A stretch of DNA of 64,000 nucleotides from contig JAJTBW010000001.1 in NCBI GenBank assembly GCA_021286705.1, positions 9,325 to 73,324 on the forward strand, in the 5' to 3' direction. A program made the translations under genes and the position numbers. Below the pieces are notes generated by a model, which saw only the letters and a program-made list of their open reading frames with translations, was not told where the DNA came from and did no database searches. This DNA comes from Sphingobacteriia bacterium. Its GTDB lineage: Bacteria > Bacteroidota > Bacteroidia > Bacteroidales > TTA-H9. Below are positions 1 to 64,000 of the stretch, one piece after another. How positions within the stretch are numbered: the first letter of the stretch is position 1; every line of letters starts with the position of its first letter.

Positions 1-518
1 AACTACTGGATAACCTATTAGAGTGGTCAAGGACAAAGCAGGGGCTTGTTAAGCCAAACTTAGTCCTGATCGATATTGTCTCTCTAACCAAAGAGGCAAT
101 CGCTATACACCAGACTCAGGCGAAAAACAAATCTATCTCTATTGTTCTGAATCTTCCCGATAGAGCCCATGCCCTGGCAGATGCCCATATGTTTAGAACC
201 ATTTTGCGTAACCTGATCTCAAATGCTATAAAGTTTACCCCGGCAGGTGGAAGGGTTGAGCTATTTACCACTGAAGATGCCTCCGTTATAAATCTATCAA
301 TTAGTGACTCTGGCTTGGGTATACCTGATGAAAGCATCCATGATCTGTTTAACTTAACGAGTCAGTTTAGACGAAAAGGCACCGATAATGAGCCTAGTAC
401 CGGCCTCGGACTGATCTTGTGTCAAGAGTTGGCATTGAAGCAGAATGGGGCAATAAGTGTGCACTCTGAAGTGGGCCGGGGGAGTACGTTTACGCTTACG
501 CTAAGAAAAGAGGGTTGA
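1..518 (+). CDS. Sensor histidine kinase, C-terminal part only (HATPase_c); 5' end lies outside the window
   Basis: Frame 3 is open from the window edge to TGA 516-518. Translated motifs are [10 protein letters not shown] (N box), DSGLGIP (G1) and STGLGL (G2), and the tail [10 protein letters not shown] is typical of HATPase_c. Confidence 0.85.
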
Positions 519-635
519 GCGGGGGCTGCTACGCAGGCGGGGATTGCTTCGCAAGCGGGGGCTGCTACGCAGGCGGGGATTGCTACGCAAGCGGGGGCTG
601 CTGCGCAGGCGGGGGCTGTTTCGCAGGCGGGAATT
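519..635. repeat. Tandem repeat, 18-bp unit x 6.5 (GCGGGGGCTGCTACGCAG alternating with GCGGGGATTGCTTCGCAA variants)
   Basis: Read directly. It fills the gap between the convergent stop codons at 516-518 (+) and 634-636 (-). Confidence 0.95.
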
Positions 636-2013
636 AGAATTTGCGTATTGGGATTTTGAGAGATTTAAGGAGGGCTAGGGTTGGCGTTTGGTTGTTGGTA
701 ATCAGGAAGTATCCTTCGAAGTTGGGGATTGGTGCAATAGATATTGTACTGTCGTTGGCGATATCACGGCCTCTGTCGATCAAGAGGATGGTATTAGCCA
801 CATTAGAAGCCTCCTCTTTCAGGCGCCAGGTGCGTCTTTCGTATGCAGGTCGGAGTGTTGGTGGAAAGTTCTCTTCGATCGAGGGTGAAGCATAGGTAAA
901 ATGGTCGTAAAACCAATGATTATTGACTACAACCAACTCTACATTTTTCTCTTTACAGAGTTGACCAAGCTTATGACTATCGGAGAGGAAGACTTCAATA
1001 TCAGCAACATTTACCACTGAATCCGATTTTTTATCCTTCGTGATAGTTGTTGGGAATAGATAGGCCTTATAGGCTAAAAAAGCTACCATCACCATTGGTA
1101 AATAGGGATAGATGGCCGCTCCTTTTATATTGAATCGACTGACAAGCAGTGCCAGTACAAGAGGAAGTCCTAGAAAAGCTCTGGAATAGGAGTAGAAAAC
1201 GGAGTCAGTGCCATCAAAAACCTTCGACATGGTCAGTGAGAAGAGGAAAACCAACAGAAACCCTATAGTGGCAATACCTTCAGGGAACCTCTTTTTATAT
1301 AAGAACCATACCGACGCCATTAATGGAAGCAGGAAATAGATTATTAAAGGGTGCACCATCATAGGGGTAACATTCTTGAACAGTTGAGGCATGTCGCCAA
1401 TAGCCCTGTATAGGTTATTCAAACTTATTATCAGTTTTATCTGGTGGAGGTTCTCGTTTGGATGTTCATAGTAGAAACTGTAAAACAGACCAACAATAAC
1501 TAAAGCAGGGATGGCTCCAAGTGATAAATAGATCCAGAATTTTCGCTCAGATAGATGTGTTATTGCATAATATAAAAAGATAGGCACCAGAATGAAAACA
1601 GAGCCTGTTCCTATTATTAATGCAACTATAGAGATAAAACCAAGCCATAGGTGTTTAACTGGTGTGCTTCTCCCTGTTAAACTGAATAATGCCAGCGTTC
1701 CTACAAAGAGGCCCCCAACCCATCCCCGGCTCAGAGAGGTAATGTAGTCGTACTCTACGGGCAAAATAAATGGAATTGCTATAACGAGGAGTGCTGTGGT
1801 GTATTGACCTCGCCGGTATAGCAACCACGTCATTATCAGAAAGGGCAATAGGGTTAAGACCGAGGTGATATAAGGTAAAACTAAATAGGCTTTTAATCCC
1901 ATCCAGAGAAATGGAACAGCTAGAAGAGACTCAAACATAGGATTATATGACTGTCCATAAAATCCTGGGGTGTGAAAACTCCCATTTGAATAATCAAATG
2001 CACCTAGACTCAT
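634..2013 (-). CDS. Polytopic membrane protein, GT-C-fold (family 39/83-like) glycosyltransferase candidate; 5' end probably disrupted
   Basis: 459-aa ORF with many hydrophobic segments. The same frame stays open 38 codons upstream of the ATG (to 2127). That extension encodes a TM helix plus FDSDEAI, the DE motif of the first loop in GT-C enzymes, but has no start codon. An ATG at 2153 is in a different frame. Confidence 0.5.
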
Positions 2014-2313
2014 TATAGCCTCATCGCTATCAAAATATTTTAATCCAAATGAATTGAGAACCCATAGTCGATAAACTACAAGAATTATCGATACAAGTAT
2101 TAAGGAGATCCCTTTGCTATTAAGATTCTATTCGACTTCCAAAACATAAACATTGTGTTCTACCAAAACAAAGTATAAGGGCTTTGTAAGGGTTTGGTTA
2201 GAGCGGCAAAGTAAGCAATTTTATCTTTGTGACACAAATAAATGTCTTAATATAAAACTTCCTTAGTATGGAGGCTCATCACAGACGAGGACTTACAAAG
2301 TGATTTTACTGTG

Positions 2314-2352
2314 TGAATTGATTTTGAATTGACTTTGAATTGATTTTGAATG
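2314..2352. repeat. Short tandem repeat, ~11-12-bp unit x 3.5 (TGAATTGATTT-like)
   Basis: Read directly upstream of the TerC-family gene. It shares the TTGAAT theme with the larger array at 3401-3685. Confidence 0.8.
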
Positions 2353-2476
2353 GTTCTCTTCACTTTGTTGTAAAGAACCGAGTCATAGGGAAGTATTAAG
2401 AAAATATCAATTCTCCTTGGAGTTAGAACAAAATTGGGATCCATTGCGTTGATGAATGTTATATAAAATAGCAGCA

Positions 2477-3418
2477 ATGGAAAGTAATATATGGCTTTGG
2501 ATAGGTTTTAATCTTTTTGTGCTTCTTATGTTAGCACTTGACCTGGGAGTGTTTCACCGTAAGGCGCATGAGGTCTCATTTAAAGAGGCAATGACATGGA
2601 GTGCCATCTGGATTGCATTGGCCTTGGTCTTTAATGTTGGTGTCTGGTACTACTTTGGAAAAGTCAGAGCGGTAGAGTTTCTCACAGGCTATATTATCGA
2701 GAAATCTCTTTCGGTGGATAATATCTTTGTCTTTGTTCTGATATTTACCTCGTTTCAGGTGCCTGCAAAGTACCAGCACAGGGTTCTTTTCTGGGGCATC
2801 ACGGGAGCACTGGTCTTCAGGGCTATCTTTATTTTCGCCGGTGTCGCTTTAATTGAGAAGTTCCATTGGATTATCTATGTGTTTGGAGCTTTTCTGGTAT
2901 ATACCGGGTATAAAATTGCACGCGATAAAGGGACTAAAATAGATACGAAGAACAGTCCCGTTATCAACTTCTTTAAGCGTTTTGTTCCTATTCACTCAGA
3001 ATACTCAGGTGATAACTTCTGGGTAAGGCTTGGTGGAAAACTCCATGCAACACCTCTGTTTATTGTTCTTCTCCTGGTAGAAACAACTGATCTGATCTTT
3101 GCCGTTGATTCTATTCCCGCTATTCTTGCGGTTACCAATGATCCTTTTATTGTCTATACCTCTAATGTCTTTGCTATTCTGGGCCTCAGATCGCTCTATT
3201 TCGCACTAGCTGGCAGCTTAAAGTACTTCACTTATCTCCATTATGGATTATCTGCTATCCTGGTCTTTGTTGGAGTAAAGATGCTTATCTCTGATTTGTA
3301 TAAGTTTAATCCTTTTGTCTCGCTGGGAATAATTGGCTTTATCTTATTGGTAAGTATCGTAGCGTCGCTAATGGCAGCTAGGAAGGAGCAGGGAAACCGG
3401 GAGACCGAGAGACTTTGA
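2477..3418 (+). CDS. TerC/Alx-family integral membrane protein
   Basis: Multi-TM protein with LSVDNIFVF and AVDSIPAI motifs characteristic of the TerC family. The ORF opens at 2456, but MESNIWLW at 2477 is the more plausible start. Confidence 0.8.
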   Translation: MESNIWLWIGFNLFVLLMLALDLGVFHRKAHEVSFKEAMTWSAIWIALALVFNVGVWYYFGKVRAVEFLTGYIIEKSLSVDNIFVFVLIFTSFQVPAKYQHRVLFWGITGALVFRAIFIFAGVALIEKFHWIIYVFGAFLVYTGYKIARDKGTKIDTKNSPVINFFKRFVPIHSEYSGDNFWVRLGGKLHATPLFIVLLLVETTDLIFAVDSIPAILAVTNDPFIVYTSNVFAILGLRSLYFALAGSLKYFTYLHYGLSAILVFVGVKMLISDLYKFNPFVSLGIIGFILLVSIVASLMAARKEQGNRETERL

Positions 3419-3685
3419 GACTTTGTGACCGACAGACTTTGAGACAGGGAGACTTATTGAATGTTGAATGTTGAATTTTGAATAACTAGTCTTGAATCCT
3501 GACTGTTGAATTTTGAATCCTAAGGCTTGAATTTTGATCTTTAGTCTTGAATCCTGACTGTTGAATTTTGAATCCTAAGTCTTGAATTTTGAATAACAAG
3601 TCTTGAATCCTAAGTCTTGAATCCTAAGTCTTGAATTTTGAATAACTAGTCTTGAATCCTGACGTTTGAATATTGATTGTTGTGC
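3401..3685. repeat. Degenerate tandem-repeat region (GAGACTTTGAGAC units, then many TCTTGAATCCTAAG / TTGAATTTTGAATA units with ~60-bp higher-order periodicity)
   Basis: Read directly. It begins inside the last codons of the TerC-family gene and runs ~270 bp to just before the Crp/Fnr gene. Confidence 0.9.
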
Positions 3686-3713
3686 CTTGACTACCATTAA
3701 ATAGTGCGCAGAT

Positions 3714-4298
3714 ATGTTAGTTCCTATTAATCCTAATAATAGGTTGGAGGATGAGAAGACTCCTTATAATGAGATAGTGGCTTCTCTTAAGCAGGCTGGT
3801 AAGATGCTGGTTGTCGCAAAAGGGGAGGCTATCTTATTCGAGGGTGAGACAGTGGATTATGTGTTTATTATTGAGGAGGGCTGTTTTAGAACGCATCGAT
3901 GGATCAATGATGAAGATATAACCATTGGGTTTACCTTTATGGGGGATATTGATACCTGCCCTTACGCTTTTATAAATCAGCTAGAGAGCACCGATACAAT
4001 CGAGGCTTTAACTGATGGTAAGGTTATCCGAATTCATAGAAGAGAGATTGAGAACCTTCAACGAGTGAATCCTATGTTTAATAACTTTGTTAATAGTCTG
4101 TTAAGCAATTATATTGAGGTGCTAATTAAAAGAAATATCGATCTGCGTACGAAGAGTGCTGAGGCTCTTTACAAGGAGCTGCTTGAAAGACAACCTTACG
4201 AAGTAGCAAGAATCCCCCTGATGTTTATTGCATCCTATCTGGGTATCACAAAAGAGAGACTCAGCCGGATCCGAAAAAAAGATTCTCAAGTTGACTAA
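3714..4298 (+). CDS. Crp/Fnr-family transcription regulator (cNMP-binding domain + C-terminal HTH)
   Basis: 194 aa. It has a beta-roll-like segment GEAILFEGETVDYVFIIEEGCFR and a C-terminal HTH IASYLGITKERLSRIRKK. Confidence 0.75.
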   Translation: MLVPINPNNRLEDEKTPYNEIVASLKQAGKMLVVAKGEAILFEGETVDYVFIIEEGCFRTHRWINDEDITIGFTFMGDIDTCPYAFINQLESTDTIEALTDGKVIRIHRREIENLQRVNPMFNNFVNSLLSNYIEVLIKRNIDLRTKSAEALYKELLERQPYEVARIPLMFIASYLGITKERLSRIRKKDSQVD

Positions 4299-4360
4299 GG
4301 TCAATTAGCAGCATATTACGCATATCTATTTTCGCCTTTACTAACTTAAAATGGTGAAAA

Positions 4361-5521
4361 ATGAAAGATATGCGTTTTTTGATTTTAGCTTTACTGGTTC
4401 TCTTGATTGGCTGTGAAAAGGATAGTGATAACACTATTTCCAAAAAAAAGGTTCTGTCGGATAACCCTCTGAAATCTCCTCAGGATCTAATGGTCGATAA
4501 AATGGTCATGGCTTATGCTTCAAAGTCGACTACTGCTGGCTTCTCCCTTGCCTTAATCTCTCCTTCAGCTGTCGTTCAATATAACTACGGGGAGACACGT
4601 ATCGGCAATAAAACCCTTCCTAATAATAAGACCCTCTACGAAATAGGCTCTCTCACAAAGACCTTTATCGCCCCATCACTTCTACATTGGATGGATCAGA
4701 ACAATATCGAACTCTCTTCTCCAATTGCAGAATACCTCCCCCTTGAAGTGAGAGCAAATCTGAGCTTAAATAACTCGCCTGTGACCTTTAAGCATCTGTT
4801 AGCTCATCTAAGCGGATTACCCCGTATCCCCAGTGATCTGCCTAATACACTCGATCCGTATAAAGGATACGATAGTACTAAGGTTTATAGCTATCTAAAA
4901 AAGAATAAACTGTTACGTGCCCCCGGCACCCCTCCCAAGTCTGAAGATGACCTCTCGAACTATTACAGTAATCTGGCATACGGACTGGCTGGCCTTATTC
5001 TGGAAAGAAATATGCATAAACCACTTAAGACCATCCTCTATGAGAACTTCTTTAATAAAGAGGGAGAAGGAATCTTAGGTAAATTCGCTATGCCCAATTC
5101 GACACTGGGCGATATCGAAGGGGTCGTTAACAGAGCTTTCCCTCACAACTTAACTAATAACGCTCAATACTGGCATTTATCAGGTTTGGCTGCCGCTGGT
5201 GGTATTAAGAGTTGTCTTGCCGATATGATTGAGTATGCTAAAGGGCAGCTCTCATCTGAAAACAGCAATAATGTAATAGGGGCTTGCCATATCCCGGTGG
5301 TCTCAATTAACAATAGAGACTATTTCGGACTTGGTTGGGAGTATTATTACACCTCATCCGGAAAGAGATTGGTGGTTAAAGATGGAGGTACAGGCGGTTT
5401 TACGGCTTTTATTGCCTTTGATAAAACCTCGGGAAAAGCAATGGTCGCACTCTTTAATAACAGTGCAGATAATGAGCCTGCAACTCCTTTTGTGGATTTA
5501 ATGGAGACGTTCTTCAAGTAA
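4361..5521 (+). CDS. Beta-lactamase-related serine hydrolase, lipoprotein
   Basis: Lipobox LLIGC at the N-terminus and an SxxK active-site motif in YEIGSLTKTF. Length of 386 aa is typical for class C-like/esterase family proteins. Confidence 0.75.
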   Translation: MKDMRFLILALLVLLIGCEKDSDNTISKKKVLSDNPLKSPQDLMVDKMVMAYASKSTTAGFSLALISPSAVVQYNYGETRIGNKTLPNNKTLYEIGSLTKTFIAPSLLHWMDQNNIELSSPIAEYLPLEVRANLSLNNSPVTFKHLLAHLSGLPRIPSDLPNTLDPYKGYDSTKVYSYLKKNKLLRAPGTPPKSEDDLSNYYSNLAYGLAGLILERNMHKPLKTILYENFFNKEGEGILGKFAMPNSTLGDIEGVVNRAFPHNLTNNAQYWHLSGLAAAGGIKSCLADMIEYAKGQLSSENSNNVIGACHIPVVSINNRDYFGLGWEYYYTSSGKRLVVKDGGTGGFTAFIAFDKTSGKAMVALFNNSADNEPATPFVDLMETFFK

Positions 5522-5643
5522 TATGATATAGGTTTTTAATGGTACGTATTAGGTTGCAAACAGGTTATAGCTTGAAAAAGATATGCCTGTTTGCTTTTTC
5601 TGTTTAAAACAATGAGGATTGGTTTTTCTAACGTCTAAATATT

Positions 5644-6465
5644 ATGATTGTTAATTTTCGATTATCGAAGAGTTCCTACCTGGTGTTTTTCTTATTCTCT
5701 TTTGCTATCCCATGGGTTGCATGGAGCTATATGGCTTTTACCGGGTTTAATCTCTATTTGTTCTATACCGGATATAGTTGCTCCCTCTCCGGATTGATAG
5801 GTGTTTATCTCTTTAAGGGGCGAGAGGGTGTTGGTGCAATCTTCAAGGGGATGGTTGCCAAGGCTCCTGTTTCGGCCTGGCTACTGGTGTTGTTTGTCCC
5901 ATTTATCTGGCAGTTTCTGAGTTATCTGTTTTATGGGCTACTGTTAAATGACTCGGGCATTGGTGAAGTTAGGGTCTCTAACTTCACCAATCTCTTTTCA
6001 TTTCATATTCTTTGGCTGCTTACCACAGGACCTCTAGCCGAGGAGTTTGGGTGGCGAGGCTATCTCTTCCCGAGGTTTCTGGCGAAATATAAGTTTTTTA
6101 CTGCCAATGTTTTCTTGGGAGTTATTTGGGCTTTATGGCATCTGCCTATTATGTATGGCAAATGGTTCTCTGAGCCAGTGTCAATGCTCTATTTCTTTGT
6201 CGGGGTCATCTGTTTTGCGATGATTATCGGACTGATCTATATTATTTCTGATGGTAATCTTCTTTTATGCATTGTGGCTCACTGGACTATCAATGCTTCT
6301 CAGGAGATGATGGGTAGTCTCTTTCCTGCCATTGATCCAATGCACTCTGCTTTTCCAATCTTTAGTGTCGTAATGCTGTTGGTTATTACTTTATGGTTGT
6401 ATTATTTTTATCGTAAAGAAATAGCCATGGCAAATGAGGTCACATTGATCTATCGGATGCGTTAG
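5644..6465 (+). CDS. CPBP-family intramembrane metalloprotease (CAAX protease/Abi-like)
   Basis: Polytopic protein with the EEFGWRGYLFPRF (EExxxR) and WALWHLP (H-containing) motifs of the CPBP family. Confidence 0.8.
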   Translation: MIVNFRLSKSSYLVFFLFSFAIPWVAWSYMAFTGFNLYLFYTGYSCSLSGLIGVYLFKGREGVGAIFKGMVAKAPVSAWLLVLFVPFIWQFLSYLFYGLLLNDSGIGEVRVSNFTNLFSFHILWLLTTGPLAEEFGWRGYLFPRFLAKYKFFTANVFLGVIWALWHLPIMYGKWFSEPVSMLYFFVGVICFAMIIGLIYIISDGNLLLCIVAHWTINASQEMMGSLFPAIDPMHSAFPIFSVVMLLVITLWLYYFYRKEIAMANEVTLIYRMR

Positions 6466-6486
6466 CAATGAGAAAATAGTGTTATG

Positions 6487-6652
6487 GAAATGGCGGATCG
6501 TAGACAATCTTTAGTAGTTAAAATGGCGGATCGTAGTCGATCTTTAGTGGTTGAAAGGGTGCATCGTAGTCGATCTTTAGTGGTTGAAAGGGCGCATCGT
6601 AGTCGATTTTTAGTAGTTGAAAGGGCGCATCGTAGGCGATCTTTAGTAGGTT
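6487..6652. repeat. Tandem repeat, 33-bp unit x 5 (GAAAGGGCGCATCGTAGTCGATCTTTAGTGGTT and variants)
   Basis: Unit boundaries read directly at 6487, 6520, 6553, 6586 and 6619. It starts 21 nt after the CPBP stop codon. Confidence 0.95.
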
Positions 6653-6689
6653 GACCGGGCTATTGCAATTTATGTTTTCTTAATAACTG

Positions 6690-7136
6690 ATGATTATGAT
6701 GAAAAAAGTGGTGTTTTTAATGATTTCGATTGTTTTGATGGTGGCATGTAAGTCGATCAAACCGAAAGAGGAGGTGAAGGCGGAGATTGTTAAGGCGGAA
6801 AAGGAGTTTCAGGCTATGGCTGCTGAGAAAGGTGTCGCAGAGGCTTTTTCCTATTATGCCGATGAGAATGGGGTTATAAAGCGTGATAATGACTCGTTGA
6901 TAAAGGGTAAGGCAGCAATAAGGAATTACTATTCAAACCCGTTGTACAAGCGGGTAACCGTCACCTGGACGCCTGACTATGTGGAGGTCTCAGAGGGAGG
7001 CGATATGGCCTATACCTATGGCCGGTATAAATGGGTTTTGGTTGATGAGCAAGGAGGTAGAAAGGAATATACAGGGGTCTTCCATACGGTTTGGAAGCGG
7101 CAGGTGGATGGTACATGGAGGTATGTGTGGGACTAA
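6690..7136 (+). CDS. DUF4440/SnoaL-like (NTF2-fold) lipoprotein
   Basis: Signal/lipobox LMVAC. The C-terminal pattern GVFHTVWKRQVDGTWRYVWD is typical of DUF4440-type NTF2-like proteins. Confidence 0.6.
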   Translation: MIMMKKVVFLMISIVLMVACKSIKPKEEVKAEIVKAEKEFQAMAAEKGVAEAFSYYADENGVIKRDNDSLIKGKAAIRNYYSNPLYKRVTVTWTPDYVEVSEGGDMAYTYGRYKWVLVDEQGGRKEYTGVFHTVWKRQVDGTWRYVWD

Positions 7137-7227
7137 AGTGTCGGCTGGGCGAACGATAGGCTTTGGAATTTATGTGTTTTTCGATATCAGAGCTTTGCTT
7201 GGAAAACGGATTAAGATAATTTAGTTC

Positions 7228-8793
7228 CTAGAGATCAAAGTCTGCTACACTATATACTTGTCCGTCTTTATTTGGTCTCGTTTGTCTTGTGGTTACAAAT
7301 ATTTCCATTTGATTATCAGAATTACTGGAGGGTATGAATAGAAGGTAGCTTCTATCGAAATAGTGTTTACTTGAAAGTGTTTGAAAAAGGTTTATTCCAT
7401 ATACTTCACTTATATGTTTTTTTTGAAGTCTAATTGAATAGGTCTCAAAAGTAATTTCTTCGGTTGATTCTATTATGCGCTTAAACCTTTTCCACCATTC
7501 TTGAAAATCTTGCAGTTCGTGACTCTCTATATCTGTCTTTTTATTCTTGTTATAGCCATTATCCTTATCTATTGGAACATCTCCGGATATATGAAGTGCT
7601 CCAGGTTTTTCAAATAGAGATACAAGAAAAGCTGTGTCTTTCGTGATTATTGATGTGTAGTAACTATCCATGAAGTCCAGAACCCAGATTACGTTAGATT
7701 TGTTGCCTTCCTTGTTCCGATTTATAGAAGCTTTTTCCGGATAATTCATTCCTAATTTAACATTCTCTATTTTACCTTCAACATTGAAATAAAAAGCAAT
7801 TTCTTCAATTCGAGATTCTTTTTTGTTTTTGTTGTTAATTACGATAAGATGATTCCTGCAAATTAGCCACTTGTTGAATTTATAAGTTTCAAGTGTGTCT
7901 ACGTTTAGCATAAACCAATCACTATTATTGATAATTTTCATAAAGGCTTGAAATCCTGCTGAAGTAAAGGAAGCTATGTGCTTTTTAGGCTGGTTATTTT
8001 TTGTTGATCTCTGTTGGAGCTTTTCAACTACTCTAAAATAACGACTCGGATTATTTATTCTGCAAAAGGTGGAATCCACTGGATTATACGTATTAATTGT
8101 ATCAATAGTGTTTTTTTGAGAGATGTCTTTAATTGCTTCAATGTTAATGGTATACCTATATCTGGATGCATTGTCTTTATAGAAGGTATAGACTTTCTCG
8201 TTAATTCCCTGATCGTAGCTCTGAAGTCCCTCTAAATCTGCAGTGACTGTTGTATCGAAAAGTCCACATTCTATAACAAGAGGCTTAGTAGATTTTTCTA
8301 TTGATTTGAAGTAAGCAGGATCAAGCTCAATGTAACCTGTTCCGTGCTTAGCTTTAATAAGGGCTGAGTAACTGTCTGAAATAGGGTATCGGTAATCTAT
8401 TCTCTCTATGGGTCTGCCGTTATGAGTAATCTTTAACTTGAGGAGAAGGTTTTTTTCTGTTTCAATAGTATCTGTTACCTCAATTTTGATCTCCTGGACG
8501 AATGCTTTTATTAGGGAATCAAGGTCTCGTCCTTTATAGATAGCTCTTAATTGCCTCTCTTGCTCAGCGGATGGGAGGGTTTTAAAGAGTGCCATAGCAT
8601 TAAAGAAATGGATTACCATTCCTGTGAGGTTCCTTTTTGCCATTGAATTGTCACCTAAGCGGATGGCATCGGTAATTCTTTCCGCTATTATATTGTTATA
8701 TTGTTCCTCCTTTTGAGTGTTTGTGTTTTGAGCATTAAGGGAATATATGGGCAGTATGCTTAGCATAAAGATCAAGCGCCAGATTTTCTTCAT
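7228..8793 (-). CDS. Hypothetical secreted protein (521 aa)
   Basis: Long ORF with an N-terminal signal-like segment MKKIWRLIFMLSILPIYSLNA. I recognise no family. Confidence 0.6.
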   Translation of the reverse strand: MKKIWRLIFMLSILPIYSLNAQNTNTQKEEQYNNIIAERITDAIRLGDNSMAKRNLTGMVIHFFNAMALFKTLPSAEQERQLRAIYKGRDLDSLIKAFVQEIKIEVTDTIETEKNLLLKLKITHNGRPIERIDYRYPISDSYSALIKAKHGTGYIELDPAYFKSIEKSTKPLVIECGLFDTTVTADLEGLQSYDQGINEKVYTFYKDNASRYRYTINIEAIKDISQKNTIDTINTYNPVDSTFCRINNPSRYFRVVEKLQQRSTKNNQPKKHIASFTSAGFQAFMKIINNSDWFMLNVDTLETYKFNKWLICRNHLIVINNKNKKESRIEEIAFYFNVEGKIENVKLGMNYPEKASINRNKEGNKSNVIWVLDFMDSYYTSIITKDTAFLVSLFEKPGALHISGDVPIDKDNGYNKNKKTDIESHELQDFQEWWKRFKRIIESTEEITFETYSIRLQKKHISEVYGINLFQTLSSKHYFDRSYLLFIPSSNSDNQMEIFVTTRQTRPNKDGQVYSVADFDL

Positions 8794-8880
8794 GTTATCG
8801 ATTTTTTGGCTGATAAAGTGCTCTTTGAAAGCGATTTTATCTTAATTATAACTCCATATTGCTTAACGAGGATATGGCAT

Positions 8881-11800
8881 CTAATTTAACAAAAAGAACC
8901 GGTTCTCAAATGGTTTGATAGTGGTGCTTGTATTCTTCATTTTCTCACCCAATGCATTAACAGGGGTGATCGTAATTCGTCCCCCATCTGGGTTGTAGAG
9001 TTCAAGGTTGGTGGTGATGCCTTCGGTCTCACGTACCTGTATTAGTGCCTTATTTCCTAGCTCATTGGGCTTTGCTGTTATAAGTGTGATGTTATCAGGC
9101 CAGCCGGATATCCAGGATGCCTCTGATCCCATCTCTTTGTTGTATTTGTCGTCTCCTCCTCCAGCAAAGACTCTTGCTTCGGGGGAGGTACAGATAGAGT
9201 TGCCCCAATTAACGGCATCTGTGCGGCTGTTCTTTCCTGAGGTGATGGAGTAGGAGAACTGCATGCCCCCACGTTGCTCGGCATTGAAGTTGGTCGTCCA
9301 ATAGTTGTTCATGGGCCACCCAAAGATATGGGTCGAGGCTGGCATGGCACCTGCCTGATATCGACCGGTATTGATGCCACCTGCCTGGATAAGTGGTGCC
9401 CCCGCGGAACTCAGTACAATCTGATCCTCTTTGTTGACCACCCTTACATATCGCTGCATTGTGTTCCAATCATTTGAGGAGCCTGCAATCTGATCTTTGC
9501 CGGCTATCATCTCTCCCCCGGCTACATCTATTGCAATCTCCCCATTGTTGCTCTTAAAGGGAAATGCTATGTAGACTCCCTCCGGCTCGGTGATCGATCT
9601 CTTGTTGAGCCTGTAGATAACGTCTATTCGTTTCTCGGTGTTAAATAGCCTATATTCGATCTCAAGCAGGCTACCCTCCATGCAAAGGGGCGTCTTTGCC
9701 TTAAAGATCACGGCATCCCAGATGTCACCTCGTTCAGTGCGGTCAAGCCAGATAGAGTCGGGTGTGTTTCTCCGGTAATCGGTCAGTCGGTACATCTCCA
9801 TCTGCTCACGGTTTCCGAGCTCCTCATGGATTACCTCGCCAAACTGCCAGCGACTTGTATCATCCAGAATTTCACGATCTAACTGTTTATCGTAGAGCCG
9901 GCTTATGGTTCCCCTGCTGGGGTCAAATGATATCTTATACCAGTTATTGACTATGGGCTTGCTTATGTCAAGTTTTAGGGACTGCCAGTTATCTAACGAA
10001 CCCACTTTTTCATTGAGGTAGATATTCAGTTTTTTAAATCCAAAGGGGGGCAGATCATGGCAATAGATGTTCCACATATCTCCGTCGGGGAAGGGCTCCT
10101 CCAGTTGGACCTCCACCTGATTATCTGCGTCATCGGCAATGATAAAAGGCTGGTATTTGGGAATGATCTGATGGTCAATATAGACCTTCGTTAAGCCACT
10201 CACTTGATTGCTCTGGGTGTTGAAGAGGTAGATCGTTGGGTCTTTCCCTCGTGAGAAGAGCGATTGTAGTTGACCAAGGGCCTCTTCTTTCAAGCTTGTT
10301 ACCCTTCGTTTGGCTTCCCATGCATACGACTCTTTGATGGCTCTTTGCTCGATTGTTTTAGGGTTCCAGGGCTCTTTTACGCTAGCATGTTTACGCTAGC
10401 ATGGTATCCTAAGGTGTGTTCGACATAGAAAAGCTGTGCTTTGATAGCCTCCTGACGCCTATTCTCCAGATCGGTTGGGAGCCAGGCATAGTTCAATAGA
10501 GCCATCGTGAAAAGACTCTGTATGGAGGCCAACTCAAATTGAGCCTCCCTGACTGCCTCTACCTCGCGGGTGGATGCCCCGAACCCATCCGTCCACCAGT
10601 CAGGCCAGGCACCCTTGATGACCGGTATCTCATCCTGATGTTTTGTGGCCATGGTGCTGAAGAAACCATCAACTGTGGAGGTGGTTAGCTTAGGCCAGCT
10701 ATATTTCTTGTTCCACTGCATGATCATCTCGGATGCAAGGGTGGAGGGAGGCGAATTATCGGTTTGGTATCCGGAGTGTTGTATGGCGATCATGTCGTAG
10801 GGGTATCCCTTCTCCTCCAGCTTAGTCAGGTATGAGAGAAGCTCTTCCTCGAAGATGTTAAAGTCGCCTGCATGGATCTTAAATAGGGTGTTGCCGGTCA
10901 TGTAGTGTTCGGCACGGAAGGTGAGGATACGGTTCCCTGAGGGCGACTCCCACCAGAAGAGCGTTGGCTTGTCGAAGCAGACCAGTGCCCTATGACCATG
11001 TGTCCCCATGTTGAGGTATTTGACCCCCATTTGAGGGAAGATATCAGCCATAGCCCAACCGATGCCGTTAACATCGTTCTGCATCGCCGATTCAACCTTT
11101 AGCCCCTCCGCTCGTATCGTAGCAATCGCCTGCATCGACTCCGCCAGGAGCCACTCATTGGGTAGCTCGTCGTAGTTCAGGTACATCCCCGTAAGGGCAA
11201 TCCTTCCCTCATTGACCCGCTGCTTCAGTCGCTTCACCTGTTCACTTGGCCTGGTTTTGATATACTCGGCTACCGCCCATGAGGTCTCACACGTCCATCG
11301 AAACTGAGCTTCCGAAGGCATCCCGTCTGTTAAATCGCAATAATCCAGAGCATAGTCGATATAACGCAGATGCTCGGCCAGGATATCCCCTTGGGGACGG
11401 GTATATCCGATGTCGGTATGCGAGTGCTGGATGAAGCTGACCTGCCATCTCTTGACGGGAGAGCGCTCAAGTTGTCCGCTCCAGATCTTTTCTCCCGCCT
11501 CGATACGATATGGCACCGAGGTGGTTTTTGTCACCAGTGGCACCGATATTTTAAGATAGTTATAGCCGAAATGGAGTGAATCCTCCGCTGTGAGGCTGTC
11601 GTTGATGAAGACTTTTACTCTGTTTGGCGCCCCATAGTGCATGATCCCGGCGATAGCCAGCTGGCGTTCGCCATTTTTGGTGGAGATAAGTGCGGGTAAG
11701 GCTTTGAAATTCAGCCCGTCGTTGAGCGGTAGCACATAGACGATATACCAGGAGCTTTTATTCTCTTTTCTACCGGTGACCTTGATGGTGATGGGTTGGC

Positions 11801-12329
11801 CTACCGTCAGTTCCGACGAGGGGAGGGTGAGGAACATAAATCCGAAGTGGTCGCCATATTGGTCGATCATATCTTTTTTGAACATCAGCGAGGCTCCGTT
11901 GCCATCATCCAGCACCCAGTGGTCGCTGCCATCGGTATAGAAGGTAAAACGTTTGACCCCTTGAACCTCGACATCGAAGGCCGCCTTGCCGGGTGAGGAG
12001 CCTATGGCCGCAAGCCAGGCGAAACAGACCTTTTTTGAGAGCGGTTTATTCGGAACCGGTGCCGACTGCCACTCTACTGCGGAGGTGCCATCGGTCGCCC
12101 TTGCCAGCAGACACTCACGAGCGATCGATATCGAGGAGTGGTAATTAAAGTCACTACCTGCGATCTTCTTCGCAAAGCCATTTACATAGCTGATCTCTTG
12201 CACAGCGTTCTGTTGTCCATAAAGAGCCAACGACAAGAAGATGAGCATGGTAGTAAAGGTGCGGCTTAACATAACGGTTCCGGTTTGAGATTTTGTGTGA
12301 AGGTTCAAAGATATTAATAACAAAAACAA
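8881..12329 (-). pseudogene. GH38-like alpha-mannosidase split into two ORFs (10377-12329 and 8881-10293) by a 14-bp tandem duplication
   Basis: The N-terminal ORF carries FIQHSHTDIGYT, a GH38-type HxHxD motif. Deleting one copy of the duplicated 14-mer fuses ...GYHASV to KEPWNPKTIEQRAIKESYAWEAKRRVTSLKEEALGQLQS, which runs straight into the second ORF. The likely native start is MLSRTF at 12272. Confidence 0.8.
10376..10403. repeat. Perfect tandem duplication of 14 bp (TTTACGCTAGCATG x 2) causing the frameshift in the mannosidase gene
   Basis: Read directly: copy 1 is 10376-10389 and copy 2 is 10390-10403. Confidence 0.95.
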
Positions 12330-12645
12330 AAAAGAGCATTTTACGGATAATGGTAAAATTATATCGGTTGCCAGCAGCCAGTAGCCAATCTCTTTTTTCT
12401 AACCATCACATTTCCAGTATCTCTGTGGTTCCTCTCTCATGATTGAGTCTACCCCGATCGGATAAAAAGATTGAGGCTTGATTGTATATTGAGATTTAAT
12501 TGAGATTATCACCGTACAAAGATTGTTCCAAAAAGTTTAACAACACTTTTGTCACTAGTTGATTTTTGTCCCCCATAAAAAAGATACAGGTCTCAGAAAA
12601 GCCTTATTTCATCAGGTTTAACGATAATCCCTTCATTTGAGAGAA

Positions 12646-12711
12646 ATAAGAGAAACATAAGAGAAACATAAGAGCGATATAAGAGGGATATAAGAGGGAT
12701 ATAAGAGAGAG
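12646..12711. repeat. Tandem repeat, 11-bp unit x 6 (ATAAGAGNNNN)
   Basis: Unit boundaries read directly at 12646, 12657, 12668, 12679, 12690 and 12701. Confidence 0.95.
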
Positions 12712-13126
12712 CCTTGTAAAGAACAGTATATTAAGATGTTACGATATAGATTTTTGGATTTGTATAACACTAAGTGAATCAATGAGTTAGATTATTTACT
12801 TTTTTTAATAAATTAGATAAAAAGAGAAAATCGACTGCTGGTTGACCTTACGGTAGTCCATTTATTGGAGTAATTTTTCGTATTTGGGACAGCAGTTCTA
12901 TTTTGGTTACCCTATTCGATAGTAGTTTGGAAGTAGCTTTTCCCTCTTCTTTAAAGAATTCTTAGTTTCTTTCCTTAAAAGAGAGTAGAGCGAAATTTTA
13001 CAAGTGTCGATGATTATACGACCATTTTCCAATCAAAAGTGTCGTTTTAGAATCATTATAGGCTATGATAATCAGGGTGATAAGGAAATTTACTTTTTTT
13101 TCACCTTTTTTGTATTTATGAGAAAC

Positions 13127-13310
13127 TTTTCATATCATTGTGGCTTCGATATTTAGTTTTACTCAATCTAAGTTACATAGGGCAAAATTCAAGATATGTG
13201 CAGAAATTGCATGTGTTTGTTTGATCTTTGTGACCCTTGTTAGACAGTGAGTTATAACTAATTCTCTGGGACTGACGGGGCGAAGCTATAAAAGAGCGAG
13301 CCATTTTTTT
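13127..13310 (+). repeat. Conserved non-coding element, copy 1 (paralogue of 34184-34368)
   Basis: Alignable over ~180 bp with copy 2. Two invariant blocks, TTGTTAGACAGTGAGTTA (13237-13254) and CTGGGACTGACGGGGCGAAGCT (13266-13287), are separated by an 11-nt variable spacer and followed by a T-run. Confidence 0.8.
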
Positions 13311-14310
13311 CATCTGAATTTGAGGTAAAAAACTAGGGGGTGGTCTTCCTCGGTGAAATGTTGGGCTGTTGGAACGTTGACAGGAGTGTAAAAGCTTGGT
13401 TAAGCTTATTCATGAGGTAATTGCGATACCACAGTGTACTGTTTGGAGGATACAAATCTGTTAAATTAGCGTTGCCATGGCTGTTGATATAATAGAACTA
13501 ATTAGTATTAAGTAGAGCGCAATTGCAGTCATCAAAGAGATATACACATTCATAATGCTAAGATTTCGTTGCATTGCAATCGGATCATCTCTTTTCTAGG
13601 CTGATTGAAATAAAAAATAGTGGAGGTCAGCAACTTTAGTTGCCATCTTTTTAGGATGGGTTCCTGTATTAGGTTGGATTCTGTGGTTATTAGGTTTAAT
13701 CTTTTCATTTGTTGGCGTTTTTAAGACACCAAAGGGTTTATCAATTGCCGGATTGGTTATTTCCTTAATAGGAGTAATTATACTAATCGTGGTATTTGGT
13801 GCAATTTTAGGTGCAGCGGCTACCATGCAATAGTGATATTAACGATTTAATCTTTTCGAATGATTATTTGACGTTCAGAAGGACACTTCCTTGAAAGTTC
13901 AACAATCTGCGAAATGGTAAATTTGCCAGTATTCATATCTGTTCCCATTTCCGGTTAGCCGTAAAGGAACAAAATTCAAAAGGGCGACAAGGTTTTTGAT
14001 GGGTATATCATTGTATATGAATATATTATAGGTGATTTTAATAAATTTTAATAGACACTTGTGATTCTAAGAGTATCTGTTTTGTAGAAGGCCAACATTG
14101 GAGATTTGTTTGAGTATTCAGTTGATTATTTACTAAGTCAAAATGACAATCAACTCAGTTTATTTGAAAAGTAAAATATTTATCGCATTAGCAATTTACT
14201 TAGTTAAACTATTTACAGAAGTATTTCTTTTGACTGTTTAAATACCTGTTAAATAGGTGGAGTGAGATTTGTCAAGTCATTATCTTAAAATATTATAGCT
14301 AATTTCTTTA

Positions 14311-14889
14311 ATGAATAAAAATGAATTATTCACATTAACTGATCATCAAATCATTGAAAGCCTCATTCAAGGGAATAGTCAGGTAATTCAGTACTTATTT
14401 TATGAGAAATGTAGCTCCATGTTTGGCTACATTATCAAGGAGATTTTCTCATATAAAGTTGATAAGGATGAACTTGTCAATGAGCTTTATATTTATCTGA
14501 GTGAGGACAACTGGAAAAAAGTCAGGGAATTTGAAGGGCGTAGCAAGTTTACAACTTGGCTTTCAGTAATTTCAGTACGTTATTTCTGTAAGAAAAAGCG
14601 AGATAGGATAGATTTTGATCCAAGAAAAGCCCAAATAGATGAAGCAGCGAAACTTCCCAATACTACTAAGTTTGATAGTTTTGTATGTAATATGGATCTA
14701 TATGGCGCAATAAATAAATTGAAAAATCCCAGGGACCGTTTTGTCTTAATGTCATTAGAAATTCGAGAACAAACAGTTGAGGAGGTTGCTAAGGCACTTA
14801 ATATTTCCGTCGATAATTTGTACAATGTACGTAGAAGAGCAAAAAAACACCTGTCTAATATATTAACCGAATATAAATATGAAAACTAA
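14311..14889 (+). CDS. Sigma-70 family (ECF-like) RNA polymerase sigma factor
   Basis: 192 aa. Region-2-like segment is ELVNELYIYLSEDNWKKVREFEGRSKFTTWLSVISVRYF. Region-4 HTH is RDRFVLMSLEIREQTVEEVAKALNISVDNLYNVRRRAKKHL. Confidence 0.8.
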   Translation: MNKNELFTLTDHQIIESLIQGNSQVIQYLFYEKCSSMFGYIIKEIFSYKVDKDELVNELYIYLSEDNWKKVREFEGRSKFTTWLSVISVRYFCKKKRDRIDFDPRKAQIDEAAKLPNTTKFDSFVCNMDLYGAINKLKNPRDRFVLMSLEIREQTVEEVAKALNISVDNLYNVRRRAKKHLSNILTEYKYEN

Positions 14890-16135
14890 TAAATATATAT
14901 CAGAAGAGTTGTTGGCTGCTTTTATTGATGGAACTACGACTCAGGAACAGAACGATTATACTCTAGATGTTTTCAAGGACGATCCTGAACTATACAAAGA
15001 ATTTTGGATAGCCTATCTGGCAGCAAATTTGCCAGTAGGGGAGGATAGAACTCCTCATGAAAATAATGATACATCTTTTAATGGCAACATCCCTACTATA
15101 ATAGTAGGTGGTGGTATGGCTGCCGGATCACTGATCGGTAATGTGTTTGAGCACAGTCACATTCCAATGGTAGCAGTAAATAGTGATGAAAATAATTTTT
15201 TGGATGATAGATTAATGCATCACAATGACTCAATATCTGCAAACGATTTTACTCATCTGATGGAAATAGCAATTCATAAAGCACCAAATCAATTTGGAGA
15301 AGAGGCAAACAATTACGTTTCACCTAACGTAGATCAAGGATATAGTGATACCTGTGCTGTTCGCTCCCAACAATTAGTATTAAATGATTTTGGAATTCCG
15401 GTAACTCAAGAAGATTTAATTAAAGAGGCTACTCAACATGGTTGGTATACTCAAGGTGAAGGAACTCCTTTGGAGTATGTAGGAAATTTGCTTGAAAATC
15501 ACGGAGTGGAAGTCAATCGGTTTGAAAATGCCAATATCTTTAATTTGACAAATGAGTTAGCACAAGGTCATAAAGTAATTATTGGAGTTGATGCCAACGA
15601 GCTTTGGCATAACGGTTTTTGGCAACATGCTAAAGATTCGATAATCGGAGATACTCCTAATCATGCACTGATTGTTGCTGGAATAGATACCAGTGACCCT
15701 AAGCAAGTACAGGTCATTCTCGAAGACCCGGGAACCGGTGATGTGGCAAAAGCTTATCCTATGGAACAATTTCTGGATGCATGGAAGGATTCTCATTGCT
15801 TTATGGTTTCAACTCAAGAGCCAGCCCCACTAGCATTTAATCAGGAAACAATGATGGGTTTCGATTACGACAAAGGGCGTATTCAAAATTCAGAAACTCT
15901 TATGAGTAGTGTTGAAGACACCTATAGGATATCGGAATACCCCTCCATTGATCCTGAACCAACATTCCCAGAATTCGACCGCATAGATACAAATCATGAG
16001 CCGTCTCATCCCGGATATGTACCTATTAGTGAAGAATATGATCCACGCCATCCGGAATATAAAATAGATAAACACCACCCAGAAGATGATCATCATGATG
16101 ATTTAGATATTTCGCATTTAGACCATAATGTATAA
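14879..16135 (+). CDS. Anti-sigma-like N-terminus + hydrophobic segment + papain-like (C39-type) cysteine peptidase domain + His/Asp-rich tail
   Basis: It overlaps the sigma gene by 11 nt. The N-terminus ISEELLAAFIDGTTTQEQ resembles anti-sigma factors, and IPTIIVGGGMAAGSLIGNVF is a possible TM segment. Peptidase signature is Q-x5-C (DQGYSDTCAVRSQQ), NHALIVAGID (His) and ILEDPG (Asp). The tail is KHHPEDDHHDDLDISHLDH. Confidence 0.6.
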   Translation: MKTNKYISEELLAAFIDGTTTQEQNDYTLDVFKDDPELYKEFWIAYLAANLPVGEDRTPHENNDTSFNGNIPTIIVGGGMAAGSLIGNVFEHSHIPMVAVNSDENNFLDDRLMHHNDSISANDFTHLMEIAIHKAPNQFGEEANNYVSPNVDQGYSDTCAVRSQQLVLNDFGIPVTQEDLIKEATQHGWYTQGEGTPLEYVGNLLENHGVEVNRFENANIFNLTNELAQGHKVIIGVDANELWHNGFWQHAKDSIIGDTPNHALIVAGIDTSDPKQVQVILEDPGTGDVAKAYPMEQFLDAWKDSHCFMVSTQEPAPLAFNQETMMGFDYDKGRIQNSETLMSSVEDTYRISEYPSIDPEPTFPEFDRIDTNHEPSHPGYVPISEEYDPRHPEYKIDKHHPEDDHHDDLDISHLDHNV

Positions 16136-18098
16136 TACGAATATGACACAAGAAGAAATTAAACAAGAAACGACTTTATTGAGAGACAACATACTTTCAA
16201 TAATGAAAAAGATGATTGAACAAAAAGCGGGTAAATTTGGAGATAATCTGCCAGCTTATGATATCAGTTTTGAAGCAGCTTACAATTTACTTATTAAACC
16301 TGATTATAATTTAGTGATTAGTGGCGAAGTAAATAGGGGTAAAAGTACTTTGATTAATGCCATTATTGGTCGAGACATTTTACCAACTTATGATAAGGAA
16401 ACAACTTCACAAGTATTTAAAATTATCAATTCAAAAGTAGAATCTTTTTTCATTGTATTTGACAACGGTGATACACAGACAATCACAAAAGAGGAGCTAA
16501 AGCATTTTGGATCTCAAGTTGAAGCAAGCAATAGTATCAACAATGATTTAGGTAATAGAAGAATTGCTTACATACAAGTAAATACTCCAATTGAATTTTT
16601 ACCTGAAGGTGTTACAATTGTAGATACTCCGGGTATTGGCTCTACCTATAAACAACACTCTGAAATCACAAAAGGCTTTATGCAATATGCTGATTCAATA
16701 ATATATCTGTGCAGTGCCAAAAAGCCGCTTGAGATGACCGACATTAGTTTTATTAAAGACAATGTATTAAGCTTACATCATGTGCCGAGCATCATGTTTG
16801 TGATGTCAAAAGTAGATGAGGCTGATAGCGAGGATGCTTTAAAAGAACAAATCAAAAGAAGTGAAACTTTGATAAAAGAAAACTTTGAGGATAATATTGT
16901 GATTAACAAAACGATATTTCCTGTTAGTAGCATATTGTTGATAAAATCATCAAATGCAACCAACGACTGGAAACATCTTTATTATGATAATTCTTGTTTT
17001 GGAAAGATTAAAGAAGAAATTCAACTTTCAATTATTCGAACCCGTGGTCTTGAATGGTCTATTAATGGATTTAATGAATGTGTAAGATATTATAATAAAG
17101 TCTCAAATTCACTTAGTCAGCACATTGATTTATTTGATAAAACTGTAAATGCCCAAAATGCTACTTTCAAATCAGTGGAAGCCAATAGAGCCAAATTTAT
17201 GTCTGATATGGGGCCTCTAAAAAGTAAAAAAATTCTGGACGATATTGCCAATCTACTAAATGCAATTAAACCTCACATGAGAAAGGAATGTAGTCTGAAT
17301 GGTAATATATATCAAAATTATATTGATAAAATTAAATCAGAATTGAGGTCTGATATGAGTCAGGAAGATATAAATGAATATGCCAATCAATTACAAGAAA
17401 ATGTTATTTCAGACATTACAGATAAATGGAATGAACTCTGTAAAGTTGCAAATGACCAGGTTTCTACCTTATTACAGGAATACAGTCACGAATGTAGCAG
17501 ATACGCAGATGATTCATATACAATAAGCAATACAAATATTGATTTAAAGATTGATATTTCACCATCAAATAGGGAATATATTCAAGGAATTCGTTCTCAA
17601 TACCTTAATGCAATGTTTGTTTGTAATGCCGCAACATTACTTGGAAGCTTAGTTTTTGGCCCCGTTGGTCCAGTTATTTGGGTAATTGCGAATATCGGGC
17701 CTATTTTATATGGAGCTATTTTTGGCAGAAAAGAAGCAAAAGAAAAAGCATTCATTAAAGTTCAAAAAGATATTGAAGACTATTTGAGAAAAATTATACA
17801 TGGTGCAGAAAATCAGCTTTTTGAAGTATCTGTTTTTGATGGTAAATATCAATCAACTGTTGATGCATTTGTAAAATCTATGTATCAATTCTCAGAAAGT
17901 ATGATTAAAGAAACATATAAAAAATGTGAGGAAGAGCTGATTGAAAACGAGAAGAAGGTAAAGGAAATAATTTCCGGTATTGATCCTTCAAAAAAGACTG
18001 TACTCGTTAATCTTCTGACAATATGGAAAGAGTTCGGAAAAAATCTTCAGAGCAACTCTGAAACTTTGAATAAGTTGAATCAAATTATGTTTGCTTAA
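16128..18098 (+). CDS. Dynamin-like GTPase 1 (bacterial dynamin-like protein) with C-terminal hydrophobic hairpin
   Basis: G1 is GEVNRGKSTLINAIIG, G3 is VDTPGIGS and the G4-like motif is MSKVD. A long helical region follows. The hydrophobic segment AATLLGSLVFGPVGPVIWVIANIGPILYGAIFG resembles a BDLP paddle or membrane insertion. Confidence 0.8.
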   Translation: MYNTNMTQEEIKQETTLLRDNILSIMKKMIEQKAGKFGDNLPAYDISFEAAYNLLIKPDYNLVISGEVNRGKSTLINAIIGRDILPTYDKETTSQVFKIINSKVESFFIVFDNGDTQTITKEELKHFGSQVEASNSINNDLGNRRIAYIQVNTPIEFLPEGVTIVDTPGIGSTYKQHSEITKGFMQYADSIIYLCSAKKPLEMTDISFIKDNVLSLHHVPSIMFVMSKVDEADSEDALKEQIKRSETLIKENFEDNIVINKTIFPVSSILLIKSSNATNDWKHLYYDNSCFGKIKEEIQLSIIRTRGLEWSINGFNECVRYYNKVSNSLSQHIDLFDKTVNAQNATFKSVEANRAKFMSDMGPLKSKKILDDIANLLNAIKPHMRKECSLNGNIYQNYIDKIKSELRSDMSQEDINEYANQLQENVISDITDKWNELCKVANDQVSTLLQEYSHECSRYADDSYTISNTNIDLKIDISPSNREYIQGIRSQYLNAMFVCNAATLLGSLVFGPVGPVIWVIANIGPILYGAIFGRKEAKEKAFIKVQKDIEDYLRKIIHGAENQLFEVSVFDGKYQSTVDAFVKSMYQFSESMIKETYKKCEEELIENEKKVKEIISGIDPSKKTVLVNLLTIWKEFGKNLQSNSETLNKLNQIMFA

Positions 18099-18100
18099 TT

Positions 18101-19303
18101 ATGGCCAGGCTAAGTATAGATTTTGGAACATCGTACTGCGCGGCGGCCTGGCTTTCACCTGAATCGGGAAAGCCGGAGGCCATTTCATTTGGAGCCGACG
18201 AATATAATAACAATAAATACTATAAATTTCCTTCAGCATTGATTTATGCAAAAGATCAGGCTGGAAATGAAGACGTTATAGTGGGCAAGCAAGCATACAA
18301 TCAAATTATTTCAGGGAAATCGTGCAAAAATGTTTGTTACAAGATTAAATCAGAGATGCGACCTCAAGTAACAAGACAGATAAATGGTTCACCTAAGAGA
18401 TATGAACAGATTGTAGCTGATTTGTTTAAGGCTATAAAGAAAAGAGCCTCTGATTCATGCAAACAGGATTTTGAAGAAGTAACGATCACACATCCTGCAA
18501 ACTTTGAATATCAGCAGTTATTAATTGATGCTGCTGATATAGCAGGTTGGCCTGAAAACAAAGTAACATTACTGGAAGAACCCATTGCTGCAATTTATGG
18601 TTTCTCTATAAATCAACAGATACCAGATAACTCTGGATTAGTTGTATTTGATTACGGTGGAGGGACAATAGATGTTACATATTTATTTAAAAAATCGAAT
18701 AATGAGTTTAAATGGTTCTTCCCTCCTAAAGGTGAATCAAAGTGTGGTGGTGAATATATCGACTTAGAGCTTTATCGTTACTTCTGCAAGCTTGCTAAAT
18801 TAGAAATGTCCGATTTAATCAACTATGAGTTATTAAATAAATGTCGGGCTATTAAAATAAATTTTTCCACGGATCAATTTTTAACTTCAGATAGGATTAG
18901 TATAGGAGACACCATTTATGCAATAAGTCGAAATAAGTTCAATGAACTAATCCAAATAAAGACTGATAGAGCAATTGATGTATTATCCAAAGTACTACAA
19001 GAATGTAAAAATCAAGATAAAACAATTGATTATTTATTGCTAAACGGGGGAAGTTCAAAGCTCCCAATCATCAAAGAATCTATTTTGAAACTTGGCTTTA
19101 ATGAAGATCAATTGATCTCATTTGATGGAGAGGATATTGCTGTAGCTTTAGGAGGAGTCGCAAAATATATTGAAAATTCTCAGAATAAAACAACGCTTAA
19201 GGAGAAAGAAAATATAAGTAAATTAGTCCATAATCAAAGAGTTAGTGACTTAAAATTTAAAGATCCAATATTTGATAATTTTAATTTTAGGAAAAAGATA
19301 TGA
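18101..19303 (+). CDS. Hsp70/actin-fold ATPase (nucleotide-binding domain only, no substrate-binding domain)
   Basis: Phosphate-1 is LSIDFGTSYCAAAW, phosphate-2 is VVFDYGGGTIDVTYL and the adenosine motif is LLLNGGSSKLPIIKE. The protein ends at 400 aa. Confidence 0.75.
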   Translation: MARLSIDFGTSYCAAAWLSPESGKPEAISFGADEYNNNKYYKFPSALIYAKDQAGNEDVIVGKQAYNQIISGKSCKNVCYKIKSEMRPQVTRQINGSPKRYEQIVADLFKAIKKRASDSCKQDFEEVTITHPANFEYQQLLIDAADIAGWPENKVTLLEEPIAAIYGFSINQQIPDNSGLVVFDYGGGTIDVTYLFKKSNNEFKWFFPPKGESKCGGEYIDLELYRYFCKLAKLEMSDLINYELLNKCRAIKINFSTDQFLTSDRISIGDTIYAISRNKFNELIQIKTDRAIDVLSKVLQECKNQDKTIDYLLLNGGSSKLPIIKESILKLGFNEDQLISFDGEDIAVALGGVAKYIENSQNKTTLKEKENISKLVHNQRVSDLKFKDPIFDNFNFRKKI

Positions 19304-20238
19304 ACATATTAATGGTAGGACATAGTTCGTCCGGGAAAACAAGTTATATGGCGGGGTTGTACAGCATTTTTGGCGATGACAAAGATGGTATTGGTATTAC
19401 AACATATGACCAAGCAAAAAATAAAAGATTAAAAATGATCGCACATGATATTCGATTAGGGAAGTATCCTACGAGTACAGATATAGCATCGGAATATAAT
19501 TTTCATTTAACAATTAATGGAGATTCTATCATCCCTTTTAATTGGTATGATTACCGTGGTGGAGCATTATCTCAATCCTCGAAAAATTCGCCTGAAGTTG
19601 CGGCTCTTGTAAATAAGATTTGCGAAGCAAATGCCTTAATTGTTTTTCTGGATGGTGAGAAGATTGTTCAAAGTACAGACGATGAATTAGAAGAAGAATA
19701 TGAAATATTATTGTGGGCTATTCAGAAATCAATTGGATCAAAAAATAATAATAATTATTTCCCTATATCTTTTGTTATGACAAAAGGAGATCTCTATGAT
19801 GATTATTCTGTTTTATATGAATCTAATGGGCTTGACTATTTTATGCCATTAATCAAAAACATAAAAGATGGTAAAGCAGCAGCTGGTATGGTTACTGCAT
19901 GTGAAGTATCTTCAGGTGGTATTTATAATATTTTTCCTCCTCTTCTATTTTCTTTGTATTATGGAATGTCAGATTACATAAAAAAACGAATTAATTATTT
20001 GAATTCTGAAATAGAGTCTTACAATAAACTATGGCCAAATCTATTAGATGATATTTTTGGTGAATTGTCAGAAATATTTGGCAGTGGCAGTTATAAAACT
20101 GATCGACAGCAAGCGAGGGAGTCAATGGCAAAGATTCAGCAAGAAAAAAACAATTTGGAACTATTGGAGTCTTGTCAGAAAGGGATGAAAGAACAGATTG
20201 ATTCTTGGGTCGAAGAAAATGTTATTCTTGCTTTTTAA
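19300..20238 (+). CDS. Small P-loop GTPase A (TRAFAC-like) with C-terminal coiled coil
   Basis: Walker A is VGHSSSGKTSYM, the DxxG-like motif is WYDYRGG and the NKxD-like motif is MTKGD. There is a 4-nt ATGA overlap with the upstream gene. Confidence 0.65.
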   Translation: MNILMVGHSSSGKTSYMAGLYSIFGDDKDGIGITTYDQAKNKRLKMIAHDIRLGKYPTSTDIASEYNFHLTINGDSIIPFNWYDYRGGALSQSSKNSPEVAALVNKICEANALIVFLDGEKIVQSTDDELEEEYEILLWAIQKSIGSKNNNNYFPISFVMTKGDLYDDYSVLYESNGLDYFMPLIKNIKDGKAAAGMVTACEVSSGGIYNIFPPLLFSLYYGMSDYIKKRINYLNSEIESYNKLWPNLLDDIFGELSEIFGSGSYKTDRQQARESMAKIQQEKNNLELLESCQKGMKEQIDSWVEENVILAF

Positions 20239-20271
20239 AATATCAATAGTTAATATAAAAAAGACATTAAA

Positions 20272-21279
20272 ATGAGACAAATAAGTATAGTTGGATTAAG
20301 GGGCTCAGGTAAAACATGTTACATTTACGCAATGAGCAAAACAATGATGAGAGGTATTAACAGTATATCAATTAACCCTATTGATGACAATCTATACAAT
20401 CAACTAAGAGAAGGATGGAGAAAAATTAAAACTGAAAGAAAATGGCCTGAAAATAGTGATAGAGTGACAAAATGTGAGTTTACTTGCTTTGTTCAATTAA
20501 GACCAGTAATGGATTTTTGTTGGGATGATTATAAGGGAGGTTCTTTGACAGGATTGGATACAATAAGCGCGAAAGAGCGAGAGGAGTTTTATAATTCGTT
20601 ATCTATATCGGATGGAATTATATTCTGTGTTCCTGCCGACACAATAATTGAGGCATTGGAAGGTGATGATGATGCTCAGGATGATATCAACATGCTCAAT
20701 CGATTTATTCTTCAATATGCAAGTAAGAATTCATTAAAAGGAATACCTATTACTGTTGCAATAACTAAAAGTGATTTATTAGATAAAGAAGAGTTATCAA
20801 TAGCATTTCAAGTAGTGAAAAAAACTTTAAACAACTTATTTGCCAAAGGAACTAATGTTTCTGCATTACTCGTCCCAATTTCATTAGGCTCGAATTTGAA
20901 AGGCTTACCTGGAGGTGAAATTACTGGAACAATAAATATGGATCCTAAAGCTGGAAATATTCATTTACCTGTATTATTCAATCTTTATTTTATGTTATTG
21001 GAACAAATTGGCGAATTTAGTAATAATCTAAAATCTCTAAGATCACAGCTTTCAAATGTCAATAGCACTATTAATATGGGAACAAATATGAGCGCATTAA
21101 AAAGATGGTGGGAAGGCATTGATGTTGATTACTTACAAAAGAATAAAGCAGAAATAGAAAAATCTATTGAACAAAAAGAGACGGAACTTAAAGGAATCAG
21201 AACTGATCTTGAAAAAATCAAATCTGAATTTGGAAGTGAGTGTGAGTATTATGATAATGGAGACAATAAACAATTTTAA
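20272..21279 (+). CDS. Small P-loop GTPase B, paralogue of GTPase A
   Basis: Same motif series in the same order: VGLRGSGKTCYI, WDDYKGG, ITKSD, and the shared P-x-LF-x-LY segment. It ends in a C-terminal coiled coil. Confidence 0.65.
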   Translation: MRQISIVGLRGSGKTCYIYAMSKTMMRGINSISINPIDDNLYNQLREGWRKIKTERKWPENSDRVTKCEFTCFVQLRPVMDFCWDDYKGGSLTGLDTISAKEREEFYNSLSISDGIIFCVPADTIIEALEGDDDAQDDINMLNRFILQYASKNSLKGIPITVAITKSDLLDKEELSIAFQVVKKTLNNLFAKGTNVSALLVPISLGSNLKGLPGGEITGTINMDPKAGNIHLPVLFNLYFMLLEQIGEFSNNLKSLRSQLSNVNSTINMGTNMSALKRWWEGIDVDYLQKNKAEIEKSIEQKETELKGIRTDLEKIKSEFGSECEYYDNGDNKQF

Positions 21280-21282
21280 CAC

Positions 21283-22608
21283 ATGAAGTTATTTATTTAT
21301 ACGAGAACCTATAAAGACGATTATAGGCTTATTGCAAGTCCAAATGAGTCTTATTTACCCGAAAATATCTTATGGGCTTTTATAGCCTTTTCTAGAGATG
21401 TGATTAATATTGAAAATCCATTATATGGTGATTTCAAACTTGCGAGATGGTCAATTTATAAATATTATGATTACGTACTATTTGGGATTGGATGTAAAAA
21501 TATAGAATTAAGCGAACACTCTAATGACAAAGTTGGTAGACCTGTTAGAGGATTTTTTGGAGTTGTATTGAAGTTAACTGAGGAAACAAACATTCTTCCT
21601 TTTGATCTACAATATTTTAAAGACATTTATAGATGTTTCATTTCTCCACATTGGGAAGAACGAAATTTTATGCTCAACGATATTGATTGTTTATTAGATA
21701 TCTCTAGATATAATCATCTACCTCCTTCTAATATGCAGTTATTAAACAACATGGTTCTCAAAACAAAATTTTTTCAATACAATAACAAATTAGAGAATTA
21801 TTTAGCCTCATGTCTAAATTATAGCATATGCAATATCGTCACCGGCATTAATGTTGAAGAACACGCAATTGAAGCTGGTTTTATGAATGCATTATCATTT
21901 GATACAATAGAAGAGAAAATTGTTGATAATTCAAAAAAGAAAGAGCAATTAACGAGTCAGAATAAAGTTGTTGTAACTAAAGAAAAAAAGATTCAAAACA
22001 ATAATATCCTATCTGGTTCATCTAAACATTTGATGAAAAATATAATTGCACAAGCAATAGAGACATTGAATCCTTTCTCAAGTTCAAAATCACAACGTCA
22101 TTTTAAAAATCAAGAAATTGATTTAAATATTGAGGATTCTAATAGTAAAATATCAAGAGTTACAATAAATGATGAACCCATTTTAACAACAAAAGACACA
22201 GACGATGAAAATATTGAGCTTCTTCGCCAAGCCTATAAAGAAAACAAACTAAATAAAAATGCACAAGAAGGAGCATTCAATACAGATGCGACAATTGATA
22301 TCAGGAATGATATGTTATCGCTTAAAAATAATGTGGCTGAAAAACAAGAACAGATTAACATAGATAGTTTCGATATAGGATTAATGAGACAAAATATCAA
22401 TACAACAGATAATTTTTCCGATGAAAATACTTCTTTTGATGATCTCCAAGAGATAACACCTGGAAAACAAATTTCAGAAAAATATAGAGAAATATTGTCT
22501 GAGCTTAAATCTTCTATTTCATCAATTGATGACTACAGCATTTCTTCTGAAAAATATATAGAGATAGAAGGTCTGGTAAAAGAATTGATTACTAAAATCA
22601 AAAGTTAG
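21283..22608 (+). CDS. Hypothetical protein (441 aa): ~200-aa N-terminal globular part + N/K/S/D-rich low-complexity C-terminal half
   Basis: The ORF is tightly spaced within the operon, 3 nt after the upstream stop. I recognise no motif. Confidence 0.55.
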   Translation: MKLFIYTRTYKDDYRLIASPNESYLPENILWAFIAFSRDVINIENPLYGDFKLARWSIYKYYDYVLFGIGCKNIELSEHSNDKVGRPVRGFFGVVLKLTEETNILPFDLQYFKDIYRCFISPHWEERNFMLNDIDCLLDISRYNHLPPSNMQLLNNMVLKTKFFQYNNKLENYLASCLNYSICNIVTGINVEEHAIEAGFMNALSFDTIEEKIVDNSKKKEQLTSQNKVVVTKEKKIQNNNILSGSSKHLMKNIIAQAIETLNPFSSSKSQRHFKNQEIDLNIEDSNSKISRVTINDEPILTTKDTDDENIELLRQAYKENKLNKNAQEGAFNTDATIDIRNDMLSLKNNVAEKQEQINIDSFDIGLMRQNINTTDNFSDENTSFDDLQEITPGKQISEKYREILSELKSSISSIDDYSISSEKYIEIEGLVKELITKIKS

Positions 22609-22615
22609 TACAAAT

Positions 22616-24196
22616 ATGGATTATATCTTTTCCACTAAATCAGTATTATCCGAGTTCATTCAATTTATAAAAGAGTCTCCTTGGGTTAATGATTATTCAA
22701 TTCAACTACAACAACTTTTAAGTGGAATAGACGAGCCATGTCGGTTAGCCATTGCAGGAAGAGTAAAAGCCGGTAAAAGTTCTCTTGTAAATACTTTATT
22801 GGGAGGCGATTTTGCAAAAGTTGGTGTAACAGAAACAACAGCTACTATCAATATTTTCAAGTATGGCACCCCTCCTGATAGTGATTTTCCAATACAGTGT
22901 TGTTATGTCGATGGACATAACGAGTGGGTCTCGAAAATCTTTTTGGATTCTTTACAAGGCACTTCAGAAGATAGTTTGACGAAAGTTAGTGAAATCAAGC
23001 ACCTTGTTTATTTTATAAATGATGCCAGACTACAGGATATAATTTTGATTGATACTCCTGGGACGAATGCTGTAGTTGATGAACATCAAAATCAAACTGA
23101 GCTATATTTTGGATTGAGAAGAAGGCATAATTCTGAAACTATCGAACTTACAAACAGTGCCGATGCGGTTATCTATCTTCTTGGAGAAGTGGCTCATGAA
23201 TCAAATCAGGATTTTTTAAGCAATCTAAACGAAACGCTTGGGCAAAGAGCAAACATAAATACTTTAGGTATTATGTCGCAAATTGATCTATCAGACGATC
23301 GTTTGTACAACAAAAAGGAACGAACGATAGATCTGCAGCTCAGATTGTCAAACTATATATCCTCTGTTGTCCCAATCTCGGCTGGTTTAAAGTATTTTTT
23401 GCCAGACAGAAAGGAAGCGGAAAGAATGAAGTCCGTATTAATGCTGTTCAACTCAGAGGAAAACCTAATGAATTGCCTGGAGATGGAAACAATATATATG
23501 ATGCCAACTTTGCCCGGAATTCAGGTTTCATTGGAAGAAAGAAAATCCATTCGTCATTTAGCAGAAGGAATGCCATGGCGAGTATTTGTTGTAATCGCTC
23601 GTGAACTTTATAAACACGACGTTGACTCAGCATTGCGTATTTTAGAAGATTATTCTGGTATAGAGCGCTTAAGAAATGTACTAAACAAACAGTTTTTCGA
23701 AAGAAGTAAAATCCTGAGATGCAACAATGTGGTTGAGAAATTATGCGAAATTCTAAACAACATATTGAAATATGGTGGGTTGGAAAAACTTCGTGAAGAA
23801 GCAAGCATCAAGGATCGTTGTTTAAACGAATGTAGTAATCTGTCCACAGAAATCTCAGTTGTTTTAAAGAGCATGATAGAAAAGCATATGAAATCAGCTC
23901 AATATTTAAAAGACACAGAAACTGAGCTAATAAAAATTAAAGAACAGGTTTTAAAAATCAAACAGGAAACAGAGCGGATAAACAATGATTTCTATTGCCT
24001 CCAACTCCTTTGCGACAACAAAGGCATTTTTAAGTCTGAAGAACTCGAGGAGTTATCAGAGCTATTGTCATACAATACAAAAACGGTAAAATGCAATGAT
24101 CGGAGAGAGTATTGGCAAGATTTAAGTTATCGTTCTATTTCCGAGATTAAGCAAACCATTGCTGAAAGAGCTTATCAAAAATATGATGAACTTTAA
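22616..24196 (+). CDS. Dynamin-like GTPase 2
   Basis: G1 is AGRVKAGKSSLVNTLLG, G2 region is VGVTETT, G3 is IDTPGTNA and the G4-like motif is MSQID. A long helical C-terminal half follows. Confidence 0.75.
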   Translation: MDYIFSTKSVLSEFIQFIKESPWVNDYSIQLQQLLSGIDEPCRLAIAGRVKAGKSSLVNTLLGGDFAKVGVTETTATINIFKYGTPPDSDFPIQCCYVDGHNEWVSKIFLDSLQGTSEDSLTKVSEIKHLVYFINDARLQDIILIDTPGTNAVVDEHQNQTELYFGLRRRHNSETIELTNSADAVIYLLGEVAHESNQDFLSNLNETLGQRANINTLGIMSQIDLSDDRLYNKKERTIDLQLRLSNYISSVVPISAGLKYFLPDRKEAERMKSVLMLFNSEENLMNCLEMETIYMMPTLPGIQVSLEERKSIRHLAEGMPWRVFVVIARELYKHDVDSALRILEDYSGIERLRNVLNKQFFERSKILRCNNVVEKLCEILNNILKYGGLEKLREEASIKDRCLNECSNLSTEISVVLKSMIEKHMKSAQYLKDTETELIKIKEQVLKIKQETERINNDFYCLQLLCDNKGIFKSEELEELSELLSYNTKTVKCNDRREYWQDLSYRSISEIKQTIAERAYQKYDEL

Positions 24197-24201
24197 ATGT
24201 T

Positions 24202-24387
24202 TTGTATATGAAAAATATAATTGAACCTTTAATTGAGCGCATTCAAAACTTTCAATTTTCGGACACCTTCGAAATTGATGAGGAAGAATCTTATCAAACT
24301 AAAGAACAGGGAAAGGACGATGACTTATCAATTGACTGTCTAAATAATACGATTGATAACACTGCATCCCCAAATGATAAAGCTTAA
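24202..24387 (+). CDS. Small acidic protein (61 aa; ATG at 24208)
   Basis: It lies 5 nt after the upstream stop and is acidic (EIDEEESYQTKEQGKDDD). Coding status is uncertain. Confidence 0.35.
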   Translation: MYMKNIIEPLIERIQNFQFSDTFEIDEEESYQTKEQGKDDDLSIDCLNNTIDNTASPNDKA

Positions 24388-24511
24388 AATAATGAAATAA
24401 CGACACTTATTTCCTTATTCTTAATTGACCATGTCGTTTTAACAACACATTTCAACAGTATTTACAGTAAACTTACCCTGTGCTTTATACGAAAAATTTA
24501 AAATAATTACC

Positions 24512-24991
24512 ATGCTCGATTTAAACGATGAAATTTTTGAACATTCAGCAGATAGTGATTTAGATACTCTCTCAAACGCTTTTGAGGGCGATGAAATTCA
24601 CCATGATAATTTGTCCATTCTGTTGCATAATGATTTATCAAATCAAAATACACTCCCACTAAATGATGATTCATGTTCATTCTTTCATTGCGAAATTGAC
24701 GATCATCATACGATAGAAGAAAGTCATCTCTCCATACACCATGAATCTTCTGGATTATCAGAACATAAATCTGATCCAATATCTTTCAAAGGACAATACA
24801 ATGATTCAGAGATAAGACACCTTAAGGATGAAGTAAGTAAATATCAATACGAAGTTAGTAATTTGAGAAGTGAAGTCCATCATCAAGAAATAATGGAGGA
24901 TCCTTCAAAATTAAGCAAAGCAGTGTCTGATTTAAACTATGCTATCGATAAACTTAATTATGCACAAGAAAGACTTAATAATGCTACATAG
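24512..24991 (+). CDS. His/Asp/Glu-rich protein with C-terminal coiled coil (159 aa)
   Basis: The ATG ORF is separated from the operon by 124 nt. Composition (EIHHDN, EIDDHHTIEESHLSIHHE) resembles the tail of the anti-sigma/peptidase protein. Confidence 0.45.
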   Translation: MLDLNDEIFEHSADSDLDTLSNAFEGDEIHHDNLSILLHNDLSNQNTLPLNDDSCSFFHCEIDDHHTIEESHLSIHHESSGLSEHKSDPISFKGQYNDSEIRHLKDEVSKYQYEVSNLRSEVHHQEIMEDPSKLSKAVSDLNYAIDKLNYAQERLNNAT

Positions 24992-25024
24992 TCAATCAGT
25001 TAAGCGTACAAGCCCCAGTTTTCA

Positions 25025-25070
25025 AACTTCAATTATTCATAGAAATGATTGAAGTTGATTCCTTTTTAAA
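25025..25070 (+). terminator. Candidate rho-independent terminator closing the dynamin/Hsp70 operon
   Basis: AACTTCAAT (25025-25033) pairs with ATTGAAGTT (25048-25056), followed by GATTCCTTTTT. Confidence 0.4.
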
Positions 25071-25246
25071 CCCAGATTATGCAATGGCTTCTTATGTCGC
25101 GAGTTAAGTGACTAAGAGCCCATATCTTAGTGTTATAATCTAATCATCCAAAAAGTGAACGGAATAATACCATAGGAATATAGTGATAGGAAGACATCTC
25201 TTTGGGGTGGTATGAGCCTTATCAAAGAACTCTATGACGCGTTGGT

Positions 25247-25603
25247 ATGTTTGACAAACTTCGTAATCTACCTCTGCAAAACCCTGGCAGTGCTATAGGA
25301 GTTGAACATTATGAGATAATTGAAAGCTTTATAATGAGTGTTATACTTGGCGCAGGGAACTGCAATAACGCCTCACAGATCAGCTATGATGAAGTATTAA
25401 AAGAGATCTTCCAGTGGAAGAGAGGTATGCCGTCTCAAAGTACCCTGTCAAGGTTTTTCCCTAAGTACGACCATGATTCGAGTGATATGATTTTTTCTGA
25501 CTTGTTAAGTTGGTGGTTTAAGGAAATGGGGCAAAACAACTTGACCCTTGATATAGATTCAACAGTAATCACCCGTTATGGGAACCAAGAGGGGGCAGGT
25601 TGA
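25247..25603 (+). pseudogene. Truncated DDE transposase N-terminal fragment (IS1380/IS4-like)
   Basis: Only 118 aa, ending ...LTLDIDSTVITRYGNQEGAG then a stop. The DIDST..G.QEG segment is the first catalytic-Asp region of such transposases, and the rest of the enzyme is absent. Confidence 0.55.
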
Positions 25604-25828
25604 TAGTCGTGCCGTCAAAAGTTCTCTTTGGAAGATACCTGACAAGTGGACTGAAAGCATATTCCCCTTCGTTCATAGCAACCAATTTGATATTGGATGC
25701 TAGTTACAAATTCAAATCAGCACGTTGGTAAAATAGATACTTTTTGCTAATTATGAGAATATTACAGCTGTATATTGAAATTTTTAGTGGACACTAGTGG
25801 CCCCAAATATCACTTTGAACTTGACCTT

Positions 25829-26084
25829 AGACAGAATTAAATCCATAGTTTTGCAATTGCCTCTCGTTGTTAAACTTTGTATGAAAGCCTTTGAAAGCTT
25901 CTCAAAGCTGACCGTTTGGACCTTACAGAGGGCAATTACAACCATAGACATCAACTTTAATCTGGAACGATTGATTTTTCCTTTAAAATGAGTGTCTAAT
26001 ATTGGGAATAAATCAGTAATTTCTAATTTTTTCTTATCTTAATTTACTGATTTTCATTAGATTAATTTTTTGTCATGTACTAAG
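25829..26084 (+). repeat. IS-debris-like repeat, copy A (left part matches 30205-30258; right part 25945-26084 matches 28138-28274)
   Basis: Aligned by eye. The right part ends in TTTTTGTCATGTACTAAG in both A and B, and copy A ends 13 nt before the ImmA/IrrE start codon. Confidence 0.7.
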
Positions 26085-26097
26085 GTAAATTTGAAAC

Positions 26098-27228
26098 ATG
26101 AGAAATGAAGTAAATGTAAATAACGACATGCTAACCTGGGCTATTGCCCGGGCTGGCTATGATGTGCCTGCATTTGCCGAAAAGTTTCCGAAAATATTAG
26201 ATTGGCTCAAAGGGCAAAAGAAGCCTACCGTAAAGCAACTTGAAGATTTTTCTAAAAAAGTTTATCTCCCTTTTGGCTATCTTTTTTTGCCACAGCCACC
26301 GCAAGAAAGAGTTCCTATTCCTTTTTTCCGCACAAACGGAAATCAGGCAGACAGAATCAGCATAAATTTGTATGATACAATTTTGCTACTGCAACAAAGG
26401 CAGGATTGGCTGAAAAATTATTTACAAGATAATGATTTTCAGCGTTTACCTTATGTTGGTAAATTTCGAAATAGCAATGATGTAAATGCCATTGTAGCAG
26501 ATATTCGCCTAACATTACAATTACCTGAAAATTGGGCAAGTCAATTCAGAACATGGCAGGAAGCTCAAGACCATTTGGTTTTGCATATTGAAGACAAAGG
26601 AATTATTACCATATTTAACGGAATAGTCGAAAACAATACACACAGACCTATTCTAGTTGACGAGTGCAGAGGTTTTGTTTTAGTGGACGAGTATGCTCCG
26701 TTCATGTTCGTGAACAATAGCGATTTTAAATCTGCACAGATGTTTACCATTGTCCATGAGTTGGCTCATATATGGACTGGTCACAGTGCAGGTTTCGATT
26801 TCCGCAGATTGCAACCTGCTAATGACCCAATAGAAATTCTTTGCGACAAGGTGGCTGCTGAATTTTTAGTTCCTGAGCAGGAATTTAATGAAGTGTGGAA
26901 TCACAGTCCCAATAATTTCACTTATGCTTCTCGATATTTTAAAGTAAGTGAAATTGTAATTGCCCGTAGAGCATTAGACACGGGAATAATCACTAGACCA
27001 CAGTTTTTTGATTTTTATGAGGAATATTCTAACCGTGAATTTGCAAAAAAAGAAAGACAAGGCTCTGGAGGTGATTTTTACGCAACAACGAAAAAGCGAA
27101 TCAGTATCACATTTGCCAGTCATGTAAATCAGGCAGTAAAATCTGGCAATTTATTATTTCGTGATGCCTATAAACTTACGGGCTTAAAAGGCGACACGTT
27201 TGAATATTTCTTCTCTAAACACCTATAG
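26098..27228 (+). CDS. ImmA/IrrE-family (DUF955) zinc metallopeptidase with N-terminal HTH-like region
   Basis: It has an HExxH motif in FTIVHELAHIW and is 376 aa long. It is followed immediately by a DUF4411-like gene, a known gene pairing. Confidence 0.7.
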   Translation: MRNEVNVNNDMLTWAIARAGYDVPAFAEKFPKILDWLKGQKKPTVKQLEDFSKKVYLPFGYLFLPQPPQERVPIPFFRTNGNQADRISINLYDTILLLQQRQDWLKNYLQDNDFQRLPYVGKFRNSNDVNAIVADIRLTLQLPENWASQFRTWQEAQDHLVLHIEDKGIITIFNGIVENNTHRPILVDECRGFVLVDEYAPFMFVNNSDFKSAQMFTIVHELAHIWTGHSAGFDFRRLQPANDPIEILCDKVAAEFLVPEQEFNEVWNHSPNNFTYASRYFKVSEIVIARRALDTGIITRPQFFDFYEEYSNREFAKKERQGSGGDFYATTKKRISITFASHVNQAVKSGNLLFRDAYKLTGLKGDTFEYFFSKHL

Positions 27229-27233
27229 CTCGA

Positions 27234-27734
27234 ATGCCAGTATATGTCTTAGATAGCAACTTTTTTATTCAGGCTCATCGGTTTCATTATCCGATAGACG
27301 TTGCTGCGTGATTTTGGAATAAGCTTCGGCAACTAGCAGAAGCAGGCTGGATTATCAGCATTGATAAGGTTCAGAAAGAGCTATACGACAAAAACGATGC
27401 ATTAGAAGAGTGGTGCAGAAACAATTTGCCTGAAGCCTTTTTCAAAGACACATCCGTTGTAATGGCAGCGTATGGACAAGTTATAGCTTGGGCAATGTCA
27501 AGAGGCGGCCATTATTTGCCGAATGCTTTGAACGAGTTTTTAGATGCTGACGAAGCAGATGCATTTTTAGTAGCCTATTGCCTTGCAGACCCGGTAGACA
27601 ATTTTATAGTAACTCATGAAGTTAGCGAGCCTAACCGACAGAATAAGGTTAAAATTCCTGATGCTTGTGTTGCTTTAAATGTTTCGTATATGAATACCAT
27701 TGGAATGTTCAGACAATTAAGAGAAACATTTTAG
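27234..27734 (+). pseudogene. DUF4411 (PIN-like) protein gene interrupted by an in-frame TGA at 27309-27311
   Basis: A single frame reads MPVYVLDSNFFIQAHRFHYPIDVAA-stop-FWNKLRQLAEAGWIISIDKV...DADEADAFLVAYCLA...KIPDACVALNVSYMNTIGMFRQLRETF. Both sides of the stop look like DUF4411. Confidence 0.6.
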
Positions 27735-28137
27735 CCCATGCAGCAGTCACACACATACCGCATTCTCACAAGCTAACACACTGACTAAAGGTGCGGTAAG
27801 AGTGTGCCTACCCCAACCCAAGAAGAATTTCAAAATTTTTTCTCCCCTGCTTTCTAAGTACATAACCAAAATTCAAAGATTTTGATACGAGATTGATTCT
27901 TGAAGTTTATCAAGACACCAGCCACATATGAGAGTCCATATTTGAATATACTCTGTGCTTTCCTGCCATGTGTTTTAATAGAGATCGGACGAACATTTTC
28001 ATGAAGAAAAATTCCAATTTTATAACACCATATAAATGCTATTGTCACCAGAAGTATATGTCTCTCTAATTTTATATATATCTGTCAAGGGTGTTTCCTC
28101 AATATTAAAAGTTATTTTTAATTCGAACATAGTATTA

Positions 28138-28274
28138 TAGACATCAATTGTAATATAGAGCGCTTGACTTTTCCTTTGAAATGTGTGTCAAATAATGGGA
28201 ACAAAATGTAATTTCCAATTTTTCTTACCTTAATTTACAGTTTTCAGTAAATTTTATTTTTGTCATGTACTAAG
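28138..28274 (+). repeat. IS-debris-like repeat, copy B
   Basis: ~75% identical by eye to 25945-26084 and shares the terminal TTTTTGTCATGTACTAAG. Confidence 0.7.
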
Positions 28275-28668
28275 ATTTTATTTTGTTGAGATCGTTAACT
28301 GGTTAGAGCCCAATTTGTCGTTAAAAGGTCTTAGTACAGTCGGTTTTAGTTTCAAGACTTGATTAGTTAGATAGTCTTTCAGAAAATCAGGGATCTTGTA
28401 CGTGTCTATAGAAATTACTAAAGGATTAGGCTAACTGGTTAAGATAATAGTTGCTGCGATAATGATTTGGGAACTGGAAGTTTTAAGAGAGAGAGATACA
28501 ATTTTACTGTTTTTTTACTTTTTGTTGGTATAACGGAAATTTGAAGCAAGTTTGAGAAGTTTTGTTGCAAACTTTATGTCTAAAATTTTAGAACTTTAAG
28601 TCAAGAATAGTTCACTAAAAGAGTGAATCTATTTCAAATGTGTGTATATTTGCAAAAGAATTCAGTGA

Positions 28669-28992
28669 ATGAAAATTGAATTTGAGTACGACTATTTGCG
28701 CGAATTGTACGAAGAAGGAAAAGCATCGGGCAAACGATATAGGTTCCAGTCAGGGGTAATTAATCAGTATATTAAAACGGTGAGCATTCTGATGAAAGAA
28801 CCTGATACTGAGTCCTTGTATCAATATAAGAGCCTTCATTATGAACGAAAACATGGTAATCTACACGGCATCGAAGCAGTATATGTAAATAAGCAATACA
28901 GGCTTGAGTTTCGGAGTCGGTCAGAAGGCAAGGAACCAAATGTCATAACTATTTGTTCATTGCTAGATTTGAGCAACCACTATAAAAAATGA
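28669..28992 (+). CDS. higB: HigB-like (RelE/ParE superfamily, killer-protein type) toxin
   Basis: 107 aa. The pattern ...LHYERKHGNLHGIEAVYVNKQYRLEFRS...LSNHY matches the HigB killer-protein family. It overlaps the downstream antitoxin gene by 4 nt. Confidence 0.65.
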   Translation: MKIEFEYDYLRELYEEGKASGKRYRFQSGVINQYIKTVSILMKEPDTESLYQYKSLHYERKHGNLHGIEAVYVNKQYRLEFRSRSEGKEPNVITICSLLDLSNHYKK

Positions 28993-30104
28993 CACACATG
29001 GAAACAAAAGAGTACATCCCATTTAAGGCAATACACCCTGGACTTATCATTAAAGATGAACTGGATGCCCGAGGAATTTCTCAAAAAGAATTTGCGCAGG
29101 ATATTGGTATGCAAACAACTATGCTCAATGAAATTATTAAAGGTAAGCGAGCTATAACTGCCGAAATAGCGTTGGTCTTGGAAAAAGGTTTAGGAATAAA
29201 AGCTGCTTCATGGATGCGCCATCAGGTAGGTTATGAATTGGACTCTGTTCGTATTAAGGAACGTAACATCCTTAAAATTCAGCAAATGGAGACTTGGAGT
29301 ATTATTAAGCAATTTGTTCCGGTTTCGGCTTTCTCAAAACTTGGGTTGTTGTCAAATTCACTAGCTGATAATATTGCACGCATCTGGGATATTTACAATG
29401 TAGATTCTATCGACCTTTTAGTTCAACGGGTTTCTGTAAATAAATGCAATGAGTATTATAAAAAGTCGGAGAAGTTAAAAAGCGACCAAGTAAATATCAT
29501 GGGTTGGAGCCAGTTAGTACGTTGGCAAGCCACTTCAATTAAGGTAAATGTATTTAGTCCTGATAACCGTGATGTTATAATTACCGAATTAAAAGAGGTT
29601 ATTCGAGCCAACAAAAATGTTGTAAGGTATACGCAGGAAGTACTCCATAAATATGGAATAAAATTTTTGGTACAGGAACGATTTAAACAATCTCCAATAG
29701 ATGGCTATTCTTTTTGGAGTAGTGAGAATCCAACCATTGTTGTTACAATGCGTAAAAAATTCCTCGATAATTTTGCATTTACAATAATGCATGAGTTAGG
29801 CCATGTTTTCACTCATCTTGTGGCAGATAAAAATGTAGATTTCTTAGATATAGAATACCCAAATAGATCATTGTCAGTTAAGGAACAGGAAGCACACCAT
29901 TTTGCTCAACAATGTTTTTTAAAAGATGCTACTTGGAACGAATTTTTTAGCCGAAACATAAAATTCTCTTATCCCTCAACTGAAAAGGAAATGGTTCAGT
30001 TGGCCGTCAAAGAGAAAATCCACCCCAGTATAATTCTAGGAAGATACTGTTTTGAAACTCGTAATTTTGCTATCAAAACAAGCATTGATCGTACAATCAG
30101 TTAG
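28989..30104 (+). CDS. higA: HigA-like XRE-HTH antitoxin fused to ImmA/IrrE (DUF955) metallopeptidase domain
   Basis: N-terminus is HPGLIIKDELDARGISQKEFAQDIGMQTTMLNEIIKGKRAITAEIALVLEKGLG (HigA HTH). The C-terminal part has the HExxH motif MHELGHVFTH. Confidence 0.7.
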   Translation: MTHMETKEYIPFKAIHPGLIIKDELDARGISQKEFAQDIGMQTTMLNEIIKGKRAITAEIALVLEKGLGIKAASWMRHQVGYELDSVRIKERNILKIQQMETWSIIKQFVPVSAFSKLGLLSNSLADNIARIWDIYNVDSIDLLVQRVSVNKCNEYYKKSEKLKSDQVNIMGWSQLVRWQATSIKVNVFSPDNRDVIITELKEVIRANKNVVRYTQEVLHKYGIKFLVQERFKQSPIDGYSFWSSENPTIVVTMRKKFLDNFAFTIMHELGHVFTHLVADKNVDFLDIEYPNRSLSVKEQEAHHFAQQCFLKDATWNEFFSRNIKFSYPSTEKEMVQLAVKEKIHPSIILGRYCFETRNFAIKTSIDRTIS

Positions 30105-30204
30105 CATTCTACATACGTATCATTTCTGAGGTCATATAGTGTGATTGAGGTTTAACCAAACATCAGATTTCCCCCTTCCTTTAAAACAGTTTGAAATCTG
30201 TCAA

Positions 30205-30258
30205 AGACAGAATTAAATCCATAGTTTTGCAGCTGCCTCTGGTTGTTAACCTTGTATG
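30205..30258 (+). repeat. IS-debris-like repeat, copy C (~90% identical to 25829-25882)
   Basis: Aligned by eye. It lies at the transition from the AT-rich island to the higher-GC patch. Confidence 0.7.
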
Positions 30259-30284
30259 GCGCAGATCATTTAAAAGGTGGACTA

Positions 30285-30908
30285 ATGGAATCATCTGAGA
30301 TTTTAAAATCGTTTCCTTTTCTGTCAAAGGCTGCTCTCCAGGAGATTATCCAAAACGCGGCTGAGAAGTTTGTGAAAAGGGGAGATATTATTGTTAAACA
30401 GGGTCAGTACCTGAATGTGCTTCCGCTGGTGGTGAAGGGTTCTATACGGGTGTTTCAACAGTATGAAGACAGAGAGATCCTGCTCTATTATGTCATGAAG
30501 GGTGAGACCTGCATAATGTCCCTCTCAGCCTGTTTCTTCTCCACTCCGAGTCAGTCGCAGGCTGTTGCCGATGAAGATAGTGCCATGCTTCTGGTTCCTA
30601 AAAAGTTTATTTATGAATGGCAACGTAAGTTCCCCGAATGGAATGAGTTTACGATCAGCACCTATAGAAGTCGTTATGATGAGCTGTTGAATGCATTCAA
30701 TGGCGTCGTGTTTACCGGTATTGAAGCCCGACTGCATGATTACCTTTATGCCTACTCTAAAGCCAATAATTGTTCATTGGTTCCCTTTACCCATAACGCT
30801 TTAGCCAATGAACTGGGAACAACCCGTGTGGTCATCTCACGTCTGCTGAAACGCTGGGAGGAGGATGGAAAGGTTAAGCTTCAACGAAAGGGGATTCTAC
30901 TGAAATAA
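30285..30908 (+). CDS. Crp/Fnr-family transcription regulator
   Basis: It has a cNMP-binding-like beta-roll (RGDIIVKQGQYLNVLPLVVKGSIRV) and a C-terminal HTH ALANELGTTRVVISRLLKRWE. The ORF opens at 30243, but MESSEIL at 30285 is the more likely start. Confidence 0.75.
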   Translation: MESSEILKSFPFLSKAALQEIIQNAAEKFVKRGDIIVKQGQYLNVLPLVVKGSIRVFQQYEDREILLYYVMKGETCIMSLSACFFSTPSQSQAVADEDSAMLLVPKKFIYEWQRKFPEWNEFTISTYRSRYDELLNAFNGVVFTGIEARLHDYLYAYSKANNCSLVPFTHNALANELGTTRVVISRLLKRWEEDGKVKLQRKGILLK

Positions 30909-30996
30909 TTTTTATTGTTCTGTATCAAAAGGATCATTTATCGACCATTGTTGCACGGTAGTTTTGCCGCATGTTTATCTTAAATAAATATAGACA

Positions 30997-31305
30997 ATGG
31001 AAAAAATGAGATTTTTCGTGGATACCCACGACAGTAAAAACAGCACTTTCCCAGCTGGTATTACCCCATCACAGTTTGAAGCATTTTATGCTGAATATGA
31101 GAAAGCTTGCTATGCAGAAAACGTGGTTCCTGTTCGGATACATGTTGGCTATGATGAAGGACGGGCCTTCTGCCTTAATATGGCCACCGATGCCGAGGCC
31201 GTGAGACGGGCTCATGAACGTGTGGGTTTACCTTTCGACTCGATTACCGAAGTTAAAATGGCCTCCCCTGGCGATACCTTCTTCCGTCAACCTGAGTCTA
31301 AATAG
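30997..31305 (+). CDS. DUF4242-like small protein
   Basis: 102 aa. The pattern MRFFVDTHD...VRIHVGYDEGRAFCLNMATDAEAVRRAHERVGLPFDSITEV matches my memory of DUF4242 (SCO4226-like). Confidence 0.5.
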   Translation: MEKMRFFVDTHDSKNSTFPAGITPSQFEAFYAEYEKACYAENVVPVRIHVGYDEGRAFCLNMATDAEAVRRAHERVGLPFDSITEVKMASPGDTFFRQPESK

Positions 31306-31528
31306 CATGATAAGGGATTTCCATTTAAAAGATGCCTCTTAAAAGGAGTCGTATGAGCGTAAATTATGTAAGTTCCGGCAGGTTGAATCCGTTTCTATCT
31401 TATATATCGTTGAAAGCAGTAGTATGCTATCTGGATTGAATCTACAGTTATTTACTTAATTTGCGGTCTCTTTTATTGTTTGACCCGATAGATTTGCCGG
31501 GCTTATGAATGCAAAAATCATTATCTGA

Positions 31529-31930
31529 ATGGTGACACAAATCAAGATGTTTCAAATAATACTCTTTGTCGATAATCAGGAGATTAGCAGCATCTTTTAC
31601 CAGCGACTTCTACGTATAGCTCCCTCACTCAATGTCCCCGGGATGACGGAATTTACCATTTCCGATCATCTTAAGCTCGGTTTGATGCCCAATAATGGGA
31701 TTGCCCGAATCCTTGGTGATGTCATGCCTCATCCATCTGAAGGAAATGGTATCCCAAGATGTGAACTCTATATTTATGTGGATGATCTCGAGTCGGAGTT
31801 TGGTAATGCTACTCATTGTGGTGCCAGCTTAGTGAGTGGTATACAGCAGCGAAACTGGGGCGATAAGGCATGCTACTTTGCTGATCCCGATGGGCACATT
31901 ATTGCTTTTGCAAAGAAGATAGATGATTAA
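31529..31930 (+). CDS. VOC-family (glyoxalase/bleomycin-resistance fold) protein
   Basis: 133 aa, with the C-terminal CYFADPDGHIIAFAKK typical of VOC proteins. Confidence 0.6.
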   Translation: MVTQIKMFQIILFVDNQEISSIFYQRLLRIAPSLNVPGMTEFTISDHLKLGLMPNNGIARILGDVMPHPSEGNGIPRCELYIYVDDLESEFGNATHCGASLVSGIQQRNWGDKACYFADPDGHIIAFAKKIDD

Positions 31931-31989
31931 CTCTGCAGGAAATAGTTTAGCAATAGTGACGTTATATAGATCGGATAGCATTGTAATAA

Positions 31990-32601
31990 AATGGAGTCAT
32001 ATATGACAAATATCTATCTGCCTTTCATCTCTTTGGCCATTCATGGGGCGGACTTTATGCTCAGATCTATTGCCAAAAATACCCTGAGAAACTATTAAGC
32101 CTATTCTTGTGTTGTCCTGGCTCCGGGACTAATACCGAGTGGAGGCAAACTGAAAAGGAGGTGATGCAATTCAATAAATCGAAGTGTAATACCCGGGAGT
32201 GGTCGATGATGGGATTGAATAGCTTATTGGGAATGGTCGGTTCGAATAAAGCCTACAAGCGTCTTTTTATGCAAGTAATAAAGAATTATAATGATGGTCT
32301 TGTAGATGCCTCCAATTTAAATGTTGATTTCGATAATCTTACTGCGGATGCGATAAATAGTACGAGACCAGAGATTGTGAAGTACCCTTTGTTACAAAAG
32401 CAAGAGAATCTCCCATTCAGAGTTACTATTGTTTATGGCGAGTGGGATATTTATGGTAGAAGCAAAGATTATGTAATCAACAGGTATCCCTCTGCTAAGG
32501 TTATTACGATACCACAGTCCGGTCATTTACCCTGGTTACACAATCCACAAATGTATACTCAGGTAGTTGATCGTCATTTTAAATTTAAAATTTACACATA
32601 A
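31990..32601 (+). pseudogene. 5'-truncated alpha/beta hydrolase
   Basis: The frame is open from a TAA at 31987-31989. It encodes the nucleophile elbow LFGHSWGG and the C-terminal QSGHLPWLHNP. The ~90 aa normally preceding the elbow and any start codon are missing. Confidence 0.55.
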
Positions 32602-32602
32602 G

Positions 32603-33061
32603 ATGAAGAAAATAAAGAAGTTGTCGGAGAATAAGAATTATACGGCTGTTAATATTGGTTCATTGCAGGATATTGGTGAATACGAGTTGATTCATCCTAA
32701 AACTAATGCTACTATTAAAGGAAAGGTCTTCCTGAAAGAAGCTAGCCAGTCGACCGGGACAGAGATCTCTTTCAATGCATTGCCTCCCAAAACAGAGGTA
32801 GGCTATTTTCATATTCATAACAAGGATGAGGAGACATATATTATCTTGCAGGGCTCCGGTTATTATCAGGTGGATGAAGATTGTTTTCCAATTGAAGAGG
32901 GCAGTGTAATCAGAGTCTCTCCTGCAGGGGTACGGAGTTTATGCAACACGTCTGAAACGACGATGATTTATATATGTGTACAATCCAAGGAGAACTCGCT
33001 CGAGGAACACACCACCGATGATGGGAGACGCATTAATTGTGAACCCAAATGGAAAAAGTAA
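32603..33061 (+). CDS. Cupin-domain protein
   Basis: The cupin motifs lie in GYFHIHNKDEETYIILQGSGYYQVDEDCFPIEEGSVIRVSPAGVRSLCN. The start is taken at MKKIKKL. Confidence 0.65.
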   Translation: MKKIKKLSENKNYTAVNIGSLQDIGEYELIHPKTNATIKGKVFLKEASQSTGTEISFNALPPKTEVGYFHIHNKDEETYIILQGSGYYQVDEDCFPIEEGSVIRVSPAGVRSLCNTSETTMIYICVQSKENSLEEHTTDDGRRINCEPKWKK

Positions 33062-33534
33062 ATCATAAGGAGCACAACTATAAACTGTCGATTCGCTGGA
33101 CCGGCAATAAGGGTGAGGGGACTAAGAATTACACGGCATACGAGCGTAGCCATGTGATACAGGTCGAGAATAAGCCTGATATCTCAGGTTCATCCGATCC
33201 TGCGTTTCGTGGGGATAGTACCATGTATAACCCTGAGGAGTTGTTGGTTGCCTCACTGTCGTCATGTCACATGCTTTGGTATCTGCATTTATGTGCCGAA
33301 GCCAAAGTGATTGTCATAGACTATGTTGACCATGCAACCGGTAAAATGGTGGAGACTGAGGAAGGAGGTGGTAGTTTTACGGAGGTTACTCTACACCCTG
33401 TCGTAACTGTAAAGGAGGCTTCCATGCTTGGCAATGCCCGGGAACTCCACTTAAAGGCTCATGAGCTTTGCTTTATTGCTAACTCGGTTAATTTCCCGGT
33501 ATATCTCCATCCGTTGATTAATTCTGTTGATTGA
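33049..33534 (+). CDS. OsmC/Ohr-family protein
   Basis: 161 aa. NPEELLVASLSSCHMLWYLHLC contains the conserved OsmC Cys region. Confidence 0.7.
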   Translation: MEKVNHKEHNYKLSIRWTGNKGEGTKNYTAYERSHVIQVENKPDISGSSDPAFRGDSTMYNPEELLVASLSSCHMLWYLHLCAEAKVIVIDYVDHATGKMVETEEGGGSFTEVTLHPVVTVKEASMLGNARELHLKAHELCFIANSVNFPVYLHPLINSVD

Positions 33535-33566
33535 GCTGTATTTGTTGATTAAAGATTGGTTGTAAA

Positions 33567-33853
33567 ATGGAAATTGTTGAAGTTGCTTTTGGTGAGTTCT
33601 CTATTACCACTGATCTACCATTGCCTATCTGGGCGATGTCTATATTTTAGAGGGCTATCGTGGTCTGGGTCTTTCAAAAAAGTTGATGGAGTGTATTATG
33701 GGTCATCCGAATCTGCAAGGTTTACAGCGATGGATCTTATTAACTTCAACTGCCGCCTGATTATATGAGAAGTATGGTTTTGCAAGGCTCGCCAAGCCCG
33801 AGAAGTATATGGAGATTTTTAATCCGGGGGTTTATGGAAAGGGGGAGGGGTAA
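33567..33853 (+). pseudogene. Decayed GNAT N-acetyltransferase (internal deletion/frameshift plus in-frame TGA at 33758-33760)
   Basis: The N-terminal frame is MEIVEVAFGEFSITTD. It then shifts to a second frame, AYLGDVYILEGYRGLGLSKKLMECIMGHPNLQGLQRWILLTSTAA-stop-LYEKYGFARLAKPEKYMEIF. That second frame is the acetyl-CoA motif A and C-terminus of a GNAT. Confidence 0.6.
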
Positions 33854-34183
33854 AGGGAGTATGATATTAATGACCAAGTCTGTTACGTTGATGTAAGTCA
33901 TGAGATTCCGTGATGATTGAAAAGAGTATTTGAGTAGTTTAGGTATTAAACCAGATACCTCTGGATAAAAGAGTTTTATACTTATCATCTTAGATGGAAT
34001 GTCAGTTAATGGCTGATAATTATGGATCATAGTTATCAGCTATTTTTTTGTTCTAGGGTTGCGATTTTAGTTCATTCGTTGAAAAACTAATGAACTTGGA
34101 TGATCTGGTTTTTTAAATTAGAATAAAATAATTTTCATAAATATGGTTCAGTTTTACGGGTTTTGGTTGAAAGTTAACAGCCA

Positions 34184-34368
34184 TTTTCTTATCATTGTAT
34201 AACCATTCTGTAAGGCTTACTCAATCTAGATATGATACATGGTGAAATTTTAGATATGCGCATGATTTTCATGTGTGTAATTTGTTGTTGTATGTATTGT
34301 TAGACAGTGAGTTAAAGGAGATTTACTGGGACTGACGGGGCGAAGCTGTAGGGAGTGTGAGCGTTTTT
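34184..34368 (+). repeat. Conserved non-coding element, copy 2 (paralogue of 13127-13310)
   Basis: The invariant blocks are at 34297-34314 and 34326-34347 with the same 11-nt spacing. It ends 18 nt before the ORF at 34386. Confidence 0.8.
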
Positions 34369-34385
34369 AACCTTGAATTTTATTT

Positions 34386-34844
34386 ATGAAGATATACTCA
34401 GATTACTTTATCGAGCTAACGAAGCCGGTAATTCAGCATACCCATTATTTGGTCACTTATGAAGAAGGAGATATTGTCTATTTTATTGGTTGTTATAAGA
34501 CCCTTAAAAAGGCTAAAGTGGTTCTCAATGCTCTTTGGACGGGTGACTATCTTTCAAAAAAGCGGGGTTTTTACGTGGACTATATCTTGAACCCTTTTGC
34601 TACTGTACCACTTAGAGGTGAAAGGTATATAATTGGTGGATTTTATGGAATCACTGATGGAGAAACCACTGTAGTAATAACGAAAATTGATATAAAGCTT
34701 ATAAATTGGCCTCTAGAAGTTAAGGCCTGTGAAAATGTTCGTCGCCTGTTCCCGGATTTTAAGATGGAAATTGAAGATGAAGAATCGGTACGATATGATG
34801 AGTTTGATGAAAAATACAGACTGAAAATGGATTATGCGAATTGA
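34386..34844 (+). CDS. Hypothetical protein (152 aa)
   Basis: ATG ORF directly downstream of conserved element copy 2. I recognise no family. Confidence 0.5.
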   Translation: MKIYSDYFIELTKPVIQHTHYLVTYEEGDIVYFIGCYKTLKKAKVVLNALWTGDYLSKKRGFYVDYILNPFATVPLRGERYIIGGFYGITDGETTVVITKIDIKLINWPLEVKACENVRRLFPDFKMEIEDEESVRYDEFDEKYRLKMDYAN

Positions 34845-34998
34845 TTCCACTTTCTTTTTATTTGTGCACTTAGGCTGCATACAAAGGCTTTTACTTTGCT
34901 GTGTTATTGATCGGGATGTTCCAAGAACCTTTCATCCATGACTAAAAAATTAAGAAGGTTCTACCTAAAAGGTCTAATTATTAGTTAACAAAGGCTAT

Positions 34999-37365
34999 AT
35001 GAAGTATTACAAGAGGAGTTCTCTGGTCTTCTTATTTATTCTATGCTATTTCATAGGCATTGCCCAAAAGTTGACCATTGCCGACATCCAGAACATCTGT
35101 AACAATAAAGATGTGGATGCAATCAATCAGATCATGCTTGCAAAGGGGTGGTCTTATTATGATTCAAAAGATGAGAATGAGAGAGGATATGGGGTAGTTA
35201 CATGGGCTTATAATAAAAGCAGTTTTGGTGATAAAGCCAATGGTTGGTTTTCTGTGATAACCTCTAATGGACTTTCAGAGCAATGTGAGTATACGGTGTT
35301 CAATAAGCCGGCTTATTTTATTGTCTTCAATGCGATTAAGGCGAATGGGTATAAGTTTCAGAAGAGTTCTGTCGAAGAGAACTCGATAGTAAGTCGGTAT
35401 GCTAATGCTAAGTATTATTTAAGTATCCATACGTTAAAATTAAGTGATGATGAATATGTTGACAATAGTCTCACCGGTTATAAGTTCTTGATTGAAAAGA
35501 AGGGTGGAATATTGGATAATGCCAATGGATCCAAAAAGATCTATTATGAAGACAGTGATGCCTTACAGATAATTTACAATCTAAAGGATGGAATGTTTCA
35601 CGGAGCTGCTACCTGGTATCATCGCAATGGAAAAGTGATGAAAACCGGGAACTTCGTGAACGACAGACAAAATGGTCAGTTTAAAGAGTATGATGAAGAG
35701 GGGAACATGGTGGCGAGCTATACCATGCTGGATGATAGTATTGATGGGATTTTAATGATTTATGATAATCAAAAACTCGTCTCAAAAGTAAGCTATAAAA
35801 ATGGTGCAAAGCAGGGAGTTTGTGAGTACTATTCTTCCAATGATGCGGGTACAATTACTATTTTAGATCAGGGGAATTATATAAATAATGTTCGGGATGG
35901 TGTTTGGAATACCTTTTTGCTAAAGGATGGTAAGAAGTTATTGATGGATTTTATAACCTTTAAGAATGGAGTTCAGGATGGAAAGTTTTGTAAATATAAA
36001 AACGATTCGGTTATCTTTGGGAGTTATAAAAACGATCGCATAGATGGTGAGTATCTGGTGTATAGTAATAATTTGATCAGAGTGTTAGGCATATACGAAT
36101 ATCAAGATACTGTAAATATGTCTTTATGCTCGAAAGGCTTTTATAAGGATGGAAAGAAGACTGGGTTCTGGCGAAATTATCAGGGAAGAGATCGGGTAGA
36201 AGCTGGTTATTACGTTAATGATCTTAAAGAAGGGGAGTGGAAGCGGTATTATGCTGACTATCTTTCTTATGATAAAAGTCTGAATATTAAAGGAGAGTTG
36301 TATTTAGTGGAGCAATACCAACATGGAAAACGAAATGGGAAGTCTGAACGGTTTTCATATATTGTTCCTCAAGTGGTACCTTGTGAAGACTTGAAAAGTC
36401 CCATAAATACTAACTCAGACACCTGTTTTAAGTATTATGTAGAGAGATTTAAAGAGGTGTCAACTTATAAAGATGATCTTCTTGATGGTCTATATCTCTA
36501 CACTGACAGTCATGGGATTATTCTCTCTAAAGGTAATTACCGGAATGGTAAAAAGGAGGGTGAATGGCTTGAGTCTGAGAAGTACACTTCTAATGACGAT
36601 AGTACAATCAATTACTTCCGAAAGGGCACATATAAGAATGATCTGAAGCATGGTCTTTGGATAGAGTCTTTCGAAAATGGTAATATAGCCGCCTCAGCTA
36701 ACTATTATGAAGGGATGCTCAACGGTTTGAGTATTACCTATGGGGAAAGGGATATTAAAAAGTCGAGGCTGAGTTTTCTCTTCGGTGAGTTAACGACGTT
36801 GGAGGTTTTTGATGATAAAGGAGATCAGATTATTAGAATGTATGATATATTGGATGAGACCTCCTCGTTTTATAGGTTGAAAAGAACCTTGATTAATCCT
36901 GATAATACGTTTGTAGGTGAGTATTATTGGGCAAAAGATAATCAGGTTACTAGCTATGATCTGTTTGATATTGTTTTTAGCATTAGTTCAATCAATGAAG
37001 ACGGTAATAGTTGTTATCCGGATGGTATGTTCATTGGTTACGATTCAAAAATGCAAAAGATTTATGAGGGTCGTAAGTATAAGGCAATGAAAATTGGAGA
37101 TTGGATCTACTATTATCCTGATCAGGATGTTGAAGTTAAGATTGGATATGGTAAGGATGGTGAGATTGAAAGTGAAAGATATGTGACTATGTCGTCTCAG
37201 GAGGATTTTTCTGGTACGTTTAAATATATCGACTCGAAAGAGAATACCCGCGAGGAGTGTAAAATTAAAAAGGGACTTAGAAATGGGAAGTCTGTTCTTT
37301 ATGATATGACATCGGGGGATAAGATTAAAGTGGTGAGGTATTCTGAGGGTAAGGTGGAGGAATAG
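34999..37365 (+). CDS. Secreted protein built from many YwqK/MORN-variant repeats (788 aa)
   Basis: It has a signal-like N-terminus. G-x-W/F-x-x-Y-x-x-x-G modules recur, e.g. HGAATWYHRNGKVMKTGNFVNDRQNGQFKEYDEEGNMV, KKTGFWRNY, LKEGEWKRYY and LKHGLWIESFENGN. Confidence 0.65.
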   Translation: MKYYKRSSLVFLFILCYFIGIAQKLTIADIQNICNNKDVDAINQIMLAKGWSYYDSKDENERGYGVVTWAYNKSSFGDKANGWFSVITSNGLSEQCEYTVFNKPAYFIVFNAIKANGYKFQKSSVEENSIVSRYANAKYYLSIHTLKLSDDEYVDNSLTGYKFLIEKKGGILDNANGSKKIYYEDSDALQIIYNLKDGMFHGAATWYHRNGKVMKTGNFVNDRQNGQFKEYDEEGNMVASYTMLDDSIDGILMIYDNQKLVSKVSYKNGAKQGVCEYYSSNDAGTITILDQGNYINNVRDGVWNTFLLKDGKKLLMDFITFKNGVQDGKFCKYKNDSVIFGSYKNDRIDGEYLVYSNNLIRVLGIYEYQDTVNMSLCSKGFYKDGKKTGFWRNYQGRDRVEAGYYVNDLKEGEWKRYYADYLSYDKSLNIKGELYLVEQYQHGKRNGKSERFSYIVPQVVPCEDLKSPINTNSDTCFKYYVERFKEVSTYKDDLLDGLYLYTDSHGIILSKGNYRNGKKEGEWLESEKYTSNDDSTINYFRKGTYKNDLKHGLWIESFENGNIAASANYYEGMLNGLSITYGERDIKKSRLSFLFGELTTLEVFDDKGDQIIRMYDILDETSSFYRLKRTLINPDNTFVGEYYWAKDNQVTSYDLFDIVFSISSINEDGNSCYPDGMFIGYDSKMQKIYEGRKYKAMKIGDWIYYYPDQDVEVKIGYGKDGEIESERYVTMSSQEDFSGTFKYIDSKENTREECKIKKGLRNGKSVLYDMTSGDKIKVVRYSEGKVEE

Positions 37366-37618
37366 TTCATTATTCAGATAATCTATGATTGAGAACCTTT
37401 AGAGATTAAAAGGGCTGTTAGATTATTCTTTTTCAGGTTTGATACTAATGATCATGTGCTTCTTGAAGAAAATTACCTATTCTTGATAATGATTATTGAG
37501 CGTTTTTGGAGATTGTTTTGAATGAGATACTGTTGGTATGCGATTGAAAGTAAGGTTTAAAAGTGTATATTAGATTGGTGCATTAGTAAAATGATTTTTT
37601 ATTAAGTAAAGTTGATCT

Positions 37619-39061
37619 ATGGGATCTGATTTAAAGCGCTATTTTGAGCATGAATTATTCTTCCAGCAGACGGTAGCTTTTAATCTATTACAAAAGTTTA
37701 TAAGTGGTGGCAATTCAAGGATTTTTATTCTGAAAGGTTATGCTGGAACTGGAAAGACTACTTTAATGAGTGGTTTTATAAAGTGGTTGAGAGAGCAGCA
37801 TCTGACGTGGGTTTTATTAGCCTCTACAGGACGAGCTTCAAAAGTATTATCTGATAAGACCGAGACTTTATCCAATACCATTCATAGTTTTATCTATATT
37901 TTTCGTGACTTGGATGATGATTTGGATTCTCTTCTTAATAAAGAGGACAAGCTTGAAGTTAATGATAAAGGTCAGATAAGTCTTTTGTTTGATTTAAAAG
38001 TAGTTGGATCTAATCTTGAGAATATTTACATTGTCGATGAAGCCTCAATGATTAGTGATACTTCTGATGCAAATAGTTCATTTGCAAAATTTGGTAACGG
38101 TAAACTTCTCACAGATCTTCTGCGTTTTGATGCAAAAGGTCGGTTTATTTTTGTTGGAGATCCATGTCAACTTCCTCCTGTTGGTCAAGGCTTTTCGCCT
38201 GCCCTTTCGAAAGAGTATATTGAGAAAACCTTTGGAGAAAAGGTTGTTGAGTATGAAATGACGGAGGTTGTGCGACAGGCTAAAAAGAATGGAATAATTG
38301 ATGCTTCCCTGAAACTCAGAATTCTAAGGGATACAAATCCTGCTGTTAAATGGGCTTCTTTACCTTTGAAGGGGCATTCTAATATTGTTCTTCATGAATC
38401 ACATGCAAGTTTGTTAAGAATGTATATCTATAAAGTTAAAGAATTTGGGTTTGATTATACGACATTGCTTTGTCAAACTAACCGTCATTGTTCTGATCTA
38501 AACAGAATTCTCAGACCTGCCTTGGGTCTAGATAGTTATAGCTTGGCAGTGAATGACATACTATTGGTTACTCAGAATAATAATTTAACTGGTTTAGTGA
38601 ATGGCGATATTATAAAAGTTAATCGTATTGGAAATAGAATACGACGTTGTGATCTTTCTTTTGTAAATGTTGAGGTTCAGGAATTGGTATCTAAGAGGAT
38701 TTCGGAAGTACTTTTAATTGAGAATATTTTGGGTTCAATGGTGACGAATTTGAATTCCAAACAGCATAAAGATCTAATGGTTGATTTCTATCTAAGGATG
38801 AAGAGCCTGGGGATTAAGCAAAAAGATGAAGCCTTTAAAATAAGAATGTTAGAAGACCCCTTTTTGAATGCCTTGAGGTCAGTATATGGTTATGCCCTAA
38901 CTTGCCATAAAGGACAAGGAGGTGAGTGGAATGAAGTTTTTTTGTATCTGGATAATAAGATTCATGGAATACCAAAGCCCGAAATTTACCAATGGCTATA
39001 TACTGCTGTAACGAGGGCTAAAGTAACATTACATATAGTAGATGATTGGTTTGTTAAATAG
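37619..39061 (+). CDS. RecD/TraA-like SF1 DNA helicase (AAA_30 + UvrD_C_2-type)
   Basis: Walker A is GYAGTGKTTLM and Walker B is IYIVDEASMIS. Other helicase motifs are FVGDPCQLPPVG, ALTCHKGQGGEW and LYTAVTRAKVTLHIV. Confidence 0.8.
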   Translation: MGSDLKRYFEHELFFQQTVAFNLLQKFISGGNSRIFILKGYAGTGKTTLMSGFIKWLREQHLTWVLLASTGRASKVLSDKTETLSNTIHSFIYIFRDLDDDLDSLLNKEDKLEVNDKGQISLLFDLKVVGSNLENIYIVDEASMISDTSDANSSFAKFGNGKLLTDLLRFDAKGRFIFVGDPCQLPPVGQGFSPALSKEYIEKTFGEKVVEYEMTEVVRQAKKNGIIDASLKLRILRDTNPAVKWASLPLKGHSNIVLHESHASLLRMYIYKVKEFGFDYTTLLCQTNRHCSDLNRILRPALGLDSYSLAVNDILLVTQNNNLTGLVNGDIIKVNRIGNRIRRCDLSFVNVEVQELVSKRISEVLLIENILGSMVTNLNSKQHKDLMVDFYLRMKSLGIKQKDEAFKIRMLEDPFLNALRSVYGYALTCHKGQGGEWNEVFLYLDNKIHGIPKPEIYQWLYTAVTRAKVTLHIVDDWFVK

Positions 39062-39093
39062 TAGGTAGTTTTAAAAAAGTAACTATTGGGTTT

Positions 39094-40107
39094 CTATTCT
39101 TTATTTAGTTGAATTGATGCTTTTTGCAGTAAGAGTATCTTTTCAGTTAGATTGGATGGAGAGATTATTTTAATACTACCAGCAAATGAAAGAATCAGGC
39201 TTTCTAACTCATAGTTTATTTGTAAAAGTAGCTTAACTTCTAGGGTTTCTCTGTCTAACCATTTGGCTTTTTGAGAACCATGAATAGGTTTGGTTAGAAT
39301 ATAATGGCCAGTGATTCCCTTAAAGTGGAGTATAACCTCTTCCAAAGGACTATTCTCAGGTTTGGTGACACCAATGAAATCATCAAAATATTCTGACCAG
39401 TTTATGTTTCGATTAGGTTTGAAAGTATCAGATGAATCAGAACAGTTGTCAATTCGATCAATTGCTAGATTCCAATCTTCTTTGTTTTTTGTAGTGTTTA
39501 AACCATATACAAACCATCTGTTGTTATACTGTTTAAGGAAATAGGGATGAAATTGTATCACCGAAATTTTATCTTCATTATAAGGTTTGTATTCAATCCT
39601 TAAGACCTTTTTATATATGATTGCATTGTGAATTTTAGGCAAGTTTTCAAGCCCTTTTAGGTACGGGTTATTGTCGAAAGAGATCACTTGTTCTTGGTTA
39701 GGAATGCTTATTTGGTGATTAATTTTTGTTAGGATCTCTTCGAATCCGATAAACTGTGGCATCCCACTAAAATGAGAAAGTATTTCGGCTGCAGTTTTTA
39801 GGTTATTTAGTTCAACTTCGTTTAGTGGGAGGTTGTTAATAGAGAAAGAGAGGTCAGAATATCTATAGAAGACCTTATTGCCATCTCGAGTTTTAAGCAG
39901 ATCAATTTGCCAACCTTCAGAACTTTCCATGAAGAGAATATCATTATAGATTTGTCTTCGGCTAATTCCTCTGGAATTTGGATTTCTTTCGATAAGAGTT
40001 CTGGAACAAATCTCGACTAAGTCATCTATGCAATAACGTTTACCGGGATTCCTGAAGCAGTTGTCCAGGATCTTATATCGTAGAAAAGCATCTTTGTTTA
40101 TAGACAT
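39094..40107 (-). CDS. WYL-domain transcription regulator candidate
   Basis: 337 aa. The N-terminal wHTH-like segment is YCIDDLVEICS...SRRQIYNDILFME. The WYL-type core is IQFHPYFLKQYNNRWFVYG. It is divergent from the cassette leading into the cas operon. Confidence 0.6.
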   Translation of the reverse strand: MSINKDAFLRYKILDNCFRNPGKRYCIDDLVEICSRTLIERNPNSRGISRRQIYNDILFMESSEGWQIDLLKTRDGNKVFYRYSDLSFSINNLPLNEVELNNLKTAAEILSHFSGMPQFIGFEEILTKINHQISIPNQEQVISFDNNPYLKGLENLPKIHNAIIYKKVLRIEYKPYNEDKISVIQFHPYFLKQYNNRWFVYGLNTTKNKEDWNLAIDRIDNCSDSSDTFKPNRNINWSEYFDDFIGVTKPENSPLEEVILHFKGITGHYILTKPIHGSQKAKWLDRETLEVKLLLQINYELESLILSFAGSIKIISPSNLTEKILLLQKASIQLNKE

Positions 40108-40256
40108 GGTCTTGTTGAATTACTGATTTAATGCTTGGCAAGATAAATAAAAATCTAATTGTGCAGATTGATTGCACAGAGTCTAATTTCCTTTGCAATG
40201 TTTTACTGACTACATCGCAATAAATACTAATTGTTAACGATTTCATTTGAATACAT

Positions 40257-40553
40257 ATGATAAACTCTGAGAAACCCAGTTTTTATAGTCATGGATCATA
40301 TGGTGCTACTCTCTTTGACCCCCGGTGGAGAGAGAAACGTCAACGGATTCTTCAACGTGATAAAAATAAGTGTGTGATATGTAATGCAATTGAGAATTTG
40401 CATGTTCATCATCGACAATACCATTTCTCTAAATCATTGAATCGGTTTAAGAACCCATGGGAGTATTCTGATTCTCTATTAATAACGCTTTGTGAATCTT
40501 GCCATGGGAGAGGACATAATAAGTATACAGTACCTACAAAATATATTAAATAA
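40257..40553 (+). CDS. Small HNH endonuclease-like protein (98 aa)
   Basis: CVIC...LHVHHRQYH...LITLCESCHGRGH forms a Cys4 + HNH-type motif. Confidence 0.65.
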   Translation: MINSEKPSFYSHGSYGATLFDPRWREKRQRILQRDKNKCVICNAIENLHVHHRQYHFSKSLNRFKNPWEYSDSLLITLCESCHGRGHNKYTVPTKYIK

Positions 40554-40561
40554 CACTAACA

Positions 40562-41140
40562 ATGGGACTATTTGATTTTTTAAGACGCAACAGTAATGCG
40601 CAGGCAAAAGAACTGCCACAAACAAACGAGACGAAGGAAGAAAAAGAGCTACCGGAAATTCCAAAAAACCTGTTTATTGAAGATAATGAGCCAGTAGAAG
40701 TTAAGCAGGAGGTTGCTGGTAGAACTGATGTAAATGGGATTGAAGCGATCTATGCCTTTTTGCAAAAGGATTATGAAGAAAAAGGGTATAATGATGCAAT
40801 TGTAAATCCAGATGATAGTCATCTTAAAGATAATATAAAGGTGATAAGGTATGATCTGGAGATGGTTGTTGAAAGGGTACTCAATTATTATGATAATCTT
40901 ATTCTTGATATAGAATCTAATATTAATGCCCGAGCTAAAGCTGGTTTGTTTGATTTAGTTGAGCAGTTGAAAGGGAAAAAGGAAATGGTTATAAAGCATA
41001 TCAATAAAGTTAAGGAGTTAAAGGAGGAGGCAAATGATGAGGAGAGTATTACTAATCGTGCTATTCTTTCATATAAAAATGGCTTTATGAAGGGATTATC
41101 TGCCTTAACACACACTAACTTATTAAATAAAAACCTATAG
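40562..41140 (+). CDS. Coiled-coil protein of unknown function (192 aa)
   Basis: It starts 8 nt after the HNH gene and has a K/E-rich helical sequence. Confidence 0.5.
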   Translation: MGLFDFLRRNSNAQAKELPQTNETKEEKELPEIPKNLFIEDNEPVEVKQEVAGRTDVNGIEAIYAFLQKDYEEKGYNDAIVNPDDSHLKDNIKVIRYDLEMVVERVLNYYDNLILDIESNINARAKAGLFDLVEQLKGKKEMVIKHINKVKELKEEANDEESITNRAILSYKNGFMKGLSALTHTNLLNKNL

Positions 41141-41141
41141 C

Positions 41142-42119
41142 ATGAGAAATATTTGGATTCGTTTTGGTTGCTTTTTAACAGGCTACAATTACAAACTTGT
41201 AAAGGCTTCAAGTGAGGTTGTTACAAAGACAGTCCTTAGGTATACAGCTGCTCTACTTATAATAATGCCAGTTTGGGCTTTTATAGGTGCTACTTTTACA
41301 CTTAGGTATCTCCACGGTACTATGTTATATGCAATACTTGCCGCCGCACTTATGGTCTTTATTGTTGTTCAGATCGAGCGCCAGATTATTCTGGTGGTTC
41401 ATGGGAAAAGTGGGTTTACCAAATCCTTTAGAATTGCTATCGGTATCGTTATGGCAATTCTTGGCTCAGTAATACTTGACCAATATATCTTTAAGGACGA
41501 TATTGATAAAACTAAGATCACTACAGTTGAAAAGGAAGTTCAGAGATTATTACCCATTAAGGTGAATGAGCTAAATAATCAACTTGTCGATCTTCAGGGT
41601 ACAATCAATACCAAAGAGGAAGAACGGATTAATCTCGTAAATGATATTAATAAAAGTCCTGTTATTGCATCATATCAGATTAAAACCGATCAGACAAAAG
41701 ATGAAGCATCAGGTAAGATGGTTTCTGTGGGTCGGCAAGTTACTACTCAGACTATTGAAAACCCGAAGATTAAACAGTTAGCTCCGTTGAATGATCAGAT
41801 TCAGAAGCTATATGAGCGAAAGGTCGAGCTTGAAAAGAAGATCATTGATGTTAGAGTCAGTATTGAAAATGAATTGAAATCAAAGACTGGTTTTCTGGAT
41901 GAGTTAAAGATTATGTTTGAGATTCTAACTAGTCATTGGATATCAATGTCTGTGTGGATTTTGTTATTTCTGTTCTTTTTGATGATAGAACTTTTCGTTA
42001 TAGTTTCTAAATTTACTGATGTTGACAGTGATTATGAGAAGATAATACTTTCATCAATGGAGAATAGGAAAATCATGATAGATAAGCATGCTAAAAGTCA
42101 GATTGATGGTTTATCCTAA
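41142..42119 (+). CDS. DUF4407-like membrane protein (N-terminal TM cluster, central coiled coil, C-terminal TM)
   Basis: It starts 1 nt after the upstream stop. Hydrophobic segments are at residues ~35-110 and ~255-285, with a long heptad-like middle. The family assignment is from memory only. Confidence 0.45.
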   Translation: MRNIWIRFGCFLTGYNYKLVKASSEVVTKTVLRYTAALLIIMPVWAFIGATFTLRYLHGTMLYAILAAALMVFIVVQIERQIILVVHGKSGFTKSFRIAIGIVMAILGSVILDQYIFKDDIDKTKITTVEKEVQRLLPIKVNELNNQLVDLQGTINTKEEERINLVNDINKSPVIASYQIKTDQTKDEASGKMVSVGRQVTTQTIENPKIKQLAPLNDQIQKLYERKVELEKKIIDVRVSIENELKSKTGFLDELKIMFEILTSHWISMSVWILLFLFFLMIELFVIVSKFTDVDSDYEKIILSSMENRKIMIDKHAKSQIDGLS

Positions 42120-42181
42120 TAGATGTTGACTTAGTTTATTAAAACGAAATGAAAGTTTAACCTTATAATATTTGATAGATA

Positions 42182-42388
42182 ATGGGTTATCCTACGAAGT
42201 CACAACGAAAAAAGAAATGTCCACGGTGTGGTAAATATGTTCCTACATATGCAACTGACTGTTATGATTGTGATTGGGATTTTGATTTTGTTGTTGGCAG
42301 TCAATATGTAGGTAAGAAGCGTTGCCCTAGATGTGGCGAAATGATACCGAATGAATGGAACTTTCATACTTGCGGATGGAAGTTTTGA
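42182..42388 (+). CDS. Double zinc-ribbon mini-protein (68 aa)
   Basis: Two CPRCG...C-x-x-C-type units are present: CPRCGKYVPTYATDCYDC and CPRCGEMIPNEWNFHTC. Confidence 0.5.
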   Translation: MGYPTKSQRKKKCPRCGKYVPTYATDCYDCDWDFDFVVGSQYVGKKRCPRCGEMIPNEWNFHTCGWKF

Positions 42389-42487
42389 GATTGAACCCAC
42401 AGAGTATTTCTAAGATATTAAACTTGACTTAGCTCTGTTAAAGTTGAATGAAAGACTAATGGTGTTGATTATAAAAATTCTAAATAG

Positions 42488-43156
42488 GTGCGAAATATTA
42501 AATTAATACTGGTTGTTTTTAACACTGAACTGGAATCATTTGAGATGCCTGCCTTTAGGGGAGCCATAGTTGAAAAAGTGGGTCGGGAGAATGATTTATT
42601 TCATAATCATTTAACGTCGGATCAATATTACTATCGTTATCCTATGATCCAGTATAAACGATTGGGGAAGCGACCAGCAATTCTTTGTTTGGAGCAGGGT
42701 GCTGATGAGCTCTATAAGTTTTTTCAAAATAGAGATTGGACAATATATATTGGGTCACGTCAACTCGAAATGAAAATATTTAGTCTGGAGTTTCATCATT
42801 CTGATGTTGGAATTGAATCCGGGTTGACTAGCTATGAGATAAAAAATTGGCTTGGCCTCAATAGTCAAAATTATAATGCTTATCAGGAACTAGATAGCTT
42901 AGTTGACAGAATTTCTATGTTACAAAAGCTTCTGGTGTCAAATATTCTTAGCTTCGCTAAGGGAATAGGATGGGATGTTGATCAACAAATAATTGTTACG
43001 ATTAATCGAATCAATAATTCAAGATTAGTTAATTTTAAGGGGCAACAATTGATGGCGTTTGATCTTGCATTTAAGACAAATGCTGTTTTACCAGACTATA
43101 TTGGTTTAGGTAAAAGTGTGAGTATTGGTTATGGAACTGTAGTCAGAAAAAAATAA
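42488..43156 (+). CDS. cas6: Cas6-like crRNA-processing endoribonuclease
   Basis: GTG start, 222 aa. FRGAIVEKVG...LFHNH...YRYPMIQYK is followed by a C-terminal glycine-rich loop GLGKSVSIGYGTV. It is the first gene of the cas cluster. Confidence 0.6.
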   Translation: MRNIKLILVVFNTELESFEMPAFRGAIVEKVGRENDLFHNHLTSDQYYYRYPMIQYKRLGKRPAILCLEQGADELYKFFQNRDWTIYIGSRQLEMKIFSLEFHHSDVGIESGLTSYEIKNWLGLNSQNYNAYQELDSLVDRISMLQKLLVSNILSFAKGIGWDVDQQIIVTINRINNSRLVNFKGQQLMAFDLAFKTNAVLPDYIGLGKSVSIGYGTVVRKK

Positions 43157-43159
43157 ACT

Positions 43160-44626
43160 ATGCAGAAAAGATTTCTTTATGGAGCTTCTGTGCAAGGTAT
43201 ACAGAGCTTTATCTTTCAGACCAACAAGCTTAAAGAGATTGTTGGTGCCAGTGAATTGGTTGATAAAATTTGTACTGAATTTTTTCAAGATTCCTGCAAG
43301 TGTACCCCAATTGAGACGAACCTCAATTGGATCATTGGAGCGGCAGGTAATATCAAATATCTCTTCTCTAGTGAAGAAGAGGTAAAATCTGTTGTGTTAG
43401 ATTTTCCGAAAAAGGTGATGTTGATGGCGCCAGGTATTACCTTAAGTCAGGCTGTTGTTGAAGTTGAGGGTGATTTATCTGTAGATCACATCAGTGAACT
43501 AGAAGGGCTGTTGAAACTACAGCGAAATAGAATGGTTGATCCATTCTATTACGGTTATATGGCTACAGAGAGGAGTCGGCGAACCGGTGTTGTATCTTGG
43601 TCAAGCGGTTCTGATTATGAGGATTTACCATCTATTTTGAAAAAAGAACACAATGGAAAAGGGCTGCTAGAGAAAATTGGACATTCTCATCTTGAGAGGC
43701 AATTTGTTTTTGACATTGAAAGATTTGTTTCAAACGAGAAAAAAAGTTGGATTGCCGTCGTTCATGCTGATGGAAATTCCTTAGGAGTGGTAATTCAAAA
43801 ACTTTCAGCAGTACTTAAAGGCAAAGTTGGAAGTGAGATTGTGGAAAAGTATAGATCCTTTTCGCAAAACTTGGATATGGTTACTAGAGCGGCAGCCAAG
43901 GAGGCTTTTAGTGAGATTTTCAGTGATGAGATTAAAAATGGCACTGAGATTGGCTTTCGGCCAATTGTTATCGGTGGGGATGATCTAACGGTGATAATAC
44001 AAGCATCTAAGGCGGTTCCATTCACTCAATTATTTTTAGCCAAGTTTGAAAAGCTAAGCTCTGAGGTCTTTAAAGGATTCTTTAAATCAATAGGTCTGGA
44101 AAAGGAATGTTTAACAACCTGTGCAGGTATCTCTTTTGTTAAGTCTTCCTTCCCGTTCCATTATGCTGTTTCTTTAGCCGAGAATCTCTGCAAAAAAGCT
44201 AAAACGGCATCTAAGAATACTGATAGAGTGAACCCGCCATCTTCATTAGCTTTTTTTAAGGTGCAAAGTAGCTTTGTTGATGATCTGGATGAGATGATAA
44301 AGAAAGAATTGGTGTGTAAGAGTGATAGTTTATCTTTCTTTTATGGACCCTACTTCTTAAATCAAGAACCTTCAATTGCGCAACTCAGCAAAAAGGTTGA
44401 AAAATTGCGTGAAGAAAGAGCTCCGTCATCGCAGTTACGTCAATGGTTGACAGAACGTTATCATGATAAAGGTGCAGCAGATATGCTAATTGACAGAACC
44501 ATCGAGATATTGAGAAGAAAAAAACAGGGACATTTTATTAAAGATTTAGATCTTGAGTCATTAAAGGATAGTAATAATAAAGTTTGCCCGGTTTATGATT
44601 GGATTACGTTAAACTCTTTACAATAG
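43160..44626 (+). CDS. cas10: Cas10 (short, HD-less) with intact cyclase/polymerase palm motif
   Basis: The N-terminus FLYGASVQGIQSFIFQTNKLKEIVGAS is typical of Cas10 right after the HD position. Palm motifs are WIAVVHADGNSLG and PIVIGGDDLTVI (GGDD). Only 488 aa, with no H-D motif region. Confidence 0.8.
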   Translation: MQKRFLYGASVQGIQSFIFQTNKLKEIVGASELVDKICTEFFQDSCKCTPIETNLNWIIGAAGNIKYLFSSEEEVKSVVLDFPKKVMLMAPGITLSQAVVEVEGDLSVDHISELEGLLKLQRNRMVDPFYYGYMATERSRRTGVVSWSSGSDYEDLPSILKKEHNGKGLLEKIGHSHLERQFVFDIERFVSNEKKSWIAVVHADGNSLGVVIQKLSAVLKGKVGSEIVEKYRSFSQNLDMVTRAAAKEAFSEIFSDEIKNGTEIGFRPIVIGGDDLTVIIQASKAVPFTQLFLAKFEKLSSEVFKGFFKSIGLEKECLTTCAGISFVKSSFPFHYAVSLAENLCKKAKTASKNTDRVNPPSSLAFFKVQSSFVDDLDEMIKKELVCKSDSLSFFYGPYFLNQEPSIAQLSKKVEKLREERAPSSQLRQWLTERYHDKGAADMLIDRTIEILRRKKQGHFIKDLDLESLKDSNNKVCPVYDWITLNSLQ

Positions 44627-44631
44627 CAATT

Positions 44632-45243
44632 ATGAAAGATATTACTTATAGCATAAAGTTTTATTCACAATGGCATTGCGGCTCGGGCGAATCGCAAGGA
44701 GCCGATTTAGATGCGCTCGTGATTAAAGATAGACAAGGGTTGCCTTATGTGCCCGGAAAAACCGTTAAAGGGTTGGTTAGAGACTCTTTTTTGGAACTTG
44801 ATATAATTGGTTACTTCGACCACAAGGGAAAGGAAATTGAGATCTTTGGTTGTGGTTATGACTATAAACAGAAACCTAAAACTGACGATGGTAAAAAGGA
44901 GCAGGGAATAATCAACCAATCTAGGCTTTATTTTAGTAATGCTGTATTAAAAAGTGTTGTGAAAGATGAGATTGAAAAAGCATCACTCATCCCATTTTTA
45001 TTTAATAAAGTGACCAGAACCTCAATTGACGAAAAAGGAGTGGCAAATGAAATGTCATTACGCTCCATGGAGGTTACTGTACCAGTGGCCCTAACTGGTA
45101 AAATATTAAATGTGGAAGATCAGTATGTAGATAGTATTATAGATGCTATGAAGTTTATTAAACGATTAGGTAGTGGCCGGAATCGTGGACTTGGTAGATG
45201 TTCATTTGAGGTGTTGAATATATCAGAAAGGAGGACTATATGA
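44632..45243 (+). CDS. cas7: Cas7-family RAMP (Csm3/Cmr4-like)
   Basis: WHCGSGESQGADLDALVIKDRQGLPYVPGKTVKGLVRD is followed by the C-terminal G-rich loop RLGSGRNRGLGRCSF. The start is taken at MKDITY, just after the cas10 stop. Confidence 0.75.
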   Translation: MKDITYSIKFYSQWHCGSGESQGADLDALVIKDRQGLPYVPGKTVKGLVRDSFLELDIIGYFDHKGKEIEIFGCGYDYKQKPKTDDGKKEQGIINQSRLYFSNAVLKSVVKDEIEKASLIPFLFNKVTRTSIDEKGVANEMSLRSMEVTVPVALTGKILNVEDQYVDSIIDAMKFIKRLGSGRNRGLGRCSFEVLNISERRTI

Positions 45244-46697
45244 AGACTATAACATTTGTATGTAAGTTTTTAAGCGATGTGGTGTTGACTACTTCAGCTG
45301 CAACTGAAGGGGTTCATGCTTCTTTGGATTATATTCCGGGAGCTGTGTTCCTTGGTATTGTGGCTAAGAGGTATGACTCTTTCAAAGAACTAAATGCTGC
45401 ATATGATATCTTTCATAGTGGTAAAGTTCGTTTTTCTGATGGTCAAATATACCTGAATGGTCAACGCTCATTTAAGACGCCTTTACTTTGGTCAGCCCCA
45501 AAGTCAGAAGGGAAGAGTGGTGTTTTGACTTTTAGCGCAGCATGTAATAAGGAGCAGATGGCTGACAATCTTGCAAAGGGTCTGCAATTTAAGCAAATGC
45601 GAGATGGTTATTTTGTTTTAAATGGCAATGATGCTATAAAAGTGGAAATCGAGAAGCAATTCGCCTTAAAGTCGGCTCAAGACCGTGAGACCAGAAGAGC
45701 AAAGGAAGGGAGTATCTTTGGTTTTGAGTCTATTGCAGCTGGAACGACCTGGTGTTTTAGGATCGATATTGATTCAAGTGTTGAGCATCTTTCTGATAAA
45801 ATTGTAAAGGCTTTAATTGGAGTGCATCATATTGGGAAAAGTCGTTCTGCTCAATATGGGCTTGTGCAAATTGATGAGATTAAGCCCCTAGAAGTAAAGG
45901 CAGAGCTTTTTAAGGATCTATTTATTTATGCTGATTCTAATCTTTGTTTTTTCAATGAGTTCGGTTCCCCTACGTTTACGCCAACCGTTGAACAGCTAGG
46001 ATTTAAAAATATGAAGATAGACTGGAAGCGTTCTCAGATTAGAACTTCTAGTTATTCTCCATATAATCAACATCGAAAGAATAGAGACCAGGAGCGACTT
46101 TGCATTTCAAAAGGCTCGGTCTTTGTACTTACCGGAGAAACACCTTCTAATCTACCTAACAGGGCATTTGTTGGAGAGTATTTGAATGAAGGGTTGGGGC
46201 AGGTTTACTTGAATCCTTGGTTCCTTAAGTATGATGAGAAAACTTGTGAATTTGAGTTGAAACTTGGGAAAACTCAAGAACCTGATTTACTGCAAGATTA
46301 TGCTGCTGGTGAAGCGAATCGTTTTGATCAGGCTTTGTTAGCTTACTTACGGACTAAAAAGTCAGAAATCGGGGATAGTTTTTATATTACAAATGCTGTA
46401 AATGAATTTGTCACTAAAGCTAATGAATTTAGAGGGATCACGAAGAGTCAGTGGGGTGCGATAAGAAGTATTGCTGAGTCAAGTAAAGATGCAGATGAAT
46501 TAATGAATCAGTTATTCAATAATAGTAACGCTTATTTAACCCATGGAATTGCTGCAAATGACTGGAAAGAGTATGGTAGGTGCGATAAACTGAAGAAAAA
46601 TCTGCTAGAAGTAAAAGGGACGCTTAATTTAAATGAATATACTGTTCTTCTAGCTTCAGAAATGGCAAAGAAATCAAATAGAGAAAATTATGAGTAA
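45240..46697 (+). CDS. csx10: Csx10-like (Cas5-family) RAMP
   Basis: 485 aa. The N-terminus is LSDVVLTTSAATEGVHASLDYIPGAVFLGIVA and a later loop is IGKSRSAQYGLVQI. The position after cas10-cas7 is as in type III-D loci. Confidence 0.55.
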   Translation: MKTITFVCKFLSDVVLTTSAATEGVHASLDYIPGAVFLGIVAKRYDSFKELNAAYDIFHSGKVRFSDGQIYLNGQRSFKTPLLWSAPKSEGKSGVLTFSAACNKEQMADNLAKGLQFKQMRDGYFVLNGNDAIKVEIEKQFALKSAQDRETRRAKEGSIFGFESIAAGTTWCFRIDIDSSVEHLSDKIVKALIGVHHIGKSRSAQYGLVQIDEIKPLEVKAELFKDLFIYADSNLCFFNEFGSPTFTPTVEQLGFKNMKIDWKRSQIRTSSYSPYNQHRKNRDQERLCISKGSVFVLTGETPSNLPNRAFVGEYLNEGLGQVYLNPWFLKYDEKTCEFELKLGKTQEPDLLQDYAAGEANRFDQALLAYLRTKKSEIGDSFYITNAVNEFVTKANEFRGITKSQWGAIRSIAESSKDADELMNQLFNNSNAYLTHGIAANDWKEYGRCDKLKKNLLEVKGTLNLNEYTVLLASEMAKKSNRENYE

Positions 46698-48159
46698 GAA
46701 TAATTTGAGATATATAGCAAGGATCGTTGTTGAAGCAGCAACTCCTTTAGTTGTCGGTTCCGGAGAGGAGGGGTTAACAATTGACAAGTTAATTGCTCGT
46801 GATGTAAACGGACTCCCCATTATACCTGGGTCTGCATTGGCTGGTGTTTTCAGACATGAGTACAGTGCAACTAATGGTAGTGAAAAGGAGAATTATCTTT
46901 TCGGTTATCAAAGTAATAATAATGGAGAAGGGTCTAGAATATTCTTCACCAACGCCCATTTTGTTGGATCAAAGGGTGTTGTTTATGAGGGTTTTGAGCA
47001 TTCAGAAGAGATAAAAACGGATAAATTCGCTGAAGTATTCAAACACCTACCTATACGTCAACATGTCTCTATTGATCATAAAGGGGTAGCTAAGGATGCT
47101 GGTAAATATGATGAAGAGGTATTGTTTAAAGGTACGAGGTTCTGTTTTGAGGTTGAAGCGATCGATATTAACGAGGAAGATTGGTTGTCTTTGCTAAACT
47201 TGTTAAAACAAGATAGATTTAGAATTGGGTCTGGAACACGTAAAGGTTTTGGTGCTTTATCGGTTGTTTCTGCTTCTGCATACACCTATGATTTTACCAA
47301 GAAAACAGATGTTGATTTGTATCTGGATAAGAAGGCTTCCCTCAATTATCCGGTAAATTACTTTAATCCAATTGATTTAGTTGAATCAACCCAGGAGACA
47401 GATGAGTATGTTTTGAGAATTAAAGCTGATAATTTTTTCTTGTTTAGTTCAGGTTTTGCCTCCTCTGATGCCGATATTAATCAGGTTATGGAGGATATAG
47501 TTGTGTGGGATGGGCTTATTCCTGATTTTAAAAAGAATCAGGTGCTTATTCCTGCGACATCCATAAAAGGGGCGATCTCTCATAGGGTTGCTTTCCATTA
47601 TAACAAATTAAAGGGAATTTTTGCTGAAAATATCCATTCTTCGAATCTAATTACTGAGCTAGTAAAGGATGAATCTTATTTTAAAACGCTGATTGATCGT
47701 GAGCATTTTAATAGTTCATCACTTACTTCTTCTGAGTTATTTATAAACTTCAATCCGGCTGTTAGAGGTCTATTTGGCTATTCTGAAAATCCCTGTGATG
47801 ATAAAGACAAGAATCGGTATCAAAAGAATCGTGGTAATGTCATTTTTAATGATCTCTACCTCGATGCAAAGTGTGAGGATTTTAAGGTCTTTAACCATGT
47901 ACGGATCGATAGATTTACTCAAGGCTCTTACGCTGGAGCACTATTCAATGAAAAGGTCGCTGGCATTGGTGGTGAGTTTGATTTAACGATGGCAGTAAAT
48001 AAGAATATTCATTCTGATTATATAAAGTGTTTTGAAAAGGCGTTGCTTGATATTGTTAACGGTATTCTTCCTTTAGGTGGAAGAACAATGCTTGGTCATG
48101 GCATGTTTAGTGGAAAATTGTTCAAAAATAAAACTGAAATTAGTTATGATTCATTATAA
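46690..48159 (+). CDS. Fusion of two Cas7-like RAMP domains
   Basis: Two RAMP units are present. Unit 1 is VVGSGEEG...NGLPIIPGSALAGVFRH ... RIGSGTRKGFGALSV. Unit 2 is IPATSIKGAISHRVAFH ... LPLGGRTMLGHGMFSG. Confidence 0.7.
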   Translation: MSKNNLRYIARIVVEAATPLVVGSGEEGLTIDKLIARDVNGLPIIPGSALAGVFRHEYSATNGSEKENYLFGYQSNNNGEGSRIFFTNAHFVGSKGVVYEGFEHSEEIKTDKFAEVFKHLPIRQHVSIDHKGVAKDAGKYDEEVLFKGTRFCFEVEAIDINEEDWLSLLNLLKQDRFRIGSGTRKGFGALSVVSASAYTYDFTKKTDVDLYLDKKASLNYPVNYFNPIDLVESTQETDEYVLRIKADNFFLFSSGFASSDADINQVMEDIVVWDGLIPDFKKNQVLIPATSIKGAISHRVAFHYNKLKGIFAENIHSSNLITELVKDESYFKTLIDREHFNSSSLTSSELFINFNPAVRGLFGYSENPCDDKDKNRYQKNRGNVIFNDLYLDAKCEDFKVFNHVRIDRFTQGSYAGALFNEKVAGIGGEFDLTMAVNKNIHSDYIKCFEKALLDIVNGILPLGGRTMLGHGMFSGKLFKNKTEISYDSL

Positions 48160-48565
48160 GCAACATAATACGTTAGAAACGTTACCAAACAAAGAGTATC
48201 ATGGTTATTTATGGTTTGCCGACTGTGAATTTCCTGAGGTGATTGATGGTTTTCTATCGGGAAAACTCATGAGTAGAGATAATACATTTATTGTAGAAGG
48301 AAATCTGATGTCAAAGGATAATTTAACTTCTGTATCCATTAAACAGGTAGGATCTACGCAGTTTATAATGGAATTCAATCATAAGGATATTTCTGAAGAT
48401 AGAGCTTTGCAATTTAATGATTTAACCTATATTCCTCATAAATTGCCTGGTTTTAAAGAGATTGTTTTTAGACAGGTTTGGATTGCTGAGAGTGATGAAA
48501 ATTGTTGTAATTGGCCTACTTACAGACCAAAGTATCAGTATTTTGTAGAACTTAAAAAAGATTAG
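48146..48565 (+). CDS. Small protein inside the effector operon (139 aa); occupies the position of cas11/csx19-type genes
   Basis: The ATG at 48146 overlaps the upstream stop by 14 nt. I recognise no motif, and the sequence does not look strongly helical. Confidence 0.4.
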   Translation: MIHYKQHNTLETLPNKEYHGYLWFADCEFPEVIDGFLSGKLMSRDNTFIVEGNLMSKDNLTSVSIKQVGSTQFIMEFNHKDISEDRALQFNDLTYIPHKLPGFKEIVFRQVWIAESDENCCNWPTYRPKYQYFVELKKD

Positions 48566-48567
48566 TC

Positions 48568-50883
48568 ATGGTTTTAATGAAAGCACCTTTTAATTTTGTC
48601 CCATTAAATCAACATGTCTACTATCCTGATTGGGCAGAACAAGTTTCTCAAGATATTCCTTTCAGCGATGGTTTGAGCGGCCAAATAGAGTTGACTATCG
48701 AGGCGGAGAGTCCTATCTATATTAGAAATGGTTTCTCGGTTAATGAGTTAAAATCTGAGAATAAATCTGGGGATTTTGTCTCTAATAGTTTTTGGAATTT
48801 TAATGGTCAGTATTTTATTCCTGGCTCAAGTCTCAAAGGAATGATTCGCAATATTTTTGAGATTATAAGCTTTAGTAAGATGCCAACTGATCCAAGAATG
48901 CGTTTTGCCAGAAGAGACATGTTAGCAAATAATAGGAGTAATATTTATCCTCTTAAGAATATTACGGAACAAAAGGAAATTCGCTGTGGGTGGTTGTCTA
49001 TGAATGATAATTCTTATGTAATTAAAGATTGCGGACATCCATATAGAATTAGTCATAAAGAGCTTGATAAAATTTTTGGTTCTGAGTTATTTGAGAATCA
49101 TTTTTCCAAAGTAAAAGGCAAGGATTTGTCAAAGCCTATAGACCGCTTAAATCCTAAGATGGCTAAATTTAAATATAAACTCATTGAAAAAAATGGATTG
49201 AGCAAATATTTGAAAGGCTCTTTTGTAAAAGATGAAGCCAATAGAAAAGCTACTTACGAGGATGGAAAAGGGAGTCGTGGTGAAATAGTATTTACTGGCC
49301 AGCCAGATAGATGGGATTTTCCTAGAAATAAAGATAGCAAAGGAAAATTTAACGAGTTTGTGATTTTTGAAGATGAGCTTGGTTCAGACTATAAGATTTC
49401 GAGAGAGGTCTTTAATCAATACAACTTCTTTATGGATGATTCTGAAGATTGGCTTTATTGTCTATCCAAGATAAAAGAGGGTAATAGGTATCCTGTTTTT
49501 TTTCGTTTCGAATCAGAAGAGTCAGAAGAGGCTAAGAAAGTTAAAGACTTTGGATTGGCATTTATGTATCGCCTTCCATATATAAAAGGGGTCTCACAGT
49601 TAGTCGATGAGTTTCAAGAGCCCAATGGAATTGATTTAGCTGAGGCTGTTTTTGGATTTACTGAACTTAAGAAAGTTAAACTAGAAAGGAATAAGAAGGT
49701 TGTTGAGAAAATAAATGGGTCCTTAAAATCAAGGGTTCATTTTGGGCATGCCTTTGCTGAGGCAAATTCTATTACTCTGGCGGATCAGATTACAGGATGT
49801 TTGGCGGGACCTAAAGCGTCTTATTATCCCATTTATATTAGGCAACGGGAGGTGGATCCGGATAAAGGAAAGTATTACCAGACTTATGATAATGGCGTGA
49901 TTAGTGGCTGGAAGCGATATCCCTTAAAGGAGAGTGTTCAACTATTACCTAAAATCGGAGATAAAATGGATACGACCTTCGTTCCTGTTGAAAAGGGGGC
50001 GAAGTTTTCGGGAAAGATTACTTTTCATAATTTACGTCCGATAGAATTGGGATGTTTGTTATCTGCAATAACTTTTCACAACAATCCAGAGTACCGTCAC
50101 TCTTTAGGGATGGCAAAACCTTATGGCTATGGAAAAGTAAAGATTGAATCCAAGTTGAAGGTTTTTGATGAGAATAGTCTAGATATTGATGGTTATCTGG
50201 TAGCCTTTGAGAAGAAAATGAATGAGTTCTTAGCAACTAAGAGGTTGGGTAAGTGGTTTTCAACAGAGCAGATTGAAGAGTTATTTGCGATGGCCGACCC
50301 CAAGCGGGTTAATAAGGAAAATTCTGATCAACTTAACTATCTTAACCTTGGTGGAGGCAATGCTGGAGCAAATGAATTTCTGAAGATTAAAAAGCAAAAC
50401 GATTTCCTACATCCTTTTACCTCTGTATTTAAAGGCGGGACTTCAAGAGTTAGTCCGTTGGATTCTTATTTAGCTCGTGAAAAAGCTAATCAGGAAAAAA
50501 TGGAAGAGGAGGCTCGGGAAGCTGAGAAGCGTATGATTGAGGAGCAAGAGATGCAACGTAAGCTTGCCGAACAAGATCGATTAGATAATAAAAAACAGGA
50601 ATACCTTGAACAAGGGCTGGCTCTTTTTCTTAATTCACCTTCGTTTAGCCGATTTTTGGATAAGTGTGATGACTATAAAAAGAAGTTACAGCTAGAGGTT
50701 ATTCCAGAAGATCAACATGGTATAATCATACAAGTCATTGAGTCTTTCAATAAAACCGACAAGGAATTTTTAAAAGAAACAAGAAAAGGTGGCTTCGAGA
50801 AAGGTCGATCTTGGCTTCGATTGCAAAAGCTAATAGGAGAGAAACCTGCTTATAAGATGTTTCAATTGATCTCCAATCCATAG
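48568..50883 (+). CDS. Large RAMP protein (Cas7/Csm5-like, TIGR03986-like) with insertions and a K/E-rich coiled-coil C-terminal extension
   Basis: The N-terminus is APFNFVPLN...LSGQIELTIEAESPIYIRNG...FIPGSSLKGMIRN, and the G-rich loop is SLGMAKPYGYGKVKI. The C-terminal ~170 aa begin EKANQEKMEEEAREAEKRMIEEQEMQRKLAEQDRL. Confidence 0.65.
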   Translation: MVLMKAPFNFVPLNQHVYYPDWAEQVSQDIPFSDGLSGQIELTIEAESPIYIRNGFSVNELKSENKSGDFVSNSFWNFNGQYFIPGSSLKGMIRNIFEIISFSKMPTDPRMRFARRDMLANNRSNIYPLKNITEQKEIRCGWLSMNDNSYVIKDCGHPYRISHKELDKIFGSELFENHFSKVKGKDLSKPIDRLNPKMAKFKYKLIEKNGLSKYLKGSFVKDEANRKATYEDGKGSRGEIVFTGQPDRWDFPRNKDSKGKFNEFVIFEDELGSDYKISREVFNQYNFFMDDSEDWLYCLSKIKEGNRYPVFFRFESEESEEAKKVKDFGLAFMYRLPYIKGVSQLVDEFQEPNGIDLAEAVFGFTELKKVKLERNKKVVEKINGSLKSRVHFGHAFAEANSITLADQITGCLAGPKASYYPIYIRQREVDPDKGKYYQTYDNGVISGWKRYPLKESVQLLPKIGDKMDTTFVPVEKGAKFSGKITFHNLRPIELGCLLSAITFHNNPEYRHSLGMAKPYGYGKVKIESKLKVFDENSLDIDGYLVAFEKKMNEFLATKRLGKWFSTEQIEELFAMADPKRVNKENSDQLNYLNLGGGNAGANEFLKIKKQNDFLHPFTSVFKGGTSRVSPLDSYLAREKANQEKMEEEAREAEKRMIEEQEMQRKLAEQDRLDNKKQEYLEQGLALFLNSPSFSRFLDKCDDYKKKLQLEVIPEDQHGIIIQVIESFNKTDKEFLKETRKGGFEKGRSWLRLQKLIGEKPAYKMFQLISNP

Positions 50884-50917
50884 GGTTCTTTTAAATGTTT
50901 TCTGTCTGTTCGTTATA

Positions 50918-50963
50918 TGATCAGCATCTATAGAAAACTTCAGTTTTCTATAGATGCTGATCA
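50918..50963 (+). terminator. Perfect 21-bp-stem hairpin (loop TTCA) followed by a T-rich tract; terminator or attenuator between effector genes and CARF genes
   Basis: TGATCAGCATCTATAGAAAAC (50918-50938), TTCA, GTTTTCTATAGATGCTGATCA (50943-50963), then AAGCTTTATGTTTTTCTTTT. Confidence 0.6.
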
Positions 50964-50993
50964 AAGCTTTATGTTTTTCTTTTAGTTGATTTT

Positions 50994-52094
50994 ATGAAGG
51001 ATAAATCTCTCATTCGAAATGTTGTGATGCTTTTGGTCTCAGATCAACCAGTGTCAAATCTATTGTTTTGTAGAAATCTTGACTTGGAAATTGATGAAGT
51101 CGTGCTTTTTACGACCACAAAGATGGAGCGAAGTGGAGTTACAGATAATCTAATAAACGTACTTAACTTAACCTGTGAAATAAAGAGAATAGTTATATCT
51201 AATACAGATTATCTGGATGCCTATTCTTTATTAAGTGAGATTAAAAGTGATGGCCAGAGGCTTCTTGTGAATTTAACTGGAGGTAATAAGATTATGGCTA
51301 TGGCTGTTTATGATGCTTTTAGAGATCATGGTGGGTGTCGTTTTTATTATAGTCCGGTGGGTGGTGATTTATTCACATGTTTCAATGACCCAGATGCGTC
51401 ATTTTCTATTAGAAGGAATCTAAATGTATCTGAGTATTTGAACTCATACGGCATTGGTTTTAACCATTCTGAGAATTGTATCGCTAACTTTAAGGAGGCG
51501 GAAATGATCATGCGGTTACACCAAAAATATAAATTTAATAGAAGAAGAGTGCTGAATTATTTGGAGTCCAATAAAAGTGATTATGTCGAGTTCAAGAAGT
51601 ACTATGAAGGGGGCTGGTTTGAGGAATATTTGTATTATTCTATAAAAAAGCACTTGAATTTAGGCGATGATGAGATCTATTTAGATGTTGAACTGATAGC
51701 TGATCAAGAGACTGGTAGAGTAGTTAATGAGTTAGATGTAGCATTTGTATATAAGAGTGATCTGTATATTATAGAAGCTAAAGCGAATGTTACATCAAGA
51801 GGCGTATATAATATTAACCCACTTGAAAGCAGTCGTCCAAAGGTTAGTGTGGCCGACGACAAGCCGTTAGGTCAATACTTGTATAAGCTTGCTGCTGTTA
51901 ATAAGTTACTTGGTATACGTACTCAATGTGTATTAGCTACCTTAACAGATCTTCGTTCTGGTGGTGAGGACTTTAACAGAACACTTCAAGACAGAATGAA
52001 AATTCTTGATATTCATCATTTAATTGATAGATATGAATTTATTAACGATGAAAATTTTAGTAAACGAATAAATTATTTAGTAAAAAACTTTTAG
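50994..52094 (+). CDS. CARF + PD-(D/E)xK nuclease, Card1/Can2-like (DUF1887-type), copy 1
   Basis: The N-terminal Rossmann-like CARF is VMLLVSDQPVSNLL...VNLTGGNKIMAMAV. The C-terminal nuclease motif is ELDVAFVYKSDLYIIEAKAN. Confidence 0.7.
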   Translation: MKDKSLIRNVVMLLVSDQPVSNLLFCRNLDLEIDEVVLFTTTKMERSGVTDNLINVLNLTCEIKRIVISNTDYLDAYSLLSEIKSDGQRLLVNLTGGNKIMAMAVYDAFRDHGGCRFYYSPVGGDLFTCFNDPDASFSIRRNLNVSEYLNSYGIGFNHSENCIANFKEAEMIMRLHQKYKFNRRRVLNYLESNKSDYVEFKKYYEGGWFEEYLYYSIKKHLNLGDDEIYLDVELIADQETGRVVNELDVAFVYKSDLYIIEAKANVTSRGVYNINPLESSRPKVSVADDKPLGQYLYKLAAVNKLLGIRTQCVLATLTDLRSGGEDFNRTLQDRMKILDIHHLIDRYEFINDENFSKRINYLVKNF

Positions 52095-52096
52095 TT

Positions 52097-53302
52097 ATGA
52101 AAAAACTTTTGGTTAATTTAATTAGCGAGCAGACCATTCCAGTTTTGCTTTCTATAAATTCATTTCCCGAGGCGAAGCATCATCTGTTTATTACAACTCG
52201 AAAAATGGAGGATGCTGAGACAGGACGGCGAAGTTTATGGTTAAAAAAGGCAGCTAATTTGGATCCTGTTAATGTTGTGGTGACAGAGGTTTTGGCTGAT
52301 GATTATAATGATATTATGGCTAAGCTCGGATCTGAGCAGATGGAGGATTATTATAAGGAGTTTGATGAGATTATTGTTAATATTACAGGTGGAAATAAGC
52401 TGATGTCTATCGCTGTGAATGAATTTTTTAAGGGAAAAACAGAGAATATCTACTATTTGCCAATTCATAATGAAACATACGTTATTCCTAATAACCCATT
52501 GTATAAGAAGACAGTTAACTCATTGCTGAGTATCGAGACCTATTTAGGTGCCTGTGGTTTGCATAAGACTGATAAACGTGTTTCCTTTAAGCAACCACTT
52601 AACTCTCCTCGGGCATTTACATTTGAGGAGTTGGAGCGACTATTAGGTGAGTTTTTGGTAAATGAGGAGCTAAGAGCCAAGAGTGAGCGGTTAAGATTAC
52701 TGTTTAGAGCAGATGATTCTGTATATCGATTTAAAAAGGACAAATTGGATTATTCTGTTTTGCCGGAAGCAGATGAGATAGATGAGATATTAACTAGTTT
52801 TGGGTTCTCACCTGATGAAATGATTGGGAAGAAGACGGTGGATTTTATCACGGGTGGTTGGTATGAAGAATATGTATACTATTTAGTTTGCAGTATGTTT
52901 GAGAAGGAGGGATTAGTTCCTGTGGGTTATGACTTAGAAGATTTTGTGAAAATTGGAGTGCAATTATCACCTAAAGCTGGTGATGAATTTAAGGCTAAGT
53001 ATTTTACTTCTAATGACCTTGACGTTATATTCATTCTTAATTCGAAGCTATATGTTATCGAATGTAAAAGTGGCGGAATGGATAAGACGTATGACTATAA
53101 TAGAACTGTATATATGCAAAGTGCTCTGAGGAAATATTTTGGACTGAGTGTTACTTCAGTTTTATGTACATTGTCTTCTGTAAGCGAGGAAAATATGGAG
53201 AAAGCGAAGGTTTTTGGAATAAAAGTATTAGACAAAAGTTATTTTGCTAATTCTATCAATGAAAAAAGCATAAAAGATTTTTCACAATCAAAGAGAGATT
53301 AA
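52097..53302 (+). CDS. CARF + PD-(D/E)xK nuclease, Card1/Can2-like, copy 2
   Basis: The CARF is LVNLISEQTIPVLL...VNITGGNKLMSIAV and the nuclease motif is DLDVIFILNSKLYVIECKSG. It starts 2 nt after copy 1. Confidence 0.7.
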   Translation: MKKLLVNLISEQTIPVLLSINSFPEAKHHLFITTRKMEDAETGRRSLWLKKAANLDPVNVVVTEVLADDYNDIMAKLGSEQMEDYYKEFDEIIVNITGGNKLMSIAVNEFFKGKTENIYYLPIHNETYVIPNNPLYKKTVNSLLSIETYLGACGLHKTDKRVSFKQPLNSPRAFTFEELERLLGEFLVNEELRAKSERLRLLFRADDSVYRFKKDKLDYSVLPEADEIDEILTSFGFSPDEMIGKKTVDFITGGWYEEYVYYLVCSMFEKEGLVPVGYDLEDFVKIGVQLSPKAGDEFKAKYFTSNDLDVIFILNSKLYVIECKSGGMDKTYDYNRTVYMQSALRKYFGLSVTSVLCTLSSVSEENMEKAKVFGIKVLDKSYFANSINEKSIKDFSQSKRD

Positions 53303-53682
53303 TGCTAATCAATATATCAAATCATTCATGTACTAGTTGGGGATTAGATCAGTTAAATACTGCCAAGAGCAAGTGGAGTCGTGTGGTTGATTTATTAAGT
53401 CCGATGATTCCACCCGAAGCAGGTGTTAATGATCTAATCCCTGTCGTAAATGATTATGTCAAAAAGGTTCAAGAAATTGCAAAACTGGAGAAAGAGGGCA
53501 CTGTATTTATTCATGTTATGGGCGAATTAACATTTACATTTATGGTGATAGCAAAGCTTCAGCGGGAAGGATTTCAATGTGTAGCTAGCACGACCAAGCG
53601 GGATGTTATCGAAGAGAATGGAATTAAACTTAGTGAGTTTAAATTTGTTCAGTTTCGAGTATTTCCAAAATTCGATGAATAG
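53302..53682 (+). CDS. Small CRISPR-linked protein of unknown function (126 aa)
   Basis: It overlaps the upstream stop by 1 nt (TAATG). The sequence is LINISNHSCTSWGLDQL...FIHVMGELTFTF. It might be Csx20-like, but I cannot verify that. Confidence 0.45.
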   Translation: MLINISNHSCTSWGLDQLNTAKSKWSRVVDLLSPMIPPEAGVNDLIPVVNDYVKKVQEIAKLEKEGTVFIHVMGELTFTFMVIAKLQREGFQCVASTTKRDVIEENGIKLSEFKFVQFRVFPKFDE

Positions 53683-54025
53683 CACTATCGAAGTTCCTCT
53701 GTTGTGATTGTTAGAAGCTTTGTGGTCATTAAGCGTATATATTTTATACTATTTGATTAAATACGTTGTTGCTTCCTTGTTTTATTGGTTTTTAGTTAAT
53801 TTTTTTCATCTAGAGATATAAGAGCTATTGATCCTCCTCTTTTCTTTTCCTTCTTAATCCAATAGTGATGGTGTTAGAAGGGAGAGGAAGAGGAGGGGAA
53901 GTGGAGAGGTGATTTAGATGTTCATGTGTTTCGTGTGAAAGATTGTTTGAAGAGTATTTAAAGAATTTGTCTTGAGTTATGTTTTGAGTGTAAAAGAGTA
54001 CTTATGATTGAAATAAATATTTGTT

Positions 54026-55009
54026 ATGGAGCTAATATTAAATAGTTTTGGTACAACTTTATCGAGGGAGAATGACCAATTTGCAGTGTCACATGCTGAT
54101 GGTAAACAATTGATTCATCCTTCAGAAATCAAATGCATTTCTATAAGTAAAGGGGCAAGAATAACTTCTGATGCCGCACTGCTTGCTATCGATAATGAGA
54201 TAGATGTACTGTTTATTGATAAAAAGGGGATGCCAAAAGGGCGCATCTGGAGTTCAAAATATGGTTCAATCAGTACAATAAGAAGAAAGCAGTTAGATTT
54301 TACCTTCAATGAGATGGCTGTAGAATGGATAAAGGATGTTATACGCCAGAAGTTAGAGAATCAGATTGCTTTGCTTTATAGTAGTTGCCCTGTTGATCGA
54401 TTAAATGATGTCTCTTTCAATAGATTATTGAATCGGATAAAAGACTATTCGGTTAAGATTGAAGGTCTTAATGGTGGGATTGTTCAGGACGTAGCTTCCT
54501 CGTTAAGGGGCTGGGAAGGTGCTGCAGGAAAGATATATTTTGAGACGTTATCAACGTTTTTGCCAGAAGAGTATAAGTTTCAAGGAAGGAGTCAAAATCC
54601 TGCTGTTGATTTGTTCAATGCATTATTAAATTATGGTTATGGGATATTGTATGGCAAGATAGAGGGTGCAATGATCAGAGCAGGGATTGATCCTTATGTA
54701 GGTGTTTTTCATCGTGACGATTATAACAGGCCAGTGTTGGTCTTTGATGTGATAGAGTTATATAGAGTCTGGGTGGATTATGTTGTTTTTAATTTATGTA
54801 AACAGAAGGCTATCGGGGAGGAGTGCTATAGTAGGCGCCCTGATGGTTCCGTTTGGTTGGAGATTCTTGGAAGAAGAATTCTTATTCAATCGATCAATGA
54901 CTATTTTGATGAAGTTATACTCATTAAAGGACTTGAAAGAACGCGACTTACGCATTTGGAATTGTATTGTCAGAATCTAGCTCAGTATTTTTTAAAAGGG
55001 AAGTGGTAA
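54026..55009 (+). CDS. cas1: Cas1 integrase
   Basis: 327 aa with EGAAGKIYF, NALLNYGYGILY and GIDPYVGVFHRDDYNRPVLVFDVIELYR, the conserved E/H/D catalytic region. Confidence 0.9.
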   Translation: MELILNSFGTTLSRENDQFAVSHADGKQLIHPSEIKCISISKGARITSDAALLAIDNEIDVLFIDKKGMPKGRIWSSKYGSISTIRRKQLDFTFNEMAVEWIKDVIRQKLENQIALLYSSCPVDRLNDVSFNRLLNRIKDYSVKIEGLNGGIVQDVASSLRGWEGAAGKIYFETLSTFLPEEYKFQGRSQNPAVDLFNALLNYGYGILYGKIEGAMIRAGIDPYVGVFHRDDYNRPVLVFDVIELYRVWVDYVVFNLCKQKAIGEECYSRRPDGSVWLEILGRRILIQSINDYFDEVILIKGLERTRLTHLELYCQNLAQYFLKGKW

Positions 55010-55010
55010 T

Positions 55011-56018
55011 ATGTTAATGCGTGGAAAAAATATAACGGCCAGTGGTGACCCGTTACAACCGATTGAATTAACTCACTTTTTTAGATCTATTGTCAATCCT
55101 ACAGAGGAGCTTATACAACGAATAGATCAATTACGCATAGTGAGTACCTTGGATCAGGTGAGGTATCGTCAGCTAAAGACAACCTTGCCCTATGTGGTTT
55201 GTGGCAGTTATCATCCTGCTATCAGGAAGACCTCCAGTTTTGCATCCATTGAGTGTTTTATCCTCGATTTTGACCATCTAAACAGTAAAAATATTGAAAT
55301 AAAAGATTTCAAGGCGAAGATGCGAGAGGATTCCAGAATCTTGATGCTTTTTGAATCGCCGAGTGGAGATGGATTAAAAGTGTTGTTTAAATTAGATGAA
55401 AAATGTTATGATCCTGGTGTATATAGGCTGTTTTATAAACTATTCGCAAAGAGCTTTTCTATAGAATATGGTTTAGATCAAGTAGTAGATGAGCGGACAA
55501 GTGATGTTACTAGAGCTTGTTTTTATAGTTATGATAGAGATGCATGGTTAAATGAGGCAGTCACTCCAATAAAAATATCGAATTACCTTAATTTGGAAGA
55601 GATAAGTCAGGTAGATGCTTTATTGAAAGAAATTAGAAACGATGTCAAGGAGGAAAAGAAGGAGGAACGTGAGGCAAAAGTAAGTGCATCAGCTGATACA
55701 TTAAAGGAAATAAGATCCATGCTCCTACCTAAGGCTAGGCCGATTGAGAAGGATGTGTTTGTTCCAGAAGAACTTAAGGGGCTTGAAGAAATGATTAAGG
55801 TTAGATTGGAGAGTACCCCGATTAAGGTCGTGTCTAGTGAATCTATCCAATATGGCAAGAAGGTGAAATTTGAAATGGAGACCGTAAAGGCTGAGGTAAA
55901 TGTATTTTATGGCAAGAAGGGTTTCTCGGTTGTTTCAACAACTAAGACAGGGACAAATCCGGAGTTTGCACAGTTATGTAAGGAATTGCTTGAAGATCTG
56001 TTGATACATCGGAGTTGA
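55011..56018 (+). CDS. Primase-polymerase (AEP superfamily, VirE-N/BT4734-like) encoded between cas1 and cas2
   Basis: The DxD motif is FILDFDHL, the SxxGxG motif is FESPSGDGLKVLFKL, and a further motif is DVTRACFYSYDRD. It starts 1 nt after the cas1 stop and ends just before cas2. Confidence 0.65.
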   Translation: MLMRGKNITASGDPLQPIELTHFFRSIVNPTEELIQRIDQLRIVSTLDQVRYRQLKTTLPYVVCGSYHPAIRKTSSFASIECFILDFDHLNSKNIEIKDFKAKMREDSRILMLFESPSGDGLKVLFKLDEKCYDPGVYRLFYKLFAKSFSIEYGLDQVVDERTSDVTRACFYSYDRDAWLNEAVTPIKISNYLNLEEISQVDALLKEIRNDVKEEKKEEREAKVSASADTLKEIRSMLLPKARPIEKDVFVPEELKGLEEMIKVRLESTPIKVVSSESIQYGKKVKFEMETVKAEVNVFYGKKGFSVVSTTKTGTNPEFAQLCKELLEDLLIHRS

Positions 56019-56031
56019 TTTGTGTTTTTTT

Positions 56032-56496
56032 ATGAAGAAGAGTAGCGAATTGACTTTTGTTCGGAAGGTACTTGCTTTAAAGAAGGCAGGTATTGGTATT
56101 AGTCCTCCGATTATTCAAGAACAGGAGGAGTTAATTTCTTTAGAAGAGCGATGTCAAAAGTTATTAGGTATCGTAAGAGAAAGGAGGAAGTCAACAGATA
56201 TGGTTTTCTTTGTGATGTATGATATTGAAAATGATAAAGTTCGCCGATATGTTTCAAAGTACTTGGAGAAAAAGGGATATTTAAGAGTCCAGAAGTCGGT
56301 CTTTCTTGGCAAAGCAGATCGAAATGAGTTTAATAAAGTAGGCGATACTTTGAGAAAGGTGAATGAGATCTATGAAAATGAAGATAGTATAGTGCTAATC
56401 CCGGTTTCTAGCGATGAGTTGACAAGCATGGAGTTGATAGGGAAAGATGTGAATATAAAAGCCTATTATGATAAACCTGGAACTCTGTTTTTTTAG
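56032..56496 (+). CDS. cas2: Cas2 with ~55-aa N-terminal extension
   Basis: The core MVFFVMYDIENDKVRRYVSKYLEKKGYLRVQKSVFLG is a typical Cas2 beta1-alpha1-beta2. The ORF opens at TTG 56020 and the first ATG is at 56032. Confidence 0.85.
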   Translation: MKKSSELTFVRKVLALKKAGIGISPPIIQEQEELISLEERCQKLLGIVRERRKSTDMVFFVMYDIENDKVRRYVSKYLEKKGYLRVQKSVFLGKADRNEFNKVGDTLRKVNEIYENEDSIVLIPVSSDELTSMELIGKDVNIKAYYDKPGTLFF

Positions 56497-56619
56497 TACC
56501 TTTGTTATTAGGTGGAATTAGTATACTTTTGCAATCCCAAAAAAATGAGGTACAGAGTGATTTTTTTTAGATCTTTTTGTTCTTATGGTATTGAAAGTAA
56601 AGTAGATGCAATGGGTGCT
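56497..56619 (+). promoter_or_regulatory. CRISPR leader (AT-rich) with a Bacteroidota-type -7 box candidate
   Basis: This is the 123 nt between cas2 and the first repeat. TACTTTTG at 56524-56531 fits the TAnnTTTG consensus. A- and T-runs are also present. Confidence 0.5.
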
Positions 56620-59600
56620 CTGAGGAACCCTCTTCCAGAATAATAAGGATTAAGACAAATTACTTACTTGATAATTTGGAAACTCAATAATTGCTGAGGA
56701 ACCCTCTTCCAGAATAATAAGGATTAAGACTATTATCACGCTGTTCGAGTTGGAATATTACTTCTCTACTGAGGAACCCTCTTCCAGAATAATAAGGATT
56801 AAGACTCCGCACTAGTCGTTCTATCCATATCATACTTAATCCTGAGGAACCCTCTTCCAGAATAATAAGGATTAAGACTTCCTTGTTACATCTGGACTCT
56901 CGAAGAGACATAAACTGAGGAACCCTCTTCCAGAATAATAAGGATTAAGACTCTATGTTCCTTGTTACATCTGGACTCTCGAAGAGACATCTGAGGAACC
57001 CTCTTCCAGAATAATAAGGATTAAGACCTTCTAGCAAGTTTTCTGCCGCTGTATCAGCGACAGCTGAGGAACCCTCTTCCAGAATAATAAGGATTAAGAC
57101 ACTAAATAATTGTTCTAAAGATTGTACTAAGTTAGCTGAGGAACCCTCTTCCAGAATAATAAGGATTAAGACTGAACGAGAGAGCTAGGTTTGGTTCCGA
57201 AATCTTTAACTGAGGAACCCTCTTCCAGAATAATAAGGATTAAGACTGAATAACACTTTTGCTTCAGTTGGAGAAGATTCTGAGGAACCCTCTTCCAGAA
57301 TAATAAGGATTAAGACTTGTTATGAATCTCAACTCTTGGGCACAGTTGTGAGCTGAGGAACCCTCTTCCAGAATAATAAGGATTAAGACACCCTCTTTAT
57401 TTTGCGCTTCAGTATTATTTATTGCCTGAGGAACCCTCTTCCAGAATAATAAGGATTAAGACGGAGCTTTAATGTCAGTACCTTCAGCGAGGCTTAAAGC
57501 TGAGGAACCCTCTTCCAGAATAATAAGGATTAAGACCCCTTCTTTTGCTTTAAATTCAGCCAAAGAAACAACACCTGAGGAACCCTCTTCCAGAATAATA
57601 AGGATTAAGACACCTTCTTTATTTTTTCTTTGGTGATTATAACTATATCTGAGGAACCCTCTTCCAGAATAATAAGGATTAAGACTCTGCAAGAGGTATC
57701 TTATAATCCTATATGTGGATCTGAGGAACCCTCTTCCAGAATAATAAGGATTAAGACGTCTGAACCCCTTCTTTTGCTTTAAATTCAGCCAAACTGAGGA
57801 ACCCTCTTCCAGAATAATAAGGATTAAGACAGTTTATTACCTTCAATTATTTCTTCTTTAGTCATCTGAGGAACCCTCTTCCAGAATAATAAGGATTAAG
57901 ACCCTTAACACTACCAGCCTCTACGAAGTAGAGGAAAATGCTGAGGAACCCTCTTCCAGAATAATAAGGATTAAGACTTCATTTACGCTGAATGTTTGTT
58001 GAAGTTATTTAAAGCTGAGGAACCCTCTTCCAGAATAATAAGGATTAAGACAACGAATAAAAGCTCTTCCGTGAATCTTGGCATTCTGAGGAACCCTCTT
58101 CCAGAATAATAAGGATTAAGACAAGTAAAGATAGATGCTAATACTAGCATCCTTTTTAGTTCTGAGGAACCCTCTTCCAGAATAATAAGGATTAAGACCA
58201 CTTTTATAGTGCCTGCTTCAACGAAATATAAGAAACTGAGGAACCCTCTTCCAGAATAATAAGGATTAAGACTCTTAGTTGGGAATTTCCCAACAGGAAT
58301 AACTTTCCTGAGGAACCCTCTTCCAGAATAATAAGGATTAAGACAGTTACAGTTGTTGTTGTAGTGTACACAACAAAAGACTGAGGAACCCTCTTCCAGA
58401 ATAATAAGGATTAAGACTCCTGACAATCTGGCTTACAATAAAGAAAACAAACCTGAGGAACCCTCTTCCAGAATAATAAGGATTAAGACGAGGAAAATAC
58501 TAACTTTAGGATCTTTCTTGGTAGCTGAGGAACCCTCTTCCAGAATAATAAGGATTAAGACCCAGTTGCAACACTGATGTTCCAATAATCTCCTGATTTC
58601 TGAGGAACCCTCTTCCAGAATAATAAGGATTAAGACACTAACCAAAGGCAATCGTCTTTAAATTCATTAAGATTCTGAGGAACCCTCTTCCAGAATAATA
58701 AGGATTAAGACCAACAGGAATAACTTGTACTTTCATAACAATTCTACTGAGGAACCCTCTTCCAGAATAATAAGGATTAAGACCCTTTTTCTTATTCTGC
58801 ATTCAGGAGTTCCACTTCAAGTCTGAGGAACCCTCTTCCAGAATAATAAGGATTAAGACTTGATATACTTGCTTAGTATAATTACAATATTGAAACCTGA
58901 GGAACCCTCTTCCAGAATAATAAGGATTAAGACCTGTTTGTATCTTGCGATAGCGTTGCATTTTTTAAATCTGAGGAACCCTCTTCCAGAATAATAAGGA
59001 TTAAGACTTCGACGTAGCCGGATGGCATCGCAATAGTTGGATCGCCTGAGGAACCCTCTTCCAGAATAATAAGGATTAAGACATGATAGCAACGTATAGG
59101 CCGGCTGCGTTTCCGGGGTCTGAGGAACCCTCTTCCAGAATAATAAGGATTAAGACAGCACCTGTTGCAACGGAGATATTCCAATAATCCCCCTGAGGAA
59201 CCCTCTTCCAGAATAATAAGGATTAAGACCCTGTTGAATAACTGCTTTACATAATCTTTGTCTAACCTGAGGAACCCTCTTCCAGAATAATAAGGATTAA
59301 GACAGCTTACTACTTTTTGTAAGCTTTCCTTTTCTTCATCTGAGGAACCCTCTTCCAGAATAATAAGGATTAAGACGGAACTAGCACGCACTTTCACAGT
59401 GCCAGCCTCTACTGAGGAACCCTCTTCCAGAATAATAAGGATTAAGACACACTCATGTACACTCTCAATTAACTAATTTACAAGCACTGAGGAACCCTCT
59501 TCCAGAATAATAAGGATTAAGACGAGGAGCCGAAGCCCCTCCGGGTTATTTTAAATCTCTGAGGAACCCTCTTCCAGAATAATAAGGATTAAGACTCTTC

Positions 59601-62600
59601 ACATGCTGAATTAATAGCTGCATCCTCAGTGCTGAGGAACCCTCTTCCAGAATAATAAGGATTAAGACGACCTTTGGGAGAGGTAGATCGTGTAAACTTT
59701 TTACACTGAGGAACCCTCTTCCAGAATAATAAGGATTAAGACCAATGGCGAATGTGTTCTCTGAATCGTCCTTTACTCCTGAGGAACCCTCTTCCAGAAT
59801 AATAAGGATTAAGACATAACAAGGGCGATAATTAGTTTAATCATTTTGTCCTGAGGAACCCTCTTCCAGAATAATAAGGATTAAGACATGCTATTATATC
59901 GTCTCCACAACGTTTAGTAGGATCGCTGAGGAACCCTCTTCCAGAATAATAAGGATTAAGACGTAGCAACTTAAGTGCTTTGTCTGGATATTTCATAAGG
60001 CTGAGGAACCCTCTTCCAGAATAATAAGGATTAAGACTAAGTTTTCTATATACATATGCCAATCCGTCTTTCTCTGAGGAACCCTCTTCCAGAATAATAA
60101 GGATTAAGACTCAAAGATGAAGTTGGTATGCATATCTACATACCATCTCCTGAGGAACCCTCTTCCAGAATAATAAGGATTAAGACAGGAAGAGGCACGT
60201 ACTTTAACACTGCCAGCCTCTCTGAGGAACCCTCTTCCAGAATAATAAGGATTAAGACATTACGTAAGATTTTGATACTACTGGATAATTTCTGAGGAAC
60301 CCTCTTCCAGAATAATAAGGATTAAGACTGTATATGAAGTACTGTTTTCATAATCTTCACATTTCACTGAGGAACCCTCTTCCAGAATAATAAGGATTAA
60401 GACTATGTATAGAATTTTGGCTGCAACCCAATTGGAGATCTGAGGAACCCTCTTCCAGAATAATAAGGATTAAGACTGTAGGTAGTTTCTTCTTTATAAG
60501 CTTTATAATAACTGAGGAACCCTCTTCCAGAATAATAAGGATTAAGACTAAAGGTAAATACTAATTTTAGGATCTTTTTTTAGTACTGAGGAACCCTCTT
60601 CCAGAATAATAAGGATTAAGACTGTTATTGTTATTTTGGATTGTTGCATTTTACACCTAACTGAGGAACCCTCTTCCAGAATAATAAGGATTAAGACTCA
60701 ATTACACCATCAGTTAAAATTAATTCCAATAGCTGAGGAACCCTCTTCCAGAATAATAAGGATTAAGACAGTTCTCTTACTGATTATGGCTGAATCAGAC
60801 CCAGGCTGAGGAACCCTCTTCCAGAATAATAAGGATTAAGACTTCTTCAGAAAACTCTTTAGGAGAATATTCTTGTTTACTGAGGAACCCTCTTCCAGAA
60901 TAATAAGGATTAAGACAACCTCAGAAATGTATAATTGTTTGGATTGTTGTGCTGAGGAACCCTCTTCCAGAATAATAAGGATTAAGACCATTTCACTCCT
61001 CGATAAAGTACTAAACATTCCAGCTGAGGAACCCTCTTCCAGAATAATAAGGATTAAGACAAACCACTTGGATTAGGATCAGTAAAATTGGTTTCTACTG
61101 AGGAACCCTCTTCCAGAATAATAAGGATTAAGACCCTCGTAGACTTCTTCATAACCCTCTTCTAATAAGACTGAGGAACCCTCTTCCAGAATAATAAGGA
61201 TTAAGACATTGGGGTATTTACGCTTTTCGTAATTCAACTTAGCGCTGAGGAACCCTCTTCCAGAATAATAAGGATTAAGACCTGCACCGATAAGGCGCCT
61301 GCCTGACAGATTGACGACACTGAGGAACCCTCTTCCAGAATAATAAGGATTAAGACACCGCTTGTTTGGCGAACTTGTAAGCCTTGGTTCCTGAGGAACC
61401 CTCTTCCAGAATAATAAGGATTAAGACCTGTTGTTTTCGTACTGATCCAGAAGCACTTCTAAAAGCTGAGGAACCCTCTTCCAGAATAATAAGGATTAAG
61501 ACTCATCATATTCCCTTGTAAGGGATCCCTTTAATATGCTGAGGAACCCTCTTCCAGAATAATAAGGATTAAGACCATTCCTTGCCGTATTTTGCCACGA
61601 ATTTTTGACCGCTGAGGAACCCTCTTCCAGAATAATAAGGATTAAGACTTACCTATTATTTCACATACTTCTTTATCCAATGTACTGAGGAACCCTCTTC
61701 CAGAATAATAAGGATTAAGACATTATTTACAATGAATCTTTGAATAGCTTGGCGGAAAACTGAGGAACCCTCTTCCAGAATAATAAGGATTAAGACTTTT
61801 TTGGATTGTTATTTTGCATTTTACACCTAAAACTGAGGAACCCTCTTCCAGAATAATAAGGATTAAGACCTACTATTCTCATAGTCTTCACAAAGGACTT
61901 CAAAAGACTGAGGAACCCTCTTCCAGAATAATAAGGATTAAGACCGCCACTAATTTAGTTAATTGTTCTTTTTCCTTTTCTGAGGAACCCTCTTCCAGAA
62001 TAATAAGGATTAAGACCGCTAACAGATATGCGTTTCATTATCTGTGATCCGGCTGAGGAACCCTCTTCCAGAATAATAAGGATTAAGACTCATAACTCAT
62101 TGATTAACCGTTTAAGAAACTCAACTGAGGAACCCTCTTCCAGAATAATAAGGATTAAGACCATCTTTTACATTGTGTTTATAATAGGAGTTTATGGACT
62201 GAGGAACCCTCTTCCAGAATAATAAGGATTAAGACTCTCGTTGTACTGGTATTTACCAAAGTTTGTTAAGATACTGAGGAACCCTCTTCCAGAATAATAA
62301 GGATTAAGACGCCCAGTTTTCAGTTTATTGAGATGAATATCAAGGTCTGAGGAACCCTCTTCCAGAATAATAAGGATTAAGACCTCCAAACAGATATTTA
62401 TGTATAGTTTTTGTATTTCTGAGGAACCCTCTTCCAGAATAATAAGGATTAAGACAATTAACCCCTTTTTTTATTCAGCAGGATTCAGCAACCTGAGGAA
62501 CCCTCTTCCAGAATAATAAGGATTAAGACGGGTTGAAATCTGCGAGGTAATTGTAGGTAGTATAACTGAGGAACCCTCTTCCAGAATAATAAGGATTAAG

Positions 62601-64000
62601 ACTATTAGTCTATTTTCTCTTACACAATCTGCTACATTGCTGAGGAACCCTCTTCCAGAATAATAAGGATTAAGACGTTACTTGTGTCATGTTTGTGTGT
62701 GTTAAGGAGAGCCTGAGGAACCCTCTTCCAGAATAATAAGGATTAAGACTTTGACCTACGTAAACGTAAAACTTTTTGTCCATCCTGAGGAACCCTCTTC
62801 CAGAATAATAAGGATTAAGACTCGTCGGCTATTCTTGTCATATCTGTGTTTGTTTTAAAGAACTGAGGAACCCTCTTCCAGAATAATAAGGATTAAGACA
62901 TTTAACAGTTCGGCTACTAGCCTTCTTAGCGCTCTGAGGAACCCTCTTCCAGAATAATAAGGATTAAGACATCAGCCATTTTAGAATAGCTAATCTCTTT
63001 ACTAGCTGAGGAACCCTCTTCCAGAATAATAAGGATTAAGACCCGGACAAGATACCTTTTCGGTATCCTGCACCTAAACTGAGGAACCCTCTTCCAGAAT
63101 AATAAGGATTAAGACTTCACATAATGCTCTTCAAAAGAAAGAGCAAAGTTTGCTGAGGAACCCTCTTCCAGAATAATAAGGATTAAGACTAACTATATTT
63201 GTTAGTCCAGAATTAGTAGCTGCTATACTGAGGAACCCTCTTCCAGAATAATAAGGATTAAGACTTCACCAGTTAGGATACCTTTAACATAACCAGTACC
63301 AACTGAGGAACCCTCTTCCAGAATAATAAGGATTAAGACCAATAACTAAGGTCTCATCCTGAATATCCAATTGTGGGCTGAGGAACCCTCTTCCAGAATA
63401 ATAAGGATTAAGACAGGCGGCTTCGAGTTCAAAGCGCACTTTCACCTTTGCCTGAGGAACCCTCTTCCAGAATAATAAGGATTAAGACTGGAAGCTGCCG
63501 TAGACATAGTTAGCAGGTACTGCGCTGAGGAACCCTCTTCCAGAATAATAAGGATTAAGACTCAAGATACATAGATTTTATTCTTTCAGTCGATCTACTG
63601 AGGAACCCTCTTCCAGAATAATAAGGATTAAGACTTTATGTGCAACAGAAATGATGCACATTTATGTAGATCTGAGGAACCCTCTTCCAGAATAATAAGG
63701 ATTAAGACCCATTGATTAGTATGTCAATCAACGCTGCCTGATGCCACTGAGGAACCCTCTTCCAGAATAATAAGGATTAAGACGAAGTAGAGGAAGATGT
63801 TAATACTAGCATCTTTTTTACTGAGGAACCCTCTTCCAGAATAATAAGGATTAAGACAATTCTCTATTGTAAGAAGAAGCTCTGACTTTTACTCTGAGGA
63901 ACCCTCTTCCAGAATAATAAGGATTAAGACCGCTGTATCTGCGACAGACTCGTGTGCGTCTATCGCGACTGAGGAACCCTCTTCCAGAATAATAAGGATT
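56620..64000 (+). CRISPR. CRISPR array: 100 complete + 1 truncated copies of the 37-bp repeat CTGAGGAACCCTCTTCCAGAATAATAAGGATTAAGAC; 100 spacers of 33-41 nt; continues beyond the window
   Basis: Every repeat boundary was located by hand, from the first at 56620-56656 to the last complete one at 63894-63930. All copies appear identical. The repeat 3' end ATTAAGAC resembles the AUUxxxAC 8-nt crRNA tag of type III systems, giving + strand orientation. Confidence 0.97.

Follow-up and report, generated by a model that had tools for sequence, protein, structure and literature searches.

In a Sphingobacteriia bacterium, a perfect 14-bp tandem duplication divides a conserved GH38-like (alpha-mannosidase-like) gene into two open reading frames (ORFs), and the interrupted gene is probably a genuine, very recent loss-of-function allele. 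The window analysed here, a stretch of DNA of 64,000 nucleotides, derives from a metagenome-assembled genome (MAG), in which the gene lies on a contig of 75,769 bp. All close relatives carry a single copy of the 14 bp and an intact gene, which points to an ordinary, very recent knockout or, less likely, an assembly error. Taken as such, the lesion is an ordinary fresh frameshift by tandem duplication, with no new mechanism.

A 14-bp tandem duplication and two gene fragments

On the plus strand, the unit TTTACGCTAGCATG stands in tandem at 10376-10389 and 10390-10403 (...GGGCTCT TTTACGCTAGCATG TTTACGCTAGCATG GTATCC...). The copies are 100% identical, so the perfect duplication claimed in the original prediction is indeed present. 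The repeat can be extended by no base to the left or right, Tandem Repeats Finder reports it with a period of 14, 2.0 copies and 100% matches, and no third occurrence of the 14-mer was found on either strand of the 64-kb window. Perfect tandem duplications of at least 14 bp are expected ~0.0009 times per 64 kb (analytic estimate from the window composition), and tandem units of 12-20 bp arose 0.01 times per window in Markov-1 simulations (n = 100). The duplication is therefore an event, biological or technical, rather than a coincidence. One other perfect repeat of this length is present, at 3598, within an intergenic repeat region of the TTGAATC type. The k-mers that tell the two states apart are the two-copy junction GCTAGCGTAAACATGCTAGCG and, set against it, GGATACCATGCTAGCGTAAAAGAGCC.

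The minus strand holds two ORFs at this locus, one running from 12329 or 12272 to 10377 and the other from 10293 to 8881, with the following features:

8881..12272, minus strand: whole ancestral GH38-like gene; with one copy removed, 3378 nt, 1125 aa plus stop
10377..12272, minus strand: N-terminal fragment, 631 aa (NCBI MCE1166474.1, LWX70_00090)
10390..10403, minus strand: copy 2 of the 14-bp unit, the first copy on the coding strand, read ..HASV(N)
10376..10389, minus strand: copy 1 of the 14-bp unit, coding strand CATGCTAGCGTAAA, the second copy there
8881..10293, minus strand: C-terminal fragment ORF, 470 aa from TTG (NCBI MCE1166473.1, LWX70_00085)

The upstream ORF terminates in ...TLGYHASVNMLA, where the copy at 10376-10389 is read as ..MLA with the TAA stop at 10377-10379; its translation bears out the previously described ending GYHASVNMLA-stop. 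Deletion of one copy yields a single open frame from TTG 12329 to 8881, which reads ...GYHASVKEPWNPKTIEQRAIKESYAWEAKRRVTSLKEEALGQLQS... across the junction and reproduces exactly the earlier count of 3435 nt, or 1144 codons plus the stop. The ATG at 12272 is the likely true start, giving a protein of 1125 aa that opens with the signal-peptide-like sequence MLSRTFTTMLIFLSLALYG. The N-terminal piece annotated at NCBI starts at this same ATG, and the predicted structural model has a helix at residues 2-19; alternative TTG starts upstream of the 631-aa fragment lie at 12323 and 12329.

The 631-aa fragment comprises the signal peptide, an N-terminal beta-sandwich, the GH38N domain (278-550) and helices one and two of a helical bundle. 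What is left of the third helix falls to the 470-aa fragment, together with the complete C-terminal set of beta domains and, among these, the GH38C match. Over 10294-10389, as far as the duplication, the ancestral frame is open but contains no start codon, and the first ATG, GTG or TTG of the downstream frame is a TTG 28 codons past the break. NCBI names MCE1166474.1 and MCE1166473.1 separately as 'hypothetical protein [Sphingobacteriia bacterium]', not as one frameshifted pseudogene.

Protein family, predicted fold and position of the break

The repaired protein, translated with one copy removed, matches the Pfam family PF01074 (GH38N) over residues 278-550 with 110.2 bits (cut-off 25, E 1.5e-31) and PF07748 (GH38C) over residues 769-918, wholly downstream of the frameshift, with 31.7 bits (cut-off 25). 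Searches of the PDB by sequence and profile and comparison with the NCBIfam models gave no relevant match to the repaired protein. Modelled with AlphaFold2 on the basis of 34 family members (pLDDT 80.5, pTM 0.74), the repaired protein has a signal helix, a beta-sandwich region (~28-270) and an alpha/beta domain (277-550) in its N-terminal half, followed by long helices at 568-593, 602-618 and 633-665 and then by beta domains at 675-1124. The model thus follows the GH38 fold order of alpha/beta domain, three-helix bundle and beta domains. In a Foldseek comparison with the PDB, the top 40 matches were all GH38 alpha-mannosidases, the best being Streptococcus pyogenes 2WYH (E 3.8e-34, TM 0.69 on the target, 13% identity). 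Given the Pfam GH38N and GH38C matches and the Foldseek matches to GH38 enzymes, the label 'GH38-like' is justified at the level of domains and predicted fold, in agreement with the original description; an alpha-mannosidase activity of this divergent clade is putative.

The repaired protein has its domains, their predicted order and its predicted fold in common with the CAZy GH38 enzymes (S. pyogenes SpGH38, 2WYH; Drosophila Golgi mannosidase II, 1HTY), but it is only 10-14% identical to the solved enzymes, which were found by fold search only, and carries in addition an N-terminal beta-sandwich of ~250 residues. More than 2600 homologues of the repaired protein were found, a family of ~1120 aa proteins that combine the GH38 fold with this extra N-terminal region. 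Among the best 120 of them, nearly all are 1106-1152 aa long with a query coverage of 92-100%, one is a partial sequence of 1042 aa, and the source names, where given, are Bacteroidales, Bacteroidetes/Bacteroidota, Prolixibacteraceae or Maribellus. More than 100 full-length homologues have 1110-1150 aa and span 97-100% of the repaired protein. All 34 family members share H285 and D287 (in HSHTD), D400 (in MQNDVNG) and H619 (in EHTxGxH). By motif analogy, H285/D287 would correspond to the HxD metal ligands of GH38 enzymes, H619 to a distal His ligand and D400 to the Asp nucleophile. The product of the gene appears to be secreted. The GC content of the gene is 0.43-0.51, compared with 0.31-0.39 in its surroundings.

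The frameshift falls after V627 (numbering from the ATG start), within the motif F615-Y616-x-E618-H619-T620-x-G622-x-H624-x-S626-x-x-E629-P630, which is among the best conserved of the family, its named residues being invariant in 34 sequences. In the model, the break is located in the loop that links helix 602-618 to helix 633-665, ahead of the beta domains at 675-1124. The 631-aa product lacks the third helix and every beta domain, ~44% of the protein, and loss of function would be the natural reading of such a truncation; this product is most likely inactive or unstable.

Intact relatives, genomic surroundings and age of the lesion

Nine full-length alleles (1142-1144 aa) from the 90%-identity protein cluster of the repaired protein are 97.6-98.7% identical to it at the amino acid level and align without gaps over 1141-1144 residues; judged by this similarity, they apparently come from the window's own species. 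The same cluster includes three further full-length alleles with 92.5-93% identity and one 808-aa member with 90%; the alignment of the repaired protein with protein P0001 (93% identity) is also gap-free. At the DNA level, the comparison covered contigs L003, L004 and L085-L088, six in all and drawn from different samples; they are 96.2-97.7% identical to the window, and on the strength of this nucleotide identity they are taken as belonging to its species. All six lack exactly the 14 nt, and L003, which encodes the protein P0125, carries the exact single-copy DNA GGATACCATGCTAGCGTAAAAGAGCCC. The six contigs and the window have a common downstream gene order of the GH38-like gene, a 521-aa protein, DUF4440, Rce1-like, beta-lactamase-like, cNMP-binding and TerC. 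The more distant orthologues L001 (90% nucleotide identity) and L002 (72%) show the 14-nt gap as well. In the GTDB species representatives, relatives of the protein are encoded at 112 loci; 80 of these were retained, and most of them match it over nearly the full length. All homologues examined are single ORFs of ~1110-1150 aa. Orthologues naturally split at this position had been named as an observation that would speak against a frameshift; none was found among the homologues examined, and the close alleles (nine of nine) are uninterrupted.

Several searches addressed further occurrences of the allele. The two-copy or one-copy junction pattern had no match in the GTDB representative genomes or the JGI metagenome contigs, and the two-copy junction alone had none in the JGI metagenome contigs. 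By exact look-up, the 470-aa and 631-aa fragments were found in one NCBI MAG only and the 650-aa form nowhere; contigs encoding the 470-aa and 648-aa forms are not on record, nor is an exact copy of the neighbouring 521-aa protein. The collections searched contain no second assembly of the window's strain.

The surroundings of the gene differ in several respects between the window and the close contigs. A segment of ~1.75 kb (636-2391), located between the TerC and PocR/PAS histidine kinase genes, is absent from the close contigs; it includes a 459-aa ORF (634-2013, minus strand) without a Pfam match, an 18/36-bp GC-rich repeat lies at its border (518-631), and clear terminal inverted repeats were not found at the insert. 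Copy number also varies in a 33-bp minisatellite at 6487-6654 (5 copies; a repetitive ORF of 56 aa overlaps it) and in a TTGAATC-based 7/21/35-bp repeat region at 3457-3676. Upstream of the GH38-like gene, a non-coding stretch of 2 kb contains an array at 12639-12710 that repeats every 11 bp (GAGAGATATAA-like, ~6.5 copies), in which no indel was seen between the window and the close contigs. Beyond it, a same-strand block at 14311-24196 encodes a sigma-70 region-4-like protein, a C39-like peptidase, two dynamin-family GTPases, an HSP70-like protein and two DO-GTPase proteins, and has the appearance of a defence island; in the close contigs, other genes (DUF4062, DDE transposases) flank the GH38-like gene on the corresponding side.

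Between the GTPase block and a CRISPR-Cas locus lie further genes of defence or mobile-element type (26098-27228, 28989-30104 and 37619-40107), encoding two IrrE/M78-peptidase proteins, one of them with HTH_3, an SF1 helicase (AAA_30/UvrD_C_2) and a divergently oriented WYL-domain protein. The CRISPR-Cas locus consists of a type III-like cas cluster (42488-56496) with Cas6b, a Cas10 palm domain, several RAMP proteins, two tandem Card1-type CARF nucleases (50994-53302), Cas1, a BT4734-like_N protein and Cas2, located upstream of a very large array of ~100 units with the 37-nt repeat CTGAGGAACCCTCTTCCAGAATAATAAGGATTAAGAC, which spans 56620-64000 and runs past the end of the window.

Within ~11 kb of alignment to the relatives, no coding region contains an indel apart from the 14-nt insertion, the remaining indels all being minisatellite or intergenic. 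An alignment of eleven alleles revealed one amino acid change private to the repaired protein of the window, the conservative I448V upstream of the break, and none downstream of it; each of the other intact alleles has 0-5 private changes in the same alignment. Downstream of the break, dN/dS is 0.09-0.21 relative to the close relatives and 0.15 relative to the relative with 90% nucleotide identity. By these measures selection downstream of the break is not relaxed, and the earlier impression that no other decay is visible stands, with I448V as the one private change. The sole coding indel in ~11 kb, the single private change upstream and the unchanged dN/dS together indicate a very recent event. 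An old pseudogene was rejected on account of the zero private downstream changes and the unchanged dN/dS; the frameshift is either extremely recent or not real.

Competing readings and meaning of the allele

Were the frameshift not real but an artefact of assembly, merging or polishing, the organism would be single-copy and intact, and the extra copy would have come from the end-to-end joining of contigs that overlap by 14 bp, from gap closing or from a consensus step. The origin of the window in a MAG, the restriction of the two-copy allele to this MAG in the collections searched and the total lack of further decay, which is also expected of an artefact, are all compatible with such an error. 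We nevertheless consider it unlikely. With a single coding indel in ~11 kb relative to close relatives, the assembly is not generally indel-prone, and zero other coding indels over this length argue against an error-prone assembly. The density of mismatches to the relatives shows no abrupt change at the duplication junction; relatedness to other strains is thus steady across it, there is no sign of a join between contigs of two strains, and a chimeric strain join at the duplication was rejected. The site also lies inside the 75.8-kb contig, 10 kb or more away from its nearer end. As is generally known, de Bruijn assembly with k > 14 outputs a path only if the reads contain its junction k-mers (here …GTAAA/CATGC…). 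If a standard assembler of this kind was used, the requirement for reads with the copy would argue against an artefact.

Two readings would leave the locus with a function. An evolved on/off switch, in which the population gains and precisely loses the 14-bp copy and thereby toggles the enzyme by phase variation, is very improbable. Exact reversion of a perfect tandem duplication is possible in principle, and there is a precedent in the pneumococcal capsule genes: the passages of PMC4022640 and PMC4243769 that refer to Waite et al. (2001, 2003) describe reversible spontaneous duplications in those of serotypes 3, 8 and 37. As described there, a perfect duplication within the ORF of cap3A, cap8E or tts knocks the gene out and its precise loss restores it, and the same would apply here. 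The pneumococci, however, are described in those passages as presenting both states, many independent duplications and reversion in cultures, whereas here there is one occurrence and the relatives are all single-copy. Nine of nine close alleles and six of six close DNA loci have one copy, with no further duplication nearby, and the unit is a unique 14-mer in two copies rather than a hypermutable simple-sequence tract. Moreover, the site belongs to an invariant motif of the catalytic region rather than to a leader prone to repeats, and an apparently secreted glycosidase offers no evident reason for bet-hedging. If true, a switch would extend phase variation by spontaneous duplication to a carbohydrate-degrading enzyme of an uncultured environmental Bacteroidota.

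Still more improbable is a locus that remains functional, either because the two pieces reassemble or because frameshifting or ribosome hopping restores the full length. The N-terminal piece does retain the entire GH38N domain, the two copies offer identical take-off and landing codons, and past the duplication the downstream frame is open. Against this, none of the orthologues is split here, the next downstream ATG, GTG or TTG comes only 28 codons after the break, one of the three bundle helices is removed by the break, and a product restored by frameshifting would gain residues inside the invariant motif. A reading of the sequence before the stop reveals no canonical slippery heptamer; the absent slippery site and the unsplit orthologues speak against programmed -1 frameshifting, and the single ORFs of all homologues examined speak against a naturally split gene. 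Two other candidates were examined and set aside: nothing at the site supports the footprint of an excised transposon with a leftover 14-bp target-site duplication, and Rfam, promoter and terminator scans around the gene gave nothing relevant to a regulatory explanation.

Of the three options raised originally, a null allele, a reversible switch and an artefact, the evidence favours the first and lends no support to an evolved switch. Under this preferred reading of a genuine null allele, an error of replication or repair would have duplicated the 14 nt CATGCTAGCGTAAA of the coding strand in the sampled lineage or population. The borders of the duplication lack microhomology, for which reason simple slippage is not obvious. 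A palindrome, GCTAGC, is present in the unit, and the duplication may have originated by template switching or by repair synthesis. The resulting +14 shift would end translation five codons later (…GYHASV-NMLA*), leaving a 631-aa product with the predicted catalytic alpha/beta domain and without the third helix and ~500 residues of beta domains. The 470-codon frame, which has its TTG start only 28 codons past the break, would probably yield no useful translation product. As with any perfect tandem duplication, exact removal of one copy could restore the gene, but there is no sign that the cell exploits this as a switch. We infer that slippage or template switching was the cause, that the enzyme is inactive and that the reads support the duplication.

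The lesion fits the known class of null alleles caused by short tandem duplication, in which a unique coding stretch is repeated head to tail in a length that is not a multiple of three and leads within a few codons to an early stop, while relatives have the intact single-copy sequence. Nothing essential sets the window case apart from such alleles; it is notable for its freshness, with no secondary decay, and, unlike a called pseudogene, its halves stand in the public record as two 'hypothetical proteins'. The significance of the finding is chiefly one of annotation and quality control: the adjacent entries LWX70_00085 and LWX70_00090 together make up a single GH38-like gene and merit a flag as a frameshifted pseudogene, or correction should reads contradict the duplication. 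A real allele would provide a clean snapshot of the first step of gene loss in a natural population. The strain would then lack an enzyme kept under purifying selection by all its close relatives, a loss that may reflect the availability of substrates in its habitat.

Follow-up and report, generated by a model that had tools for sequence, protein, structure and literature searches.

A putative promoter and leader with an ops-like site, probably read by a NusG-type factor, occurs twice before accessory operons of a Bacteroidales genome

The closest described counterparts of the element reported here are the capsule leaders of B. fragilis, where opsX, about 40 bp long, combines a pause hairpin in the nascent RNA with a hairpin of the non-template strand, 5'-YGCGNAGCR, and with upstream duplex DNA of specific sequence (Saba et al., 2024, Nat Commun, PMC11685472). 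UpxY loads onto RNA polymerase paused at opsX, and in the PSE leader the ops has the sequence CTGCGAAGCATA and is preceded by a hairpin (PMC11685472). This mechanism has so far been shown only for Bacteroides capsule operons, and the element described below most likely extends it. The ops/JUMPStart signal of RfaH in Enterobacteria resembles our element in logic, with a leader pause, a non-template DNA hairpin, a NusG paralogue encoded in trans, long acquired operons and one factor for several unlinked operons that carry an identical site; it differs, however, in being a 12-nt GGCGGTAGCGTG that needs no upstream hairpin and in belonging to another phylum, and the Rfam JUMPstart family had no match here, either at gathering threshold or at E<=10. 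The LoaP leader hairpin of Bacillus/Firmicutes, EAR and put are likewise leader signals through which long secondary-metabolite, polysaccharide or phage operons undergo processive antitermination, with an RNA hairpin as part of the signal, but they show no sequence or Rfam similarity to our element, whose hairpin has a sequence-invariant 3' arm. LoaP has been proposed to bind its RNA hairpin via the KOW domain; EAR and put are RNAs that themselves act on the polymerase.

We analyzed a 64-kb stretch of DNA (the window), on whose + strand an element of about 200 bp occurs twice, at ~13106-13326 (copy 1) and ~34162-34384 (copy 2). A sequence-only reading of the window had reported two copies aligned in the same orientation at 13127-13310 and 34184-34368. 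Global alignment of these intervals gave 136 identities in 192 columns (71%), whereas shuffled sequences averaged 51% and reached 57% at most, which bore out the repeat itself, although the similarity goes slightly further than the reported ends, to ~13326 and ~34384. The 150-nt flanks of the two copies are 51% and 48% identical, that is, at the random level, and the repeat is therefore sharply bounded. The two blocks described as invariant were recovered as exact matches at both sites, namely the 18-mer TTGTTAGACAGTGAGTTA at 13237-13254 and 34297-34314 and the 22-mer CTGGGACTGACGGGGCGAAGCT at 13266-13287 and 34326-34347, with 11 variable nt between them (TAACTAATTCT and AAGGAGATTTA). Each block occurs exactly twice in the window even when 3 mismatches are allowed, for a chance expectation of 0.00 and 0.08, respectively. 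The surroundings were also largely as described: copy 2 in its originally reported extent ends 18 nt ahead of the ORF whose ATG lies at 34386, and copy 1 is surrounded by a region with few ORFs (12330-14310) and followed after about 1 kb by the sigma-factor gene at 14311. Both copies had been placed just inside low-GC territory, and GC indeed drops at both, from 0.525 at 11-12 kb to 0.36-0.31 at 13-15 kb near copy 1 and from 0.425 at 33-34 kb to 0.34 at 34-35 kb near copy 2 (1-kb intervals), but less sharply than counts on single lines had suggested; the value of 57% at 31.1 kb, for example, is 0.42 at the 1-kb scale.

The 5' half of the element contains a putative promoter. A Bacteroidetes promoter consensus of TTTG / TAnnTTTG was reportedly described by Bayley and colleagues in 2000, and we take TATCATTG to fit its -7 box TAnnTTTG, with TTTG about 20 nt upstream. 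The promoter read from the sequence of copy 1 (13109-13140, + strand) comprises a -33-like TTTG at 13109-13112, a 20-nt spacer and the -7 box TATCATTG at 13133-13140, and that of copy 2 (34162-34197, + strand) comprises TTTG at 34162-34165 or TTG at 34167-34169 and the same -7 box at 34190-34197, so placed that transcription would start near 13147 in copy 1 and near 34204 in copy 2. The conserved stretch TTTTC(A/T)TATCATTGT includes this box and is, judged by its letters, a Bacteroidetes -7 promoter box. Its T-A-n-n-A-T-T-G columns are invariant in 14/14 copies of the long form, and boxes of the TAnnTTTG type were read by eye 40-70 nt upstream of the core in many Bacteroidota copies. Further downstream, a TACTCAA box is conserved in the leaders of both copies (13160-13166 and 34218-34224, + strand), possibly as half of an operator. 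In short-form relatives, the -7 box is overlain by a palindrome, TTGAGTA-N5-7-TACTCAA, of which TACTCAA is one arm, and this palindrome is probably the operator of a winged helix-turn-helix (wHTH) protein, since the loci that bear it usually encode that protein downstream. A first leader hairpin is predicted at 13192-13219 (+ strand, AGATATGTGCA / TGCATGTGTTT) by single-sequence folding of copy 1, and its counterpart in copy 2 is predicted at 34255-34279 (+ strand, TATGCGCATGA / TCATGTGTGTA). Most of the 14 long-form copies retain it, with mostly one-sided and few double changes. A terminator function of this hairpin was rejected: a consensus scan flagged it in copy 2 only, and its weak AU/GU-rich stem lies upstream of the ops-like site.

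The 3' half is predicted to form a long hairpin directly before an ops-like core. The 5' arm of this hairpin, TTGTTAG, and part of its inner stem come from the 18-mer, its 3' arm, CTGACGG, comes from the 22-mer, and the 11 variable nucleotides make up the inner loop and the 3' inner arm. The putative RNA pause hairpin spans 13235-13280 in copy 1 (+ strand), with an outer stem CCTTGTTAG / CTGACGGGG around an inner stem-loop built from part of the 18-mer and the variable nucleotides, and 34296-34340 in copy 2 (+ strand), with an outer stem TTGTTAG / CTGACGG and an inner stem CAGTGAGTT / GATTTACTG. Three of the 7 bp of the outer stem are G-U pairs, so that pairing in RNA is more likely than in DNA. 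The core of copy 1 (13267-13290, + strand) reads T GGGACTGACGGGGCGAAGC TAT A, with a mini-hairpin GCGAAGC at 13280-13286 and the predicted pause 3' end at T 13289; that of copy 2 (34327-34350, + strand) reads T GGGACTGACGGGGCGAAGC TGT A, with GCGAAGC at 34340-34346 and the predicted pause 3' end at T 34349, and it ends 36 nt before the ATG at 34386. In both copies, the predicted TTGTTAG/CTGACGG(GG) stem ends 9-10 nt before the conserved T; the pause hairpin of class-1 opsX reaches about -9 to -12 from the pause. The T-run noted earlier after each copy was found again at 13304-13310 and 34364-34368 (+ strand). It follows the core by 18 nt in both window copies and in three further loci (L012, L004, L007) and is specific to a subfamily; a run of five T within 45 nt of the core was present in 13/74 loci. 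As an intrinsic terminator the T-run was rejected, since the terminator scan was blank at both positions and no G+C-rich stem precedes it. All other ops-like sites of the window (GCG-N1-2-AGC) fall within coding regions or a tandem repeat.

Set beside class-1 opsX, this layout is similar in several respects. The site would lie in the coding strand of a transcribed leader between promoter and first gene in both window copies, copy 1 being atypical; an RNA hairpin is predicted directly before a GCG-N-AGC mini-hairpin, and the PSE ops contains the identical GCGAAGC; a pyrimidine and then a purine follow at a fixed short distance; conserved sequence occupies the would-be upstream duplex; and UpxY-family genes and capsule-type operons accompany many members of the core family. 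There are also clear differences. The core here is G-GCGAAGC-Y rather than Y-GCGNAGC-R, with a flanking pair that is still complementary, and the conserved T lies one nucleotide further from the 7-nt hairpin. The stretch GGGACTGACGGGG is far more invariant than the upstream sequences of B. fragilis, which vary to give specificity. The cognate UpxY and UpxZ are the first genes of the B. fragilis operons, whereas neither is encoded in the operon or the 64 kb here, and the targets in the window are defence-like or accessory operons instead of capsule operons. Finally, the leader, known here from sequence alone, is much longer (~140 nt) and has an extra hairpin, the TACTCAA box and the T-run.

The core belongs to a large family. 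A scan of one genome per species with GGGACTGACGGGGCGAAG as query yielded 82 loci, about 73 of them intergenic and of low to medium GC, mostly in Bacteroidota (Bacteroidales, Flavobacteriales, Chitinophagales, Cytophagales and Sphingobacteriales), Rhodothermales/Rubricoccaceae and Acidobacteriota, with single loci in Calditrichaceae, spirochaetes and one Alteromonadaceae MAG. Altogether, about 110 intergenic core loci were found in Bacteroidota, Rhodothermales, Acidobacteriota and others. The 22-mer is contained in a 24-nt consensus, T-GGGACTGACGGGGCGAAGC-Y-R-T-R, whose positions outside the search key were also conserved (T-1 in 72/74, C+1 in 74/74, Y+2 in 73/74, R+3 in 65/74, T+4 in 70/74 and R+5 in 60/74 loci), and the 13 nt GGGACTGACGGGG were invariant across phyla. 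A G lies ten nucleotides upstream of the conserved T, which is present in 70/74 loci and followed by R in 60/74, and this register of the sequence is constant across loop variants; in sequence, it would suit the pause consensus G-10, Y-1, G/R+1. The nearest downstream ORF lay on the same strand as the core in 58 loci vs 7, with a median gap of 76 nt. Several MAGs carried two to four core copies on different contigs. L107 had two with the exact core and a third, mutated one. The copies that precede decayed gene fragments (L107a and L012a) showed point mutations inside the otherwise invariant core. No paper describing the 24-nt consensus was found in the literature, where the exact motif gave only unrelated primer matches. 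The statement of the sequence-only reading that the element matches no known RNA family was confirmed by Rfam, which gave 0 matches at gathering score over the window and, in permissive runs on both copies, only chance hits to eukaryotic snoRNA/lncRNA families (E>1).

Support for the predicted hairpins came from both the genome and the metagenome loci. A 5' arm YGTYRG was present within 75 nt of the core in 31/73 loci, whereas 7.7 were expected, and at least 10 of 13 core nucleotides could be paired in 52% of loci, compared with 22% of shuffles; this enrichment over shuffles supports the hairpins across the family to a moderate degree. The changes seen in the long hairpin were compatible with wobble pairing and one-sided only, and its 3' arm is the search key itself. 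An independent metagenome scan, in which selection was made on the two pause-hairpin arms only, returned 40 true loci and 67 other (chance) hits. The downstream part of the true loci again held a GNA/GNRA mini-hairpin, either GCGAAGC, GCGGAAGC or GCGAAAGC, and in 5 loci it took the form ACGGAAGT or ACGAAAGT, in which the closing pair has changed from G:C to A:T in a compensatory way. Whatever the length of the loop, the conserved T lay exactly 10 nt from the start of the mini-hairpin and was followed by G or A, which is what a pause site (Y-1, R+1) in a fixed register predicts.

To characterize the genes around the core, neighbouring ORFs were clustered into families. The commonest were an unannotated protein of about 175 aa with a wHTH and a nucleotidyltransferase-like part (17/73 genome loci) and a protein of about 160 aa (16/73), the latter matching Pfam NusG (E 1e-21) and the NCBIfam model 'UpxY family transcription antiterminator' (148 bits, cutoff 100). 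UpxY-like genes also stood beside the core in 6/40 true metagenome loci and in 0/67 of the other hits, and the wHTH protein in 12/40 and in one of 67 (L134), respectively. The association of the core with UpxY-family NusG paralogues is strong, and the operons that it heads include capsule, contractile-injection, integrase and defence-like ones. The remaining neighbours, typical of long operons, included genes for polysaccharide export and biosynthesis (Wza, Wzc, epimerase, UDP-Glc dehydrogenase, aminotransferase, glycosyltransferase and ABC-2), genes for the tail sheath and tube of contractile injection systems and, in Acidobacteria, an ExeA-like ATPase whose start codon lies 21 nt after the core. 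Other copies of the long form head HSDR_N and TIR proteins, T9SS-secreted PKD proteins and a DUF1848-like protein (assigned by eye), among others. Within the 64-kb window, neither a UpxY/NusG-like ORF (hmmsearch with all filters off, best E 0.7) nor an ORF resembling the wHTH-nucleotidyltransferase protein (HMMs built from the family neighbours) was found; no NusG paralogue was found next to any long-form metagenome copy, and UpxZ was not found beside the window copies or in the wider family. A trans-acting factor must therefore be assumed.

Taken together, we regard it as fairly probable that the element is a promoter and transcribed leader with an ops-like loading site for a NusG-type factor of the UpxY/RfaH kind; transcription, pausing, factor loading and antitermination at the element are what we infer from the observations above. 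A Bacteroidetes sigma-A promoter (-33 TTTG, -7 TATCATTG) would start the transcript about 140 nt before the core, and the leader would contain, in order, the first hairpin, the long hairpin (TTGTTAG / CTGACGG(GG)), the mini-hairpin GCGAAGC and Y-R-T-R. By analogy with class-1 opsX, RNA polymerase would pause at the conserved T, and the nascent RNA hairpin would stabilize the pause. The paused complex would then display the GCGAAGC hairpin on the non-template strand and hold GGGACTGACGG in the upstream duplex, where a NusG paralogue of the UpxY family could load as RfaH does and make the polymerase resistant to pausing and termination, so that long, foreign, AT-rich downstream operons would be transcribed to their end. 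The gene for such a factor would lie at another place in the genome, from which the factor would serve both window copies in trans, and expression of the distal genes would depend on GCGAAGC and GGGACTGAC. Counting against a reading through UpxY, the operons of the window are not capsule operons and copy 1 stands 1 kb from the next intact gene. Of the three options offered by the sequence-only reading, that of a 5' leader or structured RNA gains support from the promoter box, the direction of the downstream genes, the hairpin arms and the ops-like site. That of a bipartite protein-binding site is retained in part, in that the 22-mer is probably read by a NusG-type factor on paused polymerase, but the 18-mer would serve mainly as its pairing partner.

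The operon most probably served by copy 2 (34386-39061, + strand) encodes a 152-aa ORF without assigned family, for which an exact-protein look-up gave no record, a 788-aa MORN-repeat protein and a 480-aa SF1 helicase that matches the candidate defence protein PDC-M16A (E 1.6e-118); it is followed by a WYL regulator, a DUF4407 protein and a type I-B CRISPR-Cas locus. For copy 1, a possible target is the operon at 14311-24196 (+ strand), which encodes an ECF-type sigma-70 factor (TIGR02937, 53 bits vs cutoff 42.9), a C39-like peptidase, a dynamin-like GTPase, Hsp70, two DO-GTPases, an unknown protein and a second dynamin-like GTPase. Between this operon and copy 1 lies roughly 1 kb devoid of intact genes, which contains a start-less small membrane ORF (13621-13833) and a second -7-like box (14005-14012). 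The sigma operon was found with the element in L085 and without it in L084, in which homology does not begin until window position 14177. A functional link between copy 1 and this operon is uncertain, because L084 has the operon without the element and because of the second -7-like box, and is weaker than the earlier reading implied. The host is close to an uncultured Bacteroidales MAG, since its cupin-OsmC segment and Crp gene are 94-97% identical to L012 and L107. At an orthologous site, L187 is 90% identical to 10353-13440, copy 1 included, and has different cargo from 13440 on, including an integrase fragment, with the breakpoint some 150 nt past the core. Since homologous copies are followed by different cargo, the module acts like a conserved 'socket' ahead of accessory genes that vary.

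Among the other explanations, one keeps the leader but assigns it to another partner, being either a protein-independent antiterminator RNA of the put/EAR kind or the target of the ~175-aa wHTH and nucleotidyltransferase-like protein. That protein flanks the core at least as frequently as UpxY, often with no UpxY gene nearby, and could be the real partner; the core and hairpin do not vary in sequence, which would be expected if they made a specific contact as RNA or with a protein, and the variants include GNRA-type loops (GAAA, GGAA). However, the occurrence of the wHTH protein is better correlated with that of the TTGAGTA-N-TACTCAA palindrome overlapping the promoter, and both the protein and the complete palindrome are absent from the window. 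The structure is also small and without an Rfam match to EAR or put, and the combination of GCG-N-AGC with a pause hairpin is the layout documented for UpxY loading. We therefore consider this explanation rather unlikely. An independent trans-acting small RNA gene of about 160 nt, running from the promoter to the T-run and only incidentally placed beside accessory genes, is improbable. It would account for the element's own promoter box, its two hairpins and the T-run 18 nt past the core, as well as for the 1 kb without an intact gene after copy 1, but the T-run lacks a G+C-rich stem and recurs in few loci, and the core lies close before same-strand genes family-wide (median 76 nt, 21 nt in Acidobacteria) and thus behaves as a 5' UTR.

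A third explanation holds that the core serves for recombination or attachment, or forms the conserved end of an element that integrates or exchanges cassettes, and would explain its position at the edge of variable, AT-rich cargo. The cargo behind homologous copies indeed differs between the window and L187, L012/L107 and L084, and a long tyrosine recombinase gene directly follows the core in five loci (L034, L037, L060, L074 and L166), besides the integrase fragment of L187. In addition, d(GCGAAGC) is said, following Hirao and colleagues, to form a very stable DNA hairpin. Nevertheless, the homology between the window and L187 continues 150 nt past the core before the cargo diverges, no terminal inverted repeats or direct duplications surround copy 1, the orientation bias is strong, the core is linked to UpxY and to non-mobile capsule operons, the G-U pairs of the long stem fit RNA and not DNA, and phage and plasmid collections gave no match, so we hold this explanation to be very improbable. 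For the same reasons (no terminal inverted repeats or target duplications, 58 loci vs 7 in orientation and the L187 breakpoint ~150 nt past the core), the third option of the sequence-only reading, a relic end or attachment site of an integrative element, was not sustained. The element is not a tRNA-derived att site, as the window contains no tRNA or tmRNA. A MITE or IS terminus was rejected given the absence of a flanking inverted repeat around copy 1, the orientation bias and the lack of any BLAST match of the element in phages, plasmids and E. coli genomes; the single match in a scan of viral contigs lay inside a high-GC coding region and was attributed to chance. A 16/20 inverted repeat around copy 2, considered as a sign of an inverton, was only marginally above shuffles and absent from copy 1 and the homologues, and this reading was likewise rejected.

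Finally, it is highly unlikely that the 22-mer is a promoter for an alternative sigma factor, either sigma-54-like (TGGGAC-N-GGGC; 8/12 specified positions match when TGGCACG-N4-TTGCW is compared with TGGGACT-GACG-GGGCG, with GG and GC at -24/-12 spacing) or recognized by the ECF sigma whose gene lies 1 kb past copy 1, because five natural variants turn the would-be -12 GC into AC with a compensatory T that restores the mini-hairpin, no cluster of enhancer-binding ATPases is found among the frequent neighbours, a sigma-A type -7 box stands at a fixed upstream position in all long forms, the TTGTTAG partner is conserved at a variable distance and is not needed by a promoter, L084 has the sigma operon but lacks the element, and no sigma gene accompanies copy 2.

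Returning to the NusG-type loading site, we tentatively suggest a wider possibility, which we consider less probable than not, that the 24-nt site defines an RfaH-like, trans-acting regulon of 'xenogene activation' across Bacteroidota, Rhodothermales and Acidobacteriota, one that would extend well beyond capsules to anti-phage defence islands, contractile injection systems and integrases, maybe with the wHTH-nucleotidyltransferase-like regulator, such that whole defence islands would be gated at transcription elongation and the module would act as the 'socket' for cargo exchange. If correct, control of the UpxY type would reach from eight capsule operons of one Bacteroides species to a deeply conserved site present in several phyla, with defence-type operons, contractile injection systems and integrases as new classes of target, and would include a mode in which the factor is encoded outside the target operon. 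The 24-nt tag would predict which accessory operons of Bacteroidota depend on elongation control, and an unannotated family of regulators that travels with the site would be flagged. For genome annotation, this would account for one kind of conserved 'non-coding repeats', those that border AT-rich islands on the upstream side.

The 24-nt ops-like core lies next to genes for a family of proteins of about 175 aa at 17 of the 73 genome loci and 12 of the 40 metagenome loci that carry it. These proteins, which combine a winged-helix N-terminus with a nucleotidyltransferase-like C-terminus, are unannotated and found no match in Pfam or NCBIfam. Loci with the family, all outside the window, include L005, L006, L011, L015, L017, L092, L097, L131 and L164, among others. 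Where the gene follows downstream, a TTGAGTA-N5-7-TACTCAA palindrome lies over the -7 box, and it is probably the operator of the winged-helix protein.

In the window, the second copy of the promoter-leader element is bracketed whole by a 20-nt imperfect inverted repeat (34131-34150 and 34374-34393, 16/20 matching). A score of 16 was reached in none of 60 shuffles; the repeat was looked for, and was absent, at copy 1 and at the homologous copies in the related contigs L107 and L012. The inverted repeat is probably due to chance, and it might conceivably mark an invertible (phase-variable) promoter instead.

The stretch separating copy 1 from the sigma operon holds an open frame at 13621-13833 (+) whose product would be small and very hydrophobic (…LGWILWLLGLIFSFVGVF…VISLIGVIILIVVFGAILGAAATMQ). 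The first canonical start codon of this frame occurs only at 13753, and it is probably a decayed gene. The operon itself (14311-24196) encodes an ECF sigma factor, a C39-like peptidase, two dynamin-like GTPases (LeoA/LeoBC-like), Hsp70 and two DO-GTPase proteins, a content that resembles a conflict system; metagenome contigs L084 and L085 hold variants of it.

Several other repeats were observed in the window. Intergenic tandem repeats comprised an 11-nt unit present 6.5 times at 12639-12710, 420 nt upstream of copy 1, an array built on TTGAATC at 3457-3676, and a 33-nt unit present five times at 6487-6654. Between the ORFs at 189-518 (+) and 634-2013 (-), positions 518-631 are taken up by 6.3 copies of a possibly coding tandem repeat with an 18/36-nt unit (GCGGGGGCTGCTACGCAG); the minus strand there reads as iterated CCCCGCYTGCGWAGCA units, each with a GCG-N-AGC mini-hairpin motif. 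Short repeats of about 130-260 bp, at 25614-26090 and 27851-28275, occur at several places within the window as well as in the related contigs L187, L136, L022, L107 and L012; they adjoin a DDE transposase fragment (25247-25603) and are probably MITE-like or IS-end repeats. Furthermore, a very large CRISPR array with a 37-nt repeat (CTGAGGAACCCTCTTCCAGAATAATAAGGATTAAGAC) and a period of about 73 nt spans 56620-64000, comprising at least 100 units and extending past the window end. Type I-B cas genes, including Cas6b (42488-43156), lie upstream.

Third copies of the element were found in L107 (5780-6160) and L012 (4815-5195), both on the minus strand. The 152-aa and 788-aa genes that follow copy 2 in the window lie behind these copies too, but decayed to fragments. 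Each of the two copies carries one point mutation within the otherwise invariant core (CTGATGGGG; CTGACGAGG), as expected under relaxed selection on a dead leader.

Follow-up and report, generated by a model that had tools for sequence, protein, structure and literature searches.

A complete type III-D CRISPR-Cas locus with an HD-less Cas10, allied to the Synechocystis III-Dv variant

The stretch of DNA analysed here, a window of 64,000 nucleotides, carries a type III-D CRISPR-Cas locus that is complete yet ordinary, and the same locus is found intact in three other metagenomic assemblies. Its gene identities, the lack of an HD domain in its Cas10, its intact catalytic motifs and an architecture that is kept across relatives were all directly observed. 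Very probably, the closest characterised relative of this complete III-D locus is the III-Dv variant of Synechocystis, and the system works by the steps proposed below. The result matters little beyond correct annotation and leaves current understanding unchallenged. The locus shows a III-Dv-like, signalling-only design that is the common type III-D form in Bacteroidota and several other phyla, combining an HD-less Cas10 with fixed single-copy Cas7 fusions and Csx19. As a clean and complete example, it is a possible reconstitution target for the comparison of fused and unfused III-D complexes.

Gene content and subtype

The seven effector genes lie in the order and at the coordinates given for them in an earlier, sequence-only reading of this DNA:

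42488-43156, + strand: cas6b, pre-crRNA processing endoribonuclease (Pfam Cas6b_N 6.6e-26, Cas6b_C 1.3e-36; PADLOC Cas6 3.3e-53)
43160-44626, + strand: cas10 (III-D clade), 488 aa, without HD; Palm2 cyclase site D204 and G272-G273-D274-D275
44632-45243, + strand: stand-alone cas7, Csm3-like, 203 aa from ATG (PADLOC Cas7_IIId 2e-59)
45240-46697, + strand: csx10 (the III-D Cas5) with a C-terminal five-helix domain (PADLOC Cas5_IIId 4.8e-134, full length)
46690-48159, + strand: cas7-2x, two fused Cas7 domains with catalytic aspartates D32 and D262 (PADLOC Cas7_IIId 1.5e-136)
48146-48565, + strand: csx19, III-D signature subunit, 139 aa (NCBIfam TIGR04423 3.7e-18; PADLOC Csx19 8.2e-21)
48568-50883, + strand: cas7 with a large insertion, TIGR03986 family, 771 aa (NCBIfam TIGR03986 1.3e-80; PADLOC Cas7_IIId 2e-162)

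Every one of these genes is typed as III-D by profiles (as Cas6b, Cas10d, Cas7, Csx10/Cas5, Cas7-2x, Csx19 and Cas7 with insertion), and the typing tools returned III-D, the subtype proposed in the sequence-only reading, and no other. Judged by the PADLOC profiles, the scores for Cas10d, Cas5_IIId, Cas7_IIId and Cas6 are far beyond chance. The effector genes are followed by two Card1/Can2 CARF nucleases, a predicted Csx20, cas1, a PrimPol gene, cas2 and the array. Neighbours within a block either overlap or are separated by 1-5 nt. The overall interpretation offered earlier holds for the subtype, the HD-less Cas10, its intact GGDD and the CARF nucleases downstream; it fails where it called Cas10 unusually short, the 139-aa gene an orphan and the locus one with no obvious ring nuclease.

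The arrangement is widely shared. In 73 of 80 related loci cas10, cas7 and csx10 stand side by side, and 54 of the 80 have all six genes in this order, which is kept wherever the contigs reach far enough. In most related loci cas6b stands directly 5' of cas10, and the position of csx19 is conserved in the large majority of those that extend that far.

Cas10

Cas10 matches the PADLOC Cas10d profile at 5e-141 over profile positions 2-435 of 441, and this match assigns it to the III-D clade, whose members are typically HD-less. The Palm domain that type III requires is recovered by Pfam Cas10-Cmr2_palm2 (2.1e-13; 51 bits, cut-off 27). The only PDB sequence match is 8s9t_C (phmmer, 3.4e-31), the Cas10 of the Synechocystis III-Dv complex, which is also the top Foldseek match of the AF2 model (TMq 0.80). 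The model, with a pLDDT of 91.6, predicts the architecture Palm1-D2-Palm2-D4, with both palm domains confidently placed and the HD domain missing.

The protein itself has no DNase domain, as the sequence-only reading had held. Pfam finds no HD domain in Cas10, and the profile scans of 20 surrounding proteins gave none either. The cas10 ORF starts 4 nt past the cas6b stop and, the start being taken as the first start codon following an in-frame stop, an N-terminal extension carrying an HD domain is impossible. The start string quoted earlier, FLYGASVQGIQSFIF, occupies residues 5-19, followed by HADGNSLG at 202-209 and GGDD at 272-275, each as described. D204 and the GGDD motif align with the corresponding motifs of 8s9t_C, and across 81 related sequences D204, G205 and N206 together with G273, D274 and D275 are 100% conserved; the alignment reveals no inactive palm residues.

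To describe this Cas10 as unusually short is misleading. Cas10 ORFs across the 80 related loci measure 448-566 aa, and the best 120 of at least 2758 homologues all fall within 486-569 aa. On these sequence comparisons a short, HD-less Cas10 is the norm for its large, mainly Bacteroidota family, and published survey data put the share of III-D Cas10s with an HD domain at only 3% (PMC11229360).

Cas7, Csx10 and Csx19 subunits

The longest cas7 ORF begins at a TTG at 44599; gene callers annotate the sibling contigs with the 203-aa start. The product aligns to the Cas7 domain of the Synechocystis Cas7-Cas5-Cas11 protein, with D27 (D38 in the TTG numbering) opposite the catalytic D26, itself proven by mutation, and 94% conserved. 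The Cas7-2x protein is matched by Pfam RAMPs over two stretches, and the top PDB match of its family profile is the Cas7-2x 8s9t_D (1.9e-23), where D32 and D262 align with the mutationally proven D33 and D246; both are 93% conserved. The 771-aa Cas7 scores 272 bits against the TIGR03986 cut-off of 161, and its PDB sequence matches are Cas7-11 proteins and 8s9t_E.

The csx10 gene encodes a protein that reaches only 14 bits on the NCBIfam Csx10 equivalog TIGR02674, for which the cut-off is 177, and it thus represents a different Csx10 sub-family from that model. A profile built from 40 Csx10 homologues matches the Cas5 domain of 8s9t_A (residues 252-634) at 1.9e-15. In the AF2 model residues 1-345 form a RAMP region and residues 361-484 are helical, with a disordered linker (351-357) between them. 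The top Foldseek matches, 8s9x_A and 8s9t_A, extend over about 558 aligned columns, where plain Cas5 proteins reach about 350. The model and the extent of these alignments indicate that the C-terminal domain is probably Cas11-like; a Cas11 profile search of the Csx10 sequence gave no match.

The 139-aa gene that had been taken for an orphan is Csx19, a signature gene of III-D, as recognised by both TIGR04423 (66 bits, cut-off 40) and PADLOC. In the solved III-Dv complex, Csx19 belongs to the structural core.

CARF nucleases and Csx20

Downstream of the effector genes lie two CARF nucleases and a small third gene:

50994-52094, + strand: Card1/Can2-type CARF and PD-(D/E)xK nuclease, paralogue a, 366 aa (Pfam CARF_Card1 4.8e-23, Card1_endonuc 4.6e-10)
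52097-53302, + strand: Card1/Can2-type CARF and PD-(D/E)xK nuclease, paralogue b, 401 aa (Pfam CARF_Card1 1.9e-26, Card1_endonuc 9.1e-16)
53302-53682, + strand: csx20, predicted cA4 ring nuclease, 126 aa (PADLOC Csx20 1.4e-27, profile positions 1-113 of 114)

Each paralogue passes the Pfam cut-offs for PF23400 and PF09002, and the catalytic residues of both align to Card1. Like Card1 of Treponema succinifaciens (6WXW) and Can2 (7BDV), they join a CARF_Card1 domain to a PD-(D/E)xK nuclease and keep the CARF GGxK and the D..ExK motifs. Paralogue a matches Card1 6wxw at 1.3e-18 and Can2 7bdv at 6.9e-13 and carries GGNK and D...EAK; paralogue b matches 6wxw at 1.1e-28 over nearly its full length. 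What sets the locus apart from Card1 and Can2 is the presence of two tandem paralogues that are only 22% identical, and the nuclease domain of paralogue a, whose C-terminal half is diverged and partly inserted; of the 136 positions of the Pfam profile only 5-67 are matched. Pfam, NCBIfam and PADLOC profile scans bear out the earlier remark that no Csm6/Csx1 HEPN gene is present.

The third gene runs counter to the earlier statement that no ring nuclease was obvious, being a PADLOC profile match to Csx20. On NCBIfam CAS_Csx20 (NF040559) it reaches 7e-07 and 29.6 bits, below the 70-bit cut-off. Among 40 related loci with enough flank, csx20 occurs together with Card1-like genes in 13. The Csx20 family has been shown experimentally to degrade cA4, and a ring nuclease is present in 66% of Can1/Can2 loci, extrinsic pairing being typical (PMC12409355).

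Adaptation module and array

The adaptation genes and the array complete the locus:

54026-55009, + strand: cas1 (Pfam Cas_Cas1 4.4e-61; PADLOC Cas1b 1.3e-98)
55011-56018, + strand: PrimPol-like gene (Pfam BT4734-like_N 1.2e-12; PADLOC PrimPol 1e-21)
56020-56496, + strand: cas2 (Pfam CRISPR_Cas2 1e-14; PADLOC Cas2b 1.6e-19)
56620-64000, + strand: CRISPR array, repeat CTGAGGAACCCTCTTCCAGAATAATAAGGATTAAGAC, 100 identical 37-nt repeats with spacers of 33-41 nt

The array continues past the end of the window and so has at least 100 repeats. A spacer target search found no target, and no spacer matches elsewhere in the window at three mismatches or fewer.

Relationship to characterised III-D systems

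The III-Dv effector complex of Synechocystis sp. PCC 6803 (PDB 8S9T/U/V/X; Schwartz et al. 2024, PMC11026444) shares with this locus the operon order cas10, cas7, cas5-cas11 (here csx10 with its probable Cas11-like tail), cas7-2x, csx19 and cas7-insertion, an HD-less Cas10 with GGDD that is the best sequence and structure match to the one described here, three catalytic Cas7 aspartates, Csx19 and, as predicted for the present system, cOA signalling to a CARF effector. Two traits of III-Dv, the Cas7-2x double fusion and the Cas7 with a large insertion, are both present. The single Cas7-Cas5-Cas11 polypeptide is absent, Cas7 being encoded apart from csx10 in an ORF that overlaps it by 4 nt in a different frame, and the same split is found in 73 of the 80 related loci. 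Further differences concern Cas10 (488 aa here and 575 aa in Synechocystis, the two being about 23% identical when aligned by structure), cas6 (upstream of cas10 here, downstream there), the effectors (Card1/Can2 nucleases and Csx20 here, Csx1 and Csm6 there) and the host, which is probably a member of the Bacteroidota rather than a cyanobacterium.

The multi-subunit III-D1 systems, such as Sulfolobus SsoCsm (PDB 8BMW), likewise have the signature genes csx10 and csx19 and a separate cas7. Their four cas7 genes are encoded separately, as is cas11 (bioRxiv 10.1101/2022.06.13.496011), whereas here two Cas7 domains are fused and another Cas7 bears a large insertion. The SsoCsm Cas10, at 829 aa, resembles the present one far less in structure (E 6.7e-13, TMq 0.65). 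The III-D2 system (Cas7x3, Cas7-5, Cas10, CorA; PDB 9WXH; PMC13294483) belongs to the same III-D lineage and has a short HD-less Cas10 and fused Cas7 domains, but differs in its lack of csx19, its fusion of Cas7 to Cas5, its triple Cas7, its GGDE motif and its signalling through SAM-AMP and SAM-AMP2 to CorA (PMC13294483). Cas7x3, the Cas7-5 fusion, CorA and GGDE, all marks of III-D2, are absent from the locus.

Proposed mechanism and alternatives

Signalling combined with RNA cleavage by Cas7 is the best-supported defence mechanism, as the sequence-only reading had argued in preference to Cas10 DNase activity, since the locus is typed as III-D, lacks an HD domain, retains the GGDD site and has two CARF nucleases downstream. 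The array transcript would be cut to crRNAs by Cas6b, and each crRNA would be joined by one copy each of Cas10, Cas7, Csx10, Cas7-2x, Csx19 and the Cas7 with insertion. Once bound, a foreign transcript that is complementary to the crRNA but leaves the 8-nt repeat-derived tag unpaired would activate the Palm domains of Cas10, whose product would be a cyclic oligoadenylate, most probably cA4. Both Card1/Can2 nucleases would bind cA4 through their CARF domains and then degrade DNA and/or RNA non-specifically. In parallel, the three Cas7 aspartates would cut the bound RNA at 6-nt steps, thereby switching Cas10 off, and leftover cA4 would be degraded by Csx20 to reset the cell. The stoichiometry of the complex, the substrates of the nucleases and the reset step are modelled on characterised homologues, as is the cA4 messenger, which is suggested by the families of the effectors and the ring nuclease. 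The HD-less III-Dv Cas10 (8s9t_C) makes cOA and activates Csx1 in a Palm-dependent manner (PMC11026444).

The nature of the messenger is where the alternatives mainly lie. The III-D label alone leaves the product unfixed, since the related III-D2 Cas10, likewise HD-less, makes SAM-AMP and SAM-AMP2 (PMC13294483) rather than cOA. The III-B system of Bacteroides fragilis also makes a non-cOA product of this kind, and SAM-AMP signalling was first described in the Bacteroidota, the probable host lineage. That the CARF proteins respond to such a messenger is nevertheless very improbable here, given that the 20 proteins scanned include no CorA, NrN/DEDD phosphodiesterase or SAM lyase, that the motif is GGDD instead of the GGDE of the III-D2 enzyme, that the sole PDB sequence match is a cOA-making Cas10, and that Card1/Can2 and Csx20 are both families tied to cA4. 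That the cOA is cA3 or cA6 instead of cA4 is improbable to a lesser degree: the Cas10 sequence does not reveal ring size and cA3 is also degraded by Csx20 at 10-fold higher concentration (PMC12409355), but Card1 and Can2 are counted among the effectors that cA4 activates (PMC11229360). Least probable of all is a decayed or signalling-dead system with RNA cleavage only or no function. The empty spacer search would fit such decay, whereas the intact and tightly packed ORFs, the invariant catalytic residues, the 100 identical repeats with diverse spacers beside an adaptation module, and the intact copies in three other assemblies all speak against it.

Within the preferred cA4 scheme, the two nucleases may form an obligate heterodimer, a proposal prompted by their low identity, by the motifs kept in both and by the conservation of the a and b pair in at least two distant relatives. 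Such a heterodimer may act as an asymmetric cA4 sensor-nuclease, the unfused counterpart of the monomeric Can1. As a separate idea, the split Cas7 and Cas5-Cas11 may represent a natural intermediate between III-D1 and III-Dv on the way to the single-protein Cas7-11. Taken jointly, these readings are rather unlikely.

Flanking gene

Upstream of cas6b lies one further gene:

39094-40107, - strand: WYL-domain protein (Pfam WYL 6.3e-09; PADLOC CRISPR-associated WYL 1.4e-18)

It is a possible, weakly linked transcriptional regulator of the locus. WYL homologues adjoin cas6b on the opposite strand in several related loci (e.g. L012, L015, L022, L046 and L063).

Gene content and subtype assignment

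The region encodes a complete type III-D CRISPR-Cas system, an assignment that rests on PADLOC, NCBIfam and Pfam matches together with the adaptation genes and array found downstream. Gene identity and architecture are observed directly: the ORF map shows densely packed plus-strand genes, and RAMP domains are also found by Pfam among the encoded proteins.

Genes of the III-D locus (window coordinates)
42488-43156 (+): cas6b, 222 aa; PADLOC Cas6/Cas6b 3e-53, Pfam Cas6b N- and C-terminal domains
43160-44626 (+): cas10, 488 aa; PADLOC Cas10d 5e-141, Pfam Cas10 second palm domain
44599/44632-45243 (+): cas7 (RAMP); PADLOC Cas7_IIId 2e-59
45240-46697 (+): csx10, 485 aa; PADLOC Cas5_IIId 4.8e-134
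46690-48159 (+): cas7-2x, double RAMP, 489 aa; PADLOC Cas7_IIId 1.5e-136
48146-48565 (+): csx19, 139 aa; PADLOC Csx19 8e-21, NCBIfam TIGR04423 66 bits (cut-off 40)
48568-50883 (+): cas7-insertion (RAMP), 771 aa; PADLOC Cas7_IIId 2e-162, NCBIfam TIGR03986 272 bits (cut-off 161)
50994-53302 (+): two CARF + PD-(D/E)xK genes, 366 and 401 aa; PADLOC about 1e-45 each
53302-53682 (+): csx20, 126 aa; PADLOC Csx20 1.4e-27

The gene order and Cas10 motif strings described in a sequence-only reading of this region agree with the ORF map and translations, and its choice of subtype III-D is borne out by PADLOC profile typing of all the locus genes. The 139-aa protein that it called an orphan is Csx19 by NCBIfam TIGR04423 and PADLOC. 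The locus is also intact in three further metagenomic assemblies, with proteins that are 94-99% identical.

An HD-less Cas10 with an intact cyclase site

Cas10 carries FLYGASVQGIQSFIF at residues 5-19, HADGNSLG at 202-209 and GGDD at 272-275. The cas10 ORF begins 4 nt past the cas6b stop, and an N-terminal extension is impossible because the ORF begins at the first start codon past an in-frame stop. The PADLOC Cas10d match spans positions 2-435 of a profile that totals just 441. Among solved structures, only the Cas10 in the Synechocystis III-Dv effector complex (8S9T chain C) matches by sequence (3.4e-31), in an alignment that opens at chain residue 19 and takes in both HADGN and GGDD. An AF2 model built from 49 homologues (pLDDT 91.6, pTM 0.91) runs from Palm1 through a middle domain and Palm2 to a C-terminal helical domain, with nothing ahead of Palm1, and a Foldseek search with this model places the four III-Dv Cas10 entries on top (E 4e-27, TMq 0.80).

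The claim that Cas10 has no HD domain and keeps its GGDD is upheld by the lack of an HD Pfam match, by a model that starts at Palm1 and by invariant motifs: every one of 81 aligned family members has D204-G205-N206 and G273-D274-D275 (100% conservation), and the palm residues give no sign of inactivity. Nor was an HD domain found elsewhere among the 20 proteins scanned, with no hit in 10 locus proteins (Pfam, NCBIfam, PADLOC) or 10 neighbours (Pfam, PADLOC). Cas10 does contain an 'HD' dipeptide at about residues 436-437, but its location in the C-terminal helical domain, outside the conserved positions, led to its rejection as a nuclease motif. The Synechocystis III-Dv Cas10 likewise has no HD nuclease, and in the purified Synechocystis complex cOA-mediated activation of Csx1 requires both cognate target RNA and intact Palm residues (PMC11026444).

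Cas10 had also been described as unusually short, which it is not. At least 2758 homologues were found by protein search, the best 120 of which are 486-569 aa long with full-length coverage, and in 80 related III-D loci that were fetched (given L numbers below) the Cas10 ORF is 448-566 aa (median 505). An alignment-based scan of a collection with one genome per species found Cas10 relatives in 355 genomes, chiefly Bacteroidota, with further hosts in Calditrichota, Desulfobacterota, Planctomycetota, Fibrobacter and one Methanolobus MAG; peptides from the single Cas10 sequence had given 114 pattern matches in the genome collection, none of them true relatives. The genes cas10, cas7 and csx10 are adjacent in 73 of the 80 fetched loci, and the full order cas10-cas7-csx10-cas7-2x-csx19-cas7-insertion is present in 54, most of the remainder being ended by a contig edge and a few having no detectable csx19. 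In a survey of 1113 type III loci only 3% of III-D Cas10s contained HD, and III-D was judged to act mainly through cOA signalling (PMC11229360). The locus was correctly spotted and is ordinary, belonging to a family that is well populated and covered by profiles. It is only mildly novel, in having an unfused Cas7 beside a probable Cas5-Cas11 fusion and tandem, diverged Card1 paralogues.

Backbone subunits and their fusion state

Residue D27 of the stand-alone Cas7 (ATG numbering) aligns with the catalytic D26 in the Cas7 domain of the Synechocystis Cas7-Cas5-Cas11 protein. For Cas7-2x, the family profile has its best match in 8s9t_D (1.9e-23), which the single sequence missed when searched against the PDB, and D32 and D262 align with D33 and D246 of that chain, positions at which mutations in Synechocystis abolish individual cleavage sites (PMC11026444). 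These three aspartates are 93-94% conserved in related loci. A phmmer search of Csx19 against PDB sequences returned nothing meaningful, though 8S9T includes a Csx19, as the two are too divergent.

The Csx10 family profile aligns to residues 252-634 of the Synechocystis fusion, which is its Cas5 part. In the AF2 model of Csx10 (pLDDT 86.5) a disordered linker (351-357) joins the RAMP body to a C-terminal domain of five helices (361-484), and Foldseek aligns the model over about 558 columns to Cas7-Cas5-Cas11 chains against about 350 to ordinary Cas5 proteins. On this modelling the C-terminal domain is a probable fused Cas11; C-terminal fragments from the window and four homologues matched only Cas5_IIId profiles in PADLOC and gave no Cas11 match. 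Against published definitions, the locus shares the Cas7-2x fusion, insertion-bearing Cas7 and Csx19 of III-Dv but lacks its Cas7-Cas5 fusion. The absence of Cas7x3, Cas7-5, CorA and GGDE excludes III-D2.

Card1/Can2 nucleases and Csx20

Both CARF proteins, termed Card1a and Card1b, contain the Pfam domains CARF_Card1 and Card1_endonuc. Card1b and Card1a match Card1 (6WXW) at 1e-28 and 1e-18, respectively, and both also match Can2 (7BDV). The CARF GGxK and nuclease D..ExK motifs are retained in each, and the two share only 22% identity; they may form a heterodimer. The same pair occurs in Algoriphagus formosus (L014) and a Bacteroidetes MAG (L031).

In published classifications, Card1/Can2 proteins are DNA/RNA nucleases that respond to cA4 and have no ring nuclease activity of their own, and 66% of their loci have an extrinsic ring nuclease (PMC11229360; PMC12409355). 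The commonest of these is Csx20, shown experimentally to degrade cA4 (PMC12409355). Of the related loci, 40 continue for 3 kb or more downstream of the effector genes; a Card1-like gene is present in 18 of these, a Csx20 gene or domain in 19, and the two together in 13. The sequence-only reading reported no obvious ring nuclease, which is contradicted by the PADLOC Csx20 match inside the region that it covered (1.4e-27; the NCBIfam score for the same protein is under that database's cut-off), by the cA4 degradation shown for the Csx20 family and by this co-occurrence. Its report that no Csm6/Csx1 HEPN gene is present stands, as Pfam finds no HEPN domain in the locus proteins. Csx20 matches also fall within proteins of 517-623 aa in L006, L021, L027, L053 and L079, an arrangement compatible with PADLOC's CARF-HEPN-Csx20 fusion profile, which stands for an effector with its own ring nuclease.

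Proposed mechanism

The best explanation, and very probably the right one, is a cA4-signalling III-D system with RNA cleavage and reset by Csx20. The crRNA-guided complex would bind a foreign transcript, Cas10 would synthesise cA4 and the Card1/Can2 nucleases would be activated by it; cutting of the target RNA at the Cas7 sites would then terminate synthesis, and Csx20 would clear the signal. The product, stoichiometry and substrates in this scheme are presumed from homologues.

A SAM-AMP messenger is disfavoured, as neither CorA nor SAM-AMP degrading enzymes were found among the 20 proteins scanned and the Cas10 motif is GGDD. A cOA with a different ring size is improbable in view of the effector families present. 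It is also unlikely that the locus is dead, since the catalytic residues are invariant, the repeats perfect and the sibling loci intact.

Adaptation module and array

Downstream of csx20 lie cas1, a PrimPol-like gene (BT4734-like_N; PADLOC PrimPol 1e-21) and cas2, at 54026-56496 (+), which is a known CRISPR-associated primase-polymerase arrangement. Read from a TTG start, Cas2 is 158 aa long, and about 60 additional N-terminal residues precede its Cas2 domain (61-134); comparably long Cas2 ORFs (166-172 aa) are found in L047, L058 and L075, each also with PrimPol. The array at 56620-64000 (+) contains 100 identical 37-nt repeats and continues past the window end. Spacers 4 and 5 have 33 nt in common and are therefore overlapping acquisitions from a single protospacer region, and CCCTTCTTT-type cores are common to several neighbouring spacers. 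No spacer matches were found in the window outside the array, and one 33-nt sequence common to two spacers had no exact match in viral contigs.

Other features of the window

No Rfam matches were obtained over the whole window at gathering thresholds. An eight-gene cluster at 14311-24196 (+) encodes sigma-70 region 4/DUF1492-like and peptidase C39-like proteins, a dynamin-family GTPase, an Hsp70-like protein, two Double-GTPases (DO-GTPase1/2), a 441-aa protein without a match and a second dynamin-like GTPase. The cluster resembles an NTPase-based conflict system, which suggests that the window is a defence island. Two IrrE/M78-peptidase genes, one with a fused HTH_3, are located at 26098-27228 and 28989-30104 (+); this gene type is characteristic of regulators in mobile elements or defence systems.

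Between a possible WYL regulator and cas6b, a cassette at 40257-42388 (+) encodes proteins of 98 aa and 192 aa, a 325-aa membrane protein with DUF4407, and a zinc-ribbon ORF of 68 aa. The first three have no homologues in the 80 related loci, but the cassette does occur in L081-L083, the near-identical sibling contigs, and may represent an insertion with an accessory or defence function. A RecD/PIF1-like SF1 helicase lies upstream of the III-D locus at 37619-39061 (+; PADLOC PDC-M16A 1.6e-118). Its homologues sit immediately 3' of csx20 in eight loci (L012, L014, L033, L035, L039, L043, L072 and L080), which points to an accessory gene conserved within this III-D clade.

Follow-up and report, generated by a model that had tools for sequence, protein, structure and literature searches.

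Two adjacent genes, can2-A and can2-B, in the 64,000-nt stretch of DNA analysed here (the window) probably encode two separate cOA-activated Card1/Can2 nucleases and form, with a gene for a Csx20 ring nuclease on the same transcript, the ancillary cassette of a type III-D CRISPR-Cas system. The three genes are arranged as follows:

50994 to 52094, + strand: can2-A, encoding a 366-aa Card1/Can2-family effector (A)
52097 to 53302, + strand: can2-B, encoding a 401-aa Card1-like effector (B)
53302 to 53682, + strand: csx20, encoding a putative cA4 ring nuclease of 126 aa (PADLOC Csx20, PDLC01397)

An earlier reading made from the sequence alone (the sequence-only reading) had described the first two as adjoining genes of 366 and 401 aa with a 2-nt gap, and those coordinates, lengths and spacing were exact. 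The junction reads TAG-TT-ATG and places the genes in separate reading frames. csx20 starts on the last base of the can2-B stop codon, a 1-nt overlap.

Judged by sequence comparison, the matches of both proteins to the Card1/Can2 family are far beyond chance. Pfam scores for CARF_Card1 (PF23400; curated cut-off 24.6 bits) were 82.2 bits for A and 93.2 bits for B, and those for Card1_endonuc (PF09002; cut-off 26.4 bits) were 39.6 and 58.1 bits, which places A and B above both thresholds. The PADLOC model CARF4--CARF_PDDEXK matched A at 1e-44 and B at 2e-45. Against the sequences of crystal structures, A matched Card1 at 1.3e-18 and Can2 at 6.9e-13, and B matched Card1 at 1.1e-28 and Can2 at 2.1e-11. 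AlphaFold2 models (pLDDT 90.0 for A and 87.4 for B) both had Card1 6xl1 as the top Foldseek match (E 2e-21 and TM 0.70 for A; E 1.3e-26 and TM 0.74 for B). All of these results fully support the proposal that each protein is a Card1/Can2-like CARF + PD-(D/E)xK effector. In A, the CARF domain spans residues ~10-148, a two-helix linker ~150-200, and the nuclease ~201-345; in B, the CARF domain spans ~5-149, a helical insertion of ~95 aa ~150-245, and the nuclease ~246-381. The two proteins had been called clearly diverged, and they align from end to end, or nearly so, at 22% identity (E 5e-12), with CARF domains of only about 25-30% identity. They belong to different, old Can2 clades, A with a short CARF-nuclease linker and B with the Card1-like insertion of ~95 aa.

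We then located the ligand-binding and catalytic residues. The motifs quoted in the sequence-only reading are present (NLTGGNKIMA, NELDVAF and YIIEAKAN in A; NITGGNKLMS, NDLDVIF and YVIECKSG in B), but its wording "(T/I)GGNK" was slightly off, the actual motif being N(L/I)TGGNK. This corresponds to NxTGGTK, the cOA-binding motif of the Can2 CARF domain (PMC10783487), and runs N93-L-T-G-G-N-K99 in A and N95-I-T-G-G-N-K101 in B; both carry one T-to-N substitution and keep the phosphate-binding Lys. Among the B-clade members of a 27-sequence alignment (A1) and the tabulated B-clade ORFs, GGNK was unique to B. Ser19, Thr42, Lys99 and Tyr118 of SthCan2 are cA4 contacts conserved between Can1 and Can2 (PMC7969007). 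Their equivalents are S16, T41, K99 and Y119 in A by profile alignment to 7bdv, and S10, T34, K101 and Y120 in B by position in the family alignment, the direct alignment of B to 7bdv spanning only K101 and Y120 among the four. The Can2 nuclease motif of the PD-(D/E)xK type, E-ExD-(E/S)CK (PMC10783487), is represented by E210, E246-L-D248 and E261-A-K263 in A and by E257, D307-L-D309 and E322-C-K324 in B. The catalytic variants are conservative, with A for C in A (EAK) and D for the first E in B (DxD). Throughout the A clade, E210, E246, D248, E261 and K263 of A were invariant, in loci with a second Can2 and in loci without one. We considered whether one copy might be degenerate and rejected this, as all catalytic and cA4-contact positions are intact in both proteins. 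From these residues, A and B are apparently both catalytically and ligand competent.

The surrounding locus is a type III-D CRISPR-Cas system with a cyclase-competent Cas10: the GGDD motif of Cas10d, Cas5_IIId, Csx19, Cas6, cas1, cas2 and an array are all present. Its remaining features are:

42488 to 43156, + strand: cas6, Cas6b-like (PADLOC Cas6, 3.3e-53)
43160 to 44626, + strand: cas10d, a short Cas10 whose cyclase motif GGDD is intact (IVIGGDDLTV in the translation; PADLOC Cas10d, 5e-141; NCBIfam Cas10/Cmr2)
44599 to 45243, + strand: Cas7-type RAMP (weak NCBIfam Csm3/Cmr4 matches)
45240 to 46697, + strand: cas5 of subtype III-D (PADLOC Cas5_IIId, 4.8e-134)
46690 to 48159, + strand: RAMP protein with two RAMP stretches, fused Cas7-like (Pfam RAMPs, 1.2e-37)
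48077 to 48565, + strand: csx19, Cas11-like small subunit (PADLOC Csx19, 8.2e-21, residues 37-161)
48568 to 50883, + strand: large type III RAMP protein of the TIGR03986 family (NCBIfam TIGR03986, 272.5 bits against a cut-off of 161)
50918 to 50963, + strand: perfect 21-bp hairpin (dG -32.7 kcal/mol, z -6.5)
54026 to 55009, + strand: cas1 (ORF; a phmmer seed recovers Cas1 with Pfam Cas_Cas1 in related loci)
55011 to 56018, + strand: CRISPR-associated primase-polymerase, PrimPol_Db (NCBIfam NF040562, 375 bits against a cut-off of 200)
56020 to 56496, + strand: cas2 (ORF; the equivalent in locus L167 carries Pfam CRISPR_Cas2)
56620 to 64000, + strand: CRISPR array, 100 identical 37-nt repeats of CTGAGGAACCCTCTTCCAGAATAATAAGGATTAAGAC

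The array has at least 100 repeats and continues past the end of the window. The true start of csx19 is probably 3' of the mechanically called GTG. The hairpin sits in the 110 nt that separate can2-A from the last gene of the effector complex, and may be a terminator or attenuator, or an operator setting the ancillary cassette apart. A consensus terminator scan did not call it; around the genes, sigma-70 and terminator consensus scans gave nothing above shuffled sequences, and an Rfam scan of the whole window returned no match.

The csx20 product matched PADLOC PDLC01397 at E 1.4e-27 over positions 1-113 of 114, a full-length profile match. The NCBIfam equivalog CAS_Csx20 scored 29.6 bits, under its 70-bit cut-off, and the protein is therefore a diverged member. 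CARF-HEPN-Csx20 fusions have a C-terminal domain that shares 40% identity with it, and a comparison with PDB sequences returned spurious matches only. A representative Csx20 is a cA4-specific ring nuclease, and ring nucleases occur in 66% of Can1-2 loci and accompany cA4 effectors (PMC12409355). In our comparison, effector genes lay next to csx20 in 36 or more loci, and fusions were found both as CARF-HEPN-Csx20 and as a Card1-Csx20-like protein (P0275). The link between effector and Csx20 is thus conserved, fusions included.

The neighbours of each gene were examined in ~175 related loci on metagenomic contigs, most of the loci having been retrieved through a B-clade query; ORFs were called mechanically and trees were NJ only. 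Among 22 non-redundant A-clade genes, the next gene was a B-clade Can2 in 5, a Can2 of another clade in 7, a gene for a CARF-HEPN RNase (Csx1-like) in 7 and neither in 3. When A-clade proteins were chosen independently of B, 8 of 9 had no second Can2 and 1 had one. An A-type gene lay upstream in 6 of the 11 assessable non-redundant B-clade loci and was absent from the other 5 (L006, L088, L089, L091 and L092). Diverged A-type partners hidden upstream of these solo B genes were sought and rejected, Pfam identifying the candidates as RAMP, DUF4143, Cad1 and NUDIX proteins. Likewise, proteins of 436-580 aa that follow A-clade genes in L002, L169 and L171 were considered as B-type and found to be CARF-HEPN (Csx1-like), some of them fused to Csx20. 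The slot after the big RAMP gene held a CARF-HEPN gene or was empty in L037, L114, L032, L134 and L148. The gap after the A gene ranged from -14 to +14 nt and was the same for every type of effector that followed.

On a 21-tip tree of the A clade, partner type switched at least 4-6 times (mode 5 in 100 bootstraps), a count close to the label-shuffle null. CARF-HEPN genes come after the two closest sequence relatives of the window A, P0003 and P0002 (42-44% identity); its identity to the A proteins of other A-B pairs is just 31-32%. In the NJ tree the window A groups with the A protein of L003, which is likewise paired with a B-clade gene, and this A-B pairing may therefore be old. A mirror-tree comparison of 22 pairs gave a Pearson correlation of 0.51 and a Spearman correlation of 0.21, which is uninformative, as genes inherited together in an operon correlate in any case. 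Tandem Can2 pairs of any kind were present in 17 of 80 loci from species-representative genomes and in 32 of all 166 loci, nearly always on the same strand and in most cases with a gap of 24 nt or less. The upstream Can2-like genes of five loci (L039, L069, L076, L104 and L126), which we call type C, had strongly diverged CARF motifs; P0038, looked up as a test of that clade, was solo in a III-B locus, and its NJ placement is uncertain. Taken together, the cassette is modular and shuffled across relatives.

The sequence-only reading had proposed that the pair forms an obligate heterodimer, an evolutionary intermediate between Can2 and Can1. This would make A and B an obligate heteromeric pair, an unfused analogue of Can1, which we consider quite unlikely. 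The 2-nt gap and the fixed A-then-B order are compatible with a complex, but spacing is no looser when the partner of A is a non-Can2 protein. Tandem Can2 pairs are recurrent and mostly tightly spaced, yet the A and B clades occur independently of each other, with a CARF-HEPN gene just as often the follower of A (7 of 22) and B alone in 5 of 11 assessable loci; neither strict co-occurrence nor co-divergence was found, and the partner of the A clade has been shuffled repeatedly. Can1 and Csm6-2 indicate that duplicated CARF effectors can become asymmetric units (PMC7969007, PMC11229360), whereas neither A nor B has lost catalytic or ligand residues and the similarity of either to Can1 is insignificant. 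Profile E-values were 1e-55 to 1e-59 for Card1 and 0.3-0.4 for Can1 (6sce; 0.43 for the A clade and 0.32 for the B clade). A length difference of ~45 residues between the CARF-nuclease linkers would also strain the geometry of any dimer that pairs CARF with CARF and nuclease with nuclease. The unusual GGNK variant common to A and B may be a sign of a ligand pocket that they share or that is co-adapted. With loose co-occurrence, partner switches, no motif degeneration and only remote kinship to Can1, the proposal of an obligate heterodimer or Can1 intermediate found no support, and physical heterodimerisation of A and B is disfavoured. A weaker version, in which A and B form an asymmetric heterodimer at least facultatively in this lineage, with cA4 held between two unlike CARF halves and two unlike active nuclease sites, strikes us as improbable to a slightly greater degree. 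If it were true, the pair would be the first heteromeric Can2 without a fusion and would offer a living model of the duplication preceding Can1, and the shared GGNK would reflect co-adaptation of one composite ligand pocket.

The same reading had offered an alternative, that the two are separate effectors possibly differing in ligand or substrate, and this is better supported than the heterodimer. A split in ligand, with A and B as independent homodimeric nucleases tuned to different cOAs (for example cA4 versus cA3 or cA6) so that more than one Cas10 product is read, is unlikely in our judgment. The low identity of the CARF domains and the age and distinctness of the two clades would fit it, and Cdn1, of the same family, is activated by two cOA species (PDB 8z4i with cA3 and 9u49 with cA4; PMC12825302). 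Against it, A and B share the four cA4 contacts conserved in Can1 and Can2 as well as the same NxTGGNK variant, the sole ring nuclease of the cassette belongs to a cA4-specific family of the kind that accompanies cA4 effectors (PMC12409355), and one activator is typical of multi-effector loci (PMC11229360). It is also conceivable that one paralogue is less a second front-line nuclease than a buffer or decoy for cA4, or a safeguard in case phage inhibitors block the other. Anti-CRISPRs are commonly countered by effector redundancy, and specialised upstream copies do exist, such as the type C genes with their diverged CARF motifs. Such a regulatory or backup role is nevertheless the least probable of the readings weighed here: both proteins have complete catalytic and ligand motifs, those of the A clade are invariant with or without a second Can2, and a dedicated off-switch, Csx20, is already encoded.

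Among characterised proteins, Card1 of Treponema succinifaciens (PDB 6wxw/6xl1) and Can2 (SthCan2 7bdv and TbrCan2 8q3y) are cA4-activated CARF-PD-(D/E)xK nucleases; family members are homodimers that take up one cA4, and their nuclease activity also depends on metal. A and B share with them both Pfam domains, the motif order, the fold (TM about 0.7), the cA4-contact and E-ExD-ExK catalytic residues, and a type III setting whose Cas10 is cyclase-competent. Card1 is nearest to B, with 30% identity in the structural alignment and a similar insertion domain. The differences are NxTGGNK for NxTGGTK in both proteins, DxD for ExD in B, and EAK for ECK in A, whose linker of only ~50 aa resembles that of the insertion-less Can2 clade (PMC10783487). 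Here, moreover, two members of different clades stand side by side; in the literature searched we found neither this arrangement described nor any report of tandem or heterodimeric Can2 or Card1. Can1 of Thermus thermophilus (TTHB155; PDB 6sce) is one chain with two CARF domains, one degenerate nuclease-like domain and one active nuclease domain. Two non-identical CARF-nuclease modules are consecutive here too, and the fold match is distant (Foldseek rank 22, TMq about 0.52-0.53). Can1 is a single polypeptide, whereas A and B are two ORFs in different frames with a stop codon and 2 nt between them; the N-terminal nuclease-like domain of Can1 has no catalytic residues, whereas both nucleases here are intact; and Can1 is a fused unit, whereas the A and B modules are not a conserved unit across relatives. 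The PADLOC Can1 model matched A at only 2.4e-5, aligned to the C-terminal half of the model. Among the best 150 of 4307 family representatives there was no protein with two Card1 modules and no Can2-Can2 fusion.

Multi-effector type III loci with one shared activator are common (PMC11229360). Those with a ring nuclease, such as Can1-2 with Csx1 and Csx20 (Hoikkala et al. 2024, PMC11229360; 2025, PMC12409355), likewise have several cA4-dependent effectors followed by Csx20, and sister loci of the window place a Csx1-like CARF-HEPN gene, sometimes fused to Csx20, in the second slot. The locus described here differs in that both effectors are of the same class (Can1-2). The class-level survey of Hoikkala et al. 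counted each class once per locus, so duplication went unrecorded (PMC11229360, PMC12409355). Cdn1 (PDB 8z4i/9u49) is a Card1-family nuclease that more than one cOA activates (PMC12825302). It belongs to the same domain family (the profile of A matched it at E 4.9e-22, and the Foldseek TM between A and 9u49 was 0.75), with only 14-18% identity, and dual activation has no support in the present locus.

For two separate nucleases reset by Csx20, the sequence of events would begin when the III-D complex binds target RNA, which activates the GGDD cyclase of Cas10d and yields cA4, the ligand to which the four contact residues and Csx20 point. Both nucleases, most probably homodimers like all solved Can2 and Card1 structures, would bind this cA4 across their CARF dimers. 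Binding would activate the PD-(D/E)xK sites and, to go by the family, ssDNA or ssRNA would be cut or DNA nicked. Csx20 would then break down cA4 and reset the system, as family biochemistry suggests. Substrate preference or kinetics are probably not the same in A and B, and the defence would thereby be layered or redundant.

The locus is a well-formed but ordinary type III-D multi-effector ancillary cassette whose parts fit known families. The modest new point is the recurrent tandem Can2 arrangement, found in about one fifth of the Can2 loci sampled here; effector surveys scored by class miss such tandem Can2-family genes. Were the pair heteromeric, which the current evidence makes unlikely, it would shed light on the origin of Can1-like asymmetric sensors. 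The comparative data predict two self-sufficient cA4 nucleases and a Csx20 reset, and the locus is a natural system for asking why one cell keeps two nucleases of the same family, whether for a split in substrates, for kinetics or for redundancy against anti-CRISPRs.

Two tandem Can2/Card1-family genes, can2-A (A, upstream) and can2-B (B, downstream), meet at TAG-TT-ATG in the window:

50994..52094, + strand, A, ORF of 366 aa
52097..53302, + strand, B, ORF of 401 aa

The sequence-only reading had these positions, lengths and spacing exactly right. Its assignment of both proteins to the CARF plus PD-(D/E)xK Card1/Can2-like family agreed with Pfam, PADLOC, structure-sequence and model matches. 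Both exceeded the curated Pfam thresholds, with 82.2 bits (A) and 93.2 bits (B) for PF23400, the Card1 CARF domain (threshold 24.6), and 39.6 bits (A) and 58.1 bits (B) for PF09002, the Card1-like endonuclease domain (threshold 26.4), and PADLOC classed both as CARF4--CARF_PDDEXK (1.3e-44 and 1.7e-45). Against sequences of solved structures, A matched Card1 at 1.3e-18 and Can2 at 6.9e-13, and B did so at 1.1e-28 and 2.1e-11; profiles of the A and B clades (their respective relatives) matched Card1 at 3e-59 and 4e-55. AlphaFold2 models from the clade alignments were confident (pLDDT 90.0 for A, 87.4 for B). The top PDB match of each was cA4-bound Card1 (6xl1; TM 0.70 and 0.74), followed by VC1899, Can2, TbrCan2 and Cdn1. 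The claimed divergence of the two was also borne out, with 22% identity end to end (E 5e-12). The models differed mainly between the domains, where A has a linker of two helices (~50 aa) and B a Card1-like insertion (~95 aa). A and B are a genuine, correctly classified Can2/Card1-family effector pair.

Can2 proteins are defined by NxTGGTK in the CARF domain and E-ExD-(E/S)CK in the nuclease (PMC10783487), and Can1 and Can2 share the cA4 contacts Ser19, Thr42, Lys99 and Tyr118 in SthCan2 numbering (PMC7969007). Equivalent residues were mapped through a profile alignment to SthCan2 (7bdv) and the clade alignments:

A, cA4 contacts S16, T41, K99, Y119; nuclease E210, E246-x-D248, E261-A-K263
B, cA4 contacts S10, T34, K101, Y120; nuclease E257, D307-x-D309, E322-C-K324

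These positions were invariant or almost so within each clade. A degenerate copy, lacking catalytic or ligand-binding residues as the sequence-only reading had considered, was ruled out, since both proteins are complete. The family GGTK is GGNK in both; GGNK is common in the A subclade, including the related proteins P0002 and P0003, which have no Can2 partner, and among the B-clade sequences compared it occurred in window B alone.

The pair lies within a type III-D locus:

Upstream of A: cas6 (PADLOC 3e-53)
Upstream of A: cas10d (5e-141), carrying IVIGGDDLTV
Upstream of A: a Cas7-type RAMP
Upstream of A: cas5-IIId (5e-134)
Upstream of A: a double RAMP
Upstream of A: csx19 (8e-21)
Upstream of A: a TIGR03986 RAMP, then a 110-nt spacer before A
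Overlapping the B stop codon by 1 base: csx20, 126 aa (1.4e-27, full length)
Downstream of csx20: cas1, a CRISPR-associated PrimPol (375 bits) and cas2
56620-64000, running past the window end: CRISPR array, 100 identical 37-nt repeats seen

The array is unusually long and uniform (at least 100 perfectly identical repeats). A perfect 21-bp hairpin in the 110-nt spacer (50918-50963; dG -32.7 kcal/mol, z -6.5) ends 30 nt before the A start, thus separating the effector-complex genes from the ancillary cassette, and may be a terminator/attenuator or operator; strong but unrelated hairpins precede A-type genes in three comparison loci (L073, L050, L176). Just upstream of the III-D genes are a RecD/PIF1-like helicase (37619-39061, +; PADLOC PDC-M16A 1.6e-118) and a divergent WYL-domain gene (39094-40107, -), both also found within the CRISPR locus of relatives L003, L167, L171 and L176. 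ORFs of 192 and 325 aa between WYL and cas6 (40562-42119, +) had no NCBIfam or PADLOC match.

Farther off, a low-GC (31-35%) operon (14311-24196, +) encodes a Peptidase_C39-like protein (14879-16135), two dynamin-like GTPases (16128-18098 and 22616-24196; PADLOC LeoBC/LeoA up to 1.8e-19) and an Hsp70-like ATPase (18101-19303), and looks like an Eleos-type defense island plus added components. GH38 (alpha-mannosidase-like) N- and C-terminal domains occupy separate ORFs (8881-12329, -) in a patch of 51% GC, versus about 35% in the rest of the window.

Relatives of A and B were drawn from the protein database. The B-clade alignment retrieved 80 loci from species-representative genomes and another 80 from metagenomes, to which contigs of individual A- and B-clade proteins were added; ORFs were called mechanically and annotated with clade HMMs and phmmer seeds, on contigs that were often short. 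Tandem Can2-family genes are recurrent (32 of 166 loci; 17 of the 80 genome loci), nearly always on the same strand and mostly with gaps of at most 24 nt. The 22 non-redundant A-clade genes differed in what follows them: 5 precede a B-clade Can2, 7 a Can2 from other clades, 7 a CARF-HEPN (Csx1-like) gene, several with a Csx20 fusion, and 3 neither kind of effector. The B-like query used for most loci inflates the share of A genes beside a Can2. When nine A-clade proteins were sampled independently of B, only one had a second Can2 and eight had none. Twelve B-clade genes included six with an A-type gene upstream, five without (preceded by RAMP, DUF4143, or Cad1 plus NUDIX proteins) and one not assessable. 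The position after the large RAMP gene is alternatively CARF-HEPN or empty in some loci. The gap from A to CARF-HEPN was -14 to +14 nt, and tightness was equal for every effector type after A.

A distance-based NJ tree was built from 21 A-clade proteins whose gene context is known; it required no fewer than 5 changes of downstream partner type (4-6 across 100 bootstraps), near the label-shuffle expectation. The two proteins nearest to window A in sequence, P0003 and P0002 (42-44% identity), each have CARF-HEPN as the next gene, and identity to window A is just 31-32% for the A proteins of other A-B pairs. However, the B-paired A of L003 joins the same small clade on the tree, so the window combination may have some age. 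The ancillary cassette is combinatorial; the truly conserved adjacency is effector-Csx20 (36+ loci). CARF-HEPN-Csx20 fusions occur at L169:7019-8731, L171:6999-8741 and L173:6041-7717 (PADLOC CARF_HEPN_CSX20, 8e-137), and the Card1-family protein P0275 (537 aa) has a Csx20-like C-terminus. Another, P0144 (536 aa), is extended N-terminally by a NUDIX-like region, and NUDIX and Cad1 genes adjoin B-clade Can2 in L089 and L167.

The sequence-only reading had proposed that A and B form an obligate heterodimer, an evolutionary intermediate between Can2 and Can1. The recurrence of tandem genes and the possible age of this pair can be set beside that proposal; however, partner shuffling, solo B genes and A genes followed by CARF-HEPN speak against obligate pairing, each gene being found without the other, and an A/B heterodimer appears improbable. 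Can1 is a single chain with a degenerate N-terminal nuclease-like domain (PMC7969007), a hallmark absent from A and B. Its structure (6sce) was not significant for the clade profiles (E 0.43 and 0.32) and ranked 22nd by Foldseek for both models, so the intermediate has no specific support. No double Card1 module appeared among the best 150 of 4307 family representatives in an exhaustive profile search (780 at E <= 1e-30), and a limited literature search turned up no description of Can2 as a tandem pair or a heterodimer. Comparative genomics disfavors the heterodimer and Can1-intermediate reading.

We consider it rather likely that A and B are separate effectors on shared cA4, reset by Csx20. 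That they differ in cOA specificity seems unlikely, with the cA4 contacts present in both, and that one is a regulatory or backup copy more unlikely still, with both nucleases complete. Family membership, motif integrity, fold, the make-up of the locus and its modularity were observed directly. In the proposed mechanism, the III-D complex would recognize target RNA and Cas10d (GGDD) would then synthesize cA4. A and B would bind cA4 as separate homodimers and degrade nucleic acids, and Csx20 would remove the cA4; the cA4 signal, homodimeric state, substrates and any functional difference between A and B are predicted steps. Csx20 is a cA4-specific ring nuclease, as shown experimentally for a representative member, and ring nucleases are present in 66% of Can1-2 loci (PMC12409355). 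Many type III loci have several effectors with one common activator (PMC11229360), and the scheme of A, B and shared cA4 agrees with them.

Seven loci have a gene of a highly diverged clade of Card1-like proteins, type C, upstream of canonical Can2 (L039:7221-8348, L069:6508-7656, L076:6913-8004, L104:46-1158, L126:246-1385, L012:452-1525 and L095:2362-3435), abutting it in four (-4 to 7 nt) and 113-293 nt away in three. The CARF motifs are degenerate (e.g., NISSGTK.W and GGQP, without TTxxME) and the nuclease motifs ExD and ECK are retained. P0038, which NJ places near type C, stands unpaired in a III-B locus. Type C genes are better candidates than the window pair for heteromeric or regulatory partners.

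The pair belongs to an ordinary multi-effector type III-D cassette that includes a putative Csx20 ring nuclease. The recurrent tandem Can2 arrangement and the separate, far more diverged upstream Can2-like clade elsewhere are minor leads.
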